A stretch of DNA of 63,069 bases, filler included, from Reclinomonas americana ATCC 50394 (lineage: Eukaryota), in assembly GCA_048213135.1 (NCBI GenBank). It is 3 parts of 3 records of this genome, joined end to end, with 100 filler letters (N's around TTAATTAATTAA, not from the genome) between each part and the next. Parts side by side here need not be neighbours in the genome. Positions count along the whole stretch, not along the records: positions 1 to 31,045 come from PS015225.1; 2 more parts are not named here. One strand, 5' to 3'. A model generated the notes under the pieces. The model ran no database searches. It saw nothing but the letters and a program-made list of their open reading frames with translations, and was not told the DNA's origin. This document shows, in pieces, positions 1 through 63,069 of the stretch (positions are counted from its first letter, which is position 1; the number at the start of each line of letters is the position of its first letter). A program made the position numbers and the translations under genes.

Positions 1-1611
1 GGATCCAACAGCACCGCAAAATCACGTTCTCGACGACGGCCGGGCCGCGGTGGTGGACGTGAGGCCGGCAGCATGTCCGCCGACGACGAGGTCGCCGAGT
101 GTGAATCAGAGTCGGCCGACGGGCCTACAGGCGGCGGTGGTGGAACGAGAAGCGGCTGACCAAGTGGATGGTCATGCTGCGGCGTAAGCAACGGTTCGTG
201 GTCCAAGTGCTCCCCACCGCTGGCATCGCTGCGACAGGCAAGTGAGCGACGGGAGGGAAAGGGAGAACCATGAGATAGAGACGAAACTGCGGTGGTGGGA
301 TTGGTTCCGGCGCTGCTGCTGCTGCTGCTGCTGCTGTTGCTGCTGGCAGAATATTTGCATGCAGGTGCAGTGCACTGTTTGCGGCAATGCCGCAGTCAAC
401 CAGTCGTGCCGCGTCGTCCAGTGCCGTGCGTTGGAATTCAAGTCGCAGCTCATCGTCCCGAAGCAACTCCACTTCTCGACATACTCGTCGACACTCTGTG
501 GGCACACGCAAGAGTGAATACCTCGGCTGCCTCTATCGGAGCCATGTACAAAAATAATCCAGTACCTCGCTTCAGCTCGCTGACCGTGTTCCACGTATGG
601 CATTGCACTGTGACGACGATACAAAGTGAGCCATTCACCCCCAGTGATAAAGCAGGCGTGTGGATGAAACGATTCGACACACCAAAGTGCGCCACGTCGC
701 GAAACACGACCACCACAATGATGGCCTCGCGATGTCTTGCCGCGTACTCCGCATGATCGGCGGCCGCCGACACCACCGACGGCACCGTATGCACCTCGCG
801 CACATCCGCGTGGCTCACAGGCGGTGGGGGCAGAGGAGCCATCGGCAGCTCCGACATTGCAAACACGGCGTCGTCGGGCACCACTTCCTCTTCTTCTTCA
901 CCTGCCTCCAATGGTGGCGCCAGCTGCTCGGCGCTGCGCACGACCGGCAACACGAGCTTGCGCTTGCGGACCATCACAGCTGAGTTGTCTTGCAAGCCGC
1001 ACTCGTAGAGCGTGGAGTCACCGGGTCCGAGAACACGGCCTCGCGAAACAAGCTCCACGTAGTAGCCGTCCTCGACAGCGAACAGAGCAGCGACGACTGC
1101 GCGAAACTGTGTGATTCCTCTTGCTCACACACAGCCTCTCTCTCTCTCTCACGCACGGAACAACACAAAGAGAGGAAAGAGAGCGCAAGGAGGGAGGAAT
1201 CGTCCTCCCGCTCGTGACACGCGTGGAAGAATCATCGCAGTCTTGTCGAGACGGAAGAGAGAGGAAGCTCACCAGCGCACAAGTCGTCCACAGTGCACTC
1301 GAGATCACATTGCACTGTGTGTGTGGGGGGAAAAGATGAGAAGGAGACGACACACACATGGGAGCTCATGCACAACAATGATCACCATTCTCGACATGAT
1401 TGGCGAGACGGACACGAAGAGTGGCCTGTGTGCGACGCGCGTGGTGAGTGCATGCGCGGAAGACACGCAGTCAGTGGAGGGCACATACAGCACCATGCTT
1501 GCCCACGGCAAGAAAACGCCGGATTTCAATGTCGTCTGATTCGCGAAGTTGTCAGATGAGTGAGGTTCGAGGCGAGAAACGTGCGTAAACAAACGCTGCG
1601 ATGATGGCCAT
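1..1611 (-). CDS. Multi-exon protein with tandem ubiquitin-like domains (probably continues beyond the window's left edge)
   Basis: Spliced reading gives two Ubl-like units: QCDLECTVDDLCAVVAALFAVEDGYYVELVSRGRVLGPGDSTLYECGLQDNSAVMV and VQCHTWNTVSELKR...ELRLEFQRTALDDAARLVDCGIAANSALHL (ubiquitin-type L..C/YGI..NS.L motif). The start at 1611 is tentative. Confidence 0.6.
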
Positions 1612-1678
1612 ACACGCTTTACAGTTTACTTTACAACAACAATAACAACCACAACGCTCTGGCATTCGCGGCGCGCGA

Positions 1679-2308
1679 TCAACCATCGTCTCTCGCCGCA
1701 AAGTAATCCTCCAGCACTCTCATCGACTGCGATGCCGGTCGGAAGACGGCGGTTCCCCATTTTCCCTGCAGCTGACCGCGTGGCGGCGACTCGGATCCTC
1801 TCGCCTCTGTCGCTGCTGCTGCCACTGCTGCCTCATCGTCGTCAATCACCTCGTAATCGACTCGCTTCACCTCATCGGTGGCATGCGACGCCGCAATGTG
1901 CTCCTCCAACTCGCGCACCAACTGCTCCCCATCGCTCGGCACCTCCACGCGCACCAACTGGTACCCATCCTCCAGCTCCGTGATGATGATACGCACTGCG
2001 TCGCGCGCAGCCGCCTTGGTCACCCGATCGTCGACCTCATCATCATCATCATCCCTTCCCACCGTCGTCGTCGTCACCTCGCCATCAACAATCTCCACCA
2101 TCTCAAAGCCCTCTTCTTCTTCTTCGCCTCCTTCTCCTCCACCAGTCGTTGATGACGAAGAGCGTGAAAGGCCCAGAGAGCGCACGAGGAAGCCGCAGAG
2201 TCGCGAGGCACCATACAGAGTGCCACGCACGGCGTATCGCAGAACCACGTACGCGCCCGCCGCACTGCGTCGCAACACCACGCCACCCACAGACGAGATG
2301 GCGCTCAT
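1679..2308 (-). CDS. Hypothetical protein, 209 aa, basic/hydrophobic N-terminus and acidic middle
   Basis: Uninterrupted ATG-to-stop ORF with coding-like GC and acidic runs; no family recognised. Confidence 0.55.
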   Translation of the reverse strand: MSAISSVGGVVLRRSAAGAYVVLRYAVRGTLYGASRLCGFLVRSLGLSRSSSSTTGGGEGGEEEEEGFEMVEIVDGEVTTTTVGRDDDDDEVDDRVTKAAARDAVRIIITELEDGYQLVRVEVPSDGEQLVRELEEHIAASHATDEVKRVDYEVIDDDEAAVAAAATEARGSESPPRGQLQGKWGTAVFRPASQSMRVLEDYFAARDDG

Positions 2309-2694
2309 GAACGCGGAGCCTGTGGGGGAGAAGATGAATGATCAATAATAAGAGTCTGTTTCTGGTTCCACGCGCGCGCGCGTGTGTGTGTGCGCGCACG
2401 CCTCTCTTTCGCTCTGTATATAGCTCACATGCTCGATCACCACTCTGTCTGTGTGTGTGAGAGAGTGAGAGTGACGGTTTGCTCAACTTGACATCAACGC
2501 CAACGGTACTCGTATGTACACGGGCACAATCGGCAGCCGCCGCAGAATCTGTGCCGCCACTGTGTACGTTGCCGCTTGCCTACATAAGAACGACACGCCG
2601 AACATCCTTCAACGTTCACACACGCACACGAGTGAGCGAAGAACAAACACGACAAACCAAAGCGAGCATCATCGTCTGTCTCTCCACTCCAATC

Positions 2695-3594
2695 ATGATC
2701 CGCGAAGTGAAGTACGTTCGCCTACACGGCACTCGCAACACGTTTGTGCTGGTCGACGCTCGCCAGTGGGCCTCGCCAAGCAGCGTGGACGCGCTTGTAT
2801 CCTCGCCGGCCTCGGTCGATCTCATGCAACAAGCTGGGGGAGTCGACGGTCTGCTTGTGCTGTTGCCGGTGACAGTGAGCAGCAGTAGTCAGCGTGAAGC
2901 CACATGCCGTCTGCGCATCATCAACGCCGATGGAGGCGAGGCGGAGATGTGCGGCAATGGAGCACGATGTGTGGGGCGGTATCTCGGCGGTCGCACTGTG
3001 CTGGAGACACTGGCGGGCGAGGTGCTGGTGGAGGTGCGCGAGGACGGGCGCATAGCAGTGCGCATGCGGGAGCCGCACGTGGAAGACACGACAGAACGAG
3101 AGGAGACGTTTGTCGACATGGGAAATCCACACGTCGTGGTTCGCGTCGACTCGGAGCAGGCACTGGCACAGCTCGATGTGCCGCACGAGGGCCGCCTGGT
3201 GGAGCAGCGACCGCGGCATCAGCTCACGCGCGGAGTCAATGTACACTACGTGGTGGTCGTCGACGAGCACACCATGCGCGTGCGGCACTGGGAGCGCGGC
3301 GCTGGCGAGACCATGGCCTGCGGAACCGGAAGCATCGCCTCGGCCGCCGTCGGCATGCTGCGCTATGGCATGCACTCGCCAGTGCGCGTCTTGGTGCCTG
3401 GAGGCGAGCTGTGGGTCGAGTGGCAGCCGGGCTCCGGCTTTTCCGATCTTGTCGGCGACGCTGTGCTCGACGAGACAAGCGGCGATTTGGTGTATGCGCT
3501 CGAGGTGCCGGAAACAGAAGAGCCGCCATTGTTGTTGTCTGCAGACGTTGTAGCAGTAATAGCTCCAGCACAGCAAGCGGCAGTGAAGACGTAG
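2695..3594 (+). CDS. dapF: Diaminopimelate epimerase (intronless)
   Basis: Motifs LHGTRNTF (cf. MHGxGNDF), DGL, NADGGEAEMCGNGARC, DMGNPH, GVNV, WERGAGETMACGTG; both catalytic cysteines present. Confidence 0.92.
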   Translation: MIREVKYVRLHGTRNTFVLVDARQWASPSSVDALVSSPASVDLMQQAGGVDGLLVLLPVTVSSSSQREATCRLRIINADGGEAEMCGNGARCVGRYLGGRTVLETLAGEVLVEVREDGRIAVRMREPHVEDTTEREETFVDMGNPHVVVRVDSEQALAQLDVPHEGRLVEQRPRHQLTRGVNVHYVVVVDEHTMRVRHWERGAGETMACGTGSIASAAVGMLRYGMHSPVRVLVPGGELWVEWQPGSGFSDLVGDAVLDETSGDLVYALEVPETEEPPLLLSADVVAVIAPAQQAAVKT

Positions 3595-3650
3595 AGAGAG
3601 TGTCATGTGTCCTGTGCGCGCTCATCCCCGCGTCTGTCTTGTTTGCACGA

Positions 3651-5471
3651 ATGTGGTGGCTCGTGCGGAGGCTGTGGTGTGCGCCACACGCGGCCTCTGC
3701 ACTCGCCGGGGCCAGCGCAGTGGCGAGCGCGTCACTGATGAGCTCATCGTCATCTTCATCATCATGCGCAACAACAACAACAACACACGTAGAGAGACAG
3801 AGACACGAGGCACTTGCGCAGTGGTGGCGATGGCGAATGTGCTTACGAGCGCCTGCGCTGGCGTTTCTGAGTGCGGACGACGACACTGGGGGTGACAGTG
3901 TGAGGAATAGCAGTGCGTCTGACGCACAACATCATCAGCAGCATCATCCGCAGTCACGCGCATCTCGCGAGGAGAAGCGCTGGGAGGAGGATGAGAATGC
4001 CGCGGAGGATGATGATGGTGTGTGTCTTTGTGTCTTGTGTGTGCGCATCTCTCGCACATCACACAGAGTGATCTCAACAATGGATTCATTTTCCGTCAGT
4101 GTTGCTGATTCCACCGCGAACGACCACGCCGCCTCCGCCTCCGTCGCCCTCATTACCATCCTCGCCGTCGTCTTCATCTTCGCTTTCTCCTGCGGTGTCC
4201 ACGCGCCAGTCCGTGTTTACAGTGCCATTTGTGTCGTCTGGACTTCCGTGCCTGTACTCGCGTTTCGACAACGAGTTGGAGTCGAGCACTGGGCATGCGC
4301 GCTCGTCGTATGCGGCGGCCGCGCGTCGGTGGCGCTCCGAGAAGCGCGTGTTGTTTGACACGATTCGTGTGAGCCTGGTGGTCTTTATCGCCATGGTCTG
4401 CAAGTTGTACTTGCAAGTACTCAACGACACGCACTTTCACGGCTTGGAGAAGTTCTATCAGGCGCTGTATCATCGGCCAGAGGTGAGCGGTGTCTGCACG
4501 AGCAAGAAGAAAGCACAAGAGATGCAATCTCACGTTTTCTGATTTCTTGTTTTTCCCACAGGGACGCGGCTTGATCACTGTCAGCAACCACACGTCGTCG
4601 GTGGACGATCCAGCTGTGCTTGCGGCGCTCTCTCCGCTGCCGTACCTCATGGACTCGAAGCAGATCCGATGGGCCATGTGCGCCACCGATCGCTGTTTCA
4701 ACAAGTTGCGTGTGTGCTTCACGTCGGTGGGGTGTCTGTCTGGCTCATCCCTGGTGCGTGCGCAGGGGTGAGGCGCTGAGCAACTTGTTCCGCACGATCA
4801 AGGTGCTGCCGGTGGAGCGTGGCGCTGGACTTGAGCAAAAGGTTGGCACGCCCTGCCGAAGAATGTGTTGTTGCGCTCGCTGACCTTTATTGTTTTGGCT
4901 CCCGCAGTACATGTACCACGCCATCCACAAACTGGACAGTGGCGACTGGATTCACATCTTCCCCGAGGGCACTCGCCACCCAGACGGCCAGATGGGCTCC
5001 CTCAAGCCCGGTATTGGCAAGCTGATTCTCGGTGCCAAGATACCGCCAGTGGTGTTGCCCATCATTCACATCAACATGAACAAGGTGTGCATGTGTCAGC
5101 CGCCGCCACCGCTTCCTCCTGATGCCCCTCACCATTAGGTGTACTGCAGGTGATGCCCAAGGGCTCCAGCATTCCTGCCACTGGCAATCGAGTGACTATT
5201 GTCGTCGGCGATCCAATATACTTTGACGACGTGGTGGCCGAAATCAAGCACAAGGGCGAATCGTTGCGTTCCAACAATCGTGTGCCACCTCGGGAAAAAA
5301 TCGTGTCTCGATTGGCTCACTCGTGTTGCCGACAGTTTCCAACTGTACAACAAGATCATTGCGCGCCTGGCGCGGGAGATGAAAAAGTTGTACGAAATAG
5401 CCATGGAAAAACACCGCCTCTTTGAGCTGGGCCTTGACGACAGTGGTGGTCCCGTGCCTGCCGCCCCCTAG
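3651..5471 (+). CDS. TAZ: Tafazzin-family phospholipid (cardiolipin) transacylase, multi-exon
   Basis: GLITVSNHTSSVDDP (HxxxxD), IRWAMCATDRCF, KVLPVERGAGLEQ, WIHIFPEGT, LKPGIGKLI, PVVLPI; Arg/Ala/Ser-rich N-terminus consistent with mitochondrial targeting; GT-AG introns preserve the frame. Confidence 0.9.
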
Positions 5472-5884
5472 GTGATCCACCAATCCCAACTAGCTTCTAA
5501 TGTACATGCTGCTTGCAAGAAACATAAANNNNNNNNNNNNNNNNNNNNNNNNNNNNNNNNNNNNNNNNNNNNNNNNNNNNNNNNNNNNNNNNNNNNNNNN
5601 NNNNNNNNNNNNNNNNNNNNNNNNNNNNNNNNNNNNNNNNNNNNNNNNNNNNNNNNNNNNNNNNNNNNNNNNNNNNNNNNNNNNNNNNNNNNNNNNNNNN
5701 NNNNNNNNNNNNNNNNNNNNNNNNNNNNNNNNNNNNNNNNNNNNNNNNNNNNNNNNNNNNNNNNNNNNNNNNNNNNNNNNNNNNNNNNNNNNNNNNNNNN
5801 NNNNNNNNNNNNNNNNNNNNNNNNNNNNNNNNNNNNNNNNNNNNNNNNNNNNNNNNNNNNNNNNNNNNNNNNNNNNNNNNNNNN

Positions 5885-8800
5885 NCGTCTGCCGCTGCTG
5901 CAGCGGTGGGTGGTGCCGCTCCACTCGCCGCCGAGGCGGTGGCAGCGGATGAGGGAGACGAGGCGGACGTGTCAATGTGCGACGGCCGTCTGTGCGCGGA
6001 GAAGCAAGTGAGCAATGCGAACACCTGCAAAGAACGAAGAGGGATGAGCTCTCAGGCACGCACCGGACGGACGAGCTGCCGGTGCCAGCGTACGCCGAGA
6101 ACGAGACCGGCATGGACATGGCTGGCTTGGGCAAGTCGGGGATTTGCAGGCTCGTCAGCAGGTTGAGTTCGGGGTTGATGAAACGCTCGGTGCTGACGGC
6201 GCGTGCATTGCTACGCGGACGCGAGCGGGCGATATCTGGTGACGGCGCCCTGGCTGGCGTGGTGAAGAACACCGACGAGGGTTGCGTCGACGATGAATCG
6301 GTGGACGACAAGGCCGAGTCGGCCAGGGCGGACGTGAGGTCGGAGCTGCGTCGACGATGTGGATCCGCGGCGCCGCTGCCGGGTGGCGCGCGACCCGTCG
6401 ACGAACTGCGCTTGCGAGTGCCAGTGCCACTGCCTGCGCCGTTGCTGTGCAGCATCTGCAGCGCCGGAAGCACTGCGGCCGTCGACGATGTTCCCTGTGC
6501 TATGCTGCGGAACATGTTCAGCATGTGCATCCGAATGTCGTTCTGCAGCTCGCCCAGCAGGGTCGATGCAGTCAGCAGCGGTCCCGATCCGGCACTGTTC
6601 TGCTGCAGCAGCAGCGACAAGTCGAGACGGGCAGTGGCCGACGACGACTGCAACGACTCGATCGGGACGGGTGTCGCCGGCGCCTCGCCGCCGTCGGCCG
6701 ACGATGCCACACTCTTCGGACTCATGCTGTCGGTTTCCGACACGGAAATGCTGCCGGCGCGACTGTGCCGCCGTCGCAAGTGACGCCGGCTGGCCGCAAT
6801 AAGCACTGTCTCTGGGTCCACGGCGGGAGCGCTGAATGAACACACAGAGTGGATGAGTGAAGAGAAGAGAGAGGCGCCGAGGAGCGCAGAACAGAGAGAT
6901 TCAAAGAACCTCGGTGACTCGGCGCGCACAGGACGCGGTGGTGGACGGCGCGAGGCCGCGTCTGGTGGCGAGGTGGCAGAGAGGTGCAGTGGAGACTCCA
7001 GAGGTGGTGGCCGAGGTGGTGATGCCTCCAAGGCGGCCGCCGATAACACGGGTGACGACGACAGAGGAGCGGCATCGGTGACCGACGTGTCTTCCTCGGT
7101 CGTCAGCGACAGAGGCGACAGCATCCCGGCGGCCTCCATCGACGACTGCATCACCGGTGACGCTGGCTTCACAGATGGTGGCGAGTGGTGCGCAGCTGCA
7201 GGCGCACTTGACATCCCGTCTCCCTCTTCTGCATTCCTGTTCGGGGTCGTTGGTCTTGGCTGGTTGTCACTCGACGCGGCGGCGGCGGCGGCTGACTGCT
7301 CAGCAGCCTCGTTGCTAGCAGGCTCACTGGATTTCACCGGTGCTGGCGACTCCTCGTGCACCGCGGCGGCGTCGGCCGACTCCGTGGCGACCGCCTCCTG
7401 CGACTCCTCCTGCACGGTGACCTGCTCGAGCGACGGACGGCGGCGTGCGTTAAAGTTGAGCCGACTTTCGCGAGCGGACAGGAAGGTGGCCGCTTGCGAC
7501 GGCATCAAATGTTGCAGCATGGGAATGAGGCTCATGTCTGCATGCACCGAGAGTGAGACACATGTGCTATCACCGGTACTTTAACGGAAGTGCGCAACTG
7601 TGTGGATCGCCCAGCCACGACGCCGCAAAGTCCAAGTGCGGGCAATCGAAGAGTCTAAAGAACTCCTCCTCGTTGTTGTTCAAGATGCGGCACAACTGAT
7701 CGTCAATCGCCTCTAACCGGTCGTCGGCCGCCTGTCGCATAGTGACCAATTGCTGCTCAAGCTCTTGATACTGCGCGTTCGTGTGAGCACAGGGAAAGAG
7801 AGAGAGACAAGCTGCGGAGCCTCCACGTGCATCGCTCACCATGTCCAGTGGCATCTTCTTCAGGTCGTAGACCTCCTTGAATTGCAGATACTCGTTCTCG
7901 GCCGCCGCCAGTTCCTCGGCCAGATCGGGGCGAGGGGTGACGCACGCGTCCAGATTGGCACGCAGGGTGGCAATCTGCTCCTCGAACAATTCCGTGTGCG
8001 ACAGGAGCGGGGCCAGCAGCACTTGCAGATCCTCCACCACGATATCCATGAGCAGGAAGAGACAGCAGGTGCGCAGCAGCTTCTTCCGCTCGTCCACCAG
8101 TGCAATTGGTGACGAGAGACCTGCGACGAAGAGATGAGGACAACAAGATCGGTGACATCGCGCCAGCAGCCGGAAAAAGCACAATGACCTTGCGCGTGGA
8201 ACTGTGCCTGCATGACTTCTTGTGCGGACTTGAGCGTCAAGAACCAGTTCGTCGCCTCGCCAAGCTCGTCAAACACAAAATGTACACGTTCCCGAATGAA
8301 GCTGGCGCGGAAACTGAAAGCATTGGTCTTGTCGCTCTGTGCCGCCTTTTGGCCCGGCAGCAAGGCGGGAAGTGGCACGGATTGGACCTGGGCGATAAAA
8401 GGCGTATGACGAGTGAGTGAGGGGAGAAGAGGGGAGGAGGAGCGAGAGGAGCGAGAGGAGCGCACCTGGGAGTCAATCAAGTTCAAAAAGCCCAGGTAAT
8501 AAATCTGCGTCAAAAACAGCTTGCCGCGGTTCTGCGTATCGAGAGCCACCACCAACAGGTCGCTCATCATCAACACCGTGTAAAGACCGTCGACCAAGCC
8601 CGGCGGCTCACTCCGCATGCGCATTCGCTCGCCGTCAATCAAAATGTGCCGACCCGGCGACGCCAGCGCATCAAACTCCTCACTCATAAACTTGCGCTTG
8701 TAGGCCGAAAACTTTTGGTGGGTCTCGGCCTCGCGCTTCTTCTCGTTCAACAAAATGGTGACCTGTGTCGCGACCGATGGTGAGCACATCAACTTTTGCC

Positions 8801-9724
8801 TGCCCGGAACAATACCACTTCCACCACTCCACCTCTTCCAGCACTTTAAGCGCCTGCTTGACGTGCACAAAGTCGACGTACGCATCGGGAGTGTTGCGTA
8901 GCAAATCCTTCAGCAGCATCACATAACGCGGGATGCGCTGCACGGGCAGGATGAGCATGGAGGTCAGGTCGCGACCACGCATGCCGTCCGTCCTTTCGGC
9001 CTCCTTCACAAACGTGCGGAACGTGGCCTTTTTCGACTCCATCAACGACGTCAGCAGCTGCGACGCCTCGTCGTAGTTGTTAATGTACGTCGAGTACACG
9101 CGCAGTGACGGCGCCAGTTCCACAAACAGCTCGCCAATCGGTGTCGCCGAGCCCTTTTGCACGGCCTCGGTGTGCACCGTGTCGAGTGAGCGCAGGAATC
9201 GCCGATGAACCTCGCACAAGTCCATGACTGTGTGAACAGTGAGCGCCCAGCAGCAGCAGCAGCAGCAGCACCAGACGATTGAGAGCGAAAAAACCATTGG
9301 AAAAGAGTGTGGAGCATTGCTCCTCCGTGATGATCTGCTTCCGTGATCCCGCACGCGAGGCCAGCGGCTTGGCAAACGCCTAGCGAGAGATGACAGTGAG
9401 TGCTTGAGGAAGTGAGGAAGAGAGAAGAGGAGTGATCGCTCACACACACCTCCACAATCAGCTGCAGATCACTCTGATACGTGCGCTCAGTGGAGATGAT
9501 CTCCTTGACGATCCAGTGCCGTCGCGCAACCAACTTGCCCGTCGGTGACGAGCGGAACTGAGTGGCTGCGAGGGACACACACACACACTCAGTCACAACC
9601 CGGCACTTTCATCGATATGTGTGTGTTTTGATCATCACTCACCAAGCTCGCGAGCCTTCTTGCGCAACAGCAGAACATGTCGCGACCAGCGCGTCAGCAC
9701 GTCCAGTGCAGTATCCTCGTTCAT
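5885..9724 (-). CDS. RhoGEF (DH-PH) protein with coiled-coil and Ser/Pro-rich C-terminal region; 3' end lost in gap
   Basis: RHWIVKEIISTERTYQSDL, IGELFVELAPSLRVYSTYINNY, LTSMLILPVQRIPRYVMLLKDLLRNTP (DH domain); SPGRHILIDG...VLMMSDLLVVA...EATNWFLTL (PH domain). First exon MNEDTALDVL... Confidence 0.88.
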
Positions 9725-9978
9725 CTCGCTCGATATCACGCGCGCGAGAGAGAGCTGCTCGACTGCGATGGAGAGAGCAAGAGAGGGCCCTCAGATATTT
9801 CCGGCTACAGTCGAAAATGCGACTCAGGGGAGACGCAGTGCGTGAGTGTGCGTATGCGTGCGCTGTCTATGTCGTGGAGTGACGAGCGCGCGTGAGTGAG
9901 TGTGACAAGGCGGACGATGGATGATCGCGCCGGACCAACGGAATGGAGTGTGAAACCTTATTATCTACTCGGCAAAGA

Positions 9979-10908
9979 ATGTCACATCGACGCAAGCATC
10001 TGGAGATGGTGGAGGACAACGTGGTGGTCGATGAGCGGCGCGTGGTGGTGCAGGTGTGCTGGGCGCGCGCGCGCGTGCTCTATGTGCACATTCACATCAC
10101 TGACCTCACACGCACTCTCCTCGTCAGGTGTTGAGCTTGCGTGGCACCAACCAAGTGGAGGTGCGGCTTCCTCCTCCTCCTCCAGCACCAACATCATCGG
10201 AAGCAGCGGGAGATGAGAGTGGCAGTGTCAGAAGTGAGTCATTTCTGGTCATGTTTCCGGCCAAGTTCCGCAAGCTGATGTGGATCAAGCGAGGTAACCA
10301 GCAAGCACGCAAGCAAGACAGCGAAAGCGAGAGGTTGTCTTGCTTAATCTGTGAGAATGCGCGCGTGCAGGGTCGTATTTGGTGGTCGACATGGGTGGTG
10401 CGTCGGCAGAGGAGATTGGCGACGTCAAGCTGCGCGGTGTGGTGACGCACGTGCTGCGCGAGCCGCAGATTAGGGAGCTGAAGAAGAGTGGATTGTGGTT
10501 GCGTCCAAGCCGTGATCTCTGTGCATGACAGTGTGCGAGTTGGTGACTGAGGAGACCAAATGCAGGCCTGCGGCGTTTGAGGAGGCTGCGAGGAGGGCAC
10601 CGGGTGCTGCTGCGGGCTCTGCTTCTGCTGCTGCTTCAGCTGGTGATGAAGGCGAAGGTGGCGAAGACGACGATGAAGAAGAACGAGAGGCAGAAGGAAG
10701 CAGTGACAGTGACGACGACGATGACGACGATGACGATGACGAGGTGCACGGCCGACGAGGAAGGAGGCAACCTGTGGCCTTTGATCAGGACGAGGTTGCC
10801 AAGGCGACGGGAGCAGCGGCCGGAGAGGAGGAGGATGATGATGCATGGCGAAGAGCCGTATCAGCCGCCTCGCGCGTTGAACGCGATCCAGAAGACGAGT
10901 GGTTCTAA
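9979..10908 (+). CDS. EIF1AD: eIF1A-domain (OB-fold) RNA-binding protein with acidic tail
   Basis: MSHRRKH...VVQVLSLRGTNQVEV...FLVMFPAKFRKLMWIKRG SYLVVD...HVLREPQIRELKKSGLWPAAF follows the EIF1AD pattern (FLVSMPSKYRKNIWIKRG...WPEAF). Confidence 0.88.
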
Positions 10909-11070
10909 TGCACGCGAGTGAAGAAGGGCGCCACACGAAACACGAGCTGACGAGAGAGACAAGTCTAGTCGGTTGGCGCGAAATCTTCCGATCGTCCTGT
11001 GTCCGGTCGGTGAGAGTCGCCGCACCAACGCGCCTCCCAATCACGCTTTTCTTTGTTGTCTCTTTCGAGA

Positions 11071-13663
11071 ATGGACTCCTTCCTGTACCTCTCCTCGCCC
11101 ACACACAACGGCAGCAGCAGTCCCTCCTCACCGGCCGCAGGCAGCCGCCGAGTGCGCTCCGCCCTCGCCGATCGCGGCAACAAGAGCCCCGCCAACGCGC
11201 CTCGCCAACGCCGCTTTGACACGCTCGCGCGGCCTCCCCGCCAAGTCCGCTTCTCCAAACTCGCGCGCGAGCATCGTCGGCATCACGAGGACGTCATGTT
11301 GGTGCTCAAAAGCTCCGCGAGTCTCGCCTCGCCCTCGTCACTGGCATCGCCGACTGGCGGTGGTGCGGGCAGTGTCAGTGCGGCGTCGGCGTCTGTGGCC
11401 GCACGCTCAAAGAGTCAGCTGGTCTGTGTGTGTGTCTGTGTGTGAGCTGTGATTCGGTTGTCTCACTCTGTTGCTCGGCAGCTGTCGGGACGAGTGTCGG
11501 CACTGGCGGCGGCGCAAACGGCCATTGCAGCGTCGGGGGCACTTGGGCGACGGAATCCGGCATTGGCGCCTCGTATGGAGGTCTGTGTCTATGTGTTGTT
11601 GCAGCTGGTTTTGTCTCGGTGATTGGCTCACCTTGTTCTCTGTGGCCTTTTTAGCGCAAGTGGGAGTCTCTGATGCAGGAGCTGGATGCGGCCGAGGCGG
11701 CGGCTGATGATGCGCAGGCGCTGGGCGATGCGGAGGAGGCGCTGCAGTATCGGTTGCAGGCCAGTCGGATTGCGGAGCGGTTGTATGAGTCCACCGATGC
11801 GGCGTATGTGGTTCGTTTTCCGTGCGATGTCCGACCGATGAGGGATGGTCTTGTCTCACGGTTGCTGTGTCGTGTAGGATGTGTTGCAACGATTGGCTAG
11901 GTGTGTGTGCTTTGTGACTGCGTTGATTGCTTTGTTGTTGTTGCTCATTGCTTTCCACCAGTGCTCATGCCGAAAACGGCGATGTTGCGAATGCTCGGCG
12001 ACTGCTCGTGCGGTGTCAGGAGCTGCTTGGTTCGTACCTCTTCGCTCTTGATTTGCTTGGTCGTTAAGCATCTGACGCTCGGCAATGTGTTGCAACCCCG
12101 CAGGCAGTCAAGACGATGTGCTCCTCGCCGAGGTGCTGTTTGCGTACGGAAACACACTGCTCAACGAGGACGGCAAGGAGCGCGAGGCTCTTAAGTGGTA
12201 CGAGCGCAGCTTGGCGCTGCTCGGCACGGCTGCAGCACAGGTGCGAGTGGGGGCAGTGCGCGTCAGATTGGTCTTGGAGAAACGAGCTGAATGTCGGTTT
12301 GCGCAGCCCGTCTTTTTCGACAGCCAGGCACGCTCGCTGCCCAAGTTTGAGGATCGCAACCTGGCCACACACGCCACTCAGTTCTCGGTGCTGATCAACA
12401 CTGGCCTGGCGCACTACAGACTATCGGTTCGTGATTGGTCGTCGACGAGTTCATCACGTGCAATGTGGCTCACCTTCGCGCCCCGCACAGGAACTGGATG
12501 CGGCGCTCACAGCGTACAAGCACGCACTGCGTGTGTGCCAGGACGTTCTTGGCACAGATGGTACCGCACTGGCGTGCGCCTGCACCAATGTGGGTGTGGT
12601 GTACCACGCACAAGGAGACTACCGTGCCGCCATTCGCATGTACAAGCGGGCGCTGCGTGTGCACGAGAAGGGCCCGGCTGTCGCCACGCCCACCTCGTGG
12701 GACGCAGATGAGACCACCGCTCCGCTGATGCACGACGACCCCAACACTTTTGTGCTGAAGCACAATGTCGCCAAGTGCTACCTCGCCCTGCACAAGTTTG
12801 CCGAGGCCGAAAAATACTACTCATGGGTCCGCAAGGTTGGTGGTGTGACTGCTTCATGAACTTCGTGTTTGCCATGTCGCTGAGAGCCTTGCTGGCCGTG
12901 CAGGTGTTGGAGCAGAGTCACGCGAATGGAATGGATGACGATTTGCACGAGTCTACTTTGCGGCTGGCCGAGGTGATGCATGATCTGGGAGTGTGTGCGT
13001 CGGGGTTGCGCAAGTACGAAACCGCGGCTCGGTGCGTGGAATGCAAGTGCGACGCAAGTGTTCGCTTGTCTCACTCTGCGTTTTCCGACAGCTTCCTTCG
13101 CAAGGCCTACCTGATGCGCAAGTCGCTGGTGGGCGACGAGGACGACGAGACGCAGGTGAGCGACGGAATGCGTGCCACCCACCACGTCGACTCTGTTCGT
13201 CCTCACTCAGTTGTTGGTGCAGGCCACATTGGCAAAACTGCGAAAAACGTGCACGCGACTGGAGCAACTGGGCGTCGATGTCTCGTGGTTGCAAGTGCTG
13301 CTGAATGGTTTGTCGTCTCTTCGTCTTCTCACTCTGTATCTCAGAGAAGCTCACTCTCTCGCCCCACACGCAGAGTCGTTCGATCTCGACACAGCAGCGG
13401 CCGCCATGGACAGCCCGGTCGACGGCAGTGCCTCGCCTAGCGGCCTCACTGCCGAGAGACTGGCCGCCTTCCGCCACGGCCTCTCCTCACCACTTCGCGA
13501 TCGCCGCGTCGAAGATCTCCGTCGGTGCGTCCCCCAGCTTCCTACGTGTCACCTCACGCCCCATCTCACCCCCCATTCCGCGCATCGCAGCGTATCGATG
13601 ATCTCCACCACCACAGTAGGCAGCGCCGGCACCGTGTCCACCTGGAGCGGTGGCTCACCATGA
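11071..13663 (+). CDS. Tetratricopeptide-repeat protein (kinesin-light-chain-type TPRs), multi-exon
   Basis: EALKWYERSLAL, AALTAYKHALRVCQDVLG, ACACTNVGVVYHAQGDYRAAIRMYKRALRV, HNVAKCYLALHKFAEAEKYY, AEVMHDLGV; the exact 3' end is uncertain (next to a gap). Confidence 0.8.
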
Positions 13664-14011
13664 GCNNNNNNNNNNNNNNNNNNNNNNNNNNNNNNNNNNN
13701 NNNNNNNNNNNNNNNNNNNNNNNNNNNNNNNNNNNNNNNNNNNNNNNNNNNNNNNNNNNNNNNNNNNNNNNNNNNNNNNNNNNNNNNNNNNNNNNNNNNN
13801 NNNNNNNNNNNNNNNNNNNNNNNNNNNNNNNNNNNNGGAAATGGGAGGGTGGAAAGAAAACCAGAATGTACAACTGTGTAACTTGGAAAGAGAGAAGGCA
13901 CTGATCAGTCTCTTGACCCTCTCGACGGCGATCGACGTCGAACGGACGAGAGTTGTCAAGCTGGTCCTGTCGGAGCTCTTTTCATCCTCTCTTCTCCTCT
14001 CCAGAGCGCCA

Positions 14012-14414
14012 ATGAACTTCATCGCTCGCCTGTCACAGCGCACACAGTCACTCTTTGCGGCCGGAGCTGCTGCAGTGGTGGGCGTCGCGGCAACAGTGGC
14101 TGGAACGCGCGCAGATGAACATGCCACGTCAGCAACACCAGTGACCGAGCAGCATCCGACCACTGCAGGAGAGGCCGCCAAGGCTGGTGTGTGTGTGAGA
14201 GATTGTGTGTGTAGTGTCTGTTGCTCACTCGTGCTGTGCAGCAACCCCGCCTCCACAGACTGTGAGCAACATTCCGTTCTCTCCGTACTTTGTCGCCGAT
14301 GTGGCGGAAGCGGTGAGTGCGAGCTCTCACAGACACGCACTTCTCTCTCTTTCCTTCTCTCTCTCTCTCACTGTGTATGCGACAGACACTGNNNNNNNNN
14401 NNNNNNNNNNNNAC

Positions 14415-14486
<72 letters not shown>

Positions 14487-15759
14487 GCCTTGCTTGTGCT
14501 CCAGTCCGCTGACTGCGTGTTTGACAGGCTCGGGTTTCCTCATTGACCCTCGCGGCATCATCCTCACCAATTGTCACGTGGCAAAGAACCCGGGCAGTGG
14601 TCGCGGCAAGGTCTTGCAAGAGTCGCCTTTCTCCTCTGCATAGTCTCTGACCTCTTGCATGCCACAGCTCGACGTGACGCTCTCCGATGGTCGCCAGTTC
14701 GACGCGCGTGTGGATTCGTACGACGAGACCATTGACATTGCGGTGTTGCGCATCACCAATCCGCCGCCCAACGGCGACCCGTTCCCGTACCTCGAGCTCG
14801 GCAGCTCGGCTGATGTGCGTATTGGCGAGTTTGTGATTGCGCTGGGGTCGCCGCAAGGCCTGCAGAACACAGTGACCAGTGGTGAGTATGTTCCTTGCGT
14901 TCTCGTGTGTCGTCCAGCAGCTGAAGTGTTGGGGGATACACGTGCGCAGGCATCATCTCCAACCGGTCGCGACACGCGAGTGAACTCGGTATGACCGACC
15001 GCCGTGTCAGCTACCTGCAGACCGACGCTCCGATCTCGTTTGGCAACTCGGGCGGGCCGCTCGTGAACATGCGCGGACAGGTGATTGGAATCAACACGGT
15101 CGTGGTGGTTTCGCTGGGACAGGTATGCGTGTGTGTGGTCTTGTGTGGTGTTCCGTGAGGCGTGCAAGGGATTCACGGTTAATTACAGTTGGGATTCGCC
15201 ATTCCCGCCGATGTTGCCAAGGATGCCATGCGTCAGCTGGACTTGCACGGCAAGGTTCGCCGCCCGTACATTGGCGTCGTGCTGCTGCCGTTGACCACGG
15301 AGCGCGCGCTGTTCGACTCCAAGCGCACATTCGGCTCCAAGATCGCCGACGATATTCGTAATGGTTTGCGTGGTTTCCGTGTTGCTTGCATTGGTCGTCG
15401 TCGTCACCAACGCGAGAGAGATGTGTGTATGTGTGTGTGCAGGAGTGCTGGTGGTCGACGTGGTGGGTGCTCCCGCGAAGCGTGCCGGCCTGATGGCTGG
15501 TGACGTGGTGACTGCAGTGGACGGCAAGCCAGCGTATACCACTCGTGATGTTGCGTACTGCCCCCTTGCTGCAGCGTCGTCGTACGCATCTCCACTCACC
15601 AACTCGTCGTCGCGGTACACGTAGATTCTGGAGAGGGTACAAAGCGTCGGTCAAGAGATGCGTTTCGATGTGCGCCGAGGAACACAGGCACTCCAGTTGA
15701 CAGTCACTGTCGACGAGGAGCCGCCGGCGCCAGTACCGCAACGCAGTCGCAGAAGGTGA
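14012..15759 (+). CDS. HTRA2: HtrA/DegP-family serine protease with PDZ domain (HtrA2/Omi-like)
   Basis: [18 protein letters not shown] (His), DIAVLRI (Asp), [33 protein letters not shown] (Ser); RPYIGV...[28 protein letters not shown] (PDZ); N-terminal targeting/TM-like segment. Confidence 0.9.
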
Positions 15760-15833
15760 GCCGCCACCCAACCAGCAACATACTCACAAAACAGATGCCC
15801 TCGCGTATTCACTGTTTCGTGTGATTTCTGCTC

Positions 15834-17384
15834 TCAGACGCGGCTAGGGCCCTTCATGCCAGATCGAACCATGTAACTCTCCTGCTTCAGCAATTCAGCC
15901 TCGCGCTTGTCGTTGGTGAAGACCGAGCTCATCACCGACGAGTGCGTAATCTCCCGCGCTCTGTACGCACGCACGTCCATGCATTGATTTAGTGGTCGTC
16001 GGAGAATCGTTGGCGTGAGAACCAAGTGGGTGTGCCAAATAAAATGCACCCCTCCTATCTCCACCCGCACAACACTCACCTCTCGCTTGCCACTCGAGCC
16101 ATATCGCGCGCCATGTGCATTGTGACGGTCTCCGCAGACCGCGCCGCCGGCTTGCGCTGCTGCTGCTTCTTCTTCTCCTTTTCTGCCCTCCGCGCGGCCT
16201 TCTTGCGCGCCCGCTCGGCCTCGTCCTCGTCGTCGCCATGTCGCGACCGCTTACGCTCCCTGCGCTTCGCCTCCTTGTCCCGCTCCTCGGACGACGTCGA
16301 GTCCTCCACCACCATGCCGGCGGCCGCCACACCGTCCTCCTCCGGCACCTCACTCTTGCGCGACTTTCTGCTGCCCTCACCGTCTGCGGCAATGGCGGCA
16401 GCTGCAGCGGCCGCGGCCGCACCAGCACCACTTGCTGTCGTCGTCGTCGTCGTCGATGACGACGACGATGACGACGATGATGACAATGTCGGCGCAATCC
16501 CATCCTGCGGTGGATTCAACTCCACCACATCGGCACGAGTAAACTCCTTGGAGCACACGGGGCACGGCGACGGCACATCGCCACTGGCCAATCCCATCTC
16601 GCGCAAGCACTTTTCCGACAGCACATGGCCGCACGTGCGAATCACCGAGAAGCTGCGACGACAGCAATGAGACCAGGGTGCGAGGTCACATGCACATGGA
16701 CCTTGCGTGATCGCACTCACCGAAACGTGCCAGTGACCTCCAGCATCGTCATCGGGCAGACGAAGCGCGCCTGATCGTGGAAGGCCTCGCTGGGCTTGCA
16801 GTCGTCGCTGAAGGCGGGGTTGGGCGTGAAGTGGCAATCGATCACATCCTGCGAGAGAGGGATGAGAGAGACGCAAAAGAGAGAACGCACACGCACACAC
16901 ACACACGCACCTTCAGCTTCTTGATGTGACGAAAGGGAGGTGGGTTATCCTTGGCCAGCAGCATGCGAATGACCGAGTCCTTGTTGAAAATGTTGCCAAC
17001 GCGATCACACACAATCGGATCTCTGTTGAGAGCACAAGAGAGAAAGCGAGGAGACAGAGAGCGTGAGAAGGCAACAAGAAGAAAGACAAAGGAAGAGAAG
17101 CGCGCAACTGCAGTGGCTCTTTGCTCAATGCGCAGACACTCCAACGTGTTGTTGCCGCGACTGTGCGATCCTGTGATGAAACACGAAACGCAGAATGAGT
17201 AACACACGCACAGAGGGGAGGAGAGAGAGAGACACACACACACACACCATGCGCTCAGGGGCTTTTCGCTGCGACACAATGAACTTGCGCGCATTCGCAA
17301 TGCTTCCTGTTGCGCGCAGTGAGCGTGTGTGAGAGGGAGTAGAAAGGAGAACACACACACGCACACACCTCCATCGCATCCCAT
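15834..17384 (-). CDS. RTF2: Replication termination factor 2 (RING-like)
   Basis: Diagnostic start MGCDGG-SI; WSVCALSKEPL, IVCDRVGNIFNKDSVI, FVCPMT, CGHVLSEKCL...CPVC, Lys-rich C-terminus. Confidence 0.9.
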
Positions 17385-17475
17385 GAGAGCTCTCTTCCTC
17401 TCTCACACAAAACACACACAACGACAATGTGACGGGACTCAAGGACACACACTGACCTTCACTTTGCGACAGACG

Positions 17476-20400
17476 ATGACAGAGTGCGCGTTCAGCACAG
17501 CCGACACAGGTGGCGACACCCCCCTTCTCTCTCACTCTCTCAGCAAGTCACTCACTCTCTCTGTGTGCGATCGCAGGCTGGTTGATCCTGGGATCCGCAC
17601 TGGTGCGCTCCCTTCTCTCTTCTCTCTCTCTGTCTATGCCTCCCACTCCTCGTCACTGACTCTATGTGTTCGCGCGCGTGTGTGTGTGATCAGGTCATGC
17701 TGCAGTCACCGGCGTTGCGCGCGCTCCCTCTCCCTCGAATGCATGTGCGCATCAGTTTGCTAATGCAATTGTCACTGCGCAGAACCGGTCTGCTGCAGGC
17801 CGGCATCATTCGTCGCATGAACTCGTTGCGTAAGAGAGAGAGAGGCAGAGAGATGTGGTGTATGCAGCCTCTCTCTCACGCTGTGGCTCAACTCGTGTGC
17901 GCAGACTGAACATGCTCATGCAATCGATTGCTGGCATGATCCTGGGCGCAATCATGTGGATCACGTTGCGTGCCCTTTATCTCTCGCAGTCGTCTTTTGC
18001 GTTTGTCGATCTCATCGCGTGTGTCATCATACAGCATCGGGTATTCGTTGACTTGTTTCGTTGGCTGCCTCGAGCTGTGTCGCTCTCGTTCTGTGTACTG
18101 ATGATGGGCGATCGCAGTTGGACCCGACCATGGAGGCGTCATTGGCGATTTTTCGCACTTTTTCTTGCATGGCACTGGCGATTGCCACTGGGCTGGTTCG
18201 CCGTCTTTGGCAAGGACTCTCTGTCGCCACTGAATGCTCATCCTCCTTCTCCCGGTCACAGCACCGACGGTGCCGACCATGGCGCTGGTCAATCTGCAGA
18301 TGCAGTTCGCCGCTGTGGCTCCTGTGGTGTGCACGGGCGCGTGGGTACGTGCGCGCACCTCTCGCCATCTCCTTGCAAGAGTGTCTAATGATCGTTGCCA
18401 GGCTGAGAAACTGCACTTTTCCGCGTTCTGTCTGTTCTGCTGCATGTGGGCGCTGGTGGTGTATTACCCAGTGGCGCACTGGGTGTGGGGTGGAGTTACG
18501 AGTGTGGAACATGTTTGAGGAGGGGGATGGTGTGTGTGAGGTGCTGACTGTGTGTGTATGTTTTGTCTGCGATAATCAGGGTTTTCTGCAAACGTGAGTC
18601 ACTGTGCTTTCCACCGCACTCACGCTTCATGCTCACTGACGCGGCGTGATTGTGCACTGCAGGTGGGGCGTTCTCGACTTTGGCGGTGGTCTACCGTTGC
18701 GTAGCAAGTCACTCAACGAGCTGCTGTCTCCTCATGCGTCACTGATAGCTGTGTGTGGATTAACACAGGATTCACACGACCACCGGCACTGCGGCATTCG
18801 TTGTGTCTTTGGTGCTTGAACGCCGCCCGGAGCTGGACGAGTACAACCCTGTCCGTGAGTCTTCTTTCATTGACTGCACCGCTGCTGTGTCCGTGAGGCT
18901 CATCGTCTGTGTGTGTGTCTCCTGGACAGCGCACAACATTCCGGTCTGTGCCTTGTGCTCCGCTTTCCATTGATTGTCTCTCCTCCCTCTAATTTGATTG
19001 CTCTGTGTTCCTGCAGCTGGCTGGTGCGATCTTTCGTGTCATTCACTCGCCCTTCTGTGCTCTCGCTCTCTCACCATGCTGCATGCAGTGATTGGCGGTG
19101 CCTTGACGTGGTCGACTTGGTTTGTGTTCAACGGAGGTTTGTGTGCGTGAGAATGCGCTTTGCATTTGGTCCCCCTCCTCATCACAACACGCAGTTTCGG
19201 GCTACCGCTCGAATACGGTGTCGGTGTTTGCCGGTGCGTTGTTGCCTGATTTGCACTCCCGATCTTCGCGTGCCTCACTGCATGTGCAGTGGCCAACACG
19301 CACATTTCGGCATGTGTCGGTGGCCTCATGTGGCTAATCCTCGCATTCATCCGGTACGCGTGCGCGTCACCGCTTGTGTATGCTTTTGCGAGATCTGTGC
19401 TGAAGTCTCTCCGTCCCACGCAGCACTGACTTTTTCCACATTGTGGAGATTCTGAATGGTGCTCGCCAAGATCTTGTTTGCGCATGTGCATGTGCAGCGC
19501 GAAGGCGCCAACCATTCTTCTTTCTTCTCCACGCAGGTGCACTGGCAGGCCTGGCTGGCGTGACACCGGCGTGTGGCTACGTTACTGTCGGTGAGTTCAG
19601 CAATGGTTGTGCGCGTGTCAATAATCTCCTGCTTTGCTCAATTCCACACAGCGGTGGCCATGATAACTGGCGTGTTTGCCGGCATTGCCGCGTACTTTTC
19701 CGTGTACTTCCTGCGATACAGGTTCCATCAAGTGCATCGTGTTTGCCACTCTAGTGTTTCTGTGCATTTGACATTGTCTGCGCAGAGTGCACGTGGACGA
19801 TGCTCTGGACGTGACGTCGCTGCAGGTTCGTCTCAAGTGCTCCGTGTGTGTGAGTGATTATGGCAACCTGAATCGGTATGCTGCAACAGGCGACTCCCGG
19901 GTTCATCGGGTCGGTGCTCGCCATTGGCTTGTTTGCAACCAAGGACGTGAATCCCGACCTCGAACTCGAGGGAGCATTCTACAGTGGCGACTTTACGCTG
20001 CTCTACAAGCAGGTTCCGCAGCCTCACCACAGTCCACTTGCTTTTTGATGCGTTCACTCACCCCCCGTGGCGCGCAGTTTGTGGGCGTCATGGTCGTGCT
20101 GGTGTGGACGGCCGTGTGGACATACGTGGTGATGAAATTCGTCGTGTGGTTGATCCCGCAGCCATCAAAGCAGGAGATGATTGTCGGTCTCGACAAGCAG
20201 GAGTCTGGCGAGACAGCCTACGATGAAGAGGTGCCGCGTGTCCATGCCCCCGTTAGTGTGACTGACCGATGCTGACATGGTGGCGAACAGGGGCACGTGG
20301 ACATTGGTGAGCAAAGGCAGGAGCTTTCGGATGCGATCGAAGCCGGTAACTTGGACATGGTGGTCAGCCTCATCAAGCGCGGAGTCAATCCTCTGATCGG

Positions 20401-22239
20401 CGACTACGACGGCAACACGGTGCGTCACTGCAATCGCAGATCAATCGATCTTCTGTGTGCTGATTGTGTGACTCTGCGAGGAAGGCATATCATGTGGCGG
20501 CCAAGTTTGGTTATCAGCACATTATCGAGTACTTGCTGACGCTGCCGACGGCCAACATCAATGTGGTCGACCGAACGGGCACCACCCCGCTGACTGTGGC
20601 GCTCAATGCTGGCAACGAGACGCTGGCCGACTGGATGTTGCATAATGGTGCCAGCACGGAGACCTTCAAGTTGGTGAGTGTGCACGCACGCACTGTTAGC
20701 CATCGCGTGTTTCTAGGTGATAACTATTCGATCGCACAGGGAGAGAAGCTGTGCGAAGCCGGTGCTGCTGGTGATGTCGACACGCTGCGGCATTACTCAC
20801 GGACCAGTGCCTTGTTTGGTGAGTATCCATCAATCTTCACTGCAGTGCGGCGAAGTTCTGTCGCTCATCGCTGTCACGCAGTACCGGATCCTGATGGAAG
20901 GTGATTTCGCAGCTATTGCCAGTTGCATGCAGGTGATGAAACTCATGTCTGTGTGATTGTCACTCTGGTGATTTGTGCAGAACTGCGCTACATCTGGCGG
21001 CCGCCAATGTTGCGTCGAGAGTGTGATGTCATCCTCGTGGACGATAGTGATCTCATGATTGCTTTTCACAGGGACACCGAGAGTGCGTCGAGTTTCTGCT
21101 GGAAGGTGAGTGCCACAGCTCGTGTGAAGTTTGTCTCTGTCCTTCTCAACGCGCCCTCTTTACCGCAGCGGGTGTGCCGCCCAACGTGCGCGATCGGTGG
21201 GGAGGCACACCGAGTGACGATGCACGCCGGCGTCAGCATTTGGATATTGTGCAGCTGCTGGCGAGTTCAACGATGCGCATCGCCGACGATTTCTGCCATG
21301 CGGCCGCCGTCGGTAGGCAGTGGTGATACTCGGGGGTGGCGTCGTTCCCACAATCACTCACCACATGACTCGCAGGCGACATGGAGGGTGTGGAGCGATT
21401 TGTCATGAGTGGCGTCGACGTGTTGCGTTCTTTTCTCGTGTGGAGTGCGAGCTTGTGGAAGTTTCTCATCATTTTCTTCTCCTGCAGCAACACTCGTGAT
21501 GCCGATGGTCGCACTGCATTGCATCATGCTGCCTTGTGAGTGTTGCTGTATTCTACCAGAATAGTGTCGTTTTGCTCACTCGCTGTTGTGCATGTCGACA
21601 GCCTGGGTTGCCTTCCTGGTTTGCTAGTCGCCACTTGCCAGTGTTTGGCTGCACACAGCTGTTCTCATTCCACATGCCCCACACAGTGGTCAAGTACTTG
21701 CTCAAGTATGCCGACCCAAATCCGCGCGACCGCTGGGGCAACACGCCACTCAACGACGCCGTTCGCCAGTCCCATGGAAACGTGGCCGATGTTGCGTTGT
21801 TGTAGCATTTGCTCTCATAGTAGTGGTATTGACGCTTTGTGCCATGCACAGGCACTGCGAGCGCACGAAGGCAAACTCGGGTTTGAGAGTGAACTCGCCC
21901 TGCGCAACATTCACGACGATGGTTCGCCGAGTCTCTTCAGTGCTGCGCCATGATGGATGCTGACTGCCTGCGCACACACAGAGTTCACGGAAGACGAGCA
22001 CACGGACAGCTCGGTCATGGAGGTCCGGCTGGTGACGCCGAGCGGCAAGGAGAGCAAGTACAAGACGTTTGGCATGGTGCGTGTAACTGGCTGCAGAGCC
22101 AAATGTGATTGAGACTCCCTCAACTCACATGCGCGCACAGGTGGCCATCAATCCGCGCATCTTGGAAAAGATGAAGCAGAGCAAGCAGCGCAAGAAACAG
22201 CGCAAGCCGGATGGTGAAGAACACGAGATGTTCAGCTGA
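17476..22239 (+). CDS. Ammonium transporter (Amt/Mep family) fused to C-terminal ankyrin repeats; many small exons
   Basis: Amt motifs: DTGWLILGSALVMLQSPA, GIIRRMNSLNMLMQ, QMQFA, AEK, YYPVAHWVWGGG, LDFGGGLPIH, HNIP, WFVFNG, GALAGLAGVTPACGYV, VDDALDV, GLDKQESGETAY. An in-frame 60-nt intron (20231-20290) joins these to ankyrin exons (DYDGNTAYHVAA, DGRTALHLAA, DRWGNTPLNDA). Confidence 0.88.
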
Positions 22240-22500
22240 GAGTCGCGAACAGCCACACACACACGCGCGCGCCCATTGTGCGCAAGAGTGGTGGCCGTGG
22301 CCACGCAGCATCATCGTCGGTGTCACCCGTGTGACACACGACACAGCTTCGACACAAGAGCCTGAAGGTCGATCCGTACGCTGCCGAGTGCCTCAACAAA
22401 TGAAAGCACTCTCCTTGCATTTGGTACACTCCCACACACGGCTACACACGGAAAAAACTACACGCACAACTCGTGGCGCGACGGCAGCTTCCTCCTCTCC

Positions 22501-23749
22501 TCACTCGCTGATCGCGTCACGGCGATTGGGCGTCTCGCGCGGACACACCATCATCACCGTCACGTTATCAAATGAGGTCCGTGCACGCAGTGCCGTGTCG
22601 GCCAGCGCGTAGGCCAGACCATCATCGATTTCTCCGCCCGACACCGCCGGTGCGCTGCGCGACAAGTGTCGCTCCATGATGCGAATCACCTGCGCTTCGT
22701 CGAGAGTCTCCCAGAAACCGGAGGAGGCCACCAGGAAGCACACGTCGAGCGGCGTCACAGCAAACTCGACCACATCGGGCTCCGGAATGACAAATGGTCG
22801 CAAGATGTGCATGCCGATGCAGCGCGAGGTCGCCAGGACTCCCTGCGCGTGTCCGACTGGCGAGTTGCCGAGGCCAAACACATTCTCTCGCTTCTTCTTC
22901 TCCACAAATCCCCCGTGAATGCCCGTGATTCGGCCGTGCTCGGCGGGATCGTCGGGCTTGTGTGGTTGGTTGAGGAACACGAGTTCCAACTGCGACGAGT
23001 CGGCCGACTTGAGCCGTATCACAGCCGCTCGACTGTGTGTGTGTCACACACAGACAGAGAGAGAGTGAGTGACGAAAGAGCTGTCGGCGATGCTGGGACA
23101 GACAACACACCTGTCGCCCGTGTTGGCCACAAAGTACCGCGAGCGATCCTGTGTGAACGCCAGCACGCAGGCCGAGGAGCCGACATCGGTGCCGCGTGGT
23201 CTGCTGCCGCTCGGTGCGTTGGCTGGTGGTGGAGCCTTGGCCCTGTAGTGCGCCACAAAGTTCTCGTCGAGTCGCATAATGGCGCGATACAGCGTTTCAC
23301 TACGACGATGATGAGCAGCAGACGCACAACACACACGACGATACACAACGCACCCGACACCGAGCGTGGCGGCTTGATCGAGTGAATCCGCCAGATGTCC
23401 CTGAAAGTTGTCGCGCAGGAACGACGAGCACAAGTCGCCCAGGTGGCCATCAAACACTCCATACACATCTGCACCGACGGTCAATGAAGGAGAGGGAGAG
23501 ATTCGCATTTACATCGCGGAAAGAAAAATGGCGACGAACCAACTCCCGAGAGCGTAAAGTGCACCCACGTGTCTTGCTGTGTGCCGTGCTTCTTGTCGTA
23601 CAATGACGCAAACTGATTGCCGTTCACCGGCGCCAGCGGCCCTCTTGACTGAGGAATCATTATTTATTGTGAGGGTTCAGAGAACCGGGCGAGCTACACG
23701 CACACACACACAGTCCGACACGCACCTGGTTGCTGTTCTGTTGACCCAT
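22501..23749 (-). CDS. PP2C/PPM-family phosphatase-like protein, predicted N-myristoylated, several catalytic Asp substitutions
   Basis: MGQQNS start; YGVFDGH, GSSACV, FVANTGDSRA, HKPDDPAEHGRI, LATSRCIG, VIPEPDV, FLVASSGFWE, SFDNVTVMMV. Confidence 0.85.
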
Positions 23750-24330
23750 GAGTGAGGTGGGAGCCTCGACGCGCGCGCGTAATGCGACAACAAAGGTGCG
23801 TCACGGGACTTGTCGATGACGTCGAGCCTTGGAACTTCGTTGGCATCGGGAATCGCAGCAACCCTCTGTTGCGGTTACGTGGGCAACACGACAAGTGATG
23901 TGCGCATTAGTAGTACGCGTCACCGAAACCGATCCGCGAGCGACGCACAGCGCGCACGGATCTCTTGCGCCACGTGTGCAATTATTATTCCAATCTCCAT
24001 CGCCCTTCTGCAGACAAGTCTTCGTTTTCAAGCTTTCATTGGAGAGAGCGCGTGCTGGAGGGAGGCGCAGGTGATAGGCGCAGACCCACGACATACGTGA
24101 GTGCAACGGACTGCATCCAGTATCACCGCGCCTGCACACCTCCCAGCGCGCGCCTCTGTCGCTCGGGTTGGTCGCGAGACCAGAATTGTAAGTATGTAAA
24201 GACCAGCGACCCGTGTCCAAGTCGTGCAGTGTGGTCAGGTGGTCACACTTGTGGGTCGCATTGCCGCATCGATGGATGCGGCACCCAGCATGCATAGAGG
24301 GTCCATGTGGACCCTCCCCGGTATTGCGAC

Positions 24331-25995
24331 TCATCGGGCTGACACGGGCCGGCGACGGCGAGGGGCAGCAGACCGCGTTGGCGGCATGCCTGGTGGAGCT
24401 GGTGGTGGTGGTGGTGGTGGTGGCGGAGGAGGAGGAGCAGGCGCCAGATCGACGTCGTCTGCAGTGTCATTGTCGACGGACATGGACACTGGTGGACCGA
24501 TCGACCTCGCCAGCGTCTCGGCGCGGATGGCCTTCAGTTCGAGACGGCGCCGTGCTGCAGAGTCGGCACGCTCGCGCCGCACGGCCGCACTCTCCTCCAA
24601 TCGCTGCAACTTGCCCATGGGCGCGGCCTCCACCGATGTACACACGGCCTTGTTGCGGGCAATAAAATCGAGGCGGTGAGTCGACTGACGGCGCGTGGCG
24701 TACGCGTCGGTGCGCATGAACAATTCACGCCGTTGCTCCTCATTCTGTGAGTACTCACGGAGGCGCCGCTGCACGTGCTCCTGGATCTGTGCCTGCGTCA
24801 GTGTCCGGCCAAAGATGCCACTGTTGGCCGGCTTTGTGTACAGCCGAGGCGACACGGCGCAGCGCGGCGTCTTGCGCGGCGGTGAATCGTGGTCCTGGCC
24901 GCCGCCGCCTCCTCCTCGGTACGTGGGAGCCGATGCAGGCCGTTTCCGCCGCCGACTCGCACCGCCACGCCTCGCATCTGGTGATGGAGAAGCACAAAAA
25001 GAGGGGAGAGAGAAAAACACACAAATTTTTACTCACTGGGCAGCACGCGATGCAGCAGCAGCAGCAGCGGCAGAAGCAGGATTGCGTCTTCTACGCCTCT
25101 TCTTCTTCTGTACGCCCTCACCAGCAGAACCGCCTCCAGCCACTCCCGACGGACCGCTCTCGTCCTGGTGATATTGCTGACGCGCCGAGTCTGCCACACA
25201 AATGCAATGAGAATACAGAAGCGGGGTGGGTAACAGTGCTGCTGCTGTGATGGCCACGCACCCAGAGTATGCGCAATCTCGCCAAACAGAGCCGCGAATG
25301 CCGCCGGCCCGTCCTCCTGCCCGCTACCACCACCGCCACCGCTGCCGCCGCCGCCGCCACCGCCATAGCCAGACGATGAACCCATGACATGCGCACTGGC
25401 CGGCCGCTTGCCTCGAGCACTGCGTGCCGACGGCGGTGCGACCAAGGCCGCAGCCCCAGGCACCACATTCTGGGTGATGAACCTGTGACATGAAACGAAC
25501 CCGCTGTGAGCCAGAAGCATCTTCTCTCACGATCAAGTGTGTGACAACGCACGTGAATCCGCTCTCCAGCTGCGAGTTGAGTCGCGCAGTGAGGCCACCA
25601 ATGGCCTCGGTCTCAGTCCGCGGAATCGGCAAGATACTGCGCTCGATCATCAGTCAACATCCACCTCGTATTCATCATCGCAAACACATGTCAACCGCTC
25701 ACCTCAGCGACGAGAGCGCTCGCTCGCCCGTCGACACTGGATCCGTGTACGCACGCAGTCGCGGCGTCTTTGGTCGTCCATGCTTGCGCAGCTCATTCAC
25801 CAGCGGCTCACTGTGACGCACGAATGAGATGAAGAGCAGACAACACGAAGGAACACAAGAGCGCAACATTCTGCGCTCCAGGTTGCGCGACGAGGCCAAC
25901 TGCAACGGCCCACGCGCCGATGCCGGACGCGATTGCGACAGCAGCAACTGCCGCTGCTGCTCTGTGAGCTCCAGTGGCGGCACCTCACTGTCCCA
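24331..25995 (-). CDS. Hypothetical Arg/Ser/Pro-rich coiled-coil protein with repeated RPASA motifs (5' end in gap)
   Basis: Consecutive minus-strand coding-like segments separated by GT-AG introns; motifs SRPASAR, KRPASAH, KRPASAP, RPVSAR; helical segment QEHVQRRLREYSQNEEQRRELF. Confidence 0.55.
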
Positions 25996-26054
25996 AACAC
26001 ATGAGCAAATCACAATCACACACGCTTTCTCTCGNNNNNNNNNNNNNNNNNNNN

Positions 26055-28695
26055 GTCGGACATTTGTCAATGTCGTCGTCCTCGTCGTAGCCATCGTCGT
26101 CGCCGCTTCGGCTGTCCATCACCGCCTCCGCTCGCCTCCTGTCGCGATGCATGGCAGGGATCTCACGCATCATCACGCCCTGCGCCGCGGCGAGCGTATC
26201 ACGTGGTTCGCATCCGCAGATTACTCGCCCGAGTGTGCAACCCGACAACACCTCCACCAGCAACAGACCGAGGCACCACGAGTCCGCCGCCGCCGTGTAC
26301 TTCGGATTAAAGTCGGCCACATGAGTTGGAATGCACAGTTCGGGCGGCTGCGCGTGCGTGCGTGCAAAAAGCGAAATGAGAAAGAATGCAAAAGACACTC
26401 TCTCCACTTGCATCGTGCACACGAAGAACACAAGCAGCAACATCTCACCTGATAGCCACACGTTCCTGCTGCTCCTGACGCGATGCCCCTCTTGCCCGCA
26501 ACACGGGCATGGCCAAAGTCTCCCAGCACCGCCAGCCGTTTCTCCCGACTGTAGAAGACGTTGGCAAGCCGCACATCGCCGTGCACCACCCCGCTGCGGT
26601 GCACGATTGCAAGTGCTTGAGTAACGTCAGTCATATACTGACGCACTTCAACCTCGTCGAACGGATCCGGCTTGTCGCTGCCGTAATAAGGCGTGGTGAA
26701 TCCAAACCACTGTTGGTGCCGGCGATGCCAACCGTGCGCAAGGACGGTGGGCAGAAGCGATATCTTGTCGCTCAACAAGTGTCGCAGCACCATGACCTCG
26801 TCTCGCGCTCTGTTCGCCGGCTCCCGCTCGCCCGTCTCCACCCACTTGGTGACCACTTGCCGCTCTGCATGATGTGGACGCACAACACAGTGCCGCGAGC
26901 ATCATGAGCGAGGCAACAGGAAAATAACAGACTGACATGCTTACGATAGTATTGATTACCTCGGTCGACGACCACGTGCACCGTAGATCGTGAGTACAGA
27001 ACTTCCACACCACCGCGCTCGCCATTGTCGAGGAGCTCATCGCCCGGCAACTGCAATAGAGCGTCCTCGTTCATGAAGTCGCTGTCTTTCGGCTCCGGGC
27101 GCCCTTCCACAGCTCCGGCGGCGGCGCCGCTGGCCCCCCGGGCACCCTCGAATCCAAAGAGGGATTCCTTTGACACATCCGCTGTCACGGATGACATCAG
27201 CGCCATCCCTCCGACCTCCACCACAATGCTGCCTTCAGCGTCGGCAGTCGAGTGAACCAATTTCGCTGTGGCGAGGACGGAGCGGAAGACTCGCAGCTGC
27301 GCACTGAGAAGCGACGCCACCGAGCCAACCCCTGTGCACAACCGCCACGAGTCAGCATGAACGACAGGGTTATATCGACATTATCTTGAATATAGGCAAC
27401 CAACGAAACTGCATCCACCAACACGGTTGTCTTCGAAGTCCCAAATGCCGACGACGGTGATATTGATGCCGTCAACAACAACAGTGCCTGCGGAGGCCGG
27501 GTCATTCTTCCAACGCAGCGAGAAGCGCCAGAGCGACAGTCCGAGAGGCGCCAGCAGCCAGCTGAAAACCGTTGCATCCCGCATGCATGCACGCTCATTA
27601 AGGCGAAGCAACTTGACCAAGCAGCAACAGCTGTTGACGGTGTTCTTCACAAAATCTACATGAAACGCAGTCGTGTTGAAGAGCCGCCGAAACGCCGAAA
27701 AACTACCGTTGTAGCTGCAAGCACATAATGCACCGTTGTGGAAAATCACACGACACACAAGGCCTGCATACCACACGCACCTATCTGCAAACTCGCAAAA
27801 GTCAGCCTGCAACTTGGCTTCGGCACTCACATAAGTTGCATCGCGAATGTTGAAATCGTGAACCAGCAAGTCGGCCCGCTGCGCGTTCTCAGATATGACG
27901 ACTGCAAATCAACCAAGCAAAATGAATCAGTGGATGGCTCGTGCACAGCGCTGCGACAGCTCAAGATCAAACACACGTACATGCACAATCTTGATTCGCC
28001 AAGAAGTACTCCGGTGCCGAGTACATGAACGGCGTGGAAAGGAAGCTGCCAATGGACGAGACCAACGTCGTCTCGCAAAATTTTTCTACGGAATTTCAAG
28101 CGACGTGAGTCAGTGTGCATGACGCGTCTGTCATACTAACGCACCACAATAGCCGGCTCGTGTCATGCCATTCGCATGAAAAGTTCGCAGAAGGTGACTC
28201 ATTCCCATTGTTGCATATAGCAGGAAGGAGCGCGTCTCTGGATCGAGACCGGCGTTCGAGAGGACCCGAAAAATCTCAGAATCCACATCAGCCCTACAGG
28301 TGCACGGGAAACGGTGGCACACATTGAGAAGAAAGAAGATTGGCGACTTGATACACGAAACAGCGCCCAGCGGGAAAACGAAACCGCAGCAACTCGGTGT
28401 GAACAGTCGGGTCGGCCAGTCGACCAAGTTGTTTGACCAGATCCATCTCCGCGTCAGTGAGTTCATCCGCCCACGGAAACTCTTCGTTGTGTGCGAGCAA
28501 TGTCGCTGCAACATCCAACCTCTGTTCCCGAATGCGGTCAATGGCGCAGAAGGTCGGCGCCTGGAACACATCTGCGAATTTCCATCGTGAGTACGGAATA
28601 CTGCGTACGGTGCTGCAAAATAAGAGTGGCGCACCTCGCTGCAGCTCCCAGCTGTACTCGACTGCAGTTGGGTCGCCGGCCTTTCCCACACGCAT
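26055..28695 (-). CDS. Divergent Ser/Thr-type protein kinase (C-terminal) with long unrecognised N-terminal region; both ends uncertain
   Basis: VVTK (beta3 Lys), RDEVMVL (alphaC Glu), VHRSGVVHGDVRLANVF, LGDFGHA, GTCGYQ-PPE, ADSWCLGLLLVEVLSG; upstream exons are open and bounded by GT-AG. Confidence 0.7.
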
Positions 28696-28732
28696 GCGCC
28701 AATTCTTGTGGCAAACAAATAAAGATGCAGCA

Positions 28733-29418
28733 TCAGCTTCGTTCCTCGTCGTCGGCATCGCCGCTCTCAGTGTTTCGCGCACGGGACCGCGCGAGTGATG
28801 TTTCCTCAGTGACCGCAGTCAACATGGACCGCAAGGTTTCCTCACTCAGCTCATAATCGGTCGGCAGGCTGTACGTGAGCACGGAGACGCATCCGGAAAA
28901 TGCTGAGAAATTACAAACCAATGAGTGCAGATCAAGGGCGAAAACATTCATCAACGGAACGCACTTTCGGTGTCCATCCACATAGGTTTTCTGGCGGTTA
29001 CAAGCATGAGGAGTCCACGTCCAACAACGAATCGAACGGCATCCGAGGCTGCGAGGAAGGGAGTCAGTAATGCGTGCGCCCAACTGCTGGAGTGAGTTGG
29101 TGTCCACAACTGATACATACCTCTTTCTGCGATACCTTCTGACACGCCCGCTTCGGCGAGCTTCTTGCGAATGGTCGCGGCGAAGAGAGTCGCTGCAGAT
29201 GCGACCGCCAAGTGAGAAGACACAATTCACACAATGCAACTGGCAAGCAGAATAGATGCGTACAAGACCTCTTTCAATGGCAAGAGCTTGGAGGCCTGTG
29301 ACATCGACCACAGGTGCTGCAGCTGTTGCTGTTACTGATGCCGCTGCTGCTGTTGGCACTGAAACAGCGCTGGCAGAGGAAGCAGCGGCCGACCGCGCTG
29401 TGTCTGCGATGGCGGTCA
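28733..29418 (-). CDS. Small hypothetical multi-exon protein (or disrupted 5' part of the kinase gene)
   Basis: MTAIADTARSAAA... can be spliced through GT-AG introns to a stop at 28733; no family recognised. Confidence 0.35.
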
Positions 29419-30608
29419 TGAGTAGTAATCGCGACAAAGAAAGAGAGGGAGAGTGTGAGAACGCAAAGGGAGGAGAGAGGACAGAAGAGAGGAGTGAACA
29501 GGGTGAAAAGAGAGACAGACAGACNNNNNNNNNNNNNNNNNNNNNNNNNNNNNNNNNNNNNNNNNNNNNNNNNNNNNNNNNNNNNNNNNNNNNNNNNNNN
29601 NNNNNNNNNNNNNNNNNNNNNNNNNNNNNNNNNNNNNNNNNNNNNNNNNNNNNNNNNNNNNNNNNNNNNNNNNNNNNNNNNNNNNNNNNNNNNNNNNNNN
29701 NNNNNNNNNNNNNNNNNNNNNNNNNNNNNNNNNNNNNNNNNNNNNNNNNNNNNNNNNNNNNNNNNNNNNNNNNNNNNNNNNNNNNNNNNNNNNNNNNNNN
29801 NNNNNNNNNNNNNNNNNNNNNNNNNNNNNNNNNNNNNNNNNNNNNNNNNNNNNNNNNNNNNNNNNNNNNNNNNNNNNNNNNNNNNNNNNNNNNNNNNNNN
29901 NNNNNNNNNNNNNNNNNNNNNNNNNNNNNNNNNNNNNNNNNNNNNNNNNNNNNNNNNNNNNNNNNNNNNNNNNNNNNNNNNNNNNNNNNNNNNNNNNNNN
30001 NNNNNNNNNNNNNNNNNNNNNNNNNNNNNNNNNNNNNNNNNNNNNNNNNNNNNNNNNNNNNNNNNNNNNNNNNNNNNNNNNNNNNNNNNNNNNNNNNNNN
30101 NNNNNNNNNNNNNNNNNNNNNNNNNNNNNNNNNNNNNNNNNNNNNNNNNNNNNNNNNNNNNNNNNNNNNNNNNNNNNNNNNNNNNNNNNNNNNNNNNNNN
30201 NNNNNNNNNNNNNNNNNNNNNNNNNNNNNNNNNNNNNNNNNNNNNNNNNNNNNNNNNNNNNNNNNNNNNNNNNNNNNNNNNNNNNNNNNNNNNNNNNNNN
30301 NNNNNNNNNNNNNNNNNNNNNNNNNNNNNNNNNNNNNNNNNNNNNNNNNNNNNNNNNNNNNNNNNNNNNNNNNNNNNNNNNNNNNNNNNNNNGAGAGAGA
30401 GAGAGACGAGAGGGAGAAACAACGATGCAGAATAACAAGAGCAGAAACATAAGAAGAAAAAGGAAGGAGGGGAGAGCGAGGAGAGACGAAGGAGGGAAGG
30501 GAGTAGATTGACAAGCACAGGCATACAACATACAAGCACACACCCCTCAATGATCGCCAATCACGCAGGACAACTCTTTTAATTGTCAAGTTGTGTTTTT
30601 TCGCGCTC

Positions 30609-30695
30609 ATGCGACCACTTCCGATTGTGATTGCTGGCGGCGGTGTGGGCGGATTATCACTGGCCGCTGCACTGTCGCGTATGAGCAGACAGCAT
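30609..30695 (+). CDS. First exon of FAD-dependent monooxygenase/oxidoreductase (truncated by scaffold end)
   Basis: MRPLPIVIAGGGVGGLSLAAALSR (Rossmann GxGxxG), followed by a GTGAGT donor; not in the ORF track. Confidence 0.75.
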
Positions 30696-31008
30696 GTGAG
30701 TGCGCGAGTGCGAAGTCATATGCCCGACGTGCTGGTCATGGAGAGGCGGTGAGGAAGAGGGAAGGGGTGGAGAATGAGGAGAAATAGGAAGGAAATGGAG
30801 GAGGAGAAGTGGAGCAGTGAGATGGGGGTGCATGCGTCCACTGATATTCTTATTCTCATGCAGCACGCAGTCACTCACTCACTGCACTCACGCTCACTCA
30901 TTTATCTCTCTTTCTCTCCCTTCCTCCCTCACTCACTCACTCACTCACTCTCTCTCTCTCTCTCCTGCACACTCACTCCCTCTACTACTCACTCACTCAC
31001 TCCACTCA

Positions 31009-31045
<37 letters not shown>

Positions 31046-31089
31046 NNNNNNNNNNNNNNNNNNNNNNNNNNNNNNNNNNNNNNNNNNNN

Positions 31090-31101
31090 TTAATTAATTA
31101 A
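31090..31101. other. Artificial scaffold linker (TTAATTAATTAA, stop codons in six frames)
   Basis: Palindromic 12-mer flanked on both sides by N runs; identical copy at 60660. Confidence 0.95.
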
Positions 31102-31324
31102 NNNNNNNNNNNNNNNNNNNNNNNNNNNNNNNNNNNNNNNNNNNNTCTCTCCCCCCTTCTCTTCCCCCTTCTCTTCCCCCTTCTCTTCCCCCTTCTCTCC
31201 CCCCTTCTCCTCCTCCATATCTTCCCCCATCTCTTCCCCCATCTCTTCCCCTTCTCTCCCCTTCTCTTCCCCTTCTCTCCCCCTCCTTCCCCTCCCCATC
31301 TCACTCCTCCTCTCCTCTCCGCAG

Positions 31325-33829
31325 TTCCTTGAACGAGTGGAACGCAATGTGGTTCGCTCACGACGTGTGGTGGACCTGCTGAGCTCGTTGAACGAGCTAA
31401 AGGCCGTGTACTTTTCCGACTACGGGTGAGCTCAACACACTCCCTCTCCCTGTCTCTTTGCTTCCCCCGCCCTCACCCCTTCTCCTCCTCCTCAAGCCAC
31501 CAAGAAACCGTCCGCCTCCGCCAAGAACTCGAAGCCGAAGCACCGTTCTCCACCTTTGGCACCGAGGCCTCGTCCATGGTCGACGAGCACTGGGACGCCA
31601 CGCTGCAGCACCACCCGCATCATCACCAACAGCAGCACCACCAGCACCACCCGCAGCCTGCTGGCTCCCGCGGTACCGCCGTGCAACGACTGGCCATCCC
31701 CGCCGACCGCGTGTCGTCCTCGGCGCCCACCTCGTCGCGTCAGCACCTCACCCCCCGCGAGCAGGCCTCGGCGACCGCCATGTCGGCTGGCCAGTCGCCG
31801 CGCTCACCACGCGCCTATGTCATGGGCGTCAGTGGCGCGCCGGCACCGCCGTCGCAGCAGCAGCATGCATCACAGCCGCCACCCCCGTCGCAGATTCAGC
31901 TGCTGGCAGCAGCGGCGGCGGCCGTGAATGGAAACGGCAATGGCACTCCCTCGCCCTACTCGTCGCCCATGTCGGGTGCCGGCGATGCGGGCGACGTGGT
32001 GAATCGCGTCGATCTGGCACTGGCCGCCTCGGCGTCGCCGCTGACGAATGGTCACGCACACGCGTCGCATCGCTTTGTCGTGGGCGACAGTGAGGAAGAT
32101 GGTGCGGAGGAGGAAGGGGAGGAGGACAAGGAAGAAGACGAGGATGAGGAAGACACGCTGGACGCCACCATGGCACAGCCGTTGCCGCTGACGGCGCACA
32201 CGCAGCCGTCGGTGGAGGCGCTGAGCAGTCGCCTGTCGCGTCGCGCGGGCCAGCATCTGCGTACCGAGAGTGGCAACCTCACCGGCATTGCCACGCTGGC
32301 CATGAGCTCGCCCTCGGCCAGCCTGCTGTCATTACAGTCGTCGCAGACGTACTCGCCCGGCGCCTCCAGTGTCGGCTCGATGCCGGAGGCCGTGTCGCCG
32401 ATGAACAACATTGAGGATGCGTTGCATGTGGAGGGCGAGAGTCCGTTGCCGCGAAATCGCCGCCCCTCTGGCCTGCGCGTGGACACGACGCAGAGTGCCG
32501 TGTCGAGTCCGGTCGCCGGCGCACCGCACGGCCGGCTGGTGGGTGTGACTCCGATGAACACACCGACGGCGGCGGCCGGTCGGCATGCGGCGTCTGTGTT
32601 TTCGTCGCCGGCGGCGGCGGCGCCGGCGGGTGGGAACACGGCGTCGCGTGCGGTCACCATGGAGGACTTGATGAGTGTGTTGAGGCAGAGGGCGGGGGAT
32701 TCGTCGTCGGGTGAGTATATGGGGAAAGGGAGGAGATGGGAGAGGGAGAAGGGAGGGAAAAGGAGGAGAAGGGAGGGGAAAGAGGGAGAGAGGGAGGGAG
32801 AAGAGAGGGAGAGAACAGAGAGGGACAAGGAATGAGGGAACGGCGTTGTGAGGATACATGAGGACGAATGAGTGAGGATATTAGGAGAATCGCGACTGAA
32901 AAAGGTTGAGGTGATGCAAGTGAAGGAGTGTGGACTGAGAAGCGAGAGGCGGAGGCGAAAAGAGGGGTCGTAACAGGAATAGAGAGTGGAGATGGGATGA
33001 GAGTTTCGAGAAGGAGAAGATGCAGAGCAATGCGTATCGTGATGGACGGCGTGAGAGAAGGAGAGAGGGGGGAGAGTGTGAGAGGGCGAAGGAGAAGAGA
33101 CGGAGAGATCAGAAAGGGACAAGGAAAGATACGTGAGAAGAAATGAGAGAACGGCGTTGTGAGTATAAGTGAGGACGAGTGAGAGAGGATGTTAGGAGCA
33201 TCTCGACGGAAAAAGGTTGAGGTAATGTGAGTGAAGGAGTGTGGACTGAGAGGAGACGAAGACGAAGAGGGGTCGTGGTAGGAGATTGGATGAGAGTTTC
33301 ATGAAAGAGAAGGTGCCGAGCAAGCTGGCAGGGACAGACGACGGTGCAAGAGATGAAGATAGGATGACGAAGGTGAAAGAGCGCGAAAGCAGAAGTGACG
33401 TTGCAGATTGAGCCAGAAGATAGAGCAGCGGATGCGAAGATTGTTCACGAATGCAGAGGCAATAATCGCGTCATTCTTCAACAGCCGTGTTTCTATGACT
33501 ATTACTATCATCCCTTTCTCGCACTTTGTCCATTCTTCTTCCTTTGTTCACTGTTGTTGTGTTCTTCCTCTTGCGAGAACGACGATGGAGCAAAAAGGAT
33601 TCTCCTTGGCCTGCTTTGCTCACTTGCTCCCCTCCCTCCTTCTCTGCTTCACAGATGGCTCGCCCGTCAGCCCTGTACCGGGACGGTCTTCAAGTGCCGC
33701 CTCGTCGCCGGCCGGTGCGCCACAAAGGGTGAGGTCAACTTCGTTTTCTCATTTCACCTCCTCTCTCGCTGACTCATAACTCTCCTGCAGCGCAACGACA
33801 GCTGGAGCACGTTTGTTGGTGACCGATGA
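31325..33829 (+). CDS. C-terminal part of a hypothetical protein with long low-complexity (S/P/A/Q/H, acidic) region
   Basis: Exons at ~31325-31425, ~31497-32710, ~33654-33728 and 33791-33829 join in frame via GT-AG introns; 5' end missing. Confidence 0.6.
32815..33300. repeat. Degenerate intronic direct duplication (~190 nt homologous blocks about 310 nt apart)
   Basis: Shared segments AGGGACAAGGAA, GAACGGCGTTGTGAG, GAAAAAGGTTGAGGT, GTGAAGGAGTGTGGACTGAGA and GGATGAGAGTTTC each occur twice in the same order. Confidence 0.8.
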
Positions 33830-33965
33830 GCGCGCCGGTGTTACCCCACGCATCAAAGGACAAGTGGGGCATGTGATTTCCGCTTCAGGCCGGAGAGAGG
33901 GAGAGGGAGACAGGAAAATGACTGTGAAAAAGAGTGTTGTTGATTATCTTTTACGCGCGCGCTTG

Positions 33966-36900
33966 TCATGGTTCCACGGGCCTTCTTCTTTCTTCTCCCG
34001 TGGGAGGGGAGGCACGCGGTGATAGCGAGGCCGCTTGTTGCACGGCAAGCACTCGATTCAAGTCCTGCCGCAGGCGTGCCAACTCAGCCAGCACTTGTCC
34101 CAATTGTGGATCGGCAGAGGGGCGACTGGCGCGCGCAATGTGCGGGGCGTCGGTGAGAGCATTGTCTCGATTGTAGCGGTGGCGCCGCTCGTGACTGGCG
34201 CGAGGTGAGTATGCATCACCAACATCAACTCAACACGAAGGAGAAACGCAACATCCCGTAATGCCGGCTGTGATGGCGGTGTAAGGCGTGCTGCTGCTGC
34301 TGATCGTGCTGCGCAGCCGCTCCTTGATACTCGTCCGCATCGCTGCTGGTATTACCACCGCCACCGACAGTGCCGTATACAGGACCCGGAGAGGAGTTGC
34401 TGCCGTCTGGCGGTCGCACGAGCAGCAACTCGGATTCGTCCACTTGGATGCCGTCGCTCGACAGCATGGGTTTCTCACTGTGCGACGCGTTGTGAGCGAC
34501 GACCACAGACGACAAACGGCGCAGGCGTGCAGACAACGAACGAGTTCACGCTGGCACTGGACCTGTTGTGCACCAAGACAGAGAAAGTGACGAGGTGAGA
34601 AACGACGCACTCACATGCGCACACATACACAGAGAGATAGCGAGAGAGGAACGAGGAGTAATCAACACGCAACTTGGCTGGATCGGCGTCCCCGTGGCTG
34701 TGATCATGATCTTCATCGTGCTTAGGTGGAATCTGCAGCACACTCCTTCATCAGCGCCCGTTCCACTATAGCAAGAGTACAACATCGCGCACCCCCGACA
34801 CTGCCCAGTCGGCCAGCGCGTCCTTGACGGCGAAGAACGCATCCTCGGTGATGAGGATGAAAATGTTGAGCACCGAGTAGATGAAGAGGGCGACAAAGGT
34901 GTACATGTACACGCGGGAGGTGTACGCCAGCGCCGCCGATTCGCCGTAGGTGGCGTCAAAGGTGTCGCGAACGACGTCTCCGTTGAGCACGGCGAAGAGG
35001 GTGACGCAGGTTTCGCCAAAGGTGGCGAACTGGAAACAGAAGGGGCAAAGGGAAAGGGAAGGGTGGGAGGGGGGAAGGGGGAAGGGGGAAGGGTGGGAGG
35101 GGGAAGGGGGAAAGGGGAAGGGGAAAAGAAGAGGGGAAGGCGAAGGGGGAGGGAGAAGGGGGAAAGGGGAAGGGGGAAAAGAAGAGGGGGCAAAATAAAG
35201 TAGAAAGTAAAGGGGAAGAGCGATGTGGAAAAGGCAAGGGGAAGAACATTGGGACACGGAACACGCGCGAAAGGAAAGACGTCACAGTGAACAAGACGTT
35301 TGGTGCTGAATACACTGTGGATGCAAGTGGAGAGGCGAAGAAATAACGTTGCACGGCGAAGCCGATAGAACAAGGGCGATGAGTACTGAAATGCGACGAC
35401 TTGGTGCGAAGTGCAAGTAGAAGAAAGCAAATGCGCATCTGAGAAATGGAAAGCGAAAGAAGAGAAAAGGAGCAGCACAGATGTCGCAAACACGCATGAG
35501 AGGCAGAGAGAGAAAACGATGTGATGAGGAGAATCTGCAAGGTGATGCCAACTGGAATCCGAGCAGTGTAACAGTGGGGAAAGGTCAGCGACTCTTCGAG
35601 ATGAACGCGACATACCCCTGGCGCAAAGGTGCCGAACAGAATGTTGCCCACTGCAATCTCAAAGATACCAATCAGCAACTGTTGCACACCCTGACACACA
35701 TCGTCCAGCCACGCAACTGAGAGCGTAGCCGATGAACACAGGCAGTGTGCCGATGACAAAGCGGAACACGTTCTTCAGTCCGCCTCGCAGCGTGGTGATG
35801 AGCAGCTGCGACACAGGATTCAACACGAGTCACCTGAAAGAGGAAGAGGACTTGGAGCACAAGACTCACGTAGAACTTGGGGTGGTACTCAAAGTAGCGC
35901 ACGACGTTGATCCAACTGGCAAAGGCGGCCACGCCAACCCACAGATTCACGGAAAAGCGATCATAACTCTGCGGAAACGAGGTGAGATGATGCAAGAGGA
36001 GACAAGCAGAATTCAGCGAGTGACCTTGAACGTCATTTGCGAGAGGGCGAGAGAGGCACCGACTGCGGGAATATGAAAGAGTGAGAGAGAGAAGGCGCAC
36101 TCCACGCAAGGGGTCAGCGAAGCGCAACTGATGTTGGTGAGGTTGGAGATGAATGTGATCACCCACCAGGTGTTGAAAGGGCGGAACTCACGTCTGCGGG
36201 AAAAATGAGGTGGCAAGCAGGTGACAGCAACTGCGTAGGGAGCACGAAACTCCAGTGTGACACCGTCCCAGCCCACATGTGGTCCGTCTGTGTGCGGTTG
36301 CGTTCGTTGGCGCTGGCGAGGTGGGGGAGAGTGAGTCAAAGAGAGAGAGACAGGGAGAGGAAGAGGGACAGAGTGGGAGAGAAAGAGAGAGAGATATATG
36401 AATGGAAGGGGAGGGTGAGAGAGATAGATAGAAAGCGAAAAAGAGAGATAGAGAGTGATAGTTAGAGAGTGCACGCTGTTGTCACCAACATCAACTCACT
36501 GTCTGTGATCTCCAGCACTTTCACTGATTCACAAAGGTGGGCACATATCTTGGATGAGATCGAGGAGGAGAGTTTTGTTTCCGAAGCTATGTGCATTGAA
36601 GCTGCAAGGCTATAGAGCCAGCACGCCTCATTGTATTTGGTTGTTGAAAACTCACACATCTCACTCACTTCTCTCTCTCACCTCTTTATCTCTGTCTCTC
36701 TCTCTCTCTCTGTCAGTCAGTCCGTCTTTCTCTCTCTCTCGTTCTCGCCTTCCAGTTAGGAGAGAGTATTCACATGCACCCGCGCTCTCACTTAATCTCA
36801 CTCTCTCTCTCTCTCTCATTCTCTGTCATTCTCTGTCTCCCTCTTGAGAGAATATTCACACCCTCCCGCGCTCTCACTTTATCTCTCTCGCTTGCGTTCT

Positions 36901-39152
36901 GCAGAACGAGTGTGAGGCAGACGGTCACCAGTCTCGAAAACAAGCACGTGTAACTCTGTTGGTATCCTCTCTCGGAGCATTGGACATGCTCTACCCACTT
37001 CTGATCTCCCACACTCACCCGATACATAATGTACGCCTGGATGATGGACTTGGTGGTCAGTGCCAGCGACCAGACCGGCAGCACAATGAGGAACACGCTG
37101 AGCCAGAAGTTGGGCGAGCGGACGAGCACGGTGATGGAGGCTGCACAGGATAGAAGAGGGGGAAAGGGGGGAAAAGGGAAGAGTGAGGAAAAGGAGAAGG
37201 GTGCAGTGACCTGCTGCTCATATTCCCCGCTTCTCAAACAACGAGACAGATGAAGCTCGAAAAGAAGGTCAACCATCCCCTTTCCCAATTTTCGCACCTT
37301 CCTGATGCGCACAGAACGACGGCGTAAAGCTAATCGACTCGAGAATCGAGCCGCCGCGATGCGAAAAGTCGAATGTGTTCTGCGCGCTGGTCAGCTTGCG
37401 ATCACTCATGCATCGCCCTCCGCCATCCACCTCACCTGCAGATTCCACACCACGCACTCCAGGTAGCCACTCGATACATCCTTGCTGCGGATCGAATATC
37501 GCACCTCCATGGAAGAGAGACGGCCAAAGAAATCTGCGCGCACGCACACAAAGTGAGAGAATAACCGCGTGCCGCGCCATTGCCTCTCTTCGACAAACCC
37601 GTGGCCACATCCGAGTTCACGTCCTGCAGCGGACCCAAGTCATTCGCCGTGATGACATACACGGTCTCCACGAGCGCCGAGTCAAACTCCTCTTCGTAGG
37701 TGCGATCGCGCACAGAGGAGGACTGGAAGGTGAAGGTGTGCAGCTCCACCGAGTATGGCTTCCCGTCCACGTCGGTGTCGTAGTACACGTCGAGGCTGGT
37801 GCTCGATAGTGCCACGTACTGTTAACAAGGGGAGGGGAGGGAGGGGAGGGAGAGGAGAAGAATAGAGCAGATCGGAATGGAGTGCAGTGGAACAGAAAAC
37901 GGAATACGCCACGATAGGTTGTGCGGAAATGCGAGGACGTGAGCAGAGAGAAGGGAATAGAGTGGAGTGGAATAGGAAACGGCACACGCCACGATAGATG
38001 GTGCGGAAGTGCGGCGAAGCGAGCAGAGAGAAGGGAAAACGAGAACAGAAGAGAGAGAGCGAGAGAGAGAGAAGAACAGTATGAAAAAACCGCAGCATGC
38101 ACGCAATTGTCGCAGACCAAAGTGACCAAGCAGACACAGACAAGCACAGCACAGGAACGAACAAGGGCACAGCCAAGAGGAAACACGCCCAATGAGAGCA
38201 GACATACACACACATACACAACATTTCGCAGTCAGCAAACATGACAACTCCCACGACAGCCCCCTGCATGCACGGAACATTGTTGACCAGCGTCAGCACC
38301 TCCACGCGCAACTCGTCACGCGTGTAAATCGACTTGGTCGGCGCTCCAACGGGAGCTGACGCAGAACAAGAATGAACAGTCACACAGACTGACACACACC
38401 AGTACACAGTCACGCACCACTCTCGAGAATCGTGGCAGCACCGGGGAGGAAAATGTGCTGAAACGTGTCGTTGCTGGCGGCGACATAGGGCGAGCGGTAG
38501 ATAGTGAGGAGAATGATCTGTGGAGGAGGAGAAAGGCAAAGTGAGATGCTGATAACAACGGAAGATCAACCTCACTGCTGCAGTCNNNNNNNNNNNNNNN
38601 NNNNNNNNNNNNNNNNNNNNNNNNNNNNNNNNNNNNNNNNNNNNNNNNNNNNNNNNNNNNNNNNNNNNNNNNNNNNNNNNNNNNNNNNNNNNNNNNNNNN
38701 NNNNNNNNNNNNNNNNNNNNNNNNNNNNNNNNNNNNNNNNNNNNNNNNNNNNNNNNNNNNNNNNNNNNNNNNNNNNNNNNNNNNNNNNNNNNNNNNNNNN
38801 NNNNNNNNNNNNNNNNNNNNNNNNNNNNNNNNNNNNNNNNNNNNNNNNNNNNNNNNNNNNNNNNNNNNNNNNNNNNNNNNNNNNNNNNNNNNNNNNNNNN
38901 NNNNNNNNNNNNNNNNNNNNNNNNNNNNNNNNNNNNNNNNNNNNNNNNNNNNNNNNNNNNNNNNNNNNNNNNNNNNNNNNNNNNNNNNNNNNNNNNNNNN
39001 NNNNNNNNNNNNNNNNNNNNNNNNNNNNNNNNNNNNNNNNNNNNNNNNNNNNNNNNNNNNNNNNNNNNNNNNNNNNNNNNNNNNNNNNNNNNNNNNNNNN
39101 NNNNNNNNNNNNNNNNNNNNNNNNNNNNNNNNNNNNNNNNNNNNNNNNNNNN

Positions 39153-39247
<95 letters not shown>

Positions 39248-39501
39248 TGTGCACCACTCAACATTGGTCAACACCAGACACGCAGTGACCAGGTGGATGA
39301 ACATCTTGAAGGGGAACTTGCCGAACTTGTACCACTGAGAGCAACACACAGTGAGAGAGAGAGAGAGAGACAGAGAGAGAGAGAGACAGTGTGGCAAAAG
39401 ACCTTGTTCAATGGTGACAGATAGAGTGGAGAGGTGGAGGGCATGTGCTTGCCGCGAAAGGCGCGCGGCTTGCGACAGCACAACAGCTGCTCGAGTGCCA
39501 T
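33966..39501 (-). CDS. MCOLN: Mucolipin (TRPML) cation channel
   Basis: LYLSPLNK-WYKFGKFPFKMFIHL, luminal loop, FNTWWVITFISN, SWINVVRYFEYHPKFY-LLITTL, pore FATFGETCVTLFAVLNGDVVRDTF, SRVYMYTFVALFIYSVLNIFILITEDAF; C-terminal coiled coil. Confidence 0.9.
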
Positions 39502-41041
39502 TCTTGAAGAGAGAGATGTGAGTGCGCGTCCTGTGAAGTCTCCGGACTCGGAGGCAAGCCTCTCTCTCCATGCAGAAAGTATGGAAAGCAGTTGGTATCA
39601 CAGCAGGAGCACTTGTGCAGTGAGGGAGAGTGAGAACAAGCTTGCATTTCGTTGCATGCAAGCATGTCTCCCGATATTCGACAGGTGCAAGAGAACGAAT
39701 GATGCAGGAGGCTGGGGAATACGCGCAGAGAGTGCAAGGACGAGCCCTGACACATACATCGTTGACCGTGGGCTTGTGGTGTTGAAGTGTGTTCGAATTC
39801 TGCTGAGTTTGCAAGCCAAGGGTCACGAGCGACGAAGGTAAAGACCCACTGTGTGTTGAGACACCTCGGCTCCCTCCTTGACACTGAATACGAGACGATC
39901 CACACCAACACGCACTGAAAACGCCGTGAAAAGACGACCTTTCGTCCGTCGATATCGCGACGTTTTATGTCCTGCCTCTTAAAAGGCCTTCTACGTGCCA
40001 AACACCTCGCATCATAATTCTCTATAGCTCTACCATATAGTTTGTCACACTATCCACCGCAGTACACACTGAAAACACCGTGAAAACACGACCCTTCGCG
40101 CCTTTTGTCCTTCCACTCTTCACTTTCNNNNNNNNNNNNNNNNNNNNNNNNNNNNNNNNNNNNNNNNNNNNNNNNNNNNNNNNNNNNNNNNNNNNNNNNN
40201 NNNNNNNNNNNNNNNNNNNNNNNNNNNNNNNNNNNNNNNNNNNNNNNNNNNNNNNNNNNNNNNNNNNNNNNNNNNNNNNNNNNNNNNNNNNNNNNNNNNN
40301 NNNNNNNNNNNNNNNNNNNNNNNNNNNNNNNNNNNNNNNNNNNNNNNNNNNNNNNNNNNNNNNNNNNNNNNNNNNNNNNNNNNNNNNNNNNNNNNNNNNN
40401 NNNNNNNNNNNNNNNNNNNNNNNNNNNNNNNNNNNNNNNNNNNNNNNNNNNNNNNNNNNNNNNNNNNNNNNNNNNNNNNNNNNNNNNNNNNNNNNNNNNN
40501 NNNNNNNNNNNNNNNNNNNNNNNNNNNNNNNNNNNNNNNNNNNNNNNNNNNNNNNNNNNNNNNNNNNNNNNNNNNNNNNNNNNNNNNNNNNNNNNNNNNN
40601 NNNNNNNNNNNNNNNNNNNNNNNNNNNNNNNNNNNNNNNNNNNNNNNNNNNNNNNNNNNNNNNNNNNNNNNNNNNNNNNNNNNNNNNNNNNNNNNNNNNN
40701 NNNNNNNNNNNNNNNNNNNNNNNNNNNNNNNNNNNNNNNNNNNNNNNNNNNNNNNNNNNNNNNNNNNNNNNNNNNNNNNNNNNNNNNNNNNNNNNNNNNN
40801 NNNNNNNNNNNNNNNNNNNNNNNNNNNNNNNNNNNNNNNNNNNNNNNNNNNNNNNNNNNNNNNNNNNNNNNNNNNNNNNNNNNNNNNNNNNNNNNNNNNN
40901 NNNNNNNNNNNNNNNNNNNNNNNNNNNNNNNNNNNNNNNNNNNNNNNNNNNNNNNNNNNNNNNNNNNNNNNNNNNNNNNNNNNNNNNNNNNNNNNNNNNN
41001 NNNNNNNNNNNNNNNNNNNNNNNNNNNNNNNNNNNNNNNNN

Positions 41042-42063
41042 TCAATCAATGACCTCTCCAGGAGCAACCACCGGAGGCACTCCTCCTCTCTCCGCCTCCT
41101 CTGCCTCTCACAGCAGCAGAGACCTCCCTCACTCTCTCTCACAGCCTCCTCTCCTTTGCAACAACAGTTGCAGGAGAGCTCCAAAGTCGGCTTCTTCTGT
41201 CAGTACTGCAAGCAGCCAGTGGAGCTGACGAGAACGTATGCGGATGCGAGTTGCGGGCGAGGAAAAGCGGGGGAAAAGCGGAGGAGATTGTGTGTGTGAG
41301 AGNNNNNNNNNNNNNNNNNNNNNNNNNNNNNNNNNNNNNNNNNNNNNNNNNNNNNNNNNNNNNNNNNNNNNNNNNNNNNNNNNNNNNNNNNNNNNNNNNN
41401 NNNNNNNNNNNNNNNNNNNNNNNNNNNNNNNNNNNNNNNNNNNNNNNNNNNNNNNNNNNNNNNNNNNNNNNNNNNNNNNNNNNNNNNNNNNNNNNNNNNN
41501 NNNNNNNNNNNNNNNNNNNNNNNNNNNNNNNNNNNNNNNNNNNNNNNNNNNNNNNNNNNNNNNNNNNNNNNNNNNNNNNNNNNNNNNNNNNNNNNNNNNN
41601 NNNNNNNNNNNNNNNNNNNNNNNNNNNNNNNNNNNNNNNNNNNNNNNNNNNNNNNNNNNNNNNNNNNNNNNNNNNNNNNNNNNNNNNNNNNNNNNNNNNN
41701 NNNNNNNNNNNNNNNNNNNNNNNNNNNNNNNNNNNNNNNNNNNNNNNNNNNNNNNNNNNNNNNNNNNNNNNNNNNNNNNNNNNNNNNNNNNNNNNNNNNN
41801 NNNNNNNNNNNNNNNNNNNNNNNNNNNNNNNNNNNNNNNNNNNNNNNNNNNNNNNNNNNNNNNNNNNNNNNNNNNNNNNNNNNNNNNNNNNNNNNNNNNN
41901 NNNNNNNNNNNNNNNNNNNNNNNNNNNNNNNNNNNNNNNNNNNNNNNNNNNNNNNNNNNNNNNNNNNNNNNNNNGTGTGTGTGTGTGTGTGTGTGTGCGC
42001 AGACTTGTTGCCTCCAGAGATTCGACGGTTTGTTGTCAGTCTCTCTCTCTCACACAGTCTCTC

Positions 42064-42113
<50 letters not shown>

Positions 42114-42331
42114 TTCAATCAGCATCTCACAAACCATTATCTCTCATACACAGTCACTCTCTCTCAGTCTCTCTCCCATTCCCCCGCCGCTCTCTGTCTC
42201 TCTCACACTCAGTCTCTCTCTCTCTCTCTCTCTCTCACTCATTCACAAATCGTCTGTCATTCTCTCTTTTACTCTCTCTCAGTCTCTCTCCCTTGCCTCT
42301 CTACCCTCACACACACTCTCATCCTCTTTTC

Positions 42332-42369
<38 letters not shown>

Positions 42370-45300
42370 GATTCTCTGTGAGCTTCCTGTCTCATTGTCA
42401 GATGAATTCTCGGCTTCGTTCATCTCTTTTCTCTCATACTCACTCTTTCTTCATCAGTCTCCTCTCATCCTCATCAGTCATCTTCTCCATTGCGACGCTG
42501 TTCTCCTTGCTCTTGTTTCATCTTTTCCTTCCACTCCTCACCGTTCTCCGCCCTCGTTCTTCAATTCGTCACTCTTTCTTGTCCTTCTTGATTGCTCATG
42601 TTCTTCTCGTCTTCTGCCCTTATTCTTCGTTTGTTCTCTCTCTCTCTCTCACTCTCTCTCACTCTCTCTCACTCTCTCTCTCTCTTCTCCTGTTCTCCAC
42701 CCCGACTGCTTCACCCATTTCCCTCTCCCTCTCTCGTAGCATGCTCGACGCGCGCATGATCACCGTGGCCGACATTGCTGCACACCTCTTTGACGAGGCC
42801 ACCACAGCCACCGCCGTGCAGCATCCGCTGTGTCACGAGTGTGTGCAAGCGCTGGAGTTGGAGTTTTCGACGGAGCTGCAGGTCAGTGGAGGAGAGGGAA
42901 GGGGAAAAGAGAAGGGGAGGAGTAGGAGCGGGGGAAGAGCATGGGAAGAGAGAGGGAAGAGAAGGGGGAAGAGAGGGGGAAGAGAAGGGGAAGAGATGGG
43001 GGAAAAGATGGGGGAAGAGAAGGGGGAAGAGGAAAAGGGAGGAGAGGATGTGAGAGGAGAAGAGAAGGGGAGAGTAGGAGGAAGAGAGGGGAAGGGAGGG
43101 GTGGTGATTTCGAGAGACGTGGAAAATGCGTGACTCTCCCTAGGCAGATGAGCTGCTCCGTGAGTGAGAGAGAGTGTGTGTGAGTGCAGAGGGCATTGGA
43201 ATCTCCTGAACAATCGAGCAAGATAGCATAGTAAGTAGTTGTGAAGGCACTTCGCGAGCTGGTGGCGAGCGAGGGCGCGCCCGCATTGCTGAAAACAAAG
43301 AGGAGATGAGCCTCGGCCGCTCTGCATTGCCGCTCTAATGGGCTTGCACTAACGTACATTTCCTCTCACGCCATGAGATAGCGCAAAAGACAGACAGAGA
43401 AATCGTAACTCGGATTCTTCTCTCCCTTCTCCCACTCCCCTTTCCCTCCCTCCCCCTTCCCCTACACCAGGACATCGAATCCGACATGCGCCTCTACGAA
43501 GGCATCCGCGAGGACGAGGCGCACCTGGAAAGCATCGACCGCAGCATCTCCAGCGAGGCACACCGCGAGGAGATGCGCCGCTTTGCCGAGGAGGAGGAGA
43601 CGTTGCGGGCGGATCTGGCGCGCATGGAACACGAATTGCGGCAGATCGAGACCGAGGAGGCCAAGTACGCGGCCGAGCGCGACGAGCTGGCGCGCCGCGA
43701 GGAGGACTACTGGGAGCAGTATTTCGACTACCAGACGCAGCTGCACGACTTTTTCGAGGAACGCGACTCGATCCAGCTGCGCACGTGCGCCCTGCTGGAG
43801 AAGCACCAGAAGCTGAAGGCCACCAACGTCCTCAACGATGTGTTCCACATCGACAAGGACGCGCATTTCGGCACCATCAATGGTCTCCGTCTCGGCAAGT
43901 TGACGTCGATGCCGGTGGAGTGGAGTGAGATCAATGCGGCGCTCGGGCACACGTGTTTCCTCGTGAGCACCATTGCGAGGAAGATTGGATTGGAGTTTCA
44001 ATTGTTGCGCGGGAGGGGGAAGGAGGGGGGGAGAAGGGGGGAGAAGGGGGGAGAAGGGGGGATGGGACAAGGGAGGATTGAGAGGGATGAGAGATGGACT
44101 TTCCCTGACTCCGATAGTCTCCCTCTCTTGATTCTGGGAGGAAAGAGGGGGTGATTGTGAAATCAGGCGCAGCGGAGGAAGAATTGAAGAATAGAAGAGA
44201 AGTCTCTGGCTTTGATTCAGAGGATATATGGTGCTGTTGTCAGTCTTGCTGACTTTACTGTTTGTCTCGGTCGCTGACGACTTGAGCTGGTGTTTCCTTC
44301 TTTCCTCGTTCTCTCTCTCTGTTTGTCAGTCGTTCTTTAATCATGCAGTCTGGCGGCAAGTCTCTCTCATTCTCTACATTTCGCTCTCTTTCTCCTGTCG
44401 CGCGCGTGCTGTCTCTCGCTCCAGCTGGCTCTACTCCCCCTTTGCTCCATCGCGTCTCTCATTCTCGATTTCTGGCACTGACTTGCTCTCTCTCTCTCAC
44501 TCACTCACACTTGCACTCAGTCTCTCTTTCCCTCTTTCTCTCTTTCTCTCTCTCCCTTGCTCTTTCGCGATTTCTCATTGTCGATTTCTGGCACTGACTC
44601 TTATCTGTCTCTCTCTTCTCTCTTTCGTCTTCTCTCTCTCTTCTCTCTCTCTCTCTCGTCTTCTCTCCCTCTCCCTCCTCTCTCTCTCCCTCTCTCTGTC
44701 CCNNNNNNNNNNNNNNNNNNNNNNNNNNNNNNNNNNNNNNNNNNNNNNNNNNNNNNNNNNNNNNNNNNNNNNNNNNNNNNNNNNNNNNNNNNNNNNNNNN
44801 NNNNNNNNNNNNNNNNNNNNNNNNNNNNNNNNNNNNNNNNNNNNNNNNNNNNNNNNNNNNNNNNNNNNNNNNNNNNNNNNNNNNNNNNNNNNNNNNNNNN
44901 NNNNNNNNNNNNNNNNNNNNNNNNNNNNNNNNNNNNNNNNNNNNNNNNNNNNNNNNNNNNNNNNNNNNNNNNNNNNNNNNNNNNNNNNNNNNNNNNNNNN
45001 NNNNNNNNNNNNNNNNNNNNNNNNNNNNNNNNNNNNNNNNNNNNNNNNNNNNNNNNNNNNNNNNNNNNNNNNNNNNNNNNNNNNNNNNNNNNNNNNNNNN
45101 NNNNNNNNNNNNNNNNNNNNNNNNNNNNNNNNNNNNNNNNNNNNNNNNNNNNNNNNNNNNNNNNNNNNNNNNNNNNNNNNNNNNNNNNNNNNNNNNNNNN
45201 NNNNNNNNNNNNNNNNNNNNNNNNNNNNNNNNNNNNNNNNNNNNNNNNNNNNNNNNNNNNNNNNNNNNNNNNNNNNNNNNNNNNNNNNNNNNNNNNNNNN

Positions 45301-46333
45301 NNNNNNNNNNNNNNNNNNNNNNNNNNNNNNNNNNNNNNNNNNNNNNNNNNNNNNNNNNNNNNNNNNNNNNNNNNNNNNNNNNNNNNNNNNNNNNNNTGTG
45401 TCCCTCTCTCCCTCTCCTTCGTCCTCTTTGCTCACTGCCTCGGTCAACAGAAACCGCCTGACACCGATGGGGAGCTACTCAAAAGTCACCAAGCTGGACC
45501 GCTCGCGCACGGTCTACGACCTGGCCGGCGGCGGCGGCGGCATGTTCTGGAACAAGAAATTCGACAATGCGCTGTGCGGGTTGCTGGAGTGCGTGATGGA
45601 GACGGCGGCGTTTCTTGCCACGAGGGACCCGTCGTTTTCGCTGCCGTATCCGTTGCGTGCATCGGGGGGGAAGTAGAGGGGATTGGGGAGCGGGAAGGAA
45701 AGAGAGATCATCGTATCTGCTGCTCTGTGTGTGAGAGAAAGAAAGAGTGGGAGGCGGCAAACACTGGGTTCATGATTTGTTTTTGCTCGATCTTTACGTC
45801 TCTCTCAACCCCGCATATGGATGAATGGGAGGCTGAGAAAGGCGAGAGGCATGTGGGACCATGGTTGTTCTTGCTCTCTCCAATGCGTCTTATGAGATTC
45901 GCAACGTGATAGGCGAGTGAGAGAACGTCGACATGATCGAACAGGGAGGCATCTTTCGCGTCTCCTTTGCGTTGCTCTGGACTCATGTTTGGGCATCGAT
46001 TACACTGCTGTCTCGATTTTGAGAAGAATTGTAGAGCAAGAGTGAGAACATGTTGTGCCTGTTGCATTTGAGAAACAGAAGGAGAATACTCATCTCCTGT
46101 TCCTTCCCTTCCTCCTCCGTGCAGCATCGATGGAGAGACAGTCGGCGAGCTGTCCGTGCGACTCGGCTCCTCGGACGAGAAATGGACAAAAGCCATGAAG
46201 TACATGCTGTTGGATATCAAGTTGCGTTTCCTGTGCGCGATTGCTAAGTGCCTCGCTTTGCGTTCACACCGCTTTGCTGCACAGAGCGTGCTTGACGTGT
46301 GTTGTTGCGCTGAAATCACAAAGACCATCGTAA
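41042..46333 (+). CDS. BECN1: Beclin-1 / ATG6 / Vps30
   Basis: FFCQYCKQPV, HPLCHECV, coiled coil, LKATNVLNDVFHI...FGTINGLRLG...VEWSEINAALGH, PMGSYSK, KFDNAL, LPY, EKWTKAMKYMLLDIK; start lies in or near the gap. Confidence 0.93.
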
Positions 46334-46414
46334 GTCGGAAACAAGTAAACCGACAGCATGCATCGATGTTACTTTTGTCAGTTTCTCCTCTAACTCTCTC
46401 TCGGTCGGAGCGCT

Positions 46415-49202
46415 TTACGATCCGCCACCACCGCCGGCGCCGCCACTGCCGCCACCGGCAAAGAGTCCGTTGAGCACCATGATCAGCACCACCGGCACAA
46501 TGTAGATCCAGTATTTGGCGAAGAAGCCCGGCTCGGGGGCGGCGACCGGGGTCTCGCGGCGGACAGAGGGCCTTGAGGGGGAAGCGAGGGGAAGAGCGGG
46601 TAAGCTCGTGATCGTACACACACTTGCTCTCTCTCCTTTTCTCTCTTGTGCACATCGGTCGACAGCAGTACACCTCGCGACAACAAGTGCAGTCCAGCAC
46701 TCTGTTCTATGTTCCCCACTCTCATTTCCTCTCTCTATTGCACAATTCAGACAAGCATACATCGTGACAGCGAGGAGAAGTCGATGAGCCTCTCTCACTT
46801 CCCTAATCATCTGTGGATTGCGTAAAGAAAGAGTGTGCAGCACGCCGTTCTCTGTCGCACCTCACACTACTTCTCTCTCTGCACTTGAAAGGAAAACACA
46901 TCGCAAAGCGACAAACTCAAGCACCCACCACTCTTCATCTCTGCCATCTCAAGTCAAACACCTCTTGCGTCGGCTTCTGTTTTCTCTCTCTCTCTCTCTC
47001 TCTCTCTGCCCCTCTCACTCTCATCCGTCCCCTTTCTCCCTCCCTCCCCCTTTCCCTCTCCCTCACCCTTCCCCTTTCATCCTCCCTCCCCCTTCCCTCC
47101 CACTCACCCTCTTCGCCCCACTAACTCTCATCCTTCCCCTTTCCCCTCCCTCCCCCTTTCCCTCTCCCTCACCCTTCCCCTTTCACCCTCCCTCCCCCTT
47201 CCCTCCCACTCACCCTATCTGCCCCTCTCACTCTCATCCTTCCCCTTTCGCCTCTCCCCCTTCCCTTCCCCTTTGCCCCTCCCTCCCCCTCCCCCTTCAT
47301 CCTCACCTCACCGCCGACGCACTCCTCAGCTGCCGAAAGCGAAACGCCGGCAACTTGCCCGCCTCCACCTTCTTCATCCCGCGCGCAAACGCCTCCTCAC
47401 ACTCGGCCGCACTCGCCACCACCGCCGACGCAGCACTGGCAGAAGACTCACTGACCACTCCCGCCTCCAAGCTCAACGCATGCACAAACGCCGTCGCGCT
47501 GCTCTCCCCACTCAGCTCCACCCACACCGTCTGCTCGCGCTTTCCCGCCGCAAAGAGACGACACAGAGGCATCGCTGCGGTCACCGCCTGCGCATTGTCG
47601 TTGACCACTCGCAGGCGAAACAGTGATTGAGACTGAGATTGTTGAGCGCGCGCAGTCAGAGTCGCCAGTGTGGTTTCCCATTGAGAGCGATCGGAGCGGG
47701 AGCTCAGCTTGGAGCCGTCGACGGTGAGTTCCGCGAGGTAGTGCCATTCGGGGGAGGAGGTGGAGGCTATGTATGATATGAGGGGGAAAGGGAGGGGGGA
47801 GAAAGGGGAGGGGATGGGGGNNNNNNNNNNNNNNNNNNNNNNNNNNNNNNNNNNNNNNNNNNNNNNNNNNNNNNNNNNNNNNNNNNNNNNNNNNNNNNNN
47901 NNNNNNNNNNNNNNNNNNNNNNNNNNNNNNNNNNNNNNNNNNNNNNNNNNNNNNNNNNNNNNNNNNNNNNNNNNNNNNNNNNNNNNNNNNNNNNNNNNNN
48001 NNNNNNNNNNNNNNNNNNNNNNNNNNNNNNNNNNNNNNNNNNNNNNNNNNNNNNNNNNNNNNNNNNNNNNNNNNNNNNNNNNNNNNNNNNNNNNNNNNNN
48101 NNNNNNNNNNNNNNNNNNNNNNNNNNNNNNNNNNNNNNNNNNNNNNNNNNNNNNNNNNNNNNNNNNNNNNNTCTCTCATCCCTCCCCTTTCTCCCTCCCT
48201 CCCCCTTCCCTCTCCCTCCTCCTTCCCTCGCTTCTCACCTCACCGCCCTTCTCTTTCTCTCTCTCTCTCCCTCTCCCTCCCTCCCCTTCCCCCTTTGCCC
48301 CTCCCCCCTCCCCCCTCCCCCTTCATCCTCACCTCACCGCCGACGCACTCCTCAGCTGCCGAAAGCGAAACGCCGGCAACTTGCCCGCCTCCACCTTCTT
48401 CATCCCGCGCGCAAACGCCTCCTCACACTCGGCCGCACTCGCCACCACCGCCGACGCAGCACTGGCAGAAGACTCACTGACCACTCCCGCCTCCAAGCTC
48501 AACGCATGCACAAACGCCGTCGCACTGCTCTCCCCACTCAGCTCCACCCACACCGTCTGCTCGCGCTTTCCCGTCGCAAAGAGACGACACAGAGGCATCG
48601 CTGCGGTCACCGCCTGCGCATTGTCGTTGACCACGCGCAGACGAAACAGTGATTGAGACTGAGATTGTTGAGCGCGTGTAGTCAGGGTCGCCAGTGTGGT
48701 TTCCCATTGAGAGCGATCGGAGCGGGAGCTCAGCTTGGAGCCGTCGACGGTGAGTTCCGCGAGGTAGTGCCACTCGGGGGAGGAGGTGGAGGCTATGTAT
48801 GATATGAGGGGGAAAGGGAGGGGNNNNNNNNNNNNNNNNNNNNGAGTGAGTGAGTGAGTGAGTGAGTGAGTGAGTGAGTGAGTGAGTGAGTGAGTGAGTG
48901 GAAGAGTGAGTGAGTGAGTGAGTGAGTGAGTGAGTGAGTGAGTGAGTGAGTGAGTGAGTGGAAGAGTGAGTGAGTGAGTGAGTGAGTGAGTGTGTGAGAG
49001 AGGGAGAGTGAGTGAGTGAGCGAGTGTGTGAGAGAGGGAGAGTGAGTGAGCGAGCGAGTGTGTGAGAGAGGGAGAGTGAGTGAGTGAGTGAGTGAGAGTG
49101 AGTGAGTGAGTGAGTGAGTGAGTGAGTGTGAGTGAATGATGAGTGAGTGTGTGTGTGTGTGCAAGGGAACCTCATATCTTCTCTCATTCTCACACCTCTC
49201 CT

Positions 49203-49239
<37 letters not shown>

Positions 49240-49371
49240 GCCCCCATGTGTGTGTGTTTCTCTCTCTCACTCACCATCAGACACTGCAAATTGCACCTCG
49301 AATCGTGCTTCTGTGAGGCACACAGCGCACACAATGCACAGTGTGAAGAGAAGCAGCAACGAGAGACGCAT
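46415..49371 (-). CDS. EMC10: ER membrane protein complex subunit 10-like (signal peptide, luminal domain, C-terminal TM)
   Basis: Signal exon MRLSLLLLFTLCIVCAVC; C-terminal GFFAKYWIYIVPVVLIMVL followed by a Gly-rich tail, as in EMC10 (SFFAKYWMYI); middle exon present twice. Confidence 0.78.
47290..48823. repeat. Near-identical duplication of the EMC10 middle exon plus flanks (~47290-47800 and ~48315-48823), separated by an N gap
   Basis: About 8 substitutions counted by eye over roughly 500 nt; no indels in the exon. Confidence 0.9.
48844..49150. repeat. (GAGT)n microsatellite in EMC10 intron 1, with periodic GGAA interruptions
   Basis: Direct tandem repeat; interruptions near 48900 and 48960 are 60 nt apart. 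Confidence 0.9.
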
Positions 49372-50126
49372 TCTCTCAAACAACAAGGTGAGAGGTGTGA
49401 CAATCACTGTGTTGCGGGACGAGGGGACCCTCCGTTGGGCCCTTCCGGAGTCTGTGTCCATGTGGTGGGGAGAGAAGTCGAGTGTTTGCTACTTGGGAGA
49501 CAGCAGGAAACAGAAAAAAGCGAAAAAAAAAGCCACAAAAACGCACAGAAACTTCGAAGTGCTCGCTCTATGTGGTCTCCCTGCAAGCGGAAGGAAGAAG
49601 GGGAAGAAGGGAGATGAGAGCCGAGTACACGAGCAACAGGTGCTTTGATGACCAAGAGCATCTTGAAGGCAGGGCAGCTGCAGCGGAATCCATAGATTTC
49701 CTGGCCGTGCGCTCTCACTGGCTGCTGGCAAGCTCGACTTTGAGGTATGCCCGCTCTTTTGCTACTGCCAAGACAACAGCTGCTTGATTTCACAGTTGTT
49801 GCACCAACGAGGGTCGCCCGGCGAGTCAATCGCGGTCGCTGCGATCTTGATGCACTTGCTCGATCTCGATATCCTCTCTCGCTCACGCATGTTGTGTCGC
49901 CTTCAGTGACGGCTGCACACACGAGTGAAGCGATCCGATGCATGCCACCCCACTAAAAGCAGCGCAGAGAACACGGCTTGCTCCCTCGTCCTTCCCCCTC
50001 ACCCACGCTCCCTGCACTCTCCAACAACCAAAAACCTTCACTCTCACTGAAAGGGAAAAATATAGAAAAAGAGACGAGTGCATGCAAGAAGTAAAGAGAC
50101 CAAACGGGGAAGAATGAAAACCACTG

Positions 50127-53100
50127 TCATAGATTGTGGCTGGCGGAGACGGTGGCGGCAGCGGAGAGCGACGAGCGTCGCAGAGCGTCCGAGGGAGTAG
50201 TTGGCGTGTTGGCGTCGTCGTCGTCGTCGTCGTCGGAGCCTTCGGATTCGTCGAAACGCGAGTGCAACTGCTCGTAGAGTCGCAGCGCTTCGCGTAGTGT
50301 GCGCGCCTCTTGTGGGTGGCGCTGGAGGGCGCGCAGGACGGCGCTGACACCCTGCCGCTGCTGCACAGCCATTTCCAGAGTGGCGCCGGCGCTGGAGTGG
50401 GAGGTGCGGCGCACGGCGGGGGAGCGGGTGGGCGGGCTGGAGGGGTCGAGGTGTTCCGCGTCCAGATCGGCCGAGTGTTGGCGGATGCGCGGCGCGGCGC
50501 GGGGGGCGGGCAGGATGTCCAACTCCACGTCCTAGTGAAGGGGAAGGGAGGGGGAAGGAGAAAGAGAAGGGTAAGGGAATGAGGGAGTGATGAGAGAGAG
50601 AGAGAGAGACTTGGAGCGAAGAAGAGAGGGCAAGAGAGTCACACAAGACAGAAAGAATAAAGGAAAGCGTAAGAGAGTGAGGAGGTAAAGAGGAGAGAGA
50701 CAAAGGGAAAGGGAAGAGAAAGAGACAGAGAAAGGTCGACGAACAAGAGGAGGACAAGGAGAGTGAGAGAAAAGAGCAAAGAAAAAGAGAGAGAGAAGCG
50801 AGTGAGGGAGACAACGAAGGAAAACGAGAGAAAAGCGATAGCACAGAGAGAAAGAGGAAGGAAAAAAGAGTTAGAAAACGAGAGAGAGCAAGGGAAGAGA
50901 CGTAGAAGAGAGAAGGAGAAAAAGGCCGAAGAACAGAGGAAGTGAACACAAAGGGGAGCGAGAGAAAAGAGAGAGAAGAGAGCAAGGTAAGCGAGAAAGC
51001 GAAAGACAAGGAGAGAGAAAAGCGAGAATAGAAAGGGAAAAGAGAAAATAAGAGAGAGATAGAAACGAGAGAGAAAGAGAGAAGAAAGGCGTGCGAGAGG
51101 AGACGTAGAATGAGAGAATGCGAAAGGGACCGAGGAAGGGAGGAAGGCCAAAGAACAGAGGAAGTGAACACAAAGGGGAGTAAGAGAAAGAGAGAGAAAA
51201 AGCTGAGCGAGACAGAGAAAAGCGAGAACAGAGAGGAGAAAGAGAAAAGAAGAGAGGCAGAGAGCAAACGTGGAATGCATGCAACAATACAGCGAAGCGA
51301 TGTTCGAGTAGGTAACCGAGAGAGAGAGCGAAAGATGACTAGCGCAGAAGAGGAGAGAGAGAGAGAGAACGAAACCCTCAGCTGTGTCCTGCGCCAGAAC
51401 GCGAGATACGGTCGTCAACATCACAAGAAAAGAAGTGCCTATCCCGTCCTTCTCCGTTCCCCACTCTTCCATTCTCCCGTTCCTATCTCTGTCCCTCTTC
51501 CTCTCCCTTCCCTCTCCTCCTTCCCTCATTGCCCACCACCTACCGTCCTGGGCTTCCACGCCTTGTCAAACGAATCCGACTGCACCTGATCAATCGACTG
51601 CACCTTGCGGCCAGACTCGCGGATAAACCACTTTTGCAGGTACTTTTCGTCAAAGAGCGCCACATAGCTGAAATCGCGCGCCTTGCGCTCCTGCATGACC
51701 TCCGCCCAGTACTGCTCGACGGAGCTGTACATGCGGGCCGACTTGGTGAAGTCCACCTTCTTGGCCATTTCGACACCAATCAGGCGCAGCAGCGGGAGAG
51801 TGCTAGCGCCCTGCAGGCCGACCGTGATCAGCACCAGCACCAGGGTGGTGGTGAAGATGAGCGGGGCGTGGTCGGAGGGGCCTGTGAGAGGGGGCAAGTA
51901 GGGTAAGGCGAAGGGTGAAGGAGGTTGAGAGAAAAGGGACGGAGGAGAGGGAGAGAAGACTGAAGGTGAAGGGCGCAGAATACGACAGACAAAAAACGGA
52001 AGAACAACGAGGTGACGAGCTCGATGTCGCACAATCCCCTCGAAGAAAGGACCAATGCCCTCTAGCTCTCTCTCTCTCTCTCTCAACCCATGACACCTTA
52101 GCACAGAAGAAACAAGAGCGACATCTCTTCAACTCCTCTCCCTTTCCTTCTCCCCCTTCACCCCATTCCCCCTCCACGCACCATCCGGCCGCAGCATGTT
52201 AATGGCCAGTGCAAACGCAATGGCTCCACGCAGACCGGAGAACCACATGACAAACTGGTTCTTGCCGACAATCTTCTCCTCGGGGCGGCGGAAGCGGTTG
52301 AGCAGCGCCGAGATCGGGAAAATGTGCACGGCACGGCCGACCAAGCACAGAATGAGCGACCAGATGATGAATGGGAAGTCGAACTTGTGCTCGAACGTGA
52401 AGACGGCCAGGCCGAGGTAGGAGAACACCCAGGTCTCGGCCATGAAGGCGCACGAGCGCACCACGACCTCCAGTGTTTTCTGGAGAGGGCAAAGAGAAGC
52501 GAGTGAGTGGACTCTGCTGTGCATGGGAGGGAAGGGAAGGTGGTCACAAAACCTCTCCGGCCGGACTCAGGTTGCGGCGTGTGTAGTAGTTCATGAAAAT
52601 GCCGGCAGTGAGGATGCACAAGATGCCGGACAAGTGCATGGCCTCGGCCATCAGGTACGGCAGGAAGGAGAAGACGAGGTTCAGGGCGACCTGTTGTGGG
52701 GGTAAGGGGGAAGGTGAGTATATTTTGCAGACAGTCTCCAAACGAAAAATGTGAAATGGTTCACTATTTCCCTTCTCTTTTCTCACCTACTCTTTTCTCT
52801 CTTCCACTCTCTTCTATTCTCCGTATAATAATAGAAACTTCACTGATCCGTTCACAACAATGCGCATCTCGTCTCCTCTTGTTTCTTCTCTTCTCTATCC
52901 TCTTTTCTTCTCCCCTATTATCCTGCCTTGGTTATCACCTCTTTCCTTCAACGACGGAAATGATGAAGGTGCTCTCTTCTCTTCGTGTCCACCTATCGTT
53001 TTCCATCCATTTTCTTTGCTTCCCTCTTCAATTCTCTTCACGTCCCCTCTCCTCTCATCGCTTCTCCACTCCTTTTCTTTCGTCACTTCTCTGTCTTCTA

Positions 53101-55579
53101 TACTGTTCTCATCTCCTCTCGTCTCTCCTCTTCTCCAATCTTGTCTCTTCTCGTCTCTTCCTTCTTTCTCTTCTGCTTCTCATCTATTCTCATCATGGAA
53201 GGGAAGTCATGGATGCGATTCTCTTCTCTTCGTCTCCACCTATCGTCACTTCATCTTCTTTCTTTGGTTCTATTCCCCATCCCTCTCCTCTCTTCTCTCG
53301 TCAACTCATCTTCTCTCGTCTCTCCCTTCTCTTATTCCCTCATCTTTTTTCTCTTTCTTCTATCCTCTTCCTTCTCTCTCCTACCTCTACTTCTCATCTC
53401 AACTTTCACTTCTCCTCCTCTCTTAAATGTCTTCTCATTTGCACCCATGCACTCACTTCCCCCTTCTCCCTTTTGCACTCCCTTCCCCCTTCTCCACTCC
53501 CTTCCCACACTCACCTCAATGTGCGGGTACCGATCAACTCGCACGTGCTTGAAGAAGAGCGCCGAGAGGAACGAGCCCACCACTCCGACGGCAATCGAGC
53601 CAAAGAAGAGGATGCAGAAGGAGCCGAGAGCACCGCCGACCGAGCCGAGGGAGAAGGGAGCGCCCTTGAAGGCGGCCACCGTGCTGTACGCGAGGGAGGA
53701 CAAGGGAAGGAGAGTGAGAAGGAGGGCGAGATATGCGAGTGGCATGTGTAGGTGTGGCGAAACTTGAACAGCACAATGGACACGGCGTCGTTTACGACAC
53801 TCTCGCCAAAGACGACCATGTACAGGGTGGCGTTCACACCGAGGGCGTTGAAAATGGCGAGAGTGGCGACGGGGTCGACGGCGGAAATCAGGGCGCCTGT
53901 GAGTGGAAGAGAGGGCAAGGGTGAGGGGAAAAGAATGAGGCAAGGTACAACGACTGCTTCTCTATCAATAAATCGTTCTGAAAGAGTCGTCAAAGGCCTT
54001 TCGAAGTGAAAAACTGGACTGTCTCTCAGTCCAGCTCTGAGCGCAATTCTCTCTCTCTCGCGTAGCAGGAGTGAGAGACTTGAAAGAGCATAACCGACTA
54101 TCACTCAGAAACGCTAAGAGTCTCTCAATCACGAGGCAAAAGTCCCACCCTCAACGCAACGTGTCCTTTAATCACGGAGCAAGATCACTCAGTCCAGCGC
54201 TCATCACAAAAGTCTCTCTATCATGGTACAGGCTACGTAAAATTGAGCGCTTTCTCACTCGCGTACTCTCTCCTTGCCTAGAACCAACTTCGCACCACTC
54301 CTCCCCTACCCCTTCTCCCTTCTCTCCTATCTCTCTCCCCTTTCTCCCTTTCCCATTCGCACTCACCGAACAAATAGCAATCGAGGAACGGAACGCGCGC
54401 CGAGATACCCCACTCGCCAAACGTGTAGAGACCCGAGCCAATCACCACGCACGACATGACTGTGCCGAAAATGGCAAACGCGCAAATGCTGCCAATGTTG
54501 GCGAAAAAGTCGCCGCGATTCATGTTGTAGCCGGCCTCGAAAATGATACCGGGCAGCAAGAAGATGAAGAAAAGCTCCGGGTCGAGGCGCACAATCGAGG
54601 TGACCTCCTTGCCGGCCAGGCGGACCGACAGGCCAATGACGATGCCAATGAGGATGGTGGCGCAGCTGGAGGGGAGAGAGAGGTGAGCGATGAAGACAGG
54701 AGCGCAACGAGACAAGAGTGGATTCAAATGACAAACCTCTCGGGGAGCAAGTGGAAGTGCTGCAAGAGGAGGAATGCGCAAAACAGAGTCAGTCAGAGCA
54801 GCTGCTGCGTAAGTGGCGATAACCAGCAGGCGAAACGACGCAACGAATTTGAGCAGAATGTATGTGCTGGTGATGCAGAGGACGAGAATGCCAAAGAGCA
54901 CCAGCAGGTATCTGTGTGTGGGGAGGCGAGTGGGGTGAGAGGCGGGGGGGAGGGAAGGAGGAGCAACAAGAAAAGGAGAAACGAGAGAGGGAGCAGACAT
55001 GACTATCTTGCCCTCTGTGTCTCCCTCCACTTCGTCTCGCGAATAGCAGAGTGCAAGACTAATTGTACGCCACATCGACATATCGTGCAGAATGAGAAAA
55101 GAGAGAGAGAGAGAGAGAGGGAGAGAACGCAGACGAGAAGATTCTCTCCTGCAACCACAGTGTCACCACTGAGCGAAAGAGCGCAAGACAGTTCGCGCAA
55201 CGCGCACAAACCTTTGCTGCCACAGGCAATTGTGCACGAGAGACGACACACAGACGTGACTACGTACCTGAACTTCTGTGTCTCACTATGTCTCAGTGTT
55301 GTGCATGTGACAGGCAAAGCCCGATGCCACACCAGCCTCAGCGAGCAATCAACGACGCGGAAAAGGGAGTGGGAGAGAGACACTATTTTCACCTGAATCC
55401 TTCGTGTCNNNNNNNNNNNNNNNNNNNNNNNNNNNNNNNNNNNNNNNNNNNNNNNNNNNNNNNNNNNNNNNNNNNNNNNNNNNNNNNNNNNNNNNNNNNN
55501 NNNNNNNNNNNNNNNNNNNNNNNNNNNNNNNNNNNNNNNNNNNNNNNNNNNNNNNNNNNNNNNNNNNNNNNNNNNNCTA

Positions 55580-55612
<33 letters not shown>

Positions 55613-56003
55613 TCACTCTCTCTCTCTCTCTTTCCCTACCTTCTACTCTCTCTCTCTCTTTCCCTACCTTCACTCTCTCTCTCTCTCTCTCTCTGTATGT
55701 TCACGACGTCAGATATCACAGATTGCATTCTCTCTCTCTCTCTTCCCACTTTTCCTCTCTCTCTCTTTCATATAATGAGCGCACGCAACTGTGCCTCCAA
55801 GTTCTCCTCGCCCACACACAACGGATTGGAAATGATCACTCCGCCCTCGCCTTCAGTCTCCGTGGGATTCGTTGTCTCGCCCTCAGAGTGCCCAGCAGAA
55901 GAGTACAACCAGTCTGAGAGAGAGAGAGAGAAGAATGAGAGAGAGAGGAGGGGAGGGGGAGGGAGTGAGAGAGTGAGTGAGTGAAGGAGTGAGGGCAAGA
56001 GGC

Positions 56004-56035
<32 letters not shown>

Positions 56036-56335
56036 TGAGTGAGTGAAAGAGAGAGAGAGAGAGCAGAGAGTAAGTGTGAGTGAGTGAGTGTGAGAGTGAG
56101 TGTGAGTGAGCGAGTGAGAGTGATTGAGTGATTGCTGTGAGTGAGTGAGTGAGTGAGTGCAGTGCAGTAAGTGAGTGCAAGAGAGTGAGTGAGGTGGCAA
56201 TTTCCACTACTCTTCTCTCTCTCTCTTTTTGCGTTTGTTTGCCACGCAACTTCGTGCATGTGCGGTGTTGCTTACGGCTGCAGCTGCCACGAGCAGCAGC
56301 AGCAGAAGCGGCAGAAGCAGTGGTCTTCGTCCCAT
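50127..56335 (-). CDS. CPA1 Na+/H+ exchanger (NHE8/endosomal NHX-like) with signal peptide
   Basis: [133 protein letters not shown]. Confidence 0.92.
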
Positions 56336-57531
56336 GAATGAATGACTGAGTGTGTGTGCTGTGGGACAGATGCGCGGTGACTCATCCGGAATTGTCTCCA
56401 GTAATNNNNNNNNNNNNNNNNNNNNNNNNNNNNNNNNNNNNNNNNNNNNNNNNNNNNNNNNNNNNNNNNNNNNNNNNNNNNNNNNNNNNNNNNNNNNNNN
56501 NNNNNNNNNNNNNNNNNNNNNNNNNNNNNNNNNNNNNNNNNNNNNNNNNGCAAAAGCAGTGGTGGTGTGACGTGGTTGAAACAGGAGAGAGCTTGTCATG
56601 TTGTTGGTGAGGCTCATATCGGTGGTGGCTTGAGCAGGCAGTAGGCGCAGTTGTTGTTGTTGTTGTTGTTGTCATTGTTGTCGCATCAGTGATTTCAAAC
56701 ACTGTGACAGCCACTGACCGGTGGTCGCAGAGTGAGAACCAAGAGGACTGAGGGTTGAGAGCTAAATTGTGACAACGCACTTCTGCGTCTGTTGCGCAGC
56801 TTCGCCATACTTTTCCGTCTTCACTATCGTTCCACCAACTGCGTGGAGCGAGCAGTGGGTCGACGGAGCTGCAGCGGCGGCAGGTGGAAGCCCGGCGCCG
56901 GCGAGAACGACGCGGCGCGGAGATGTGCAGCTACATAATGCACATGTGTCAGCATCGTGCAGTGACGAGTGAATGCGTGCAAGCACGAGACCTTCTCCGT
57001 ATTCGTGGTACGGCAGTGGTGACTGGCGAACGAGCCAGCCGGGTGGAATGGCAGCTGATACGAGGTACGCGATGAGTGCAAGTGAGGGATAAGAGAGAGA
57101 GAGAGAGAGAGGGTGAGAGCGTGGGAGAAAGAAAATAAGAGCGAGAGAAGAGGGAAAGAAAGACAGCATGTAGTAGAGGGACTCCACCTTGACTGTTCGG
57201 CCGCGGAGACGGTGGTGACACTGTACGTGCGCAATAAGGAACCGTTTCTCCCTCATCACAAACCACATACAACACGTACCTGCAGCTGGCAACGGCGGAC
57301 GCTGCAACGGAACGCTCGCTCCCGCCGGTGGACCAACAGTAAACAGATAGCCAACCGCCGGCATCTCCTCCGACAAGCGCCCACCTGCACAACAACAATC
57401 GTCACATTACTCTCTCCATTCTCATCGTGCGTATTTACACACACCTGCAACTGAAGGCATTTGTGGCAGCCGCAGTAGTCGAGGCATGGGCTGTGCGGTG
57501 GTACGACTCCGTGAGTAAGCAAGTGAGAGAG

Positions 57532-58957
57532 TCACACGGCGGCGACGCTCAACGACAACCGCACCCGACGTCCGATGAACGGCAGGTGCGCGCGCTGCTG
57601 TAGATTCCTCCGAATGGATTGCACGTGCAGCGGAATGAGGTCGTGAAGCGATGGAGTCGGGGTCGCGGGTGGGATTGCATCTGCCGACACAGAACCATGC
57701 ATGAGCACACCGGCCACCTGCCTCAAGTCATGGAGCGCTTGACAATAAATACCGCCGGCAAGGAGAGGTGCAGCGGGTGTGCTGACGACATTGACGACAG
57801 CCTCCTCCTCCGCCTTCATGCGCGCTTCTTTGGCTTTGGCCTCTGCACGCGAAGGAAATGAGGAACAGTGAGGTCACACAAAAGAGGGAGCCACCGCAAA
57901 AAGAGCCTCACCAGCAGCGGCAAGCTCTTCCTTCACCAACTCGTCCTCCTCTGTCGTCTTGCGCAGCTTGCGAGACGAGCAGCATGCAAACCACAGGACC
58001 AGGAGTCCGACAAGTACGACGCCAGCAATAATTACGAGCCACCACCAGCACATGAATCCAGAGCAACTCACTGCCGCCGTCGTCGTTGTCACCGAATCGG
58101 TGCCTGCCGAAGGCATGGTCGCTGACATTGATGGAGAACTCGAGCTTCCACCACTGGCGGCAGGTGGATCAAGCGCAGGGTCACCGCCAACGTCCACGGG
58201 CACCGACACCAGCGAGCCAGCCAACGAAGCCTCCGGGCTCGACGGTGTCACCACGCGGAACACGTCGGAGCCGCCAATGATCTGCGCCGTGGGGTTGTTG
58301 ACGTCGATGATCCACGCGCGCAGCCACGAGTCTTGCGTAATGGGCTGCGATCTCAATCTCCGTGGTTGGTCGGCAGTGCGAGTACTGGTGGTCGACCCTT
58401 GTCTACGTGAGTGACAGAGAGAAGCGTTAAGTGATGGGATGCGGTGTGGTCGGATCGTGACGAAGGCGCAACTGTGGAAAGTCTGGTACCCACGAAACAA
58501 CGTTCGGTGTGCCAAGTGGTCCACACGCAGAATGCACGACCGAGTAGAAAAGAACGCGCGGATCATTCTCGTCGAGTCGACGCGCATTAGGACCACTGCG
58601 AATGAATGCACGCTCCGGTGCAGGCACCGATAGAGTTCCGATAATGGTGCCAAAGGAATCCAGGCTCAACATCGAGTCTGTGCATACGCCCATCGATGAG
58701 AAAACTGAGCTGTTTTCTCTTCTGCGCCTGATGCACAGTACTCACCAAGGACGACGACGGCGGCATCGTTCATCTTTTGACGGTTGCACGAAAAAGTAAT
58801 AATCACCGTGTCGTTTGATCGGTACACCGTGCCATAGGCCGGCGTGGTCACAAAGATGTTTGGAACTGCAGAGATCAATGTAAGAGATACGAGTACAGTG
58901 CCAACATATCATCACTCACACAAAGAAGTCCACATTGCCTTGGAGGTACTCACACCA
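57532..58957 (-). CDS. Single-pass (type I-like) membrane protein, partial; may splice further toward ~56600
   Basis: Beta-rich ectodomain exons, Ser/Thr-rich stalk, TM WWWLVIIAGVVLVGLLVLWFACC followed by basic SSRKLRK; 5' end in gap. Confidence 0.6.
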
Positions 58958-59781
58958 CTGGCGTGCTCACTCTCGTCCCACAGATCTATCACTCTTCCTC
59001 CACGTTTCTCTTTCTCTTCTCTTTATCTGTTTGCACCTCCCTCAGTACGAATATCCCCTTCTCCTTCTCCCTTCTCTTTCCTCCTCTCCCTCTCCCTCTC
59101 CCTCTNNNNNNNNNNNNNNNNNNNNNNNNNNNNNNNNNNNNNNNNNNNNNNNNNNNNNNNNNNNNNNNNNNNNNNNNNNNNNNNNNNNNNNNNNNNNNNN
59201 NNNNNNNNNNNNNNNNNNNNNNNNNNNNNNNNNNNNNNNNNNNNNNNNNNNNNNNNNNNNNNNNNNNNNNNNNNNNNNNNNNNNNNNNNNNNNNNNNNNN
59301 NNNNNNNNNNNNNNNNNNNNNNNNNNNNNNNNNNNNNNNNNNNNNNNNNNNNNNNNNNNNNNNNNNNNNNNNNNNNNNNNNNNNNNNNNNNNNNNNNNNN
59401 NNNNNNNNNNNNNNNNNNNNNNNNNNNNNNNNNNNNNNNNNNNNNNNNNNNNNNNNNNNNNNNNNNNNNNNNNNNNNNNNNNNNNNNNNNNNNNNNNNNN
59501 NNNNNNNNNNNNNNNNNNNNNNNNNNNNNNNNNNNNNNNNNNNNNNNNNNNNNNNNNNNNNNNNNNNNNNNNNNNNNNNNNNNNNNNNNNNNNNNNNNNN
59601 NNNNNNNNNNNNNNNNNNNNNNNNNNNNNNNNNNNNNNNNNNNNNNNNNNNNNNNNNNNNNNNNNNNNNNNNNNNNNNNNNNNNNNNNNNNNNNNNNNNN
59701 NNNNNNNNNNNNNNNNNNNNNNNNNNNNNNNNNNNNNNNNNNNNNNNNNNNNNNNNNNNNNNNNNNNNNNNNNNNNNNNNN

Positions 59782-60615
59782 GCCACTGTCACCTTCCAGT
59801 ATTCCACCGACATGACATTTGCCTCGTTCAGCGTCGTCAACAGTGTCGTGCCAGCCGGGCCGGTGACCGGCAACACTGGCGTCAGTGTATCCGGCTCCGC
59901 CACTCCGCTGTTGTCCGCAACGCAATACTATTACCGCACGGTGGTTTCCTTTGCTGATGCTGGCACCACTCTTGTCGGCGCCGACACGCCTCCACTGTCG
60001 TTCACGACGTTGCCAGTGCCGAGTGTTGCCACTGCGGCGGCCGTCAGCGGCTTCAACAGCGCCACGCTGAATGGCATCGTCAATCCGCAAGGCAGCACCG
60101 CCGCAGTCGCCTTTCAGGTCGTTGGCGTGGGAGAAGTGGTGGCCATGATGCTTGGCGCCGCAGTCACTGGCTCCGCACCGGTCAATGTGAGTGCCAACAT
60201 TTCCGGTCTCGTGCCGGCGTCCACCTACTCGTATCGCATGGTGGCCACGGTGGCCGGTCAAATCCTCACGGGCAACACGCTGCAGTTTACGCTGATCTCT
60301 CAGCTGCCCGTGCTGTCGTCCTTGTCTCTGTTGTCGATTCACCAGACGTATGCGGATGTGGCGGCGCAAGTCGTTCCCGGCGGACCGCTGGCCACTGACG
60401 TGGTGTTTGAGGTGTCGACGAGCTCTGTGTTCTTGGCGGGCACCGTGCAGACGTTTACCCCAGTGCCGTCGACGGGCCTCACCGGCACTGCGCCGATTGC
60501 GTTGACACTGCAGGCACAATCACTCAGTCCCGGCACCGCCTACTACATGCGCCTCGTGTCTACCGTGGCGGGCTCGTCCGTGGTGTCGCCCGCGAGTTCA
60601 TTTTCCACGCCAGCC
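59782..60615 (+). CDS. Fragment encoding about three fibronectin type III-like repeats
   Basis: Repeating SATLNGIVNPQG..VAF...VSANISGLVPASTYSYRMVAT...FT; units end in ATQYYYR, ASTYSYR and GTAYYMR; open between two gaps. Confidence 0.75.
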
Positions 60616-60659
60616 NNNNNNNNNNNNNNNNNNNNNNNNNNNNNNNNNNNNNNNNNNNN

Positions 60660-60671
60660 TTAATTAATTAA
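60660..60671. other. Artificial scaffold linker (TTAATTAATTAA)
   Basis: Same 12-mer within N runs as at 31090. Confidence 0.95.
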
Positions 60672-61949
60672 NNNNNNNNNNNNNNNNNNNNNNNNNNNNN
60701 NNNNNNNNNNNNNNNGCAGGCGGCAGCGAGAATATCAACTGCGGTGCTCGCGGCAGCGCCGGGATGCCCGCGGGCGGCGATGCAGCAGCCGACGCCGTTG
60801 CTGCAGCAACACTCACGGGCGTCGTCAAGAACTCATACGACAAGCCGTAGTGCTCGTACACGTGACGGGAGGAGCTCGGCAAGCGAGACACAAACGGAGG
60901 CGAGATGGCTGTTGGCGACTCGACGCTCTCTCGCGACTGGTATGGCGACAGGAAGCTATGCACACAAGAGGGTCACCACACTGCACAGACTTGAGTGAAG
61001 AAGAGCAGCAACGCAACGTGGTGACTGGAGGCGGCGACACGACCACTGTTGGTGGAGGAGGCGAGTGCGCTGGAGGCGAGGTCGGCAGCTGCTGTGGCGA
61101 CGCGCGCGCAGCCACCTTGCTTGCCACCACCTCCAAGTACTTGTCAATCGTGCGCAAATGCCGATCATTGAGGTCGGCAATCCANNNNNNNNNNNNNNNN
61201 NNNNNNNNNNNNNNNNNNNNNNNNNNNNNNNNNNNNNNNNNNNNNNNNNNNNNNNNNNNNNNNNNNNNNNNNNNNNNNNNNNNNNNNNNNNNNNNNNNNN
61301 NNNNNNNNNNNNNNNNNNNNNNNNNNNNNNNNNNNNNNNNNNNNNNNNNNNNNNNNNNNNNNNNNNNNNNNNNNNNNNNNNNNNNNNNNNNNNNNNNNNN
61401 NNNNNNNNNNNNNNNNNNNNNNNNNNNNNNNNNNNNNNNNNNNNNNNNNNNNNNNNNNNNNNNNNNNNNNNNNNNNNNNNNNNNNNNNNNNNNNNNNNNN
61501 NNNNNNNNNNNNNNNNNNNNNNNNNNNNNNNNNNNNNNNNNNNNNNNNNNNNNNNNNNNNNNNNNNNNNNNNNNNNNNNNNNNNNNNNNNNNNNNNNNNN
61601 NNNNNNNNNNNNNNNNNNNNNNNNNNNNNNNNNNNNNNNNNNNNNNNNNNNNNNNNNNNNNNNNNNNNNNNNNNNNNNNNNNNNNNNNNNNNNNNNNNNN
61701 NNNNNNNNNNNNNNNNNNNNNNNNNNNNNNNNNNNNNNNNNNNNNNNNNNNNNNNNNNNNNNNNNNNNNNNNNNNNNNNNNNNNNNNNNNNNNNNNNNNN
61801 NNNNNNNNNNNNNNNNNNNNNNNNNNNNNNNNNNNNNNNNNNNNNNNNNNNNNNNNNNNNNNNNNNNNNNNNNNNNNNNNNNNNNNNNNNNNNNNNNNNN
61901 NNNNNNNNNNNNNNNNNNNNNNNNNNNNNNNNNNNNNNNNNNNNNNNNN

Positions 61950-62960
61950 AGCTACTACGCACCCGACAAGTCGAGTCCCATACTGACATCGTCGGGGAAG
62001 CTGGAAAACGAGGCCGACGCATTGCTGGCGCCACTCCGCTTCGATGTCACCGATTGCGGGCTCCCGCCCGCAGTCCCATTCAAGTCGGTGTCAATCGCGC
62101 CAGGCAGCTTTCGACTCTGCTGCACCAGTGGACCGCGCGTGTGCGCATGTGAGCGACCACAAGGGAAGGAGGCACGCGAGAAAAAAAACGCGGGAAGAAG
62201 AATCTCACATGTTGTTGCGCCGGCGATGCAGGCGACAGTCCACTTGTCGGAGATCGCCGCTGGTGTGTCTGCGGGTGCTCCTGCGATGACGACGGTCCAG
62301 GCAGCGAGGGATGTCTCGACTGCTGACTGGCATTCACCGTGGTGTCGTCCCACTGCGGAATGGTGATATCAAAGTTCTGCCAATCGCTGCGATGAGCAAC
62401 ACACGCGCGCGCGAAGAGGAGAAGGCACTCAGACCGATGACGACAGCAGCTCCATCTCATCCAACAGTCGCTGATCATCATCATCAACATCGCCGCCCTC
62501 GCGCGGTCCATGCATCACCAAAGTCGACGACTGATCCATGCTGCCTCCATTCTGACGCACACCACCCTCTTCATCTCCATCATCATCATCCTCGTCATGC
62601 GCATCATCACTCGCTGCGCTGTCATTCAACAACAAACGCTGTTGCTGCTCTTGATGCTGCTCCTGTGCGCGTGCAGTGGGCGTGCTCACGCGACGCACAG
62701 GCAGTCGCGATGAGGACGACGATAGTGATGAGGTCGACGACTTGAGCACAGGCAGTCGCGAGGACATTGGCGGAGAAGGAGACGAGGCAAGGGACGAGGA
62801 AGAGCGCGCGTGGGACGAGGACACTCTTTCATTGGTGCGATGTTGCGGAGAGAGTGTGAGACGTGGTGCGCTGCACATGCCGACAGTGATCTGAGTGTGA
62901 CTGGAGGCGATGCTGAGTCGGTGGAGCTGGCAGTGGCCGGTCGCCCACTGCTGACAGTGT
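61950..62960 (+). CDS. Hypothetical multi-exon protein fragment
   Basis: Coding-like segments (SYYAPDKSSPIL..., His-rich and acidic stretches) with plausible GT-AG introns; no family recognised. Confidence 0.35.
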
Positions 62961-63069
62961 TGCGCACAGAGGATCAGTTTGTGCGTGTGTTCAGTCTCAT
63001 CTCTCTTTATGTGTGTGTGCTCTTACACTCGAGCAGTGGTTTGTCAGTGCTGCGGAGGAGCATGCGACG

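Follow-up and report, generated by a model that had tools for sequence, protein, structure and literature searches.

Passages of a paper from 2020 give the fungal exchange of the first histidine for glutamate as the only variation of the twin-His motif in the Amt family (PMC7447429). A predicted gene of Reclinomonas americana ATCC 50394 reads glutamine at the second histidine and continues into ankyrin repeats, and the question is whether this substitution is real, how far it extends beyond the one gene and what kind of pore it leaves. The window, i.e. the whole stretch of DNA analysed, comprises 63,069 nucleotides (filler included) from three joined records of the assembly GCA_048213135.1. 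Positions 17476-22239 on its plus strand are predicted to hold an Amt-ankyrin gene of 37 exons and 778 amino acids in a single open frame, with 36 introns of 56-91 nt, every one GT-AG. Its features are as follows, where clade denotes the His/Gln proteins described below and outside their His/His relatives:

17476..22239 (+), whole Amt-ankyrin gene, 778 amino acids, predicted model; 36/36 splice pairs common to the other haplotype
17476..20230 (+), Amt membrane domain, exons 1-23, AmtB/Mep (Amt2) type by AmtB alignment and PF00909
17703..17705 (+), Gln24 at AmtB Met23, a co-varying clade residue
17793..17798 (+), Leu31-Gln32 at AmtB Phe31-Tyr32, cytoplasmic exit (role according to passages of PMC7447429 and PMC3647058)
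18306..18308 (+), Phe109, equivalent to F107, outer Phe gate, by AmtB alignment
18486..18488 (+), Trp150, equivalent to W148, S1 recruitment site, by AmtB alignment
18676..18678 (+), Asp162, equivalent to D160, periplasmic water-wire residue, by AmtB alignment
18773..18775 (+), His170 (CAC), equivalent to AmtB His168, retained; 44/44 in the clade
19127..19199 (+), F217 (equivalent to F215), N218, Val220 (at G218, codon split by an intron) and Ser221 (equivalent to S219)
19820..19822 (+), Leu319 at AmtB Val317; 44/44 in the clade, 1/110 outside
19823..19825 (+), Gln320 (CAG), equivalent to AmtB His318, second twin-His position
19826..19889 (+), phase-0 intron of 64 nt directly after the Gln codon; GT donor at 19826, AG acceptor ending at 19889
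19896..19898 (+), Pro323 at AmtB Cys321, one turn past the Gln; 42/44 in the clade, 7/110 outside
20291..21875 (+), ankyrin tail of three three-repeat modules, fused directly to the Amt C-terminal motif
21876..22239 (+), C-terminal tail, acidic then basic; stop at 22237-22239

Alignment to E. coli AmtB spanned the full AmtB length, with 123 of 403 aligned columns identical (30.5%), and PF00909 matched the exon at 18402-18494 with 30 bits (cut-off 23.2); homologs reached 294-343 bits. Domain family (Amt2-Mep, PF00909) and register are the same as in E. coli AmtB, A. fulgidus Amt-1 and fungal Mep2, with which the window protein has in common the S1 site, the Phe gate, D160, His168, W212, T273 and the D309-D313 motif, whereas it differs from them by H318Q, M23Q, a small residue at F31, Y32Q, V317L, C321P and nine ankyrin repeats fused to the C terminus. 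A preliminary description of the locus had placed the CAG codon at His318 and read the first His, W148, the Phe gate (F107, F215) and S219 as retained. The alignment bears out each of these assignments, with Gln320 on His318 and His170 on His168, and D160, W212, N216, T273, D309, D310 and D313 are kept as well. Two changes are specific to this gene, namely G218V (19136 and 19195-19196, adjoining S219), at a position that is Gly in 43/44 clade members, and F103L (18294-18296, S1 region), at a position that is F or Y in 42/44; together they may mean a lower ammonium affinity of the window protein. Neighbouring genes encode a PP2C phosphatase (22501-23508, minus strand), convergent and directly downstream, an Rtf2 RING protein (16076-17100, minus strand) and an HtrA-type protease with a PDZ domain (13664-15759, plus strand).

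The glutamine could in principle stem from a wrong splice model, a sequencing error or a decaying pseudogene, a case we regard as extremely improbable. The second haplotype (contig C285), 94.6% identical over 4.7 kb, keeps the CAG codon and all 36 splice pairs, and its exons are gap-free. Differences between the haplotypes affect 1.6% of exon positions vs 7.2% of intron positions, and the codon changes are 34 synonymous and 3 non-synonymous (pN/pS 0.028), by which the gene is under purifying selection. The intron 19826..19889 diverges between the haplotypes and its flanking exons do not; its retention shifts the frame, and no His-restoring junction in open frame was found among all GT/GC-AG pairs tried at 19790-20012. 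A paralog on contig C294 without an intron at this site reads DDALDVTSLQG, with the codon CAA, and was aligned by HMMER to AmtB 307-319 without gaps, placing Q on H318; a third paralog (C12/C2929) has the same Gln motif. Dozens of independent intron-free homologs share the Gln, which also argues against an artefact. The His-to-Gln substitution is confirmed as real, with no splicing artefact, and the window gene as intact. All three Gln genes of the genome retain the first His and encode an ankyrin tail; the two beyond the window gene are:

G000:C12:64.4-68.9 kb (L039), His/Gln Amt-ankyrin paralog, second haplotype copy on C2929
G000:C294:57-63.5 kb (L044), His/Gln Amt-ankyrin paralog, second haplotype copy on C301

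Many of the intron positions in these two paralogs look common to the window gene. The 17 distinct Amt/Rh genes examined in the genome comprise 3 with Gln, 12 with His and 2 with the site hidden by an intron; the total is at least 17, the matches on about nine further contigs lying outside this count. The nitrogen-handling repertoire of the genome is large, with glutaminase matches on 12 contigs, several of them as haplotype pairs, beside the Amt/Rh genes, and on C10/C122 one glutaminase gene and an Rh-type gene are about 18 kb apart. A canonical AmtB-like gene at G000:C1:414141-415328 (L001) is intronless amid an otherwise intron-rich genome and possibly reflects a co-assembled bacterial contig or a transferred gene.

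Is the glutamine an oddity of this genome? Homologs were sought with a 104-aa paralog exon among 1.84 billion representatives by HMMER, which found the family; a word-indexed search with the same exon gave no scoring match. At site 318 the best 150 matches have 105 His, 36 Gln, 1 Phe and 1 Tyr, with 7 unaligned there, counts which are not family-wide frequencies because the query favours Gln-type matches. Ankyrin motifs occurred in 16 of these 150, all 16 with Gln. The Tyr and Phe belong to single Amt fragments (P0148, P0054). From 289 proteins, 152 covering most of the Amt domain were kept and, with the window protein and AmtB added, comprised 110 His/His proteins without ankyrin, 38 His/Gln proteins with and 6 without it, and no His/His protein with it; after removal of six within-cluster members and AmtB, the representatives numbered 109, 32, 6 and 0, respectively. 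A link between the Gln and the ankyrin fusion, which the preliminary description had suggested looking for, is thus seen in 32/38 His/Gln vs 0/109 His/His representatives.

Named His/Gln members are Andalucia godoyi ANDGO_05825, Savillea parva, Paramoeba aestuarina, Incisomonas marina and Reticulomyxa filosa, spanning a jakobid, a choanoflagellate, an amoebozoan, a stramenopile and a foraminiferan; a further record, under the name Chloroparvula japonica, is similar to that from Paramoeba and may stem from contamination. Their database names are generic, and the ESM Atlas yielded generic Amt clusters only. Searched for as a DNA pattern, the Gln motif occurred in 46 metagenome stretches, in one contig among 185,579 prokaryote species and in no viral contig. 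All 46 metagenome stretches score as Amt on the profile; 36 have downstream ankyrin motifs, 7 continue for less than 750 nt past the Amt part, and 3 show no ankyrin motif in 2.5 kb downstream.

Across these proteins the substitution is not one gene's oddity but part of a signature of about ten pore positions, read from the alignment together with published descriptions of AmtB. The entry half of the pore is conserved in the 44 His/Gln domains (D160, H168, W212, N216, S219 and T273 in 44/44; W148, F107 and F215 in 43/44), and Gln at 318 is fixed in all 44, at identities as low as 37%; neither a return to His nor a third residue was seen. V317L (44/44) and C321P (42/44) mark the clade further. 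Among rows with an N terminus, position 23 is Gln in 32/36 His/Gln and Met in 106/106 His/His proteins; position 31 is Ala, Thr, Cys or Leu in 36/36 vs Phe in 106/106; and position 32 is Gln in 36/36, whereas the 106 His/His proteins have Glu (96), Tyr (9) or Gln (1). I110M was found in 39/44 His/Gln domains, with Val in the window protein. M23 and I110 we take to be pore-lining positions. In AmtB, I28, V314, F31 and Y32 form the second hydrophobic region on the NH3 path (passages of PMC7447429), and F31-V314 is a constriction (passages of PMC3647058). Asn at S263 is present in the window protein and also in 99/110 His/His relatives. Like the Glu-His pair of fungal Mep1/Mep3-type proteins, the His/Gln pair is a natural, clade-wide departure from twin-His; there an acid replaces the first His, whereas here that His is kept and a neutral amide takes the place of its partner. 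Glu at the first position was absent, with His in 44/44 His/Gln domains.

The trees contain the window protein but neither the C12 nor the C294 paralog. In a tree of 63 rows, the His/Gln proteins form one side of a single branch (SH-aLRT 100), and in a tree of 50 rows with the 23 signature columns removed and a careful search, the clade was supported with 100/98. Its members are mutually 37-90% identical, and the closest rows beyond the clade belong to His/His Amts, archaeal-type ones among them. Thaumarchaeal-type and protist His/His Amts share a branch with the clade (100/99), are 38-43% identical to the query and have the LEAG/LQAG helix-1 pattern and Asn263 of the clade, but, unlike it, they have twin-His, Glu32, Phe31, Met23 and no ankyrins. 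Four of the ankyrin-less His/Gln members, whose ends are short and look natural, group as a subclade (100/97) in which the Gln pore signature is kept; the other two ankyrin-less rows look truncated or partial. Because the clade has one origin, the Gln-ankyrin link is a single event and not a statistical correlation. The window protein is the most divergent of the His/Gln rows, with an end branch of 0.72 (P0063 is similar at 0.75), and since it also has F103L and G218V it may differ from the rest of the clade. Judged from these trees, the window gene is a member of an old, widespread protist Amt subfamily of single origin.

The ankyrin tail begins about 10-15 residues past the Amt C-terminal motif, and Pfam Ank, Ank_2 and Ank_4 scored above cut-off on the exon at 20485-20673. 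Behind it, an FG..NP-basic motif (22059-22176) resembles, by eye, how the C294 paralog and the members of the ankyrin-less subclade end. For the tail of the Andalucia member, the ankyrin-bearing channels SKOR and NOMPC were among the natural proteins in the PDB matches listed. Plant SKOR/AKT1 and NOMPC are likewise transport proteins with cytoplasmic ankyrin repeats, but their membrane domains are unrelated to Amt. The ankyrins of AKT1 are bound by a kinase, and GlnK gates or localises AmtB from the cytoplasmic face. In the RhAG-ankyrin-1 complex of red cells, ankyrin is reportedly a separate protein, whereas it is fused in the window protein. One idea considered was that the tail might be of the ankyrin type found in glutaminase and might dock a glutaminase, several genes for which occur in the genome; it was set aside as unproven. 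No glutaminase-type ankyrin module was found in six glutaminase loci (each covering part of a gene), and the best 60 PDB matches listed for the tail included no glutaminase.

The single prokaryote match (L057, G001:C27) lies on a 610-kb contig of a gammaproteobacterial metagenome-assembled genome and is 97.7% identical over 4.6 kb to an independent metagenome contig (L073). The two copies are:

L073:403-4779, intronless His/Gln Amt-ankyrin gene, intact, 828 aa
L057:904-4959, intronless His/Gln Amt-ankyrin gene, frameshifted

The frameshift in L057 may be a sequencing error or decay. Divergent from the Amt gene on both contigs lies an integron integrase (TIGR02249, 455 bits, cut-off 265), and an attC-like hairpin downstream of the gene has an 86% identical copy upstream. 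In the tree the cassette gene is sister to L069 (100/98), inside the group holding Incisomonas (95/88) and nested among eukaryote-type rows; the ORF adjoining the L069 Amt gene looks, by eye, like a bromodomain protein. The simplest reading of this placement, and a likely one, would be transfer from a protist to a bacterium and capture as a gene cassette. Downstream, the same cassette has a second ankyrin-module remnant broken by a stop.

What such a pore does can be approached through engineered proteins, for which Ala and Glu mutants serve as proxies because no His-to-Gln mutant was found in the published passages. According to these passages, AmtB H318A supports yeast growth on ammonium and single second-His mutants match wild-type growth on 3 mM ammonium (PMC3647058), AmtB H318A passes K+ (PMC7447429), and Mep2 H348A/E transport ammonium and are the most efficient K+ passers but lose filamentation signalling (PMC9040831). 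The preliminary description had expected ammonium binding with altered or absent transport, or changed selectivity, fitting a sensor. Altered transport or selectivity stays plausible; absence of transport does not agree with second-His mutants that still support growth on ammonium and leak K+, with signalling lost in those of Mep2, and a sensor role is weakened by receptors that keep both His, by a receptor signature missing from all 44 domains and by the four-member subclade that keeps Gln without ankyrins.

We give about an even chance to a regulated ammonia channel, in which ammonium would be recruited and ammonia conducted via a rebuilt inner pore with no second-His relay, the ankyrin tail being regulatory or for docking. 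W148, S219, F107, F215, D160 and H168 would capture and deprotonate NH4+ as in AmtB, and the Gln amide would stay hydrogen-bonded to His168 and pore water without proton uptake or release. As the amide is unable to exchange a proton, tautomer switching of the His pair is predicted to be lost and transport to be electroneutral or uncoupled from H+. Without Phe31 and Tyr/Glu32 the exit would be opened and neutralised rather than turned into a cation site, so that the inner pore would be more polar and probably wider, and a partner on the ankyrin modules at the cytoplasmic face may gate or localise the channel. This reading is put forward because second-His mutants transport, receptors keep both His, the N1/N2 signature is absent and Glu32 is replaced by Gln. 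It is also favoured by the purifying selection on the gene, by the three genome paralogs keeping the first His with Gln, by conserved entry and co-varying exit residues, by the intact 828-aa cassette copy in a bacterium, where eukaryotic ankyrin partners would be missing, by the ankyrin-less subclade with the pore signature and by SKOR and NOMPC among the PDB matches listed for the tail of the Andalucia member. Against it, at least 12 other Amt/Rh genes of the genome have His, so uptake needs no window gene and a non-transport role fits equally; ankyrins were found on His/Gln proteins only, which suggests a functional coupling of the tail to the pore change; and Asn at S263 occurs as in the sensor Sd-Amt1, though also in most of the His/His relatives. 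Passages of PMC11152129 describe this Asn as narrowing the exit of Sd-Amt1.

A non- or barely-transporting receptor, capturing ammonium with the intact entry half, holding it among the new glutamines Q24, Q32 and Q320 and passing the conformational change to ankyrins that recruit a signalling partner, appears unlikely to us but deserves serious weight. The fusion confined to the clade, with a tail starting shortly past the Amt motif, would suit it, as would the plentiful canonical transporters of the genome, and bacterial fused Amts are receptors, with further types expected outside cluster 2 (PMC11152129, in part). Ks-Amt5 (with a His kinase) and Sd-Amt1 (with a diguanylate cyclase) resemble the window protein in an Amt core with a C-terminal cytoplasmic module, loss of Tyr32 and Asn263. 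However, in the passages available both receptors keep both His and have Glu at 32 as the N1/N2 ligand (PMC11152129, PMC10433425), whereas the clade has Gln there and the window protein has neither the His pair nor the N1/N2 signature with its Glu ligand nor a catalytic output, its ankyrins being non-catalytic. The signature, given as QX6EX15NX2D[F/T]X54-60TX2[S/T] (PMC11152129, in part), was found by pattern scan in 0/44 His/Gln and 0/110 His/His domains, a set without a positive control. The ankyrin-less subclade retains the pore signature, and Mep2 second-His mutants lose signalling rather than gain it (PMC9040831, passages), which also speaks against a receptor. A changed substrate, i.e. 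K+, hydrated cations or a small neutral polar solute beside or instead of ammonium, we judge improbable. The K+ currents of AmtB H318A and the top K+-passing rank of Mep2 H348A/E point that way, as do three added Gln and the loss of Phe31, which make for a more polar pore, hydrophilicity in AmtB tracking loss of selectivity in the published passages; yet all residues that recruit and deprotonate ammonium are conserved, Gln, in contrast to the Ala and Glu of the mutants, is neutral and similar in size to His, and the co-varying residues may restore selectivity. Least probable of these functions is that Gln simply stands in for His318 in an otherwise ordinary ammonium transporter whose tail is accessory, for which we see little chance: wild-type-like growth of the single mutants would allow it, and with a single clade origin the co-varying residues could be shared history and not function, but a relaxed site would be expected to drift, and the Gln is fixed in 44/44 domains.

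Neither a second-His-to-Gln Amt nor an Amt-ankyrin subfamily was described in what the literature searches covered, figures and subscription papers lying outside their scope, and term look-ups in the accessible text of the PMC11152129 supplements, PMC6652019, PMC10794816, PMC4814505 and PMC10433425 returned neither. The term "Ank" is absent from two text supplements of PMC11152129, whose Fig. 7B of fused-domain types could include ankyrin, and the Amt-ankyrin fusion itself may be listed somewhere already. The His/Gln Amt subfamily is real, conserved and apparently undescribed. The boldest reading, to which we give a little less than an even chance, is that of a very old, undescribed eukaryotic Amt class in which a three-glutamine inner pore would replace the twin-His relay. 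Such a class would either be the first case of a eukaryotic ammonium receptor coupled to ankyrins or form a natural Amt channel that is electroneutral or K+-permeable, and a bacterial integron would have acquired it from a protist in the form of an intronless gene cassette.

The His/Gln clade contradicts the published generalisation, as worded in the passages of PMC7447429, that only the first His varies. The role of the twin-His motif, be it proton relay, selectivity filter or signalling, is the central open question of the Amt/Mep/Rh mechanism and has so far been studied via engineered Ala and Glu mutants, on the premise of natural first-His variation only. A His/Gln pair fixed across several eukaryotic supergroups together with compensating pore residues is a natural experiment on this question, with built-in controls in the ankyrin-fused and ankyrin-less members and in an intronless bacterial copy, which should express easily. 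The clade may thereby reveal how free-living protists sense or release ammonium.

Follow-up and report, generated by a model that had tools for sequence, protein, structure and literature searches.

In the window, meaning the whole 63,069-nt stretch of Reclinomonas americana DNA that was analysed (filler included), we found on the plus strand a gene predicted to encode an ammonium transporter fused to ankyrin repeats (17476..22239). The model built from the exon coordinates comprises 37 exons, 36 introns, and 782 codons plus the stop, with no internal stop. The ATG (17476-17478) and the TGA (22237-22239) of the spliced model fall exactly at the ends that a first-pass annotation had given to the gene; for the start codon, 17383 is an alternative candidate. 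The predicted protein has 782 residues: an Amt/Mep-type module is followed by a linker of approximately six residues, then by nine ankyrin repeats, and the chain closes with a basic tail. Upstream, at about 560 nt from the start, lies a piece of an Rtf2 RING-finger gene (16076..16912, minus strand; Pfam PF04641, E 9.8e-13). Downstream, a piece of a protein phosphatase 2C gene (22501..23043, minus strand; Pfam PF00481, E 3.3e-17) is convergent, and the two stop codons are about 260 nt apart. The gene is spanned by an N-free stretch (14412-26035), with no N run inside it, and neither Rfam families nor tRNAs were found when the window was scanned for them.

All the 36 introns are GT-AG, with lengths from 53 to 91 nt (median 65.5 nt), and the acceptor is CAG in 35/36 cases and AAG in the remaining one, which precedes exon 25. 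The canonical splice sites along a chain of 37 exons, the narrow range of intron lengths, and the 782 stop-free codons place the model far beyond chance. When compared among themselves, the introns were not mutual copies and no introner-like repeats were found. The micro-exons of the model are exons 3, 6, 10, 13, 14, 27, and 33; some micro-exons, of 14-20 nt, are supported by frame and homology only. The 20-nt exon 6 brings back the stretch ..WITIGYSLTFG.., while exon 14 contributes four residues absent from the homologues in the alignment, and an alternative model in which a 141-nt intron omits this exon is possible. Other candidates were rejected: extending exon 5 to 18040 or introducing a 25-nt intron (17965-17989) broke the frame or an Amt motif, and keeping intron 3 (69 nt) in frame was also discarded as an alternative gene model.

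The Amt/Mep-type module occupies exons 1-23 (17476..20230, plus strand; aa 1-416, ending ..GLDKQESGETAYDEE) and was delimited by Pfam pieces, tblastn, and collinear alignment. Among the 19 stop-to-stop frames scanned with Pfam, three matched Ammonium_transp (PF00909): the best score was that of the frame 18234-18518 (30.5 bits, with a cut-off of 23.2), and the two others matched at E about 0.004, these fragment scores being low because the exons are short. In the spliced sequence, aa 2-415 matched 51/51 metagenome Amt loci by tblastn, the best intronless one with 35.5% identity over 422 columns (E 2e-74), and proved collinear with 45 full-length intronless Amts, as is proper of a full-length 11-helix core. 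The first-pass annotation had described a full Amt domain closed by a GLD..E.GE.AY tail, and both descriptions hold: the Pfam pieces and the collinearity attest the former, while the motif GLDKQESGETAY, found at the C-terminus of the spliced Amt part, corresponds to the latter. The PDB matches listed for this part all belong to the Amt family (AmtB, archaeal Amt, Mep2, and chains of 644-661 aa named ‘Ammonium transporter’), and no Rh-named chain is present among them. Judging from the sequence, the module is AmtB/Mep-like and not Rh-like.

The module retains the outer site formed by Trp and Ser, the Phe gate, the conserved Asp, and the first pore histidine. W150, F109, F221, and D162 fall in columns that hold the identical residue in 45/45 Amts, the majority line of the alignment has a Ser opposite S225, as do three of the four homologues displayed, and the column of His170 (codon CAC, 18773..18775, plus strand) is His in 45/45. 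In these features, as well as in the full-length collinearity and in the C-terminal GLD...GE.AY, the protein is like E. coli AmtB and fungal Mep2. It differs from the AmtB/Mep type at the second pore histidine position, occupied by Gln324 (codon CAG, the last of exon 21; 19823..19825, plus strand), at the end of TM1, where Gln32 (codon CAG, 17796..17798, plus strand) stands in a column that is Tyr in 45/45 aligned Amts, and in the C-terminal HGE motif (HGE in 44/45 Amts), which reads SGE due to Ser408 (codon TCT, 20204..20206, plus strand). Thus, the twin-His pair is not intact, H170 being present and the second position being Gln; on the evidence of the alignment, what is new here is this Gln324, where the aligned Amts have His in 45/45. 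The same Gln is carried by P0002, an independent protein fragment, in which ..DVFSLQAVPG.. runs unbroken across the exon 21 junction, and this suggests that the substitution belongs to a lineage and is not a one-off. More generally, 61 of the 141 columns conserved at ≥90% in the 45 Amts differ in the model, which makes the loss of transport a real possibility for this module. The replacement of the second pore histidine by Gln may render ammonium conduction or sensing unusual, and Gln324, Gln32, and the SGE motif would together fit an altered or sensory role.

Beyond the Amt module, the protein carries a 366-residue C-terminal extension, whereas 44/45 of the compared Amts end within 16 residues. 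The short linker and nine ankyrin repeats are encoded by exons 24-35 (20291..21921, plus strand; aa about 423-716). Ankyrin families were found by Pfam in 4/19 stop-to-stop frames, of which 20464-20904 exceeds the cut-offs of Ank_2 (PF12796; 33.2 against 27.3), Ank (PF00023; 31 against 21.1), and Ank_4 (PF13637; 26.6 against 22.7), the other three being weaker. The repeat units, each of 29-35 residues, could be aligned as three triplets, with the motifs L..A...G[DN], D.DG.TA.H, and DR.G.TP. The alignment therefore agrees with the initial description of about nine repeats forming three copies of a triplet, and the motifs then quoted are present. In the frames that follow the Amt part, Pfam detected ankyrin families alone and no enzymatic transducer. 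In the spliced model, exons 36-37 (21982..22239, plus strand, stop included) add a tail of about 66 residues (aa 719-782), acidic and then strongly basic, with no match in the 51 metagenome Amt loci or in 126 proteins.

The search for relatives returned little. A full HMMER search with the frame 19772-20275 gave six matches, namely four short Amt C-terminal fragments and two spurious ones; no full-length relative was found, and the four fragments were the sole relatives in this search. P0002, the only close relative found, ends seven residues past the Amt end, while P0005 runs about 80 residues beyond it without ankyrin repeats. Neither exon 23 nor the frame 18234-18518 gave a match when used as query in word-based protein searches. 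The metagenome scan with the alignment A3 found no loci, and that with P0002 found the 51 prokaryote-type Amt loci, with an ankyrin or tail match in 0/51; no match to P0002 was found in the viral contigs, and in the ESM Atlas it retrieved plain Amt clusters only. Using a metagenome Amt as query, 251 long Amts (722-2060 aa) were obtained, and none of the 120 listed has an ankyrin Pfam domain. The ankyrin part gave no match in the 126 proteins compared (best E 0.48). Within these limited searches no protein with the Amt plus ankyrin architecture was found, nor did a limited literature search find a paper on such a fusion.

In the model, the two halves are joined by intron 23 (20231..20290, plus strand), which is 60 nt long, in phase 0, begins with GTGCCG, and ends with CAG. 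The intron had been proposed at this position and phase, with a branch-like GCTGAC; the spliced model recovers it, and two CTGAC motifs lie within it. It resembles the other 35 introns and contains an in-frame TGA (20273-20275), so read-through cannot join the halves and splicing alone would link them. At the DNA level, the sequence supports a single gene: a complete Amt continues into about nine ankyrin repeats arranged as triplets.

The same TGA, however, is the starting point for a reading with two genes, in which the Amt stops within 20231-20290, a separate ankyrin gene follows, and the join arises by chance or as an isoform from rare read-through. In favor of this, keeping intron 23 would give an Amt of normal length (431 residues), with the stop 15 codons past ..AYDEE, and 44/45 Amts end 1-16 residues after the motif at the AYDEE position. 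We nevertheless hold it to be quite improbable. From the TGA to the acceptor site there are only 15 nt, where a 3′ end and a promoter cannot fit, and the 60 nt between the halves leave too little room for a second gene. Furthermore, no separate 5′ exon belongs to the ankyrin part, the first Met of its frame (aa 438) falls inside repeat 1, and in length, ends, and CTGAC motifs the segment 20231-20290 is like an intron of this gene. Still more remote is the idea of a decaying or mis-assembled locus, either a pseudogene or unrelated pieces joined in the assembly: the source is a gapped draft assembly (6584 N in the window) and the Amt is very divergent, but the 37 exons leave 782 codons open with intact splice sites, no gap falls within the gene, and the unusual Gln recurs in the independent fragment P0002.

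Amt proteins form membrane trimers, with the C-terminal region on the cytoplasmic face. On this basis, we consider it probable that this one gene encodes an Amt with a modified pore that forms trimers and carries ankyrin repeats as its own docking arms; ammonium would bind and likely pass in a channel-like manner while the arms bind a partner. In vivo, the 36 short introns would be spliced out to yield the 782-residue protein; the Amt module would then assemble into the membrane trimer, and three ankyrin solenoids would hang beneath it as protein-docking arms. Since the outer ammonium-recruiting features are kept and both the second pore histidine and the TM1 Tyr are Gln, ammonium would be expected to bind and, most likely, still to pass by a channel-like route that does without the histidine proton relay. 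Two studies describe single-His AmtB variants as channel-like, still passing ammonium and also K+ (PMC7447429; PMC3647058); the published variants are Ala and Phe, and none of those considered here is Gln. As to the arms, they could serve to anchor the protein on a partner or to couple the two; a regulator or a nitrogen enzyme is a candidate for this partner, as are the cytoskeleton and a membrane domain.

An animal system offers a parallel to such arms. The Rh ammonium transporters (RhAG/Rh and RhBG) are reported to be bound by ankyrin-R or ankyrin-G, which affects their targeting, stability, and activity (PMC9467607). In both cases, ankyrin repeats are functionally linked to the cytoplasmic C-terminus of a member of the Amt/Mep/Rh superfamily and act, or in the present protein would act, on anchoring and activity; the single chain described here mirrors those complexes, of which the fusion could be a covalent version. 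The animal transporter is of Rh type and its tail is bound by the repeats of a separate ankyrin protein, whereas here the Amt is AmtB/Mep-like and the repeats lie within the transporter chain; thus, their binding target must be something else.

The clearest examples of transporters that became receptors are Amts fused to output domains, and the studied cases considered here are bacterial. Ks-Amt5 combines an Amt with a histidine kinase, and Sd-Amt1 an Amt with a HAMP and a diguanylate cyclase domain (PMC11152129), in line with the first-pass statement that Amt signalling fusions are known mainly from bacteria. Like the present protein, they have an Amt module extended at its C-terminus by a large cytoplasmic part, and the present protein may likewise be a repurposed Amt. 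It differs in being eukaryotic, in having introns, and in carrying a protein-binding repeat array in place of the fused enzyme. A eukaryotic counterpart of these receptors could be conceived as a module that binds ammonium without transporting it, the movement of its C-terminus altering what the ankyrin array binds, so that a scaffold replaces the enzyme. In favor of this are the two Gln that replace the second pore His and a Tyr of TM1, the change from HGE to SGE, the divergence of the Amt at 61/141 conserved columns, the C-terminal position of the fusions on known Amt receptors (PMC11152129), and an AmtB double-His variant that is described as binding ammonium without transporting it (PMC7447429). 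We regard it as unlikely, since the known receptors keep both histidines, whose mutation leaves the receptor locked in the off state (PMC11152129); moreover, a single His is changed here, the single-His AmtB variants conduct in the accounts cited above (PMC7447429; PMC3647058), and ankyrin repeats provide no catalytic output. Besides an intact His pair, Amt-like receptors have an exit that is blocked and a lateral pocket for ammonium; the feature compared here is the His pair, which is not intact in the present protein.

The original interpretation, a transceptor recruiting regulators or ammonium-producing enzymes, is upheld in part: the single gene with a complete Amt and about nine ankyrin repeats in triplets stands, the enzymatic transducer is absent, and the His pair of the known receptors is not kept. 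The recruiting function itself is purely inferential. A bolder version, to which we assign a similarly low likelihood as to the non-transporting receptor, would make of this protein a new class of eukaryotic ammonium signalling, in which an Amt deprived of the histidine of the proton relay by Gln324, and also altered from Tyr to Gln in TM1, acts as a receptor or as a poorly selective cation channel, and its ligand-driven C-terminal movement is read by its own nine-repeat ankyrin platform. Returning to the conducting trimer with docking arms, which we favor, a eukaryotic Amt with its own ankyrin scaffold and a naturally altered twin-His motif would, if true, be a natural experiment on the role of the second histidine in selectivity and proton relay, and the arms would offer a handle on the cytoplasmic partners of protist ammonium transport or sensing.

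Lastly, the three-repeat unit of the ankyrin part, with its L..AA..GD start and a third repeat reading DRWG.TP, may resemble the ankyrin modules found in glutaminase, in asparaginase of the ASPG type, and in Shaker K+ channels of plants, as the first-pass annotation proposed; neither a glutaminase nor an asparaginase domain was found in the gene by the Pfam scan of the stop-to-stop frames. In two PDB sequence searches with the ankyrin exons, almost all the 60 top rows of each were designed ankyrin proteins, and natural ankyrin (1n11 and 7tw3) accounted for two rows among the best 60 of one of these searches.

The coding region at 17476-22239 (+ strand), as modelled from coordinates, runs from an ATG at 17476 to a TGA at 22237-22239 across 37 very short exons (14-189 nt, median 48), and its spliced frame comprises 782 open codons. 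All 36 introns (53-91 nt, median 65.5) carry GT at the 5' end; 35 of them close with a CAG acceptor and one with AAG. No sequence shared among these introns was found. The gene lies in unbroken sequence, because no N run occurs between 14412 and 26035 in a window containing 6,584 N; no second copy of the Amt or the ankyrin half was found elsewhere in the window. The intron density is extreme (36 in 4.76 kb, with seven exons of 14-20 nt and a median exon of 48 nt), in contrast to the nearby diaminopimelate epimerase frame at 2461-3594 (+), which has 377 open codons.

Some details of the model admit alternatives, the micro-exons having been assigned from frame and homology only. Translation may start at 17383 in place of 17476: an ATG at 17383-17385, in CA-repeat-rich sequence, is in the same frame with no stop in between, and its use would add 31 residues to the N-terminus. 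Four residues absent from homologues come from exon 14 (19 nt), which a single 141-nt intron could skip. The AAG acceptor belongs to exon 25, and the spacing of the ankyrin repeats supports it. The junction between the halves and the residues discussed here are unaffected by these ambiguities.

A scan of 19 stop-to-stop frames gave Pfam Ammonium_transp matches on three, one of them exceeding the curated cut-off (30.5 vs 23.2 bits), and PDB sequence searches with two frames returned Amt-family chains only (E. coli AmtB, an archaeal Amt, fungal Mep2, and 644-661 aa entries named 'Ammonium transporter'). As the strongest check, we compared the spliced Amt part with 51 metagenome loci, intronless Amt genes of prokaryote type retrieved with the short protein fragment P0002. 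By tblastn all 51 matched, the best covering aa 2-415 in a single piece (35.5% identity, E 2e-74), and when the Amt part was aligned by MAFFT to the 45 full-length loci the result was collinear, its sole notable gap being the four-residue insertion at exon 14. On this basis, exons 1-23 encode a complete transporter module, with every helix present and a C-terminal end reading ..GLDKQESGETAYDEE. The predicted Amt is divergent: it departs from the 45 Amts at 61 of the 141 columns of at least 90% conservation, some of which are specific to this narrow metagenome group.

The pore is unusual. The model retains the conserved Asp (Asp162), the Trp of the outer binding site (Trp150), both Phe of the gate (Phe109 and Phe221) and the first pore His (His170), all invariant in the 45 full-length metagenome Amts. 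The second pore His, present in 45/45, is replaced by Gln324; the Tyr at the end of TM1, also 45/45, by Gln32; and the His of the C-terminal HGE motif, found in 44/45, by Ser408, giving SGE. The Gln324 codon is the final one of exon 21, where a wrong splice site is a possible concern. P0002, the closest relative found (49% identity over exon 22), reads uninterrupted ..DDALDVFSLQAVPG.. where the window has ..DDALDVTSLQ/ATPG.. across the exon 21 end (slash). Since this fragment passes through the same stretch without a break, Gln324 is real and common to both.

Across the family, both pore histidines (AmtB H168 and H318) are described as highly conserved (PMC10794816). Single His-to-Ala variants of AmtB kept growth on ammonium and lost methylamine transport (PMC3647058); in vitro, single-His variants turned from transporter-like to channel-like, with passage of K+, and the double variant bound ammonium without transporting it (PMC7447429). 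The second His of Mep2 forms a hydrogen bond with a Tyr that lies where TM1 ends, on its C-terminal side (PMC10794816); judged from position, not alignment, this Tyr would correspond to Gln32. We found no test of Gln at the second site in the literature examined.

The first-pass annotation had joined the Amt in frame to about nine ankyrin repeats through a phase 0 intron at 20231-20290, and this holds in the sequence model: exon 23 ends at 20230 in phase 0, exon 24 begins at 20291 in the same phase, and the 782-codon frame continues across. Exon 24 starts with a short linker, GHVDIG, leading directly into the first repeat. The 60-nt joining segment (GTGCCG...CAG, two CTGAC motifs) resembles the other 35 introns. 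It also holds an in-frame TGA (20273-20275), at which a separate Amt gene could end; such a division into two genes is improbable, because this stop and the acceptor are only 15 nt apart, too little to hold both a 3' end and another start. Moreover, the earliest Met in the ankyrin frame is residue 438, within repeat 1; the upstream neighbour Rtf2 lies about 560 nt from the gene start, and a convergent PP2C gene piece begins at 22501, about 260 nt from the stop. For these reasons we take both halves to belong to a single gene. An artefact or pseudogene is still less probable. The sequence model shows one open spliced frame, in which an Amt module whose outer site is intact and whose central pore is altered precedes the nine ankyrin repeats and, last, the basic tail.

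Pfam ankyrin families matched four of the 19 frames and exceeded the cut-off on frame 20464-20904. The spliced product carries nine units, each 29-35 residues long and together covering aa 423-716, and they align as three triplets, in agreement with the triplet arrangement and motifs reported at first pass: L..A...G[DN] in the first repeat of each triplet, D.DG.TA.H.AA in the second and DR.G.TP...A in the third. The 66-residue C-terminal tail is acidic, then very basic (..KQSKQRKKQRK..), and had no match among the 51 metagenome loci or 126 proteins.

A HMMER search with one frame containing exon 23 against 1.84 billion representatives returned four short fragments of Amt C-termini; none of the hits was a full-length relative. 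Among them, P0006 (55 aa) begins within a few residues of the exon 23 start, and its homology ends directly after ..AYDDEE, at a Val codon. This is the pattern expected from an intron at the same place, and weakly hints that a relative may also extend past the Amt end. P0005 has about 80 further residues there, without ankyrin repeats. In 120 of the 251 long Amts (722-2060 aa) retrieved by a metagenome Amt query, the partners include glutamine amidotransferase, histidine-kinase ATPase, TPR and a porin domain, with no ankyrin. Our limited literature search found no paper on an Amt-ankyrin fusion; the architecture may sit unstudied in databases.

Other extended Amts were observed. In the metagenome locus L009 the Amt frame (match 1105-2316) continues for 124 residues past the Amt end, possibly a fused small regulatory domain; 44 of the 45 others stop within 16. 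The metagenome protein P0034 (937 aa) combines Amt, EF-hand_14 and Glutaminase in one prediction, and may be two adjacent genes merged, since its linking and terminal stretches resemble low-complexity or off-frame translation. P0106 (827 aa, eukaryote protein set) is a further eukaryotic Amt with a long tail: its C-terminus extends by about 415 charged residues, in which Glu, Leu, Gln and Arg are abundant, with no Pfam match.

By family knowledge, the Amt module would trimerise, and ankyrin repeats bind proteins. The repeats and tail sit on the cytoplasmic C-terminus, and three ankyrin solenoids would then lie under the trimer. Ammonium would still bind and probably pass, channel-like, without a histidine relay, and the ankyrin arms would anchor the trimer to a partner or couple the two; we consider the gene and this general logic likely. 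The main rival, a pure ammonium receptor, is less likely. Ks-Amt5 and Sd-Amt1, Amt receptors from bacteria, also carry a fused cytoplasmic module, but they keep the His pair, unlike the Gln324 protein, and a double His-to-Phe variant is described as locked off (PMC11152129). The nearest functional parallel is in animals, where ankyrin-R or ankyrin-G acts through the C-terminal tails of Rh ammonium transporters to hold and regulate them (PMC9467607), whereas here the repeats are in the transporter's own chain. Fusion of a cytoplasmic module to an Amt is a known theme; in this eukaryote the module is an ankyrin scaffold, and it comes with a natural twin-His change. The earlier proposal of an ammonium sensor or scaffold is supported in part, namely for an Amt with a fused cytoplasmic ankyrin module in a eukaryote.

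The window is a gapped draft scaffold with 19 runs of more than 5 N (e.g., 5529-5885, 29525-30392 and 40128-41041), and its low-GC composition bins are N gaps. The diaminopimelate epimerase domain (Pfam E 3.1e-37) points to a eukaryote using the DAP route to lysine, as in a plant, alga or protist.
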